DNA of 32,000 bases from Acaryochloris marina S15 (GCF_018336915.1 NZ_CP064927.1:30001-62000); one strand, 5' to 3'; counted from the stretch's first letter, positions 1 through 32,000 are shown. Numbers and translations: made by a program. The notes: a model not told the origin generated them from the sequence alone.

Positions 1-660
1 TTCAATCAGGTTGCATTGCTTGGTGCGGAAGGCGATACTTTCTCGGTATTTCTCCGTTAGGTAGGCATCTTTAATGGCACTGCGGAAGGTGGTGGCGAAT
101 TCGGTCTGAACATAGGCTTCCCCTATGATGCCTAAGCGGACCTGATTGATAAATAGGCCGACGGCATGAACCCCGGCAAAGTTATTGGCTAAGAGGACGA
201 GGATAACGACGACGGGGATAATGCTCTTGATGCTGAAGACGGTGCCTTTGGTGATGCTAGGGCCAGCCTGCATCATGCCTGAGCCGTAATGAAGGAGGAC
301 GACGAAGAGGGCAAAGAGGGTGACCCACCGGACGACGGTGCCAACGGCTCCAAAGGCGATACGGTTGGTTTGACCGTCTAATCCTTTAGAGCGGTCAAAG
401 GTGGCTTGCCACAGTTCATCCCAAAACCCGTCATGGGCGGCAGAGGGTTCGAGATCGCTAATCAGGTCTTCGGCAAAGTCGGCATGGGCATGGGTCGCCA
501 TATGCAGAACGATGAGGATGCCAAAGAGGAGGGCAAGGGCAATTCTACGGTTGCGTTTGGGCTGCAGCCAGAGGCTGAGGTTCCACCAAGCCTGGGAAAT
601 GTAGGAGGTTACTGGTGTCGGATGCGGCCAGGTGCTGGTACATGTCCTTGAGCTTTTCAT
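1..660 (-). CDS. Polytopic membrane protein, VirB6/TrbL-like candidate; 3' end runs off the window
   Basis: My own minus-strand translation gives a frame open from about 720 down to position 1 with no stop. It is absent from the ORF track because the window truncates it. Sequence: ...MKSSRTCTSTWPHPTPVTSYISQAWWNLSLWLQPKRNRRIALALLFGILIVLHMATHAHADFAEDLISDLEPSAAHDGFWDELWQATFDRSKGLDGQTNRIAFGAVGTVVRWVTLFALFVVLLHYGSGMMQAGPSITKGTVFSIKSIIPVVVILVLLANNFAGVHAVGLFINQVRLGIIGEAY... It has several hydrophobic helices and is the last gene of the VirB4 operon. The start is ambiguous: in-frame ATGs lie at 720, 666, 660 and 501, and all but 501 overlap the upstream gene. Confidence 0.5.
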   Translation of the reverse strand, partial: MKSSRTCTSTWPHPTPVTSYISQAWWNLSLWLQPKRNRRIALALLFGILIVLHMATHAHADFAEDLISDLEPSAAHDGFWDELWQATFDRSKGLDGQTNRIAFGAVGTVVRWVTLFALFVVLLHYGSGMMQAGPSITKGTVFSIKSIIPVVVILVLLANNFAGVHAVGLFINQVRLGIIGEAYVQTEFATTFRSAIKDAYLTEKYRESIAFRTKQCNLIE

Positions 661-1657
661 ATTCATGCTGGTTATTGAGGGTGGTAAAGATTTGGCCTTG
701 CTGGCGCAGTTGAGCGGCATCGAGGTATTGAGAGACGGTTTGCTTGTCTACGAGGATGGATTGGGTGGTGACGATGTTGCCTAGGGCTGAGGTGTTTCGC
801 ACCATGGATTCGTTGACGGCATTGAGTTGAAAGGCATTGCCCGCCAAGATGTTGGCAATCTCGGTGTTTTGCTTTGTCTCAAGTTTGTTGACGGCTTGGG
901 TGGATTTGGAGCTTTGGGCTGAGGTGCCATATTCACCAACGACGGTGCTGGCATAGATGCTCTGGTCTTTGACTTGGGTAGAGGCAAGGACGGATTCAAG
1001 TCCTCCTTGAGCGGCGGCAGCGGCGGCATCTCTGGCATCAGCGGCCACCTGATCTTGGACTTTGAGGATCTCTTGGGATTCTGGGGAGTAGATAAAGTCC
1101 CCGGTTTTCTGGATGGCGTTTTTGTAGACGATGTTTTCGTTTAAGGCTTTGGCCCGCCATTCATAGGGTTCTTGGGGGTCGAGCTTTAAGACTCCAACAG
1201 AGCCAGCCGTGGCGTAGGCAGGGCCTTGATTACCTTGACCGATGAGGATGGGAGTAGATCGATTAGAGGCTGTGTTGGCTTTCTGGGGGTCGATGATGCC
1301 GTACTGTTCGAGGATGTTGAAGACGCCATCGGTAATGCTGCTGGCATTCTTTCCAGTAATGCCGTCATAGACTTTTTTGACGTTCTTGTAGGTCTGCAAT
1401 CCTTGTTGGGCTTTGCCGAGGATGTCATAGAGCTTTAGGGTGCTTTGATGAAGGGGGCGTTTGTCGTTGCCCCCCAACAGGATGTCTTTGAGGAAGCTGG
1501 GTTTAGTGTCTTTGGCGTCTTGGTAGATATCATCGACTTCATAGATACCTTGGGAGTTATATCCATCAGTGGCATTAGAGAAGACTTGGGCTTTAGTGAG
1601 CTGGGGGCTAGAGAAGACGATGGCGATGGAGAAGATTAGGGCTTGAGGTTTAGGCAT
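545..1657 (-). CDS. Secreted Q/A/N-rich helical protein, T4SS-associated (VirB5/TrbJ-like role is only a guess)
   Basis: 370-aa ORF. The N-terminal signal peptide is MPKPQALIFSIAIVFSSPQLTKA|QVF. Its start lies 3 nt after the VirB4-like stop, so the two are probably translationally coupled. I recognise no catalytic motif. Confidence 0.6.
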   Translation of the reverse strand: MPKPQALIFSIAIVFSSPQLTKAQVFSNATDGYNSQGIYEVDDIYQDAKDTKPSFLKDILLGGNDKRPLHQSTLKLYDILGKAQQGLQTYKNVKKVYDGITGKNASSITDGVFNILEQYGIIDPQKANTASNRSTPILIGQGNQGPAYATAGSVGVLKLDPQEPYEWRAKALNENIVYKNAIQKTGDFIYSPESQEILKVQDQVAADARDAAAAAAQGGLESVLASTQVKDQSIYASTVVGEYGTSAQSSKSTQAVNKLETKQNTEIANILAGNAFQLNAVNESMVRNTSALGNIVTTQSILVDKQTVSQYLDAAQLRQQGQIFTTLNNQHEYEKLKDMYQHLAASDTSNLLHFPGLVEPQPLAAAQTQP

Positions 1658-1660
1658 GGC

Positions 1661-4600
1661 TTAGACTCCGATATGAGACAGGGGCAGGTTGAGTTTGTAA
1701 GCCCGTTTCAGGAGATGCCCAAATTTGATATAGCCCTGGAGGGGGTTGTCAGGGTAGAGGGCTAAGATTCTATCTCTGGCTGCGGTTTCTTGGGGCTGGG
1801 TGCAGAGCAGGGCAATCATTAGGGCTGAGGTATAGAACAGGAGTTCAAAGTGCTGGTTGCCTTTGCGCAGATACCAGGAGGTACAGAGTTCCGCCAGGTT
1901 GGGAGCATATTCAGGACGGACATATTTGGAGAGGATGTCGGGCTTCAGGCGCAGATGTTTCGATGCATTCTCAACAGCGGTGGGATTGCAATGTCCATAG
2001 AAGACGGCATCTAGGTTGTTGAGGATATCTCTGCCCCCTTCGGATTGGACGAGGGTGTTCTCTTCGGTGCCCGCGATGACGACGTTCTTAGCTTCTTTAC
2101 GGCCTTTGGTACAGATTTCTGCGAAGCGGATGGAGATGGAGCGGTACTTAAAGGTGGTGGAGATTTCATCGCCAAAGATGGCGGAGCGGGGATAGCGGAA
2201 GGACTGGAGTTCCATGAGGTTGATGGCGGCCATGGAATAGATGACGCTCTCTTGGGGGTCTTGCAGGTCCGTGAGGCCAATGACGAGGGTTTGCAGGTCG
2301 AAGTTAAAGGTGTTGACGCCGTTGATGGAGGCTCCCAGGTCCGTGGTGAGGACGGCTTCGAGTTCGGTGCGGATCATGGCAATGGCTTGCAGCTCTAGAT
2401 CCTCACAGTCTTTGTCTTGTTTGTACTGTCTTACCCACTGGGGAAAGTAATCTACGAAGTCTTGGAGGATGGGCATTCGTTGGGATGGCTCAGACCCAAA
2501 GGCTGCGGCTTTGGCGATGCGGTAGCGTTGGTCTATGTCGGGTAAGGCCCGCCAGTCTTGGTAGCTGAGGGCGAGGACGGATTTGATGGTTTTGTAGAGG
2601 GGATGGTCGAGGTCGTCTCCGAGGACTAAGGCCCGCAGGAGACTGAGGTGGTTTTGCTTGATTTTTTTGAGGAGTTGAGTGGAGAGGAGATCGCCTGCCC
2701 AGCTTGTATCGATTTCAGCGAGGACGTTGATGATATGGGCTTTAACGTCGAAGTAAGCCGCAGCAACCCCAATGGCCTGAAGCTGCTTCATAAAGGGTTG
2801 ATAGGTACTCTTGCCGTTACCGGGGGGCACATCAATGACGACGGTAAAGATGCGGTGGATGATGTTCTCGAAGATCATCCGGTTCATCAAAACGGATTTG
2901 CCGACTCCCATGGGTCCAAAGATGGCGATGAGGGCTTTCTGGAGGGCGGTGTTGAGATAGACGGGGATGGCAACGCCGCGAGAGACGAAGGGAACGCCTT
3001 TATCATCTATTGGCTGGGGGTGGACTAAGGGCATCAGGGGGATGCCCTGATTGCATTGGTATTCTTCTCGCCGCAGTTGAGGTTTGGAGAATAGGCTCTC
3101 CCAGTGAAAGGGGTGACTGGAAATCCAGTGGGTCATCAGGTGATTGCTGACTTGCTCGGTTTTGCTGGTGGGCAGTCGGCGAATCAGGTCTTGGACGGCA
3201 GCGGTGAGGCTGGCTTTGTCTTGGCGGTAGACCCAGATGCCGAGGCTGACTTTGAGGGGCCACCGACCGGAGCTGAGTTCTCGGGAGGCATCGACGAGTT
3301 CGTTGACATCGGTTTCGGCCTGAACGTTGCGGGTGCTGTGGAGGAGTTGGGCATCGATGGCTTTGCGGTTGCGTTCTTTGATGGCTGAGTTGACGAGTTT
3401 GAGGCGGGACTCGGGTTCAATCTGGGTGATTTCTGAGATCAGGCGATAGCCATGAAATCCTTCTAGGGATTGAAGGAGGAATTTCATATAGCCGATGGAG
3501 AGGAAGCTATCGATTTTGTTGTAGGTGCTGAGCTGGTTGATTTTGACCAATGCAGCCCACTGATCTTTGATGGGGTGATAGAGGGTGTAGAGGTAAGGGG
3601 TGGGAACGGCGGGTAAGCCTCGTTCGGGGCTGAAGAGTTCTCCGAGGATGTGATAGGGCAGGGTCTGATCTTCACTAAAGGGAAAGAGGCCCGCTTCACT
3701 GTAGGTAATGGACTGGGGGCAGGGGTCAGCAGCTTCTGAGTGGGTGTCTTCCCAGTCGATGGCCCATAGATCCGGTTTACTCATGGGCTGGGGTTTGACG
3801 CCCATTTGGGTGAGGGCTTGGACGGTGGGGATATACCCGGCTTGATAGGCTCGGTCTAAGACTTTCTCCCAGGCTTGTTTGGAGCTGAAGCCATCGGTTT
3901 GGGGGTTGAGATACTCTTGGAAGGTGCCGACGAGGGGCTGGGTATGGGCGAGGAGTTTATCTAGGCGGTCTTCTTTGACGGCATAGTCATCGGCCAAACT
4001 CAATCTGTATTTGGCATAGACGCGGATGACGGAATGGACAAGCTTTCCTTCTGCGGCTAAATCAACGGCGACTTGGGCCTCACTTTTGATCAGCTTTTCA
4101 CTTAGGGGGTCGAGGTCATAATGGGTGATGAGATCATGCTGATGCAGAAGGACTTGATCTGCGGATCCTTCTACGTCCCAGAAGAATTTGAGTTCAATGC
4201 CAGGGATTTTCTGGAGGGCTTGGACGGTGGCTTGCAGCCTGTCCATGGCGTCTTGTTCTGAGAGGGTGGGGTCGATGCCTTTGAGGGTGAAGCCGAAGAT
4301 GATCATGGCTCGGTCCTGCTTGTCTTGATGGACGAGGTAAAAGCCGATGTCTTCACCGAGGAGCATTTCTCCATAGGCTCTCAGGTCAAATTCGGATTCA
4401 ATTTTCTTTAAGGCTTTCTGCTGAGGCTTTTGACGGAACAGTTGACTCAGTTTGAAGGGTTCAGGGTGTTCTTTAACCATCAGGGGGACTCCTCCCTTGA
4501 CTTGATAATTGGGACGGTCACTGTAGTACCGTCGCTGTTTACTCATGCGGGCGAAGATGCGGGAATAGTCTTTGCCTAGGGCTAAGACGGTGAGGACAAA

Positions 4601-4786
4601 GATACCCAGCCACAGGAATGCGGCCATAAACCAGCCGATGGAAAAGCCGAGGATAAAGCAGATACAGCCACTGCCTGCGAGGGTGACGATCTGCTGCCCG
4701 CTCAGGAGTTGGAATTGAGTGGGGCCAATGTAGGGGTTGACGATGCCGTAGCGCAGTTCTTTTTCGATTTGTTCGGTCTGGTTCAT
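1661..4786 (-). CDS. virB4: Type IV secretion/conjugation ATPase, VirB4/TrbE-like, with an N-terminal VirB3-like transmembrane hairpin
   Basis: 1041-aa ORF. Walker A is AIFGPMGVGKSVLMN (about 2885-2930). A Walker-B-like RSAIFGDEIS follows. The size and the large C-terminal NTPase domain are typical of VirB4. The N-terminus carries two hydrophobic helices (VTLAGSGCICFILGFSIGWFMAAFLWLGIFVLTVLAL), as in VirB3-VirB4 fusions. Confidence 0.85.
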   Translation of the reverse strand: MNQTEQIEKELRYGIVNPYIGPTQFQLLSGQQIVTLAGSGCICFILGFSIGWFMAAFLWLGIFVLTVLALGKDYSRIFARMSKQRRYYSDRPNYQVKGGVPLMVKEHPEPFKLSQLFRQKPQQKALKKIESEFDLRAYGEMLLGEDIGFYLVHQDKQDRAMIIFGFTLKGIDPTLSEQDAMDRLQATVQALQKIPGIELKFFWDVEGSADQVLLHQHDLITHYDLDPLSEKLIKSEAQVAVDLAAEGKLVHSVIRVYAKYRLSLADDYAVKEDRLDKLLAHTQPLVGTFQEYLNPQTDGFSSKQAWEKVLDRAYQAGYIPTVQALTQMGVKPQPMSKPDLWAIDWEDTHSEAADPCPQSITYSEAGLFPFSEDQTLPYHILGELFSPERGLPAVPTPYLYTLYHPIKDQWAALVKINQLSTYNKIDSFLSIGYMKFLLQSLEGFHGYRLISEITQIEPESRLKLVNSAIKERNRKAIDAQLLHSTRNVQAETDVNELVDASRELSSGRWPLKVSLGIWVYRQDKASLTAAVQDLIRRLPTSKTEQVSNHLMTHWISSHPFHWESLFSKPQLRREEYQCNQGIPLMPLVHPQPIDDKGVPFVSRGVAIPVYLNTALQKALIAIFGPMGVGKSVLMNRMIFENIIHRIFTVVIDVPPGNGKSTYQPFMKQLQAIGVAAAYFDVKAHIINVLAEIDTSWAGDLLSTQLLKKIKQNHLSLLRALVLGDDLDHPLYKTIKSVLALSYQDWRALPDIDQRYRIAKAAAFGSEPSQRMPILQDFVDYFPQWVRQYKQDKDCEDLELQAIAMIRTELEAVLTTDLGASINGVNTFNFDLQTLVIGLTDLQDPQESVIYSMAAINLMELQSFRYPRSAIFGDEISTTFKYRSISIRFAEICTKGRKEAKNVVIAGTEENTLVQSEGGRDILNNLDAVFYGHCNPTAVENASKHLRLKPDILSKYVRPEYAPNLAELCTSWYLRKGNQHFELLFYTSALMIALLCTQPQETAARDRILALYPDNPLQGYIKFGHLLKRAYKLNLPLSHIGV

Positions 4787-4797
4787 TGCTCAGTCTC

Positions 4798-5457
4798 CTA
4801 GTTGGGGACGGTGGTATTGCCTTGGGGGACGTTTTGCCCACCCACGGGGACGGGAGCGGCGTTGCCACTGGACGTTAGCTGCAGGTTAAAGACGGTGACT
4901 AAGGAGGCGATCACCATGAGGGTGATGATCACGTTCATGTATTGAGAGAGGACTTCAAATAGGGTGCGTTTGCTGTTGTGGGATTCGGCCCCTGCCATAA
5001 TCAGGCCGACGATGACGACGAGGAAGAAGACGATCATCAGGGCAATCATGAAGGCGCAGAGGGAGTAGGCGAGGACGCCGCCGAGGAACCAGGCCAAGGA
5101 GGTGTCGATGGCTCCAAGCATGGGGCCAATGAGGAAGAAGCCGGAATCACAGGCACTTGCAGGGGCGTTGCCGATGTTGTTTTGGGCTTTCACCATGGAT
5201 GGAGTGAGGGCGATCAGGGTTGAGAAGAACAGGTAGAGGCCCAGTTTGGATTGAATATTGAGTTGTTGGTAGAGGTAAAGGAAGAGGGCGGTGGACCAGA
5301 CCATTGCCATGATTTCGAGCCATGCAATCTGGGTGCCTAGGTTCAGGGGGAGAAGGACGGGGCTGAGGGTGAGGAGGATGAGGAGAACTGGGGATGACCA
5401 TTGGGGTCCGTGTTTGTGGGCATAGTGCCGAGCGGTTTGAAGGGATAGGGGAGGCAT
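4798..5457 (-). CDS. Polytopic small membrane protein of the T4SS operon (a pilin/VirB2-TrbC-like or VirB3-like role is speculative)
   Basis: ORF track 4798..5499 (TTG start). In-frame ATGs lie at 5493 and 5457. I prefer 5457 (MPPLSLQ...) for two reasons. GGAG lies 11 nt upstream of it. The ATG at 5493 sits inside the -10-like hexamer of a repeated promoter-like motif. The protein has at least 5 hydrophobic segments and a possible internal AxA-type cleavage site (SMVKA|QNN), followed by two long TM helices. Confidence 0.6.
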   Translation of the reverse strand: MPPLSLQTARHYAHKHGPQWSSPVLLILLTLSPVLLPLNLGTQIAWLEIMAMVWSTALFLYLYQQLNIQSKLGLYLFFSTLIALTPSMVKAQNNIGNAPASACDSGFFLIGPMLGAIDTSLAWFLGGVLAYSLCAFMIALMIVFFLVVIVGLIMAGAESHNSKRTLFEVLSQYMNVIITLMVIASLVTVFNLQLTSSGNAAPVPVGGQNVPQGNTTVPN

Positions 5458-5488
5458 GGTGAGTCCATCTCCGGTGGGGGACGATAGA

Positions 5489-5519
5489 AACATAGGCAAG
5501 ATGACCTTTGAGGTGCAAA
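5489..5519 (-). promoter_or_regulatory. Promoter-like motif, copy 1: TTGCAC-N18-TATGTT on the minus strand
   Basis: This 31-nt motif matches 6434-6464 at 29 of 31 positions. On the minus strand it reads TTTGCACCTCAAAGGTCATCTTGCCTATGTT. It lies in the 83-nt gap between the 287-aa gene and the membrane-protein gene. Confidence 0.4.
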
Positions 5520-5540
5520 CTTGCTGTAACAGCAGTACTT

Positions 5541-6404
5541 TTAGGGACTAACGCCACCGTGACCGAGGAGGTCGTTGAAGGTCTTTTCAGGCAGTCGGGA
5601 CCAGCGCAAGGCTTTTTCAATGGATACATCCCGTTTGAGGTAGCGGGCCATGGATTGAGCGAACCAGTAGTGGTCATGATTGCGGTTGATTTGCCGCTGA
5701 TTCTTCGCCCGATGCAGCCCTCTGATCAGATAGTTGGCTAAGGCTTTGTTGTCTAGGGTCGAGCGGTCGATGAGGGTCCGACCCGTAGCGGATACTTTGG
5801 CGATGCTGGGGACGGGTTTGGGGGTTGTCCTGAGTTTGAGGACGGGTGGGGATTTCGGGTGGCTCAGGGTGGAGGGCGGTTTAACAGGCTGGGCGGTTTG
5901 GGGTGGAGTTAGGGCTTTCCAGTTGGGGCGAATGAGTGGGGTGGCGATGGGTGCAACGGTTGGTTGGGTTGGGATGTGCGCCACTTCCCCGATCTCTGCA
6001 TTGTTGGAGACGGTTTGGCTGGGGACAAAGGCTGTTCGGATGTTGTCTGGTTCCCTGCCAGATCGTTTCACTAGGAGGGTAATGGTTTGCTCTCCCCCTG
6101 GTCCCATAACCCGTAGGAAGACGCTGGCTTTCTTGGCTGTGCCGTTTGGGGTCCACTTGAGAAGGAGTTGCTGGTTATCGTTGCGAGACAGGCTTAAGGC
6201 CCGCAACTGTTGAGGGTTGCTGGGAAAGGCTTTGATGACTCGGTAGTTTGTGTCTGAGAAGTCGAGGAGATGGTCTACTTCTGAGACATCCAGTTTTTGA
6301 GTTTGTTTGAAGGCTTGATCTATGGGGACGGTGGCGGGATTAGCCAAGACTGGCGTGGATGTGATCGCCAACAGCCCGAGTGACAATATCGCGGTTTTAA
6401 GCAT
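5541..6404 (-). CDS. Secreted protein, first gene of the T4SS operon (function unknown)
   Basis: 287-aa ORF with an ATG start. The signal peptide is MLKTAILSLGLLAITSTPVLA|NPA. A proline-rich linker (PTQPTVAPIATPLIRPNWKALTPPQTAQPVKPPSTLSHPKSPPV) follows. The C-terminal domain is basic (LIRGLHRAKNQRQINRNHDHYWFAQSMARYLKRD). Confidence 0.65.
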   Translation of the reverse strand: MLKTAILSLGLLAITSTPVLANPATVPIDQAFKQTQKLDVSEVDHLLDFSDTNYRVIKAFPSNPQQLRALSLSRNDNQQLLLKWTPNGTAKKASVFLRVMGPGGEQTITLLVKRSGREPDNIRTAFVPSQTVSNNAEIGEVAHIPTQPTVAPIATPLIRPNWKALTPPQTAQPVKPPSTLSHPKSPPVLKLRTTPKPVPSIAKVSATGRTLIDRSTLDNKALANYLIRGLHRAKNQRQINRNHDHYWFAQSMARYLKRDVSIEKALRWSRLPEKTFNDLLGHGGVSP

Positions 6405-6433
6405 TTTCTGTGTGGCCGATGAGCTACACAGGG

Positions 6434-6464
6434 AACATAGGCAAGATGGCCTTTAAGGTGCAAA
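6434..6464 (-). promoter_or_regulatory. Promoter-like motif, copy 2: TTGCAC-N18-TATGTT on the minus strand
   Basis: The minus strand reads TTTGCACCTTAAAGGCCATCTTGCCTATGTT. The motif ends 30 nt upstream of the ATG at 6404. It matches copy 1 at 29 of 31 positions. Confidence 0.4.
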
Positions 6465-7197
6465 TGGAGATTTGTCGGCAGTAGGGTAATTCAAAATAGT
6501 CAGACGATGTAACTGGAAATCCTTCACTCAATTACTGAGGTCTAGAGGGTGATGTTGCCAACCAGTTGCTGCGATCCATACCTTTCGACCCTCTGATCTA
6601 CTATCTCTGGTTCTTGAGTGACAGATTGACTTACTCAGAATCACCAGCCAGATACAGATATTCTCAGGTTTGATGTGTCCTACATTTCGTGTTGTAGATG
6701 GGTACGTCGCTGCAAAGCGAGTGAGAGGACCGATGTTCCCATGAGCATCGATTATTTACAAACTGAGAATATTATGTACTTATATTAAATGAGTAAGAAT
6801 AAGTTAAAAATATTGTAGTTAATTGATTTAATTGTTAGATTGTGTGTATTGAATTCTCAATTGTTTGTACATCTCTAAATTTGGTCCTGAAAGCCATGTA
6901 ATATGTGACTGTAAGTACAATTCGCTCTCGCTTCAATTTCTTCAAGAATTGATTCACACCTTGCATTACTTTTTATCTTGCTTTTCTTAAATATATATTT
7001 TTGTAAATAATTTTCTCAGAAATAGCTCTCCATTTCTGATGCTTTTTCTCCTTATCTAACCCTTTTTGTCTACGTTCATACCAGCTTTGCCTGACTCATC
7101 CTGTCGCTGTTCTGGGGATGAGCTTTGGGGCTGATGATTTGATGGACTGTCCAGCATTGCACTCTTAATCTTTAGATCTTCTCAGGAAGGATATCCC

Positions 7198-8010
7198 ATG
7201 AAATTACAAGGGAAAACTGCGCTCGTTACTGGAGCTTCACGCGGTATCGGTCGAGCGATTGCTCAAGAATTAGCCAAACAAGGGATGCAGAAAATTATTC
7301 TCGTCGCCCGCAGTCAAGACAGATTGCTCATGGTGGCTGATGAAATTGATGTGATGGGCACTGAAGCTATTGCTCTGCCTTTGGATTTGACCCAAACTGT
7401 TGAGGTCAATATTGCCATCGCGAATGCCTGGAAGCAGCACGGACCGATTCATTTATTGGTGAACTGTGCTGGGGTCGCTCATCAATCTCCTTTCTTGCAA
7501 ACTAAGCTACCTAAGGTGCAAGAAGAACTCTCTCTGAACCTCATGGGAATTTACACCATGACTCATTTTCTCGCCCGACGAATGGCGAGTAAGAAAGAGG
7601 GACGTATTGTTAATGTTTCTAGTCTCATGGGTAAAATCGGTGCGCCCACTATGGCGACCTACTCTGCTACGAAGTTTGCGATCTTAGGCTTTACCCAAGC
7701 CCTCCGCAGTGAGTTGTCTCCTTACAACATTAAAGTCACTGCTCTTCTTCCTTCCTTAACGGAAACCGATATGACACATAATACTCAGCGGTTTCGCTGG
7801 GTCGCTTCTATGACTCCTGAAAAGGTTGCGAAGGTCTTTGTCGATAGCCTCGGAAAGGAATCACCTGAAATCTTGGTGGGATGGCAAAGTCACCTCGCTG
7901 TATTAGGAAATCGTCTGGCTCCAGGGGTATTGGAATGGTGCTTGAAACTCACTGCTCCTAAAGCAGATAAGCAGACGATGAAGAAACCTATTTTTAGCAG
8001 TGGCTTCTAA
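7198..8010 (+). CDS. Short-chain dehydrogenase/reductase (classical SDR family)
   Basis: 270 aa. The Rossmann motif is TGASRGIGRAIA, the catalytic YxxxK is YSATKFA, and NCAG and an upstream Ser (VSSLMG) are present. AGGAAGGA lies upstream of the ATG. Confidence 0.9.
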   Translation: MKLQGKTALVTGASRGIGRAIAQELAKQGMQKIILVARSQDRLLMVADEIDVMGTEAIALPLDLTQTVEVNIAIANAWKQHGPIHLLVNCAGVAHQSPFLQTKLPKVQEELSLNLMGIYTMTHFLARRMASKKEGRIVNVSSLMGKIGAPTMATYSATKFAILGFTQALRSELSPYNIKVTALLPSLTETDMTHNTQRFRWVASMTPEKVAKVFVDSLGKESPEILVGWQSHLAVLGNRLAPGVLEWCLKLTAPKADKQTMKKPIFSSGF

Positions 8011-8146
8011 TCTGTTTCATCAGTATCCAGCTTTTGGGCTTGGCGAACGGCTTGGCTTGGTCTATGGGAATGATGGCGGGATTGGCGAGGGCTGACGTGG
8101 ATGTGTTCACCAACAGGTCCGCTGACAATATCGTGGTTTTGAGCAT
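7994..8146 (-). pseudogene. Decayed 5' fragment (paralogous remnant) of the 287-aa T4SS gene
   Basis: Region 8010-8157 aligns by eye at about 80% nt identity with 6270-6415. The remnant reads ATGCTCAAAACCACGATATTGTCA... and the intact gene reads ATGCTTAAAACCGCGATATTGTCA... It encodes MLKTTILSADLLVNTSTSALANPAIIPIDQA..., then a 6-nt insertion and a 1-nt deletion break the frame. Similarity ends at the SDR gene's 3' end. Confidence 0.7.
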
Positions 8147-8173
8147 TTTCTGTGTGGTCAAAACTGATTATTT

Positions 8174-9514
8174 GGAGACTGTAAATTATTTTGTGTAAGC
8201 GGTTTAAAGTACATCCAGATTGAAGGAGACCGCTTTGAAAAAACAACGCCACTGTGATCCAAAAGTTGAGCAACTTCTTGATGAACTGATGCAGGACTAC
8301 AGCAGTCCTGAGCAGATATTGGGGAGGAGGGATTAATCAAGCAATTATCAAAACGCCTGATTGAGAAAGCCTTACAAGCAGAACTGAGTCATCATCTGCA
8401 AAGCACACCCACAGGAGAGTCTCCATCGCCTTCAAAATCGGGCAATAGTCGTAATGGGTATTCCGCTAAAACGATCAATACCGAACAAGGGGCTTTCGAC
8501 CTTCAGATCCCTCGAGATCGCCTCAGCGAGTTTGAGCCGATTATTGTGCCTAAAGGCCAGCGTCGATTGGCCGGTCTTGATGAGAAGATTTTGGCACTGT
8601 ATGCACGAGGGAGCAGTACCCGAGATATTCAAGGCCAGCTGGAAGAGTTGTATGGAATTGAGCTATCCCCAACCCTGATTTCTCAAGTCACCGATGCGAT
8701 TACGGAAGAAGTCCGTCAGTGGCAAACTCGCCCCGTGGATGCGCTGTATCCCATCCTGTTTTTGGATGCATTGTACGTCAAAATCCGCCAAGAAGGACGG
8801 GTTAAAAGTCGGGCAGTATATGTAGTACTAGGGATTAACCTCGATGGCCACAAAGAAGTCTTAGGCTTATGGATCGGACCTCAAGAACGGGAGGGGGCTA
8901 AATTCTGGCTCAAGGTCTTGACGGATCTCAAAAATCGGGGGCTACAAGATGTTTTTATCGCTTGTGTAGACGGATTAACAGGTTTTCCAGAAGCCATTGA
9001 AACCCTCTATCCCCAGACTCGTGTGCAACTCTGTATCGTCCACTTGATCCGCAATTCTCTCAAATATGTCAGTTGGAAACACCGCAAGGAAGTTGCAGCT
9101 GATCTCAAGCCGATTTATCAAGCGGCAACGGTCTGTGAGGCGGAAGATGCTCTGACTCACTTTGCCGATAAGTATGATCAGGTTTATCCCACCATCAGTC
9201 AAATTTGGCTGCGCCATTGGGAAAGGGTGATTCCTTTGTTTGATTATCCGCCTGACATTCGCAAGGCCATTTACACCACCAATGCCATTGAATCAGTCAA
9301 TCGTAGTCTCAGAAAGGTTTTGAAAACTAAAGGAGCATTCCCAGATGAAACCTCTGTCTTCAAACTGCTGTATCTTGCACTCAATAACATTTCCAAAAAA
9401 TGGACGATGCCCATTCGAGATTGGAAAGCAGCTTTAGCAAGATTTGCTATTGAGTTCCCTGAACGATTCCCTATTGACTAGATGATTGAGCTTACACAAA
9501 ATTCTTGACACTCC
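8174..9514 (+). mobile_element. IS256-family insertion sequence (~1.34 kb)
   Basis: The terminal inverted repeats are imperfect. The left one is GGAGACTGTAAATTATTTTGTGTAAGC (8174-8200). The reverse complement of the right one is GGAGTGTCAAGAATTTTGTGTAAGC (9490-9514). They share a 12-nt identical inner core and GGAG termini. The hexamer TTATTT lies on both flanks (8168-8173 and 9516-9521), as an imperfect or offset target duplication would. The element encloses an IS256/Mutator-type transposase. Confidence 0.8.
8235..9481 (+). pseudogene. IS256-family (Mutator-type DDE) transposase, interrupted by a frameshift at a G4 run (8321-8324)
   Basis: The start is TTG at 8235, with AAGGAG 6 nt upstream. 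Frame 1 reads LKKQRHCDPKVEQLLDELMQDYSSPEQILGRRD* and stops at 8334-8336. Frame 2 continues EEGLIKQLSKRLIEKALQAELSHHL...NGYSAKTINTEQGAFDLQIPRDRLSEFEPIIVPKGQRRL...LDALYVKIRQEGRV...FIACVDGLTGFPEAIE...TTNAIESVNRSLRKV... to 9481. Adding one G restores ILGEEGLIKQL. Confidence 0.9.
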
Positions 9515-12460
9515 CTTATTTGCACCGATAACAGCACCTGATCCATCGCCACCACCCAAAATCACCTCGGAATCCACAGAGATTCCATCATCACCACCCT
9601 CTTCCTGCCCGATTTCCTGATCAGATCCATGACAAAATCCATCGATTTCAGATCGCTTTTCAGTTTCTGTAATTAGATCATCCTCTTTATTACAGAGTTC
9701 ACAACTTGGTCTATTTTTCTCTAATCTCTGATTCCATTTCGCCTGAAATGCCTTCAGCATCTGGTCTTTATAAGCTTCATTGCCCGAATAGCGAATCACA
9801 TACAGACTCACAGATTCCTCACTGCCTACCTTCACCAGCTCATGGGCTACCCGCTTAATGAGCTTATTGGCGATGGCTAATGCACTCTGACCCTCACAGA
9901 TGACATTCCTAAAGTGTCGATAGATCTGATAGCGATATTCCAACGCCTTCACCTTGATATCCTCCAGCCGCTGATCCACCTCCGACATCACCATAATCTC
10001 CATCCGCATCCGGGCCTCAACCTGCTCATATCGAGCCTGGGTAAACGCCTGAGACTGCTGCTCAATGGCGTCCAATAAACTCTGCTTCTGGCCTTTAAGC
10101 CCCTGCTTCTGCTGCTCTAACTGCTCCAGCTCCCCCTTCAGCTTCTTCTTCCTAGGATGGGCTTTCCTGCCCAATGCAGTCAGCTTGGCCTGAATCACCT
10201 TCTGCTCCTGAACCAACTCACTGATCTGCCCAGACAGTCCCTTGACCTCCAACCTCAATGACTGTCGTTGTCGCTGTACCTGACGCCCCTTCTCCAACGC
10301 CTGATCGTAGGCTTCATAGTCCTTGCTGGTGACGTTGTAAGTATCCACTAAATCAAATACGCCGATATCACGAAGTAGCTGCACCTGAATTCGATTATTG
10401 GATAACCGATGAGTCAGAACGAACTTGCTATTGAGCTGTTTCATAAAATTTCTCCTATCTAATTCCTCAGCTACTTCAGGGTGATAGGACATCCAATGCA
10501 ACTTAGTGGCACTCTTTAACCGACCTCGATGTTCCACACAGACTTGATGAATAAACTCATCCGTCAGCTCTACCCCTGGCAACTCATCCTGCAACAGTGA
10601 TTTCTTGGCATCCAAGGTATCTGCATAGGTGGCTGATGAACTCCCCATGACTCGTATGGCCTGCTCCACCGTGAACCTTTCCCCGTCAGCCGTTCCCAGC
10701 ATCACCGCAGTTTCCACCTCAATCTGCTTCCGCACCTTACTAAAGGCTTCCACCACCGTAGAATTGCGCTCCTTCAGCTCCTCCAACTCAATGGGGTGCC
10801 CATGTCCTTCTAAGAGAACCAGCAATGATTCTCGCAAAGCTAACAAGGATGCAATGGAGCGAGTCTGATATCGAGCAAAGCTGACATTGTGAATATTGTT
10901 GGGATTCTGCTGATAAGCCTTCAGTGCTGCCAACTGTTGAGCTGTTTCAGGAGACTGGTCATGAACCAACTGCTGTTCTAAATCAATGGAAGCAGCCACA
11001 TCTTGTCCATACTTGGACTGAAGCATGATGCACTGCTCTACAGACTTAATGGAAGGAATATCAGGGATATGAGCCTTCCGAGTCACATAGATCTCACGAG
11101 TGACCTTGGCTCGATATCGCCAGAGCTGCTGATAGACACTGCGGGCATGATTGGATGAGGCATAGCAGAACACTCTGCTGAAATAAGGAATCAACCGAGG
11201 TTCATCAATACTGACTCCACTTTCAGCAGTGGGACTTAAGAACAAAGCCGTGGGCTGATATTCTTCGACAAACTGAGTGGGATTAGCCTGGAATATCTTG
11301 TTCTCAGGCCGCTCCGATGTCTTGCGGTCATGGCGCAGAATCCCCTTAGCAAACTCCGGGTTCACATCCGCAATCATCCGCTCTAGCTTCTCTAGGAATT
11401 CCTGAGAAGTTGCCACAACGATAAACCGCTCATTATCAGCAACAGCAGTTAGGATTCTCTCTAGAAACTGAGAAGTCTGACCTGAGAACACCTTCGTGGG
11501 AAAGTTGTCGTTAGGCTTAAACTCATTGACGACAATCTTAGTGTTGTATTTGCCCCCAGTAATGCCCTTGATATAGTCAATGGGAATTTGAGACAGGGAA
11601 TCTTCCAACAGAATGATGTTGCCTCGGGTTTCCAATACTCTGTTAGCAATGGCATGAAAATGCTCCAGGATCTGATTCTGCCGATCTCCCAGAGTCTGAC
11701 CTGACAACACATGGAAGAGGGCAGCATCTGCCTCGTCCAAAATAATGCAGCTATCCGGTTCAATATCATCGACATCAATCTTGAGTAGGCTATCGAAGCA
11801 GAGCAGGATAGACCGCTCAGACCGAAACCCCATGCTGATATCGCCTTTGTATTCCTTCTGCAATCGGAATAGGTGAATGAGATTGTAGAGAGTATTACCA
11901 TAGGCATCTTTAGACGTGAATCGCTCCTCAGTGTTGTAGAGTAGGTTGTTTCTATAACCGGGCATGATCACCTGGCCCTTGACTCCCTGCACTAGAGACT
12001 TCAGCATCTCTGTTTTCCCTGTGCCACACATGGAAGCAATGGCAACCACAGACCCTGGATCAATCACACCAAGATCCGAGAGTTCAATGTACTGCTTGTT
12101 GATGATGGCGGTAGGGGTATCCGTTAGACCATTCAGCTTCATAAAAAGCTGGCCCAGTTCATATTCCAGACCCAGGCTATTGAAGAACCAAGTGGGCTTG
12201 AACACAATCTGAGCCAGTTCCACTGGAGTCAGTTCATCAACATCAACAGCGTTATCTTTATAGTTCTGACCCCACCAGGCCACTTCCACCTCATAGCCCC
12301 ACTCTTCCATCAGTCGAATAACCCGCTGATACTGGCGAAAGACATTGAGGTTACGGACAGCCCCAGCATCAGGATAGAGAGTGATGATCGGGGGCTGGGA
12401 TGCCTCTTTGGATAGGACTGATAAAGATTCCCGCAGGGTTTCAGGAGATGAGGCCCACAT
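9434..12460 (-). CDS. Helicase/C-terminal portion of a primase-helicase replication-type protein (CyRepA-like candidate); its last 29 codons are read from the IS256 end
   Basis: 1008-aa ORF. The end of the TOPRIM-like region reads ITLYPDAGA. Walker A is IASMCGTGKTEML (about 12003-12040). The Walker B/DEAD-like motif is CIILDEADAALF (about 11705-11760). A long coiled-coil follows (QRQRQSLRLEVKGL...ELEQLEQQKQGLKGQKQSL). The acidic/Gly tail is GGDDGISVDSEVILGGGDGSGAVIGA. After ...IGAN the reading frame enters the IS right end at 9514. Confidence 0.8.
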   Translation of the reverse strand: MWASSPETLRESLSVLSKEASQPPIITLYPDAGAVRNLNVFRQYQRVIRLMEEWGYEVEVAWWGQNYKDNAVDVDELTPVELAQIVFKPTWFFNSLGLEYELGQLFMKLNGLTDTPTAIINKQYIELSDLGVIDPGSVVAIASMCGTGKTEMLKSLVQGVKGQVIMPGYRNNLLYNTEERFTSKDAYGNTLYNLIHLFRLQKEYKGDISMGFRSERSILLCFDSLLKIDVDDIEPDSCIILDEADAALFHVLSGQTLGDRQNQILEHFHAIANRVLETRGNIILLEDSLSQIPIDYIKGITGGKYNTKIVVNEFKPNDNFPTKVFSGQTSQFLERILTAVADNERFIVVATSQEFLEKLERMIADVNPEFAKGILRHDRKTSERPENKIFQANPTQFVEEYQPTALFLSPTAESGVSIDEPRLIPYFSRVFCYASSNHARSVYQQLWRYRAKVTREIYVTRKAHIPDIPSIKSVEQCIMLQSKYGQDVAASIDLEQQLVHDQSPETAQQLAALKAYQQNPNNIHNVSFARYQTRSIASLLALRESLLVLLEGHGHPIELEELKERNSTVVEAFSKVRKQIEVETAVMLGTADGERFTVEQAIRVMGSSSATYADTLDAKKSLLQDELPGVELTDEFIHQVCVEHRGRLKSATKLHWMSYHPEVAEELDRRNFMKQLNSKFVLTHRLSNNRIQVQLLRDIGVFDLVDTYNVTSKDYEAYDQALEKGRQVQRQRQSLRLEVKGLSGQISELVQEQKVIQAKLTALGRKAHPRKKKLKGELEQLEQQKQGLKGQKQSLLDAIEQQSQAFTQARYEQVEARMRMEIMVMSEVDQRLEDIKVKALEYRYQIYRHFRNVICEGQSALAIANKLIKRVAHELVKVGSEESVSLYVIRYSGNEAYKDQMLKAFQAKWNQRLEKNRPSCELCNKEDDLITETEKRSEIDGFCHGSDQEIGQEEGGDDGISVDSEVILGGGDGSGAVIGANKGVSRILCKLNHLVNRESFRELNSKSC

Positions 12461-13293
12461 GCCCCTGCTGCCCCTATGACGGGGATATTGAGGCGAGTGC
12501 TAGTGAGATAAGGCTTAACCCCAGTTCCTTCCACAAGGGCAATCCGCGAATAGGGACCAAAGGACTTGTAGACGGCTAAGGGAATTTCACCGTTGACGTG
12601 AGGACCATTGCCGTCAGGATGGCGACGGGTTGAGCTGGATAGCCAGATATAGCGGTTGTCCTGATGAACATTCCGCTTCCGCAACTGCAAGGCCACGATT
12701 TGACCGTGGACATCATAGAGAGGCCACAGATACCCTCCCTGAGAATTGAGGATGCCACCGGGGAGAACACCGGGTAGATCTGAGGATAAGTTTTGGACTC
12801 TTTGGAACTGGCCCACGGAGACGGCATCGAAACCCTTGATTTCAGCCTGGGACATGCCCCGCCGATCCAAGTCTCCTTGATCCATTGAGCAGAGGGAGAG
12901 ACCAGAGAGTAGCTTTCGGTACTGCTGATCTCGGAGTTGGGGAGGGAGTTCTCTAGCAATGCGTTGGCGACGTTCTTCATCGGCCTTCTGATCGCGGATG
13001 GCTTTGCGGGCTTTCCAGTCAATAGAGTTGTAGTCTTTGCCTGTGTGGGGTGCCCAAATACCCCAGGTGTTATCTTTCGATAGCTTGCGGAACTGATAGC
13101 CGTTGATTATACCGACATCATAGGTTTCGTTGAGGCAAAGGATGATTTCGTCGCCTTTACTGCATCGTCCATCATTAGAGTCACAGATTGGGCAATGGTT
13201 ACTTCTTTTGAAAGGGGTCAGCTTCGAGGTGCTTCTCGTTGAGGAGCCAAAGCCGAGGTGAGTTGAATTGAGATCTAGGAGAGTGGAGGTCAT
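12310..13293 (-). CDS. N-terminal Zn-finger + TOPRIM (DUF3854-like) portion of the same primase-helicase gene, separated from it by a frameshift
   Basis: The preferred start is ATG at 13293 (MTSTLLDL...), with AAGGAG 7 nt upstream. The ORF-track extension to 13467 is probably non-coding. The Cys cluster is HCPICDSNDGRCSKGDEIILC. A TOPRIM-like acidic motif IALVEGTGVKPYL is followed by NIPVIGAAG. The frame then breaks at the G4 run (plus-strand CCCC, 12462-12465). One added G gives ...IGAAGGMWASSPETL..., joining the 1008-aa frame. Confidence 0.75.
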   Translation of the reverse strand: MTSTLLDLNSTHLGFGSSTRSTSKLTPFKRSNHCPICDSNDGRCSKGDEIILCLNETYDVGIINGYQFRKLSKDNTWGIWAPHTGKDYNSIDWKARKAIRDQKADEERRQRIARELPPQLRDQQYRKLLSGLSLCSMDQGDLDRRGMSQAEIKGFDAVSVGQFQRVQNLSSDLPGVLPGGILNSQGGYLWPLYDVHGQIVALQLRKRNVHQDNRYIWLSSSTRRHPDGNGPHVNGEIPLAVYKSFGPYSRIALVEGTGVKPYLTSTRLNIPVIGAAGACGPHLLKPCGNLYQSYPKRHPSPRSSLSILMLGLSVTSMSFASISGLFD

Positions 13294-13559
13294 GGGTTGC
13301 CTCCTTGATACATAGGTGTAAATGTCGATTCCCGAGCCATTAGCAGCTCGGGGAATAAAAATATAGAAACCATGAAAAGTCCCTCTATCGTTTGTCAGTA
13401 GAGAGATAGAGAGATGTGGTAAGTAAAGTTCAATTACAAAATTCTTGCAGCACAAACTAGGCTGCACTAGAATTAGAACACACCCCGTGGGTCACTAACT
13501 TTTGTCTTCCAAAACTTCGGTTAGATCCCGCTATCCCAAAAAAATATTTTGTTTTTCTT

Positions 13560-13600
13560 GGATCCCTAGCTATTTCCCGTAGCTGGGATTCCTTTTTTTT
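13560..13600 (+). terminator. Imperfect hairpin plus T8 run (possible bidirectional terminator between the sigma and rep genes)
   Basis: GGATCCCTAGCT-ATTTCCCGT-AGCTGGGATTCC has 9 of 12 stem pairs and is followed by TTTTTTTT. An A-rich tract precedes it, so it could work on either strand. The stem is weak. Confidence 0.25.
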
Positions 13601-13786
13601 AGGTCATTGTCGCCTCCTGGGGAAAAATATAGGGATTCTTAGTGAACCATACTACGCTTCAGCCCTCAATACGCAAAGGCTTTAAAACAAAAGATCATCA
13701 AGGGTTTCAGGATCTGAGGCAGCACGATTCGATGAGGAAGACATGGGTCAATTCCTCGGATAAGAATGAAGCAATTCGTTGTTGGT

Positions 13787-15127
13787 TCAGGGCAAACTTT
13801 CATTAGAATCATTCGGCGGTCGAGGGTGTTCTCTCCTGTATCCAATCCCAACATCTTGCAATAAATCTGTAGTGAAGAACGACATTATTGACCTCCTTTT
13901 GTTCGGTTGATCATTGTTCTGAAATCCTCTAATAGCATGAGATATAAGCGCTAATGGCAGCAAAAGCATACGGAGAATTACTGGGCTGAATCCCAGATAT
14001 CCTCTCCAATCGTCTTGAGTTCTCTCCAGTTGACGGCATCGCTGATTCTCTGAGGTAAGTCGATGCCTCGCGACATCAGCAATCCCGTGATTGCTACACC
14101 GACGAAGAACCAGAATGTGTTCCTGAGCATTGGTTAGTTCTCCATGATCATGAATATGACTCTCTTTATTGGTTTGATTGAAAATCCGTTTGATAACTTT
14201 GCTGATTCTCCCGCCTAGTCGTGAGGCGTCAACTCGTTTTATGGCAGGTTCTCTGACTTCTTTAGGTGCAGGTAGGTCGAGAGGTAACTGATCACCCTCG
14301 CCAACTGGCTCAATATTGTGGTGGGTGGATACGGGAGTAATTGGCTTCAGGGTTCCTGTTGCCAGTGCTGACAAAGTTTCCTTTGCTCCTTTAACCAACT
14401 GGCGTACTCGCTCTCTGGATATCCCTAGCCGTTTCCCGATTTCTCGGTTGTTATGGCCTTGGTGTTTAGCAATCAGCATTGAGACCTGGCGATCTTCCAA
14501 GTGACCCTCACCTTGGAGTTGATCAAGAGTAGTTAGAATCTCAGCCTCTTCTGAAGTGCGCCAAGGATCAACAGTTTCATCGGACTGAAAATCTAGCCAC
14601 TCAGGACAATCATCGTCAAACCTTTGGTTAAAGCTCAGGGGCTGAACAAAAGCCTTATGTTGCCAGGTAGTCAAGATTTGCTTCTGAGATAATCCACTGC
14701 GCTCTGCAATCTCTTCTAGGGCTGGCTCTCTGCCTAACTCTTGACTAAGAGCGGTTGAGACTTTTGATATTTTGCGAAGATTGGTTAGTGTATTGCGACT
14801 AATCCCTGCCTCTCTACAAAAGCAGTCTCGAACTTCAGACCAAAGAGTTGGCACCAAATAAGTTGAGAATTTATTGCCAGTAGACAATTTAAATCCTCTT
14901 GCCGCTAGGACGACAGCCATCTCTCCAGCAGAGTTTAAGATTCTGTGATCCACTTGAAAACCATAGCGCTTGACCTCTTTGGTGATCAGTCCTTTGTTTT
15001 TACGAATTAGCTGACGTGATGCCCGCTCGTCCCCAGCCTTGATTCTCAGAATCAGATCGTATTCTTCTTCACGGGTAAGGAGTTCGGTTTTTTGGGTTTG
15101 TCTGTTGCGTGAAGTAGCACCTATCAT
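13787..15127 (-). CDS. Sigma-70-family RNA polymerase sigma factor with a ~190-aa C-terminal extension
   Basis: 446 aa. Region 2-like sequence is EEEYDLILRIKAGDERASRQLIRKNKGLITKEVKRY and FSTYLVPTLWSEVRDCF. The region 3-like sequence is LGREPALEEIAERSGLSQKQI. The region 4.2 HTH is NREIGKRLGISRERVRQLVKGAKETL, ending near aa 258. The ORF continues without a stop for about 190 aa. That stretch includes a hydrophobic segment, FSPVILRMLLLPLALISHAI (13931-13990). Confidence 0.85.
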   Translation of the reverse strand: MIGATSRNRQTQKTELLTREEEYDLILRIKAGDERASRQLIRKNKGLITKEVKRYGFQVDHRILNSAGEMAVVLAARGFKLSTGNKFSTYLVPTLWSEVRDCFCREAGISRNTLTNLRKISKVSTALSQELGREPALEEIAERSGLSQKQILTTWQHKAFVQPLSFNQRFDDDCPEWLDFQSDETVDPWRTSEEAEILTTLDQLQGEGHLEDRQVSMLIAKHQGHNNREIGKRLGISRERVRQLVKGAKETLSALATGTLKPITPVSTHHNIEPVGEGDQLPLDLPAPKEVREPAIKRVDASRLGGRISKVIKRIFNQTNKESHIHDHGELTNAQEHILVLRRCSNHGIADVARHRLTSENQRCRQLERTQDDWRGYLGFSPVILRMLLLPLALISHAIRGFQNNDQPNKRRSIMSFFTTDLLQDVGIGYRREHPRPPNDSNESLP

Positions 15128-15153
15128 GGGCTTAACCTCAATAGATTCTTTTT

Positions 15154-15309
15154 CGGTTTCTGAGGTCAGTGGCTCTCTGGTTGTTTTAGTAGGCGGTTAG
15201 AGAGCCACTTGAATTATTAAATTGAACAACGGTGCTGAAGCACTGGCGGGTTTCTGAGGTTGGTGGCTCTCTGGTTGTTTAGTAGGCGGTTAGAGAGCGG
15301 AATTGAATT
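15154..15309. repeat. Two ~60-bp direct repeats (15154-15215 and 15247-15309), each containing a GGCTCTCT...AGAGAGCC inverted repeat
   Basis: Copy A is CGGTTTCTGAGGTCAGTGGCTCTCTGGTTGTTTTAGTAGGCGGTTAGAGAGCCACTTGAATT. Copy B is CGGGTTTCTGAGGTTGGTGGCTCTCTGGTTGTTTAGTAGGCGGTTAGAGAGCGGAATTGAATT. They lie immediately upstream of the sigma gene start at 15127. The octamer GGCTCTCT or its complement also occurs at 15462-15469 and 15624-15631. Confidence 0.8.
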
Positions 15310-15677
15310 GTGGGTAATCTGGCTAACAGGCTTCTAAATAATCGTTTGACTGGTAAGTTCTTCTTTAAGAGCGAGCTTGGGTATTTCCTTGGTCTACTCT
15401 GCTGGTTGTTGCCGATTCTTATCTTCGTTAGGTGTGGTTGGTGATCTGGTGGGTTGGTAGGAGAGAGCCAAGCCAGGATTAAGTTGAGAAAATTTTCTGA
15501 GAAAATCCGTGCCCAGCTTACTTCAGTACATTTTGTGTTGCTGTAAAGCTTGCGGGTCAAGGGGATTTGCGTTTTGAATATGATGTTGCCTATCATTTAA
15601 ATATGACCTTCTGAAGGATTCTAGGCTCTCTAATTACGTTTTGGTGGCAGATTAGGGGGTCGATTTTTTTATCGTGC

Positions 15678-15798
15678 CTTTAATATAGTAGGTATCGATG
15701 CGTAACGCTAGCGCGTGATAAGTTTTAACATAGTAAATATCAGTGCGTAATGCTAGTGCGTGGAAACTTTAATATTTATCGATACACACCGCTACGTA
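15678..15798. repeat. 45-bp-period direct repeats: 2 good copies plus 1 degenerate copy, each with a CGCTAGCG-type palindromic core
   Basis: Copy 1 (15678-15717) is CTTTAATATAGTAGGTATCGATGCGTAACGCTAGCGCGTG. Copy 2 (15723-15762) is TTTTAACATAGTAAATATCAGTGCGTAATGCTAGTGCGTG. Copy 3 (15767-15798) is the partial CTTTAATATTTATCGATACACACCGCTACGTA. Confidence 0.75.
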
Positions 15799-15808
15799 TT
15801 TTTTAGCT

Positions 15809-15838
15809 CATGACTACTGCTGTGTAACAGTAGTCATG
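15809..15838. promoter_or_regulatory. Perfect 11-bp-stem palindrome (candidate operator, oriT or ori element) 20 nt upstream of the RHH gene
   Basis: CATGACTACTG-ctgtgtaa-CAGTAGTCATG. No T-run follows on either strand, so it is unlikely to be an intrinsic terminator. Confidence 0.5.
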
Positions 15839-15857
15839 GCGGAACAGCGGTGTGTAA

Positions 15858-16064
15858 GTGACTAGGAAGCGAAAGCCAGCCAAGGAAAAATTTGTGAAGC
15901 GCAATTTAAGCTTGCCGCCAGAATTTAATGATGACGTGGTTGAATACTGCGAAAGTCGGGAATATCCGGTTTCGTTTAGTGCTTTCGTCCGTCGTGCTAT
16001 AGAAGAAAAGTGGGAGCGAGAAGGCCATACGCCTCAGTCACAAAGAGAAAATGAAGGTGAGTAG
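15858..16064 (+). CDS. Small ribbon-helix-helix (CopG/Arc/MetJ-like) DNA-binding protein candidate
   Basis: 68-aa ORF with a GTG start. The basic N-terminus is followed by a beta-strand-like KRNLSLPPEF and two helix-like segments (NDDVVEYCESRE, SFSAFVRRAIEEKWERE), the pattern typical of RHH repressors and relaxosome accessory proteins. The repeats and palindrome sit immediately upstream. No SD is visible. Confidence 0.5.
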   Translation: MTRKRKPAKEKFVKRNLSLPPEFNDDVVEYCESREYPVSFSAFVRRAIEEKWEREGHTPQSQRENEGE

Positions 16065-16687
16065 GAAGTGTGATCGGCAGAGTTACGAATAAGCGAATCG
16101 TGATTTTTCGCTAGAAGCTATTCCCCGTAGGCAAACGCGGCAACAAGGTTCTAGTGATTTCGACTAGAAAATAATCTAAGAGTAAGCCTGGGTAATGACT
16201 GGCGTGGCATCTCTGCGTTTGACTATGGTTGCTCTGAAAATTTGTATAAGTACAGGGCTGTGATGTTGGTTGGAAGAATCGACTCAAGAATAAGGTTGTA
16301 ATTGCGCTTGCAGTTGTGTGAGCTAAAGCAAATACAAGAGCTAAGCTAAATAAACATGTTGCCTTGTCATAGCCTACAACAATATATTGCATAGAGAAAG
16401 ATTCTATTACTTCACTACAAATGTTTAGTTTTATTAAAAAGCACATATACTTTTTTGTTTATTTAGATCTGACCATATTGTAGAAAAACATATAATCTAT
16501 AGTTAAAATATTCCATTTATTAATTCTTAAAACAACAGGCAGTGGATGTGATTAATCGTGTAGTAAGTTCTATTTGAAAATCACCTATGGTTTGAGCTAG
16601 ACAGCTAGAGGGATTTGCAAGCATTTAGCTGCTTTTGCCATAACCTCGTAACCCATATCTAGGTGTTATTTATTTGTAGTTGTATTT

Positions 16688-18094
16688 ATGAATGACAAGG
16701 GTTTAGGCGTCGGTGAAGCGATAGAGCTGATCGATAACTGGCTAGTGGCTAGGAATCGTAAACAGCTCACTTCAGCAGAGAAGCTTCTGATCTCTGCTGC
16801 TTGGGAGAATCGGAAATATGAAGATGTAGCGGAAGAATCAGGTTACAACCCTGATTACCTCAAACAAGCAGGTCAAGGTTTGTGGCGAACGCTTAGTCTT
16901 GTGATTGGCAAGAAAGTGACCAAGACCCGCCTAAGAAGTATGGTTGAGGGTAAAAAGCTGGAATTAGCTCGCCATCAATTGACGAAGAAATATTCTAAAG
17001 AAATGAGGGGTGAGCTTGAGCCTCCTGAGTTTACTGTTCTGGGTCGTCGCCCCCCTACGGTTGAACAGTATTTTGGGTATAAAGCAGAGCTAGCGATGCT
17101 TCGGCAAAGTGTACTAGAACGTCAATGTGTCTTAGTAGTAGGCCAGGCAGGTATTGGCAAGAGTTCACTCTGCTCAAAGCTGTTGGAGCAATTGAAGATA
17201 TCTGCTGATAATCATTTTGAGCAAGTGGTCTGGCAGAGTATGTCTAGCCATCAGAATCTTGATAGCTTGCTGGAGGAAATATTTAGATGCTTGAAATTAA
17301 GCCCCTATGACTCATCTAAGGATCTGACGGTTCAAGTTACTGAGTTAGTTGAATTCCTCCATCGTGAAAAGATCCTGATCGTACTTGATGGTGCGGAGGA
17401 AATACTTAAAGAGGCAACCAACAATAATCAGTACGGTAAGAACGAAAACTATGGTTGGTTCTTAGAGCAGATAAGGGAGTGTTCCCATTCCTCTTGTTTC
17501 CTGATTACCAGTAGAGAGCCCTTTAAAGATCTGGAGTTCGCCGAAACGTCGGGCCAATCGGTACGCATCATGGATATCAAAGGACTAGGACAAGATGCAT
17601 ATCGTTTTCTAGAATCCCAAGGACTGATGGATACGAATGATGGATTTAGATTATTAATCCATCGCTATCGGTCAAACCCGTTTCTTCTCAAATTAGTTTC
17701 TGCTCGAATCCGTAACTATTTTGGTGGGGATGTGAACGCCTTTATTCAATGCGATTCCATCTTAATGAGTGAGTCTGTCCAGCAAGCCCTGGATACTCAA
17801 TTTAGATTAGGAATTTGGACCGCATTAGAACGAGAATTAATGCAGATCTTGGCGCATTCCGATAAAAATGGAGAGGGGATCTCTTTTCAAGAAGTATTTC
17901 AGATGCTAAAACAGCAGAAAGGCGATTTATCCATGCATGAGTTTATCGCAGCAATAGATAACTTGGTGAGTCGTTCATTGTTGGAACGCTGCCAAGAAGA
18001 TAGTGAACCCTTAATCTTGTCCCTGCAACCCGTCATTCGGAAATATCTGCTTAAAGATCCATCAGGAGTGATACAAGAATCCCTTGCTGCATAG
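16688..18094 (+). CDS. STAND NTPase (NACHT-like) with an N-terminal HTH-type adaptor domain and no C-terminal repeat sensor
   Basis: 468 aa. The N-terminal ~90 aa read LTSAEKLLISAAWENRKYEDVAEESGYNPDYLKQAGQGLWRTLSLVIGKKVTKTRLRSMVE. This resembles the LuxR/sigma-r4-like helical module seen at N-termini of cyanobacterial STAND/WD40/TPR proteins. Walker A is VVGQAGIGKSSL (about 17141-17164). Walker B is KILIVLDGAEEI, the NACHT-type hhhhDGxxE pattern. FLITSREPF lies downstream. The ORF ends after the winged-helix-like region, with no TPR, WD40 or LRR. Confidence 0.8.
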   Translation: MNDKGLGVGEAIELIDNWLVARNRKQLTSAEKLLISAAWENRKYEDVAEESGYNPDYLKQAGQGLWRTLSLVIGKKVTKTRLRSMVEGKKLELARHQLTKKYSKEMRGELEPPEFTVLGRRPPTVEQYFGYKAELAMLRQSVLERQCVLVVGQAGIGKSSLCSKLLEQLKISADNHFEQVVWQSMSSHQNLDSLLEEIFRCLKLSPYDSSKDLTVQVTELVEFLHREKILIVLDGAEEILKEATNNNQYGKNENYGWFLEQIRECSHSSCFLITSREPFKDLEFAETSGQSVRIMDIKGLGQDAYRFLESQGLMDTNDGFRLLIHRYRSNPFLLKLVSARIRNYFGGDVNAFIQCDSILMSESVQQALDTQFRLGIWTALERELMQILAHSDKNGEGISFQEVFQMLKQQKGDLSMHEFIAAIDNLVSRSLLERCQEDSEPLILSLQPVIRKYLLKDPSGVIQESLAA

Positions 18095-18111
18095 TTGAAA
18101 GATGATGAAAT

Positions 18112-19875
18112 GTGACCTGCTACTGTTTCAATCCTCGCTGTCAGACTAGGGAAAACTCAGATACCGATTTGGTGTGTCCATCTTGTGGCACATCACTACT
18201 TGTAAAAAATCGATATCGACTCTTGAACCCTTTGCGTCCAATCGATGGTCCTATTCCTCAAGCAATTGAAGTTTTTGAGTGTGAGGATACAACAGGAGGT
18301 GAAGGCATTGATCCGGGAACTCACCTGATCATCAAGATACTTTTGGTCAGCGATCGGTTTGAGTCCTATGACGCCAAGCGGGTTAATCTACTGTATCGAG
18401 AATCGAAAGCTCTCCTCAATGTTGAACACCCTGGAATCCCTATTGCTCCCAAAAATGGTTTTTTCTGTCTGAATGACACGGGTATCGCTAAGGAAGTGTA
18501 CTGCCTGGTTCAACAGAAAATTGAGGGCCAGACGCTAGAAGAGTGGCTAGACGATCAGGGTTCCATTTCAGAGAAACAAGCATTGGATTGGTTGAATCAA
18601 CTCGCAGAAACCCTTCATGCCGTTCACCAAAAGGGATATTTCCACCGAGATATCAAACCCGCAAATATCATGATTAAGCCAGATGGGAAGCTGGTGCTTA
18701 TTGACTTTGGGGCAGCAAGAGATCTTACTGATACCTTTTTAGCAAGGATTAGCTCAGCTCCTTTAGAGAGTGACTACAAACATGAGCTAGAGGTCACGAG
18801 TATTTTTACGGCGGGCTATGCTCCACCGGAACAAATGAACGGCAAAGGATTACCCCAAAGTGACTTTTATGCTCTTGGTCGCACCTTTGTTCACCTTCTC
18901 ACGGGTGTTCATCCCAATCGATTACCTGGAGATATTTACACTGGGAAATTGACCTGGCGAGATAAGGTCCCTCAGCTCTCCAAGCCTTTCGCTGATTTCC
19001 TCGATCAGCTGATGTCGATCCCACCGGGAAAGCGGCCCCAAAACACAGCATCCCTATTACTGTATTTACAATCTTCATTACCTAAAAAACTAAAACGCAA
19101 TAGACTTTTCAATGATCGACGATTTCAGTTTGGCCTTGGCATTCTATTCTTATTGCTTCTGGCAATAGGGTTTAAGTTAGGGACACAACGCTTGTCGCGC
19201 TACTATTTCCTATTGGCAAATGAACAGCAGAGCAAAGGGAAGTTGGCAGAAGCCAGAGGCTACTACGAGCGGGCTATCCAGTTGAATTCAACTAACAAGA
19301 CTGCCTACAACAATCTCGGAGTGGTCTGTCAGCAATTACAGGATGTGGATTGCGTCTTAGAGAGCTATTACAAAGGACTGGACGTTAAGCCTAATGATGA
19401 GGTGCTATTTTACAATCTCGGCACCATCCATGAAGATGTCCAAGACTATGCCAAGGCAAGGCAGTATTACCAAAAATCGATTGATGCGAGTCAAGGACAA
19501 TACCTAGCCCCAGTCAACAACCTGGCGAGGTTAGACCTGCTCGATAATAAGCCCCAAGCAGCCGAAGCTCGGATTCGGCAAGTGTTAGATCAATCTGACC
19601 ATGATCGGGTGATGGCATCCCTGTATAAAAATCTGGGATGGGCACAGTACCAGCAAAAACAATACGTTCAGGCCGTTGTAAGTTTAAAGAAGAGTATGCA
19701 GTTTAACCCTGAAGAGGTTAGTACTCACTGTCTATTGGCAAAAGCTGAGAATTCTCTGGGCCAACCTTCTGCAACTAATTGGGAAATATGCCTTCTTGCC
19801 AAGTCTGACCTGCCCGAAGTATGGGAATGGAGATATCAGTATATTCAGCAGAAAGAGAAGATAGTCAAGCCCTAG
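18112..19875 (+). CDS. Zn-ribbon Ser/Thr protein kinase with one TM helix and C-terminal TPR repeats
   Basis: 587 aa. GTG is the only in-frame start after the TGA at 18106. The N-terminal 4-Cys motif is CFNPRCQTRENSDTDLVCPSCG. The kinase core has IIKIL (VAIK-like Lys), HRDIKPANIMI, LIDFGAAR and GYAPPEQ. The TM helix FQFGLGILFLLLLAIGFKLG lies at about 19123-19185. About 5-6 TPR-like repeats follow (AEARGYYERAIQLNSTNKTAYNNLGVV..., AKARQYYQKSIDAS...). Confidence 0.9.
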   Translation: MTCYCFNPRCQTRENSDTDLVCPSCGTSLLVKNRYRLLNPLRPIDGPIPQAIEVFECEDTTGGEGIDPGTHLIIKILLVSDRFESYDAKRVNLLYRESKALLNVEHPGIPIAPKNGFFCLNDTGIAKEVYCLVQQKIEGQTLEEWLDDQGSISEKQALDWLNQLAETLHAVHQKGYFHRDIKPANIMIKPDGKLVLIDFGAARDLTDTFLARISSAPLESDYKHELEVTSIFTAGYAPPEQMNGKGLPQSDFYALGRTFVHLLTGVHPNRLPGDIYTGKLTWRDKVPQLSKPFADFLDQLMSIPPGKRPQNTASLLLYLQSSLPKKLKRNRLFNDRRFQFGLGILFLLLLAIGFKLGTQRLSRYYFLLANEQQSKGKLAEARGYYERAIQLNSTNKTAYNNLGVVCQQLQDVDCVLESYYKGLDVKPNDEVLFYNLGTIHEDVQDYAKARQYYQKSIDASQGQYLAPVNNLARLDLLDNKPQAAEARIRQVLDQSDHDRVMASLYKNLGWAQYQQKQYVQAVVSLKKSMQFNPEEVSTHCLLAKAENSLGQPSATNWEICLLAKSDLPEVWEWRYQYIQQKEKIVKP

Positions 19876-19914
19876 GCTTGCATTTATCTCTCGCAACTAG
19901 ATAACTTATATCTA

Positions 19915-20829
19915 ATGCATAAACTACTTTTACGACCCTCTCTGCTTTTGCCTTTAATAGCTGTAAGCTCATCCCTTCCGCTTACAGCAAGGTCCAAGCC
20001 CTCTCAATCAGCCCGCTGTAAGCCAACCATCGCTCGAATGGTAACAGAGGGAGATAGAAACTTCCGTCGTGGGACATTACTATGTCCCCAAGATCTTGTA
20101 GCTCCAGCTCCAGGCAAGCGGCCTAGGCTATTCTGTCATAAGAGCGGAGCAGTGTTGGTGGGCCGGACTGGGCGAGTGGCCGAACTCTGTGCTGCTGACG
20201 CCAATAATTCGGCTCTTCGTGGGGGAAATGAGGGTAGCCTCAGCGTCAACACGAGGGGGAATGAGGATGAACTTAAACTCCTTGCCCCGTTTGGTCCAAC
20301 TATTATCCAACAACGCCCTGATCTAACCTGGAAGCCGATTGGAGAAGCAACTCACTATGTGATCAGTATTGAGGGCTACCACCTGAAGCTAAAGCAAACT
20401 GTATCAGAGACTCGTTTGCAATATCCTTCAAGCTGGCCAGCCCTGGAATTTGGCAGCGCTTATGAGATTGAAATTCTGGTCTATCAAGGCAAGCAGCCCA
20501 TTAGCGTGGGTCGGGCGACTATAAATCTCGTGATTGAGACAGATGCCGTTGCCATTCAAGAACAGGCTGCTGCGATTAAACGACTCCCTGTTCCTCTCAG
20601 TGAAGTTGCAGTAGAGCTAGACACTCTATACATGACTCGAAATTTATTTCATGAGTCCATTCAATTCTTAGAAAGTCTGAGAAAAAAAGGAAAAAGCAAC
20701 CTCAAACTCAATCAGTTACTGGCAAAGCGATATTTCCAAGTGGATCATCCCGAGCTGGCAGAGGCGATCATAGAAGAAGCTCAATTGCCAACGAGAATAA
20801 AGTTGCCCCAGAAAAAAGGATGGGAATAG
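19915..20829 (+). CDS. Secreted DUF928-like protein
   Basis: 304 aa. The signal peptide is MHKLLLRPSLLLPLIAVSSSLPLTARS. The core reads RGGNEGSLSVNTRGNEDELKLLAPFGPTIIQQRPDLTWKPIGEATHYVISIEG...LQYPSSWPALEFGSAYEIEILVY...VGRATINLV, followed by LDTLYMTRNLFHESIQFLESL. This fits my recollection of the DUF928 pattern: RGG..RG, L.ALVP, PTF.W, LE.G..Y.W, and a C-terminal ...LYA..G.WYDAL. That is recall only, not an HMM hit. The 3' end overlaps the convergent CHAT gene by 49 nt. Confidence 0.6.
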   Translation: MHKLLLRPSLLLPLIAVSSSLPLTARSKPSQSARCKPTIARMVTEGDRNFRRGTLLCPQDLVAPAPGKRPRLFCHKSGAVLVGRTGRVAELCAADANNSALRGGNEGSLSVNTRGNEDELKLLAPFGPTIIQQRPDLTWKPIGEATHYVISIEGYHLKLKQTVSETRLQYPSSWPALEFGSAYEIEILVYQGKQPISVGRATINLVIETDAVAIQEQAAAIKRLPVPLSEVAVELDTLYMTRNLFHESIQFLESLRKKGKSNLKLNQLLAKRYFQVDHPELAEAIIEEAQLPTRIKLPQKKGWE

Positions 20830-23228
20830 TCCTCAGATCGAATGAGCTTGAGTTGGGCTTGCTGTAATGCTTTAGCTTTGGACGAATTATCTTTGAGTTC
20901 CTGATAGAAGGCTGAAATGAGTTCTGTTGTTGCACTTGAATCGGCTAGCCATAGAGAGGCTAGCGTATTTCTAGAGCCTGCTTGTGTGGCTATTCCGGCT
21001 AAACCGAGAGCAGACTTCTTATCGCCCTTAGCCGTCTGACATGCGCTGAGGATCAGCAATTCCAAAGAGGCATGACCATTATGACGCTTCCTGTTGAGCA
21101 TATTGTGGAATTCCAGGGCATTGATGGGCTGGTTGTAGGCCAGCAGCATTGTTTTTGAGAGATCTGAGCTAAATAAACCGTGAGTGGCGATGTGAACGAC
21201 CTCTGTATCCTGACGTAGAGCGGTTTCTAGTCGATCTGTTGTGAACTCATGATTGAGTAATGAAGACTCTAAATTAGAGGCTTTGGCGACACCCTCAAGT
21301 TCAGCCTCCACTTCAGGCAAAGGATTGAGGTTGCTAGGGACGTTGGGCTGATTAAAGCTGGGGGCTGAATTCGAGAGTCCAGCAAACAGGACATTCATCT
21401 GACTCAGATCTTTGGTCTGAGCTTGTCTGAGCTGAACGCTTAGAGCGGTCTGCACAGGGTATTTTTCAATCAGATAGGTTTGCCCATCATGTAAAAGCCC
21501 CATCGGTAGATTTTGGAAGTGGCTATCTAGATGAAAGATGAGTGAACCTGATGTCGGTAGATATTGCTTGATGGGGCCTAAGATTTGCTGGTATAGTGCC
21601 TGGGAGCTTTTCTTGATTCGTGATTCAGAAATTAGATAGGTGTTGTCATTGTCCAGCATAACGACGAGATTAAATACCTCCTCCATCACGATCTCTGAAT
21701 CGGGTTGATGGCGATATAGCCCCTCTGAGTTTTGGACAATGATGTCAACTTTGTCCTCTAATTGGAAAATGTGAATTCGGGTGGCCGAGTCAGATTGCTG
21801 TGGTTTATTCACATTGGTGACATTGAGCCTGCCACATTTTAGATAATTTTCTAGTTCAGCCACTTGCAGTTGTTGATGAGTGGAAAGAACCAGCTCAAGA
21901 TCAGGAGATGGCGAGGCTAATAAGAGTTGTAGGTATTCTGTATAGACAGGCTCCACACTTTCTTGATAGCTAAATTGAAGGTCAGACGTTGCCGAGATGA
22001 GCTTAGTTCTTACCTGCTCCAAATGTTGGATGCTGGTGTCATAGGCGGTCAGTGCTTGAGATCGGTTTCCCTGCTGCTGGTGGATCTGGGCGATGTGCCA
22101 TGACCATTGATACGCTAGGCTATCGTCTGTATTAGCCTGGGCTAGATTGAGCGCTTGTTTAAAGACTTGCATCGCATCCTCTTGCTGCTTTGATTGCAGA
22201 TAGAGTCTGCCGAGGGTGCCATAGGCTTGAGATTTCAGCCTGGGATCATTTAGGGTATTGGCTTTCAACAGGGCAGATTTAGCATGGTTGAATGCCTCAG
22301 CTAACAAAGAATTACTGATTTTAGAGGTGATCGGTTTTTGGTCTACCTCACTCAAGAGTTGGCTTAGTTTGAGCTGTAGGTTGATAGCCTCGGCTTCAGG
22401 AAATTGGCTGAAGTCATTAGAGATTAGATTTTTGATGAGAGGGTGGATGAGAGTTTGGGAGTCTTTGCGCAATTGAACGACGTCAAAAGCGTCCGAATCA
22501 TCGAGGCTAAGAATGAGCTGGAGGCTATTCAGTTGAGCATGGATGCGATGAGTTGGGCTGGACGCCAGGTTGCCATAAAGCTTGATTGCTGATTGAGCAT
22601 GTAGTTTGGCATCAAGACCCAACTGGGCTTCAGTAAGAGTATCTCTCGTTAAAGTGCGTTGACTGATAGCTCGCTTATATTGAGCGTGATAGGTATTTGC
22701 CAGACTCAATCGGATATCACGATTGGAAGGCTTCAAGCTAGAAGCATGTTGGAGGATAATCTGTGATGATTCTAGTCGTCCCAGGATTTGCAGGTTATTC
22801 CCCAGGTTGTGAAGTGCGGCCAACTGTTGAGTGGTATCTAACTTGTTATTGATCTCTATCTCTAATAGGCTCTGGTTAAGTTGTCTTCCAGATTGACTCT
22901 GGCAGTATTCATAATCAAGAGTAAGGACTTTGGTCAGAGTGGTGCAAGCGCGATAGTATTGCCCCATCTTTTTCAGAGCAACGCTTTTGTTGATGGATGC
23001 CCTGTAAAAGCCGGGTGGGTGACTGGCTTTCTTGTAAATAGAATGTGCGTTATTAAAGAGCTTTAAAGCTGTTTGGGGCTTGTTTCTCTTCAGAGATTCT
23101 AAGCCCTGCTGGATCAGCATATCCCCTTGCTGAATCTGGGATTGAGATGCGAAAGCTGGAGCAGTAAAAGTCTGACTACAGACTAGACAGAAAAGGCTAA
23201 AAAGTTGATAGGAAGGGATTTTTTTCAT
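20781..23228 (-). CDS. Secreted TPR-CHAT domain protein (caspase-like Cys/His protease fold)
   Basis: 815 aa. The signal peptide is MKKIPSYQLFSLFCLVCSQTFTAPAFA|SQ. The N-terminal half contains TPR-like repeats. The C-terminal CHAT domain carries the conserved His (VVHIATHGLFSS), the conserved Cys (LLILSACQTAKGD) and the typical terminus HPFFWGNFILVGN. Confidence 0.9.
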   Translation of the reverse strand: MKKIPSYQLFSLFCLVCSQTFTAPAFASQSQIQQGDMLIQQGLESLKRNKPQTALKLFNNAHSIYKKASHPPGFYRASINKSVALKKMGQYYRACTTLTKVLTLDYEYCQSQSGRQLNQSLLEIEINNKLDTTQQLAALHNLGNNLQILGRLESSQIILQHASSLKPSNRDIRLSLANTYHAQYKRAISQRTLTRDTLTEAQLGLDAKLHAQSAIKLYGNLASSPTHRIHAQLNSLQLILSLDDSDAFDVVQLRKDSQTLIHPLIKNLISNDFSQFPEAEAINLQLKLSQLLSEVDQKPITSKISNSLLAEAFNHAKSALLKANTLNDPRLKSQAYGTLGRLYLQSKQQEDAMQVFKQALNLAQANTDDSLAYQWSWHIAQIHQQQGNRSQALTAYDTSIQHLEQVRTKLISATSDLQFSYQESVEPVYTEYLQLLLASPSPDLELVLSTHQQLQVAELENYLKCGRLNVTNVNKPQQSDSATRIHIFQLEDKVDIIVQNSEGLYRHQPDSEIVMEEVFNLVVMLDNDNTYLISESRIKKSSQALYQQILGPIKQYLPTSGSLIFHLDSHFQNLPMGLLHDGQTYLIEKYPVQTALSVQLRQAQTKDLSQMNVLFAGLSNSAPSFNQPNVPSNLNPLPEVEAELEGVAKASNLESSLLNHEFTTDRLETALRQDTEVVHIATHGLFSSDLSKTMLLAYNQPINALEFHNMLNRKRHNGHASLELLILSACQTAKGDKKSALGLAGIATQAGSRNTLASLWLADSSATTELISAFYQELKDNSSKAKALQQAQLKLIRSEDYSHPFFWGNFILVGN

Positions 23229-23234
23229 CTTTCC

Positions 23235-25652
23235 TTATGACTTCTTACACATTGAGGGATCTGATGAGGTGTGTGTAGATTGAGTCTTAGTTTTTGTGAT
23301 CAGGACTGTTTTGCCATTATCTTTAGTCCATCCAGTTGCTTCCACTATTGGGTTCTCTATTGGCGGTGGGGCAGTCTGCGATTTGAATGCTAATTGGAAG
23401 GTAGGAATACCCAGTATCGAATCTGTTTCTGCAAAATGACTGGGTTCTACTTGCAAAGCACCTGGCCCCATAGCAACGAATTTACTGTCTCCAGTGGAGG
23501 GGTTGCAGTCTGAGATGAGTTGAGGTGGACGCTCAACATCTGGTTTAGGTGCAGTTGTCTCTTCAGCTCCGGTTTCTTCGACATCAAGGTTGATATTGCC
23601 ATCTAACTGAAGTCCGGCGTCCGAAGATACGCTGAATTCCACCTTGGGGCCAAATATAGCTGCTTGGGCTGTGATTGAAATATTTCCCCCTTGACCTTTC
23701 TCTGCCTCCGCAGTAAAACTGCTTTCTCCTATAGCTACAACTAAATCAGAGATGGCTGTGATATTTCCTCCCGTGCCTTTTTGGGTGGCTGATGCTGTAA
23801 TTGAGCTGTCTTTGAGTAAGATGAAGTCAGCAAAAATAAAGACATTACCACCCTCACCACCAAAAGTTGCTGCACTAATGAGACTATTGTCCTCAAGGGC
23901 AATAATGTTTGCAGAAATCTTCAGCTCTCCAGCATCGCCAGTGCCTTCATTACGGGCAGATAACTGCCCCCCATACTTGAGAAGTAGCCGGGGAGTATTG
24001 ATGGTGACACTTCCAGAATCTCCACTGGGAAGTGGGGGAAGTTTAAGAAGCTGTCGAAGTACCGGATCTACTTGAATGGCGTTAGCGGCAATTGAGCTAG
24101 GTAGACCCATTCCAGAACTACCACGAATTTCAATATATTCATGGGCATTTATTTCCAATTTGCCACTATTCCCTGAACTTGAAATCGAAACATTAACTTC
24201 TCCGCTGTCTTCTAGGATTAACTTAGAGGTATTAATCACTAAATTCCCGGAACTTCCTGATCCAAGACTTGCAGATGATAGGTTACTTGGTTGCATAAAT
24301 ATAGGCTCAAATCCGGTCACCTCGACTAAATCAGCAAAAACCGAAACCTTACCACCATCCCCTCTGCCAAAAGTAGCAGAAGATAAACGTCCGCCTTGAC
24401 TAATTGATAGTTGAGAAGTAGAGATATTGATATCTCCAGCCTTACCCGAACCGAAAGTAATAGTATTAATAACACTGACTCCTAAAGGATTGATTGGTGA
24501 GGTCCCTTCAAGATCCAGGTATTTGGAGGCTTTAATCGATATTTTTCCTCCATCAGTTGAGGAAAAAGTTCGAGAGGATAATCTACTCCCATCGCGTACT
24601 ACTATGGCGGGAGAAATTAGGGTGATTGGAGCGCCAGAGCCTGAATTAGTCGATTCAGAATATAGTCCTGAAGCCAATATTTCAGGCAATGAGGCATCGC
24701 CGATATCTATTAATTCTGTTGCGACTACTTTTAGTTCCTTGTCTGCGACTACTCCTTGGTTGTTCATCAAAGCCGCTGAACCCTTTAGGAACTGAATATT
24801 TCGCCCATGTACACCGATTAATGCACCACCTTGTCCAGTCGTTTCAAGTAGTGATCGGTTTGTTAAAGTGATTTCCCCAGTAGACCCTCGATCATAGATG
24901 AAAGACCTTTGGGTGTTAGAGGTGTCAAATTTCACCTGACTTTGTTTAACACTCCCTATCTCAATTCGACCTCCAGGGGCACGGATAATACCACCATCTA
25001 AAAAAACATCTCCACCTACCAAGGCAAGAGTTTTACCTGGCAACACTTGCAAGCCTCTGGGGTTATCCTTTCCCGATACAGGAAAAAATAGGTTAGCAGA
25101 AAGTTGATGTCCACTATTAGTAACGCGAATATTCCCAGGATTACTACCTAACTGAATACCTACGGGTGTTGCTACCGTCAGTAGGGGAGGAGATTGAGGG
25201 GATAAAGCGCTGAATTGCATTCCATCAACAAATTCAATGCTATTTGCAGTAGTTCCTAGAAAAGAGCCACCGATATCTAGTTGAGCGTTCGTGCCAAATA
25301 CAATCCCATTAGGATTTAAGAGAAACAAGTTAGCAGTACTATTGGCCTTAAGGATACCGTCAATACTCGATATCGACTTGCCCGTAACACGACTAAAAAT
25401 GTTTTGGATATTGGCAGCATTTTTAAAATAAGCTGTTCCACCTGTTGGCACAGAAAAATTTTGGAAGCTATGGAAAAGATTTCTTCCTCTCACAGAACCA
25501 TCCTCAATAAGGAATATATTTCCTTGATTAGTGACGCGAGAATTAACAGAGCGATCTGGAACAATTTGCCCTTGAGCAGATGTTGTCCCTAGTAGACTTA
25601 GCAAAATTACTGCTATAGCTGTTTTTTGCAGTGAAAACTCTAGGATTTTCAT
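23235..25652 (-). CDS. TPS-domain (filamentous haemagglutinin N-terminal) beta-helix exoprotein, TpsA-like
   Basis: The ORF track places a TTG start at 25667. I prefer ATG at 25652 (MKILEFSLQKTAIAVILLSLLGTTSAQG|QIVPD), which gives a signal peptide. The TPS secretion-domain motifs are NLFHSFQNFSVPTGGTAYFKN, NIFSRVTG, IDGIL and ANLFLLNPNGIVFG. Repetitive G/S/N-rich beta-helix repeats follow. The gene ends 6 nt before the CHAT gene's start. Confidence 0.85.
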   Translation of the reverse strand: MKILEFSLQKTAIAVILLSLLGTTSAQGQIVPDRSVNSRVTNQGNIFLIEDGSVRGRNLFHSFQNFSVPTGGTAYFKNAANIQNIFSRVTGKSISSIDGILKANSTANLFLLNPNGIVFGTNAQLDIGGSFLGTTANSIEFVDGMQFSALSPQSPPLLTVATPVGIQLGSNPGNIRVTNSGHQLSANLFFPVSGKDNPRGLQVLPGKTLALVGGDVFLDGGIIRAPGGRIEIGSVKQSQVKFDTSNTQRSFIYDRGSTGEITLTNRSLLETTGQGGALIGVHGRNIQFLKGSAALMNNQGVVADKELKVVATELIDIGDASLPEILASGLYSESTNSGSGAPITLISPAIVVRDGSRLSSRTFSSTDGGKISIKASKYLDLEGTSPINPLGVSVINTITFGSGKAGDINISTSQLSISQGGRLSSATFGRGDGGKVSVFADLVEVTGFEPIFMQPSNLSSASLGSGSSGNLVINTSKLILEDSGEVNVSISSSGNSGKLEINAHEYIEIRGSSGMGLPSSIAANAIQVDPVLRQLLKLPPLPSGDSGSVTINTPRLLLKYGGQLSARNEGTGDAGELKISANIIALEDNSLISAATFGGEGGNVFIFADFILLKDSSITASATQKGTGGNITAISDLVVAIGESSFTAEAEKGQGGNISITAQAAIFGPKVEFSVSSDAGLQLDGNINLDVEETGAEETTAPKPDVERPPQLISDCNPSTGDSKFVAMGPGALQVEPSHFAETDSILGIPTFQLAFKSQTAPPPIENPIVEATGWTKDNGKTVLITKTKTQSTHTSSDPSMCKKS

Positions 25653-25690
25653 TATTTCAGAACTCAAGTATGTATTCTCTAGTTCAATTT

Positions 25691-27157
25691 TTAGATAGCG
25701 AATGATGAGGGGAATTCACGACGATGAAGAATCTCATTAAAATCTTCCCATTCTTTTTGTTCCCAGGGAGTGGATTTCATCGTTGCTGCTTGAACTTTTT
25801 CCATGAAAGGTCTGCGAACTTTCTCATACTTGTTAAATGCATCGGCGATCTTATTTTTATTGTCTAAGCTATTTTCTTGAATCAGCTTAGTAATTTCGGT
25901 AGCAATAAATGCAGCATCTTCTAGTCCTTGATTCGCGCCTTGAGCTATGAAAGGAGGCATTGCATGAGCAGCATCCCCTAGTAAAACTATACGCCCGTGA
26001 CTCCAAGCAATTTGAGAATCAACCGGGGTAGTCACTGGATGAATGTAATATAGGCGATGAATTATTTTTTCAGGATTCGATAAACGTAACAGCTTTGTGC
26101 AAATTGAAGGAAAATCACCATTTTTCAATGCCTTTACTCCTAGTTCAATAAGCTCAGATGGTGATTTATCTTTCCAAGAATCCAAGTCTATAGAAGCATG
26201 GAGTAAATATCCAATAGTGTTATCTGGTCTTCGCATCAAGACCAGACGTAATTGCTCTAAATCTTGGGAATCTAACTTGATAGAATTATTATGAAGGGTT
26301 ACAAATGGATCTCCTTGAAAGCATTTAGCCTTCAGTTCTTCAATCATTGAAATCGGTATATTATTTATTCCAAAACAACCAATAGCAGCAACACCGGAAT
26401 ATTGAGGTTGTGCCCATTGCCTTAAATCTGTTTTGGAATAAAGCAATTGTCGAATTGTTGAATTAACACCATCTGCTGCAATCACTAATTTGGCATATAA
26501 CGATTTTTGGTGGTCAGATTCTTGATTGGCTTGAGTCGAGTCGGAAGGATTTACATTGGATGGCATCATTTCCCAATGAGCAAATGGATTACGTGAGGTT
26601 GATGCATCTGAAATCGTATTGACTTGCACCCATCCATCTTCTTCCTCAACATGAACGCAACGATGGTTTGCTTGAACAATATCTGGAGGGAGCAAATTTC
26701 TCAATGTTGTTTGTAAGTCAAACCAAGATAAAGAAACTCGTCCCTCTCCATAGCGCTCAAACCAACTTTCAAAATCCGTAGGAATCGAAAGAGTAATTTC
26801 ACCTTGTAAGTTTTTTTGAATCCATTTTCCTTTCTTAGCTGCTGGCTTCTCTTTTTTAACCTCGTTTGGGCTACTTGAAGACTTCTTTTCAACTGGAAGC
26901 TGATGTGCTTTTGAAGCTGTCTCCTTGATTTTCTCGTAGGCTTCTGAATCGGTATACTTAATTGCTTTTAATCCATTGGGTAATAGATCAACAACTTGCC
27001 CAACTTTACGAAATTCACTGGCTTGATCGATGACGAGGATATTTGTGATGCCTCTCTTTCGTAAGCCAATCGCTGTTGCCAAGCCCACTGGACCTGCACC
27101 TACAATCAAGACATCATAAATTTTCTGTGGAGAACCTGAACCACTGATATCAGTCAT
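25691..27157 (-). CDS. FAD-dependent aromatic-ring monooxygenase (UbiH/salicylate-hydroxylase class) with a Lys/Ser-rich insertion
   Basis: 488 aa. The dinucleotide-binding motif is DVLIVGAGPVGLATAIGL. The FAD/substrate motif is LLGDAAHAMPPFIAQGANQGLEDA. An unusual low-complexity insert, EKKSSSSPNEVKKEKPAAKKGKW, is present. The gene lies 23 nt upstream of the TPS-domain gene on the same strand. Confidence 0.9.
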   Translation of the reverse strand: MTDISGSGSPQKIYDVLIVGAGPVGLATAIGLRKRGITNILVIDQASEFRKVGQVVDLLPNGLKAIKYTDSEAYEKIKETASKAHQLPVEKKSSSSPNEVKKEKPAAKKGKWIQKNLQGEITLSIPTDFESWFERYGEGRVSLSWFDLQTTLRNLLPPDIVQANHRCVHVEEEDGWVQVNTISDASTSRNPFAHWEMMPSNVNPSDSTQANQESDHQKSLYAKLVIAADGVNSTIRQLLYSKTDLRQWAQPQYSGVAAIGCFGINNIPISMIEELKAKCFQGDPFVTLHNNSIKLDSQDLEQLRLVLMRRPDNTIGYLLHASIDLDSWKDKSPSELIELGVKALKNGDFPSICTKLLRLSNPEKIIHRLYYIHPVTTPVDSQIAWSHGRIVLLGDAAHAMPPFIAQGANQGLEDAAFIATEITKLIQENSLDNKNKIADAFNKYEKVRRPFMEKVQAATMKSTPWEQKEWEDFNEILHRREFPSSFAI

Positions 27158-27199
27158 GGATATAAATATTTTATTGAGTTTTAAAACAGAAAGGGGACG

Positions 27200-27697
27200 A
27201 TGGAACCAGAAATAAGCAGCTATTCCCCTGCAACCTCATGTACCGAACGATACCACTTTTCGGAGACGACTTTGCGATCTCAACATTCCCTCAAACTGAC
27301 CATCAGCCTCACTCCCGAACACCTTGGGTTTCTCGCTTACACATTCCCCAACGAAGATCCTGAAGATGCCCTGATCAAACTCCTCGATAGCGCACGAAAC
27401 CGAGCCATTCGCAGAGCAGAACAGCAAGTGAGAGTCCTACATCCAGGCCAAGAAGGAAGCAAAGACCAATCCGTGAGCCTAGTTGATGATGTGGTGGAGA
27501 ATCCGATCGGTGAGTTACAGGAGTTATGCCAGCATCAGCAAATCTCAATGCCCAGGTACGAGTTCGAGGAAATTTCGGAGGGGTTTCGTTGTATGGCACA
27601 GGCGATGGGATTACGGGGAGTTGGCGAGGGTACATCGAAGAAAGAGGCGAAAGCGGAGGCTGCGAAGAGACTGCTTGGCAAAGCTGCTCCAAATTAA
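27200..27697 (+). CDS. Small protein with a C-terminal double-stranded-RNA-binding domain (dsRBD); the N-terminal region may be RHH-like
   Basis: 165 aa. The C-terminal ~65 aa are NPIGELQELCQHQQISMPRYEFEEISEGFRCMAQAMGLRGVGEGTSKKEAKAEAAKRLLGK. This matches the dsRBD pattern P...LqE.cq....P.Y......F...v.v.g...GeG.SKKeAe..AA..lL. The N-terminal LKLTISLTPEHLGFL...ALIKLLDSARNRAIRRAEQQ is strand-helix-helix-like. The start is uncertain: the divergent intergenic gap to the monooxygenase gene is only 42 nt. Confidence 0.6.
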   Translation: MEPEISSYSPATSCTERYHFSETTLRSQHSLKLTISLTPEHLGFLAYTFPNEDPEDALIKLLDSARNRAIRRAEQQVRVLHPGQEGSKDQSVSLVDDVVENPIGELQELCQHQQISMPRYEFEEISEGFRCMAQAMGLRGVGEGTSKKEAKAEAAKRLLGKAAPN

Positions 27698-27770
27698 GCT
27701 TTCCCCTGAAATCCCCCAGACCATATCCCCAAAAGCTACACTAAACCAGCCTTAGCACTGGATATCTGCA

Positions 27771-28391
27771 ATGCCTCCCCAACTCATTTCCCTGAAGTCC
27801 AAGCCACCAGCCGACCTCCCGGTGAAACCCTCGACAAACACCGAAGCACCCCCCGCATACCCAGACAAGACATCATTCCCGACCATCGACCGGAAAGACG
27901 ATCTGCCAGTGAAGCGCAAGGCGACTCCACAGCCTGAAGACGATGATCGCATCACTGAACCCACTCCCAAATACGACCGCAGCGAACCCACCGACACACG
28001 AAGAACACAGCGAGGGTATTCAGCTCGGCAAACACCAGGAAGAGTCCGACCCCCCAGAGTATCCAGAGACTTTGAGTCCAAATTCCACGCACTTGAGAAG
28101 CGTCAAAAGACTCTGATTGAGCAGACCAAGCAAAAGGGGCAGCTTGAGTATCTGACCGTTTCCCAAAGCAGTTCAGGGAAGTATTGGATCACCGTCGAGG
28201 GCAGCGGCAAGCCCTTCATCAGAATTTCGTTTGAAACGCCTGAATTTTGCTTTGAGTGTGCCTTGGAATTAGAAGACACATTCGATGTGTTGCAGGTTTT
28301 GAGTCTGCGGCCAGGGGAAACCATTGAACGGATTGAGGAGATGATCGGGGTGTGGTTGGATCGGGAGCGGGTGGCGAAGGCTTGGGGTTGA
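27771..28391 (+). CDS. Hypothetical protein (Pro-rich disordered N-terminus, ~110-aa C-terminal globular domain)
   Basis: 206-aa ORF with an ATG start. It lies in the same GC-richer block as the dsRBD gene. I recognise no motif. Confidence 0.5.
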   Translation: MPPQLISLKSKPPADLPVKPSTNTEAPPAYPDKTSFPTIDRKDDLPVKRKATPQPEDDDRITEPTPKYDRSEPTDTRRTQRGYSARQTPGRVRPPRVSRDFESKFHALEKRQKTLIEQTKQKGQLEYLTVSQSSSGKYWITVEGSGKPFIRISFETPEFCFECALELEDTFDVLQVLSLRPGETIERIEEMIGVWLDRERVAKAWG

Positions 28392-28491
28392 TTAGGGGAA
28401 GCTATTGGACGACTTGAGAATTAGCAAGCAACTCAGTTCGAGCGTTATTCCATGTGTGTACTTAGCTAAAACCTTTGACCTGCAACATCCC

Positions 28492-29022
28492 ATGAAAACA
28501 CGAATCATTCAAAAACATCTCAGGAGCTGCTCGAAAGATGAACTCATAGAGATGTTTTTAGAACTGGCTAAGGATAATGCCGCCGCTGAACGTTTCTTAA
28601 ACTCAAAAGTTGGCATCACAACCTCAGACCACAACTTTGATGAATACAAGGCGTATGTTCGCTCTGAATTTTTCCCTGTTGGGGATCATGGAGGTGGCAA
28701 CCCATCAATCGCATATCAGATGGTTCAGAAAGTCGAAGCAGAAGCAACAAGTTCTAATCAGGTGATTAATTTCATCTACTTTTGTGTTGAGGCAGGTGTG
28801 GAGTATACACTGGCCTACGGAGATATCGATGAGAAATTCTATATGGCATTTGAAGATTTGTTTGAACGGGCGGCCAAACTAGCATCTAAAAATAGATTGC
28901 AAGATAACTACTTTTCTCAGGCAAAGAATATTGTCCGAAGTACTTCTGAAATGGGTTGGGGCTTCCATGATGAGCTTTCACGAATCTTCAAAAAGTACTT
29001 TATATCTGCGAAATATAGCTGA
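28492..29022 (+). CDS. Hypothetical protein
   Basis: ORF track 28405..29022 (TTG start). I prefer the in-frame ATG at 28492 (MKTRIIQKHLRSCSKDELIEMFLELAKDNAAAERFL...). The protein looks helical, and I recognise no catalytic motif. Confidence 0.5.
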   Translation: MKTRIIQKHLRSCSKDELIEMFLELAKDNAAAERFLNSKVGITTSDHNFDEYKAYVRSEFFPVGDHGGGNPSIAYQMVQKVEAEATSSNQVINFIYFCVEAGVEYTLAYGDIDEKFYMAFEDLFERAAKLASKNRLQDNYFSQAKNIVRSTSEMGWGFHDELSRIFKKYFISAKYS

Positions 29023-29206
29023 GTAGCTGAGTTTATCATCATGCTGTTCGTCGTTTTTTGATGTTTCAATTTCCACACTCTTTTTATAATTGCTAAGATC
29101 AAGTGCTGCCCTCCTCAAGCCTTGAAATTATTCAGAAAGTGAACAAGACAAGAAAATAGTGACTTTAACTTTCATGACAACAGAATATTCTTGGGCAGAA
29201 AATCAA

Positions 29207-29632
29207 CTATTGAAGATACATTGCTGAGCTATTAAAAGCGTCTTCTGGTGTGCCCTGAAAAGTACCGTTATTGAACACACAAGGCTCATACTTGTTGTTA
29301 CTGTAGGTATAAAATGCCATTGCCCACTTTTCCGCATCGCCACTGTAGCGCAAGCGGCACAGATGGATCGGCACTGTCCTCAAAAACTCAATCCGCTCTT
29401 CCCGCGTGCAGCCATAGAATTCCTCGTTAAAATTCTCCGCTGGTACCTCGGGTTCTAAGTAGGCATCGATATAGCAAAACTTGTCTCGAAAGCGCACGTC
29501 AATCCGATTGTATTTGCCAGCATAATGCTCTGCCGCATAGGCCAGTATGCGCTGTTTGATCGACTCTTTCAGTCGAGTTGGAATTTTCATGCCGCCTGAA
29601 TGCGGATCGTATACCCAGGATGCCATTGCCAA
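29207..29632 (-). CDS. Hypothetical protein
   Basis: 141-aa ORF (MAMASWVYDPHSGGMKIPTRLKESIKQRILAYAAEHYAGKYNRIDVRF...). The composition looks globular. I recognise no family. Confidence 0.5.
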   Translation of the reverse strand: MAMASWVYDPHSGGMKIPTRLKESIKQRILAYAAEHYAGKYNRIDVRFRDKFCYIDAYLEPEVPAENFNEEFYGCTREERIEFLRTVPIHLCRLRYSGDAEKWAMAFYTYSNNKYEPCVFNNGTFQGTPEDAFNSSAMYLQ

Positions 29633-29688
29633 AACGCCTACTCGTCGATATTTAATAAGATTAGGTCATCACGACTTGGATCATAACC

Positions 29689-30873
29689 GGCAACTGATTT
29701 CGGGTTTTAATCCAGTTGATCTGACAAATCGGCTGTTTAACCTAACATGAATAACAAAGAAAGAAGAAACAGGCAATTGCATCACCTCACTTTGAGAATT
29801 CACCCCATAATTCCGTTTTCTATGCATGAAAAACTGGATCTCAGTTACAGAGACCTCTAGAATTTATAGATTTCATATTGAGCTTACCCTTGGCAAAAAT
29901 GCCGAAGATTGATCATCGTGTATGCCAAGCTTTTCAGGGCATAGTGCAACTTACTGATCCACTCGAATCGCAGTAGCAAGCGCTTGAATTTATCCTCCCA
30001 GGCAAAGACTCGCTCAATGGTATTGAATCTTTCTTGGAAGATGGATGAATCGAACAGCCTTTTTGGACCTGGCTTTGGCGTCTTTCTCCCCCGAAGATTT
30101 TCATTGATATTTGGCACCATCCTTCGATTGAAAATGGCCTTGCGATTCTCACGACTATCGTACACGCCATCCAAGCTGACGACAGTCCCAATCAAGTCTA
30201 TACCTATGGTTCGGGCTGTACTCATTACTTGCGTCAGTGCCGTTTTGAATAGAGGTGACTCGTTCCGGTTACCAGGAGCAGTGATAAAGGGAGAGATCAC
30301 ATTGCAATTGCGATCACAAAAGGCAACCACTTTGTCACCCTTCATGTGCTTGTGTCCACTGAATCCCAGATTGTCGCCCCCTTTCTTGGCTGCAGTGGTT
30401 GTCCCATCTCCATGAATAATGCTGGCATCCAACTTTCCTTTTTCATTAAGCATTGAGACTGACGCCTTGAAAATGTCTTCAAAACACCCATGGGTTTCAT
30501 AGCGTCGAAAGGCTCGATAAACACTGGAGTGGTTAATTTCCGGTCGCCCATTTTTGTCCTTTTCAATGGGTAGCTCACTCCACTGACATCCCAAGTGCAG
30601 CAACTTCAAAATGTAGTTGAAGATGGCATGCAAAGAGAGCTTTGGTTGAGGTCCCCGAGTGCCGATGTGCAAATGGGGTAAGACAAATGTCTCAAACTGC
30701 TCAAGGGTTAAGAATGTTGGAATCCATTTATAGGGCTTAGTTTGAGGCATCTGCACTCCTAACGAACGGTAAACTAAATGACTGGCGTCATTTTAGTCTG
30801 CAACGATAGAAGGCTATGCAGGGAAGGGTTTTAGGTGATCTGAACCATGGAGTAAAACCCGAAATGAGTTGCC
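29689..30873 (-). mobile_element. IS4/IS5-superfamily insertion sequence (~1.19 kb) with 25-bp terminal inverted repeats
   Basis: The left IR is GGCAACTGATTTCGGGTTTTAATCC (29689-29713). The reverse complement of the right IR is GGCAACTCATTTCGGGTTTTACTCC (30849-30873). They match at 23 of 25 positions. The element encloses one DDE transposase gene. I saw no flanking direct repeat. Confidence 0.8.
29884..30750 (-). CDS. DDE transposase, IS4/IS5 superfamily
   Basis: The ORF track places a GTG start at 30756. I prefer ATG at 30750, which has GGAG 6 nt upstream (MPQTKPYKWIPTFLTLEQFETFVLPHL...). The N-terminal HTH-like region includes HSSVYRAFRRYETHG. The DDE region includes IIHGDGTTTAAKKGG, VVSLDGVYDSRENRKAIF and NTIERVFAWEDKFKRLLLRFE. 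Confidence 0.85.
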   Translation of the reverse strand: MPQTKPYKWIPTFLTLEQFETFVLPHLHIGTRGPQPKLSLHAIFNYILKLLHLGCQWSELPIEKDKNGRPEINHSSVYRAFRRYETHGCFEDIFKASVSMLNEKGKLDASIIHGDGTTTAAKKGGDNLGFSGHKHMKGDKVVAFCDRNCNVISPFITAPGNRNESPLFKTALTQVMSTARTIGIDLIGTVVSLDGVYDSRENRKAIFNRRMVPNINENLRGRKTPKPGPKRLFDSSIFQERFNTIERVFAWEDKFKRLLLRFEWISKLHYALKSLAYTMINLRHFCQG

Positions 30874-30974
30874 AAATGCCAAGGAACCAGTGTAATTTTT
30901 CCTAAAAAGAGAGAATAGCACGGTAGAGCTAGACTTGAGTACAGTCATTCTTTTTTCTAAGGAAATTGCGGGAT

Positions 30975-32000
30975 ATGTCACTTAGGAGATTCTCTAAAGG
31001 AATAGTGGTGTTAGTCGTTCTGACAACGGGGCTATGCAACTCAGTGGGGAGAAAGGATGCAGTTGTGCTGGCAAGTCCAGCTAGTGAGGATTCTACACAT
31101 CTAGCACAATCAGAGCAGCCCCAAGTGGATGGAGGCTATGCAGAAGCCCTGCGTCAAATTCGAGTGGCGAAAGAGACACAAGCAACTGAACTAGATTTGG
31201 CGTTCCTATCACTGACTCAACTGCCACCAGAAATCGGACAGCTTACCAATCTGCAATGGCTATCCCTCTCGAGCAACCAACTGACCCAACTGCCACCAGA
31301 AATCGGACAGCTTACCAAGCTGCAATGGCTAACCTTCTCGGGTAACCAACTGACCCAACTGCCACCAGAAATCGGACAGCTTACCAAGCTGCAATGGCTA
31401 TCCCTCTCGAGCAACCAACTGACCCAACTGCCACCAGAAATCGGACAGCTTACCAAGCTGCAATGGCTAGGACTTTGGAAAAATAAACTGACCCAACTGC
31501 CACCAGAAATCGGACAGCTTGCCAATCTGCAATGGCTAGGACTCTGGAAAAATAAACTGACCCAACTGCCACCAGAAGTCATACAGCTTACCAATCTGCA
31601 ATGGCTAGGACTCTCGGAAAATAAACTGACCCAACTGCCACCAGAAATCGTAAAGCTTGCCAATCTGCAAAGGCTAGAACTCTCGGAAAATAAATTGACC
31701 CAACTGCCACCAGAAATCGTAAAGCTTGCCAATCTGCAATGGCTAGGACTCTCGGAAAATAAACTGACCCAACTGCCACCAGAAATCGGACAGCTTACCA
31801 ATCTGAAAGAGCTATACCTCGAGAAAAATAAACTGACCCAACTACCACCAGAAGTCGTACAGCTTACCAATCTGCAAACGCTATCCCTCTCGAGCAACCA
31901 ACTGACCCAACTGCCACCAGAAATCGTAAAGCTTACCAATCTGCAAACGCTATTCCTCTCGTACAACCAACTGACCCAACTACCACCAGAAATCGGACAG
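30975..32000 (+). CDS. Leucine-rich-repeat protein (5' part; continues beyond the window)
   Basis: My own translation from ATG 30975 finds no stop before the window end, which is why it is missing from the ORF track. Sequence: MSLRRFSKGIVVLVVLTTGLCNSVGRKDAVVLASPASEDSTHLAQSEQPQVDGGYAEALRQIRVAKETQATELDLAFLSLTQLPPEIGQLTNLQWLSLSSNQLTQLPPEIGQLTKLQWLTFSGNQLTQLPPEI... The N-terminus is a hydrophobic signal-like segment. It is followed by more than 11 LRRs of 23 residues. Confidence 0.85.
   Translation, partial: MSLRRFSKGIVVLVVLTTGLCNSVGRKDAVVLASPASEDSTHLAQSEQPQVDGGYAEALRQIRVAKETQATELDLAFLSLTQLPPEIGQLTNLQWLSLSSNQLTQLPPEIGQLTKLQWLTFSGNQLTQLPPEIGQLTKLQWLSLSSNQLTQLPPEIGQLTKLQWLGLWKNKLTQLPPEIGQLANLQWLGLWKNKLTQLPPEVIQLTNLQWLGLSENKLTQLPPEIVKLANLQRLELSENKLTQLPPEIVKLANLQWLGLSENKLTQLPPEIGQLTNLKELYLEKNKLTQLPPEVVQLTNLQTLSLSSNQLTQLPPEIVKLTNLQTLFLSYNQLTQLPPEIGQ
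31212..32000 (+). repeat. 69-bp tandem repeat array (more than 11 units) encoding the LRRs
   Basis: Unit starts at 31212, 31281 and 31350 show an exact 69-nt period. The consensus is CTGACCCAACTGCCACCAGAAATCGGACAGCTTACCAATCTGCAATGGCTA-N-CTCTCGNNNAACNAA. Variation is confined to a few codons. Confidence 0.9.

Follow-up and report, generated by a model that had tools for sequence, protein, structure and literature searches.

A five-gene module inherited next to CyRepA1 on large cyanobacterial plasmids

Gene content of the Acaryochloris locus

We analysed a 32,000-nucleotide stretch of DNA from Acaryochloris marina S15 (NZ_CP064927.1:30001-62000), hereafter called the window, in which positions are counted from the first letter. 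An initial annotation had described six of its genes as two convergent halves, and the gene positions, the gaps of 17 nt (NTPase-kinase) and 39 nt (kinase-P3) and the overlap of 3' ends all agree with that description. The locus contains the following features:

9434..13467, minus strand: CyRepA1-family plasmid replication gene, in two reading frames that overlap at 12310-12460
13787..15127, minus strand: sigma-70-family protein, 446 aa (Pfam Sigma70_r3 and r4), flanked by rep and the NTPase gene
15155..15298: a ~52-nt unit with an 11-nt inverted repeat, present twice (copies 94 nt apart)
16688..18094, plus strand: HTH(VMAP-M9)-NB-ARC NTPase, 468 aa
18112..19875, plus strand: Ser/Thr kinase with a transmembrane (TM) helix and TPRs, 587 aa
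19915..20829, plus strand: P3, 304 aa
20781..23228, minus strand: TPR-CHAT protein, 815 aa
20781..20829: 49-nt convergent overlap of the 3' ends of the P3 and CHAT genes
23235..25667, minus strand: TpsA-type exoprotein, 810 aa
25691..27157, minus strand: FAD-dependent monooxygenase, 488 aa

The NTPase begins with an HTH_VMAP-M9 domain (PF26355, residues 1-95), which is followed by a P-loop domain (~116-300), a helical domain and a winged helix that extends to about residue 460. It scores above the Pfam cut-offs for NB-ARC (46.6 bits, cut-off 23.5), NACHT (41.4 bits) and nSTAND1 (36.3 bits), and the Walker A (GxxGxGK[ST]) and Walker B (hhhhD[EG]) motifs are kept across 57 homologues. The best Foldseek matches to its AF2 model (pLDDT 83.7) are plant CNL resistosomes, CED-4 and Apaf-1, with E-values from 1e-13 to 1e-9. 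The earlier label “NACHT-like” is compatible with the profile match, but the protein is better named an NB-ARC/AP-ATPase. C-terminal sensor repeats such as TPR, WD40 or LRR are usual in STAND NTPases, though not universal. No repeat family was found in the window protein, which is 468 residues long and stops once the winged helix is complete, and both the Pfam profiles and the model bear out its original description as an HTH-NTPase that lacks sensor repeats. VMAP-M domains have been regarded as possible sensors (Kaur et al. 2020, PMC7159879), a point against the DNA-binding role suggested below for the HTH.

The kinase consists of a 4-Cys zinc-ribbon prefix (residues 4-29, matching NF045510), a Hanks domain (74-310; Pkinase, 91 bits), a TM helix (338-356) and a TPR array (~360-550). 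Among 54 homologues, the catalytic K, HRD, DFG and APE residues and all four cysteines are conserved, and 50 of these proteins have one TM segment, with K and R richer on its N-terminal side. The catalytic domain is accordingly predicted to be cytoplasmic and the TPR array extracytoplasmic, as had been proposed for a zinc-ribbon kinase with TPRs beyond a single helix. Read by eye, the glycine-rich loop of the window kinase looks degenerate.

Three gene products, TpsA, TPR-CHAT and P3, bear predicted export signals. TpsA has a signal peptide, a TPS domain (residues 34-255, 214 bits; TIGR01901, 88 bits) with NPNG at residue 118, beta-helix-like repeats and a conserved C-terminal motif (C...IVEAxGW...G.V.L), consistent with its annotation as a TPS-domain beta-helix exoprotein. 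Signal-peptide-like N-termini are present in 20 of 30 TPS proteins. The 29 homologues are 703-884 aa in length and none has a VENN motif; Pfam detects no toxin domain or other domain past TPS, and no immunity gene was found adjoining tpsA. A search of the window by tblastn confirmed the reported lack of a TpsB (ShlB/FhaC) homologue, so export of this TpsA would depend on a gene outside the window. Nor is a TpsB gene normally adjacent: it lies within the module, between chat and tpsA, in only 5 of 26 testable loci, as well as on two annotated plasmids.

The TPR-CHAT protein carries a strong CHAT match (PF12770, 177.7 bits, residues 540-815) that is preceded by a TPR region and a signal-peptide-like N-terminus; a hydrophobic N-terminus of this kind is present in 31 of 39 CHAT proteins. 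These data uphold its assignment as an exported caspase-like protein. The motifs H..TH[GA] and S[AG]C[QE]TA occur in 36/36 homologues, and the predicted catalytic dyad (His679/683 and Cys730) is intact as judged from sequence.

P3 is a predicted exported protein from a family that has no Pfam model. It comprises a signal peptide, a Cys-rich N region, an Ig/FN3-like domain and a TPR-like helical C domain; the AF2 model (pLDDT 60.7) best matches the fold of the MtxA C-terminal domain (4z29, E = 2e-6). The family has 358 cluster representatives at E <= 1e-10, and the signal peptide originally noted for the window protein has counterparts in 44 of 46 P3 proteins. The proposed “DUF928-like” identity (PF06051) is not supported. 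The window protein gives no profile match even at E <= 5, DUF928 touches only one of nine family members (E = 0.078), and none of eight distant members matches. Likewise, no Pfam domain was found on any homologue retrieved with P3 alone or with a nine-member alignment. Profile searches on the six proteins therefore support every domain assignment of the initial annotation except this one, and its division into a cytoplasmic P-loop switch and kinase domain and three exported proteins agrees with topology signals that are kept family-wide.

The sixth protein indeed has an FAD monooxygenase domain (FAD_binding_3, 83 bits), but its gene does not belong to the conserved unit. It was found in loci L001, L003, L019 and L020 only, and in other copies its place upstream of tpsA is taken by a gene for a P450, a VOC-family protein, a gamma-glutamyltranspeptidase or a ceramidase. 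The FAD gene is thus variable cargo outside the conserved core.

Inheritance of the five genes beside CyRepA1

The remaining five genes are inherited together beside the CyRepA1 gene of large cyanobacterial plasmids. In a census of 80 NTPase-centred loci from GTDB species representatives, the kinase adjoins the NTPase in 50 of the 80, CHAT is present in 29 of the 31 loci with room for it, and TPS in 25 of 26; of the 24 loci testable for CyRepA1, 20 have it beyond the NTPase. Acaryochloris, Nostocales, Leptolyngbyaceae and other groups together contribute 46 related loci in which the core layout is kept, and the same order is seen on pCC7120alpha, a Nostoc UHCC 0870 plasmid, pMB08 and pREB2. 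The NTPase and kinase genes are divergent in 42 loci and co-directional in 8. Recurring as it does in 46 independent loci, this arrangement is far from chance. The link between the convergent halves, which had been inferred from the window, is therefore backed by their recurrence together elsewhere, and the view that they are never co-localised in other genomes fails because synteny spans at least four cyanobacterial orders. We found no publication that describes the five-gene unit or assigns it a function.

The replication gene was identified by a tblastn search with pREB2 CyRepA1, to which it is 89% identical over residues 270-1243 and, in the second frame, 69% identical over residues 1-303. 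The window Rep is also 90-97% identical to Rep genes on 10 Acaryochloris plasmids. This constant neighbour is the main context of the module and was missed when the locus was described as part of a mobile replicon between IS elements. The position of the sigma gene is kept on Acaryochloris plasmids only (L008, L009 and L010, at 37-51% identity). The sigma and NTPase genes are 1.56 kb apart, and this interval contains the ~52-nt repeat pair, a candidate operator, iteron or origin element; positions 15082-15599 are among the few non-Rep stretches whose DNA is conserved with pREB2 and pMB08.

The module is ~9 kb in size, or ~11 kb with TpsB, and makes up ~12% of the 90-kb plasmid pMB08. In PLSDB, 53 plasmids carry P3 homologues, mostly one each, and none of these plasmids is smaller than ~80 kb. 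The module usually occurs once per large plasmid that carries it, and where several such plasmids reside in one host their copies differ from one another. Copies are present on two plasmids of Nostoc punctiforme. The copy on pCC7120alpha (alr7232-all7235) has a kinase gene that is interrupted by a TnpB/IS insertion, which makes the module dispensable in at least this laboratory strain, PCC 7120.

The kinase and NTPase genes are not only adjacent but also covary tightly. The Spearman correlation between the kinase catalytic domain and the NTPase is 0.93 (partial 0.83) and is stable to jackknifing, whereas that between the catalytic domain and the kinase's own periplasmic half is looser (0.78). 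With more loci, mutual covariation of the kinase TPRs, P3 and CHAT is not above that of the kinase TPRs with their own catalytic domain. The sole kinase-P3 fusion found sits in a decaying copy of the module.

One possibility is that the locus comprises two independent units, a tpsA-chat surface operon for host adhesion or biofilm formation and an unrelated kinase/NTPase regulatory pair, which co-travel on an old plasmid backbone. Synteny beside rep could indeed reflect, in part, inheritance of an ancestral backbone rather than functional coupling. In accord with separate units, the tpsA-chat pair, for which we found no description in the literature searched, is widespread without NTPase, kinase or P3: among 80 CHAT-centred metagenome loci, a TPS gene lies no more than 9 kb away in 46, and P3 is present in only 8. 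Moreover, no kinase, P3 or TPS homologue is present in the loci of 30 more distant NTPase paralogues, two of which show a weak CHAT-domain match only, and pairwise identities reveal mosaic histories between module parts. However, the module CHATs form the clade closest to the window CHAT, nested in the broader tpsA-chat association, and P3 occurs only next to these proteins. Within this clade the five genes stay together through inversions, gain or loss of TpsB, IS insertion and turnover of the flanks. In addition, P3 is co-transcribed with the kinase, and its gene overlaps the CHAT 3' end, by a median of 38 nt, in 29 of the 40 related loci compared. On balance, we consider two unrelated units unlikely.

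Proposed function and comparison with known systems

Our leading reading, though tentative and one that might well prove wrong, is that the module belongs to the plasmid backbone and forms a single circuit for signalling and proteolysis across the envelope. Its tpsA-(tpsB)-chat operon would deliver TpsA to the surface and a dedicated caspase-like protease to the periplasm, with TpsB supplied by the module itself or from elsewhere in the genome. The protease may process TpsA, P3 or both, and P3 together with the kinase TPR array could report this periplasmic event. The kinase would then phosphorylate the NTPase, which may oligomerise and act through its putative DNA-binding HTH on the same plasmid region, targeting the two convergent operons, the adjoining replication region or both.

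The cytoplasmic half of this circuit is modelled on AfsK/AfsR of Streptomyces, in which a Ser/Thr kinase phosphorylates a STAND-type transcription factor. Both systems pair a Hanks kinase with an NB-ARC NTPase that has an N-terminal domain of the DNA-binding type. However, AfsR carries a SARP domain together with a TPR sensor at its C-terminus, whereas the module NTPase has the VMAP-M9 HTH and no sensor. The module kinase also differs: it has a TM helix, TPRs predicted to lie outside and a 4-Cys prefix, and its gene is linked to those for three exported proteins and to a plasmid replication gene. The NCBIfam AfsK and AfsR models give weak partial matches only.

For the exported half, one of the closest parallels is two-partner secretion that employs its own maturation protease, such as Bordetella FhaB/FhaC with SphB1. 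Shared features are a TPS domain with NPNG, a TpsB gene inside some modules and an exported protease in the same operon. In contrast, SphB1 is a subtilisin autotransporter and the module protease is a CHAT protein (clan CD), TpsA is only ~800 aa long, and TpsB is missing from the window and from most copies. HetF, an Anabaena CHAT protease that degrades PatU3 (PMC9457339, PMC8406250), belongs to the same protease family and organism group and demonstrates that cyanobacterial CHAT domains can be active, specific proteases. HetF acts on a cytoplasmic division/differentiation factor, whereas the module CHAT bears TPRs behind a signal peptide and is paired with a TpsA.

The CED-4/CED-3 and Apaf-1 apoptosomes resemble the module in the fold of the NTPase model and in the nearby gene for a caspase-fold protease, and CED-4 likewise has no sensor repeats. 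Unlike in apoptosomes, the N-terminal domain is an HTH rather than a CARD, and the protease, with its signal peptide and TPRs, is predicted to be extracytoplasmic. Because the protease should be outside the cytoplasm, its direct recruitment and activation by the NTPase, in the manner of STAND-caspase systems, are unlikely.

An alternative to the circuit is a plasmid-selfish system for retention, exclusion or competition, in which exported TpsA and CHAT harm or mark cells without the cognate plasmid, or the module lends each co-resident replicon an identity of its own; immunity or replicon-specific control would come from the kinase and NTPase. The constant rep neighbour, the usual single copy per large plasmid and the divergent copies on co-resident plasmids would all fit such a role, as would the disparity on Acaryochloris plasmids between Rep proteins that are 89-94% identical and module proteins that are 25-59% identical. 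Contact-dependent inhibition also belongs among TPS systems, and, like CdiB/CdiA/CdiI, the module has a TPS exoprotein on a mobile replicon, with sequence divergence among module copies. Unlike CdiA, however, TpsA is short, about one quarter as long, and lacks a VENN/pretoxin region, a C-terminal toxin and an immunity gene. Many CyRepA1 plasmids do without the module, including all small ones and Acaryochloris pREB7 and pREB8; pMB08 already has ParM, ParA and HicAB; and more than half of the P3-carrying PLSDB plasmids are typed as non-mobilizable. Selfish action of this kind seems improbable.

The module might instead mediate abortive infection against phages or other invaders, with the kinase and STAND protein as sensors and the exported protease and TpsA as effectors or modifiers of the envelope, which we regard as distinctly doubtful. 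Conflict systems described from multicellular bacteria (Kaur, Burroughs, Iyer and Aravind 2020, PMC7159879) typically contain STAND NTPases, CHAT and VMAP-M domains; they share a STAND NTPase, CHAT, TPRs and a VMAP-M9-type domain with the module and, like it, are enriched in filamentous cyanobacteria. Module plasmids also bear CRISPR or TIR genes nearby. In contrast to vWA-MoxR-VMAP systems, though, the module has no VMAP core and no vWA or MoxR domain in its genes or conserved neighbours, the VMAP-M9-type HTH being the only common element; the main text of PMC7159879 makes no mention of hemagglutinin, two-partner secretion or a secreted component. The kinase matches the PADLOC PD-T4-6 model PDLC04044 (E = 1.4e-90), but PD-T4-6 models are generic Ser/Thr-kinase profiles, at least 25 generic kinase models match too, and PD-T4-6 is a single-gene anti-phage kinase rather than a TM and TPR protein within a five-gene module. 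Furthermore, the NTPase, CHAT, P3 and TPS proteins match no PADLOC model, the NTPase lacks a sensor domain, the exported CHAT lies beyond direct activation by a cytoplasmic STAND protein, and the module is fixed beside rep, mostly once per plasmid, rather than placed in variable defence islands.

The initial annotation had suggested conflict or programmed death, or kin recognition and surface remodelling, as candidate roles. Under the proposed circuit, we infer that a plasmid-specific surface or self-recognition role is likelier than a housekeeping one. A far more speculative idea, which we consider quite improbable, is that the module serves large cyanobacterial plasmids, and these alone, as a means of replicon identity or plasmid retention. 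On each CyRepA1 plasmid, an orthogonal TpsA/CHAT/P3 set would be read by a cognate transmembrane kinase. This kinase would signal to an HTH-NB-ARC switch bound beside the replication origin and thereby tie replication, or whether cells survive plasmid loss, to a periplasmic or surface signal. In filamentous forms, neighbouring cells probably share one uninterrupted periplasm. If correct, this idea would explain how plasmids whose Reps are 89-94% identical, but whose modules are only 25-59% identical, coexist in one Acaryochloris cell.

Many large plasmids can coexist in a cyanobacterium, nine in the case of A. marina MBIC11017, and their separation and maintenance is an acknowledged question (PMC10899382). 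Lying beside the replication gene, the module is an obvious candidate for a plasmid-specific function for which we found no report. It is also genetically tractable, since the genetic models Nostoc punctiforme and PCC 7120 carry copies. If the proposed circuit is correct, a caspase-fold protease would work outside the cytoplasm while coupled to a eukaryote-like kinase and to a switch of the Apaf-1/CED-4 type. In the death systems known from bacteria and eukaryotes, by contrast, STAND-caspase signalling is cytoplasmic.

Layout and conservation of the module

The core of the module is formed by five genes, with a sixth reading frame beyond the last of them and a plasmid replication gene (CyRepA1 family; Rep) and sigma factor gene on the opposite side:

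9434-13467 (-), CyRepA1-family replication gene, 89% identical to the Rep of the Acaryochloris plasmid pREB2
13787-15127, sigma-70-family gene, found in this position between Rep and NTPase in Acaryochloris only
16688-18094 (+), NTPase
18112-19875 (+), Ser/Thr kinase
19915-20829 (+), P3, an exported protein of 304 aa
20781-23228 (-), CHAT protein
23235-25667 (-), TpsA, an exoprotein of two-partner secretion (TPS)
25691-27157 (-), FAD monooxygenase

The initial annotation placed all six reading frames from the NTPase to the monooxygenase at these coordinates, with gaps of 17 nt (NTPase-kinase) and 39 nt (kinase-P3) and with P3 and CHAT converging on overlapping 3' ends; each of these points holds, the overlap being 49 nt. 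Pfam and NCBIfam searches likewise support its description of an HTH-NACHT-like NTPase without sensor repeats (the P-loop is matched by NB-ARC, NACHT and nSTAND1 models, and no repeats are found), of a zinc-ribbon Ser/Thr kinase whose TPRs follow a single transmembrane helix (a four-Cys prefix, a Hanks domain, a hydrophobic segment and then the TPRs), and of TPR-CHAT (815 aa), TPS-domain (810 aa) and FAD monooxygenase (488 aa) proteins. As it also stated, the window contains no gene for a TpsB transporter. The observation is real except for one wrong label, "DUF928-like" for P3, to which Pfam scans and homologue searches lend no support. Across other copies, P3 and CHAT overlap at their 3' ends in 29/40 loci (median 38 nt). 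No promoter or terminator signal above the shuffled expectation emerged when the module was scanned.

Conservation of this arrangement was assessed through a census of 80 loci centered on the NTPase, drawn from GTDB species representatives. The kinase adjoins the NTPase in 50 of these loci (42 divergent, 8 co-directional), 38 of which also carry P3, while most of the others end at a contig edge. Where the contig leaves room, CHAT is present in 29/31 loci and TPS in 25/26, with TpsB lying between chat and tpsA in five of those 26. At the 30 loci with the most distant NTPase paralogues, four of them chromosomal, no kinase, P3 or TPS homologue was found, and two have a weak CHAT-domain match only. 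The functional link between the two convergent halves, previously offered as inference, is supported by this conserved layout, as far as comparative genomics reaches.

On contigs carrying P3 relatives (53-75% identity), all five genes and their convergent layout are retained, and the gene beyond tpsA differs. NTPase relatives at 44-93% identity all come from Acaryochloris, and the Rep shows 90-97% identity to its counterparts on Acaryochloris plasmids, which places the window on a plasmid of this genus. Megablast of the module against the plasmid database PLSDB returned no match, and relatives were recovered only by protein-level searches. By tblastn, P3 occurs on 53 PLSDB plasmids (35 Nostoc, 7 Acaryochloris, 6 Leptolyngbya, and the rest Trichormus, Nodularia, Fischerella and Halotia), none of them smaller than about 80 kb, with P3 single-copy on nearly all. 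Nostoc punctiforme ATCC 29133 has copies of the module on NC_010631 (near 72-76 kb) and NC_010632 (near 185 kb). On four annotated plasmids, namely pCC7120alpha, a plasmid of Nostoc UHCC 0870, and Acaryochloris pMB08 and pREB2, the order is CyRepA1 - (sigma factor) - NB-ARC - kinase - P3 >< CHAT - (TpsB) - TPS. Judged by gene content and order, the module is a conserved backbone feature of large cyanobacterial plasmids.

The encoded proteins

The N-terminus of the NTPase (468 aa) is listed as PF26355, HTH_VMAP-M9. Because its structural model, which is good (pLDDT 83.7), matches plant CNL resistosomes, CED-4 and Apaf-1, we assign the protein on this predicted fold to the NB-ARC/AP-ATPase group, built from HTH, NTPase, helical and winged-helix domains. 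CED-4 is likewise an NTPase without a sensor. Walker A and B motifs are kept across homologues. The C-terminus (window 18080-18094) ends in SLAA in Acaryochloris and resembles an ssrA/ClpX-type degron; we rejected this interpretation, since the tail is limited to that genus, the ending in Nostocales being SNAS or similar.

In the kinase (587 aa), a hydrophobic segment at residues 338-356 is preceded by seven Lys/Arg within 15 residues, and a single transmembrane helix is found in 50/54 homologues. The four cysteines and the K, HRD, DFG and APE motifs are conserved across the family. The CHAT His and Cys motifs are conserved as well. By a crude hydropathy measure, the N-terminus is hydrophobic in 44/46 P3, 31/39 CHAT and 20/30 TPS proteins. 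TpsA carries NPNG at residue 118, its homologues range from 703 to 884 aa, and no VENN motif or recognizable toxin domain was found in it.

The N-terminus of P3 resembles a signal peptide, cysteines C57, C74 and C92 are conserved, and beyond these come a beta domain and then a helical C-terminal domain. Its AlphaFold model is of moderate quality (pLDDT 60.7; about 70-80 for residues 140-290) and is closest to the MtxA C-terminal domain, an Ig plus TPR-like structure (4z29, E = 2e-6), with FN3 domains next. Assignment to DUF928 was rejected by Pfam scans: P3 itself has no match at E <= 5, a single one of nine members of its family gives a match, at E = 0.078, and none of eight distant members matches. 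Two homologue searches, with P3 alone and with the nine-member alignment, found no Pfam domains on P3 homologues. Searched with a profile, 1.84 billion cluster representatives yielded 358 relatives at E <= 1e-10, mostly stand-alone proteins of 300-360 aa. The Ig/FN3-like beta domain (profile positions about 120-200) also occurs as 8-18 repeats in very large proteins, 1000-2600 aa in length (P0060, P0071, P0090 and others among the relatives), one of which matches Ig_Rha78A_N in Pfam.

The replication gene and its surroundings

A context overlooked in the initial annotation is that, in 20/24 census loci with room, the NTPase has CyRepA1 on its far side. In the window, this gene is split into two overlapping frames (12310-13467 and 9434-12460), whereas intact homologues measure 1220-1320 aa, and the gene may be a frameshifted pseudogene, or the split may stem from a sequencing error or have another origin. 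Directly at the 3' end of the gene lies a truncated Mutator-family transposase (8546-9481). In Nostocales, a conserved protein about 100 aa long (MIAGKLEVTIKINELP...DCDGRIITVTVKPK...) is encoded directly downstream of the NTPase at 25 loci, for example at 6489-6896 (-) of locus L006 (pCC7120alpha) and 11425-11736 (+) of locus L016, and is missing from Acaryochloris versions of the module, including the window. A tyrosine recombinase lies beyond Rep at 18 Nostocales loci, and nine loci have a coiled-coil protein of 470-520 aa. The module does not occur on the small CyRepA1 plasmids of Synechocystis, Synechococcus and Planktothrix, nor on some large ones (pREB7, pREB8).

Protein identities among Acaryochloris plasmids
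Rep (CyRepA1): 89-94% to the window protein; 89-97% among different plasmids, co-resident ones included
Sigma factor: 37-46% to the window protein
NTPase: 25-50% to the window protein
Kinase: 46-59% to the window protein
P3: 25-39% to the window protein
CHAT: 37-56% to the window protein
TPS: 33% to the window protein

In a comparison of window 9519-14250 with the Acaryochloris plasmid loci L008 and L009, the N-terminal 300 aa of Rep are diverged (69%), as are all neighboring genes, and DNA similarity ends inside the sigma gene. Because Rep is so uniform, its neighbors are far more diverged and similarity stops in the sigma gene, the sequences suggest that rep has been homogenized, or the neighboring cassette swapped, among Acaryochloris plasmids.

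Between the sigma gene and the NTPase (intergenic region 15128-16687), just upstream of the sigma gene, two copies of a unit of about 52 nt lie 94 nt apart at 15155-15298, each holding an 11-nt inverted repeat (AGTGGCTCTCT / AGAGAGCCACT), and the stretch 15082-15599 is conserved at the DNA level with pREB2 and pMB08. These repeats are possibly an operator, an iteron or an origin element.

Several features flank the module. Window 1-6404 (-) carries four reading frames (370, 1041, 233 and 287 aa) whose G+C is unusually high (0.51-0.57) and whose GC skew is strongly positive, with no Pfam match beyond a weak AAA_22; positions 12331-15617 of locus L003, directly beside its FAD gene, match window 3231-6471 at about 78% DNA identity. 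The slot upstream of tpsA is taken by small-molecule enzymes that vary by copy, as a comparison of L004, L005, L006, L009, L019 and L020 reveals: it holds the FAD monooxygenase in the window (25691-27157), and elsewhere a cytochrome P450, a VOC-family protein, a gamma-glutamyltranspeptidase or a ceramidase. Just outside the module, 27200-27697 (+) encodes 165 aa with a C-terminal double-stranded-RNA-binding domain (dsrm, E = 1.9e-7), and the G+C of 27001-28000 is about 0.50. A 249-aa reading frame at 31217-31966 (-) has a weak VWA_N2 match (E = 0.0028) and is separated from the module side by an IS4/IS5-type transposase (29884-30756); pMB08 has a small VWA-domain gene elsewhere.

A possible circuit across the envelope

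The components of the module, with their topology signals and intact catalytic motifs, are inherited together. We tentatively propose, with somewhat less than even confidence, that they form a circuit running from exported TpsA, CHAT and P3 through the kinase to the NTPase and DNA. TpsA would be exported through a TpsB encoded in the module or at another site; chromosomal TpsB-like proteins are reported in Nostoc PCC 7120 (PMC10811720, supplement). A periplasmic TPR-CHAT protease would then act on TpsA, P3 or both, and P3 together with the external TPRs of the kinase would sense this action. AfsK phosphorylates AfsR, and by analogy the kinase would phosphorylate the HTH-NB-ARC switch, which would act on DNA of the rep-module region.

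Pairwise identities of the kinase catalytic domain and the NTPase are tightly correlated (Spearman 0.93, partial 0.83; 0.89 without Acaryochloris), compared with 0.78 for the catalytic domain and its own periplasmic half (jackknife difference 0.14-0.18). This covariation is consistent with a cognate kinase-substrate pair, and linkage alone could contribute to it. A co-evolving periplasmic block was considered and dropped: the kinase TPRs seemed nearer to P3 and CHAT than to their own catalytic domain at 27 loci, and the effect was lost at 35 loci (jackknife difference -0.016 to 0.039). An in-frame fusion of the kinase to the Ig plus helical C-terminal half of P3 (P0118) was set aside as weak linkage evidence because its locus is decaying. 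In this copy (L092 7117-12124, and L093), there is a split NTPase and an inserted MCPsignal-domain gene, and CHAT is a 97-aa remnant beside a transposase, cut by an IS.

In a second census, centered on CHAT and covering 80 metagenome loci, a TPS gene lies within 9 kb of CHAT in 46/80 loci, and 26 of the 47 loci with room have it upstream in the same orientation. P3 is confined to eight loci, those with the CHATs closest to the query, where kinase and NTPase also occur if the contig permits. These distributions therefore indicate that tpsA-chat is the older and wider pairing and that the NTPase/kinase/P3 triad marks one clade within it. At three inspected non-module CHAT loci, a DUF928 neighbor was absent.

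Two other readings are, in our estimation, equally improbable: that the halves are independent units on a common backbone, and that the module is a device serving the plasmid itself, through retention, exclusion or identity. Because pMB08 encodes its own ParM, ParA, HicAB, MobF and coupling protein, the module is not its sole maintenance function, and a role as a partition system was rejected given the ParM and ParA systems already present.

Anti-phage defence is somewhat less likely still. PADLOC matches involve the kinase only, through generic PD-T4-6 kinase models. In a phage-resistance study of Nostoc 7120 (PMC10811720), the TpsA mutated in resistant lines is chromosomal alr1906 and the CHAT gene is chromosomal all2170, both outside the module, and the module TPS gene all7235 has a synonymous difference only, in wild-type lines. 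The accession of the CHAT protein detected in the proteome of PMC9895726 differs from that of the module protein.

The module has parts in common with several known systems. STAND, CHAT and VMAP-M9 components are in common with the conflict systems of Kaur et al. 2020, but the module has no vWA or MoxR genes. It shares parts with two-partner secretion, although the window copy lacks an adjacent TpsB, and with AfsK/AfsR. CED-4/CED-3 logic also has parts in common, yet the module protease is placed where activation by a STAND protein would not reach it. Unlike CdiA, the module has neither a CdiA toxin nor an immunity gene. We found no open-access paper describing the module, the tpsA-chat pairing or a phenotype of the PCC 7120 genes, and the module appears undescribed.

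The PCC 7120 copy includes the kinase gene alr7232 and the TPS gene all7235, and the positions of alr7233 and all7234 suggest P3 and CHAT, respectively. A TnpB/IS insertion on pCC7120alpha (L006 8645-11857) parts the four-Cys prefix, now a 50-aa reading frame, from the remaining kinase. Because its kinase gene is interrupted in this way, the laboratory strain PCC 7120 may carry a naturally mutated version of the module.
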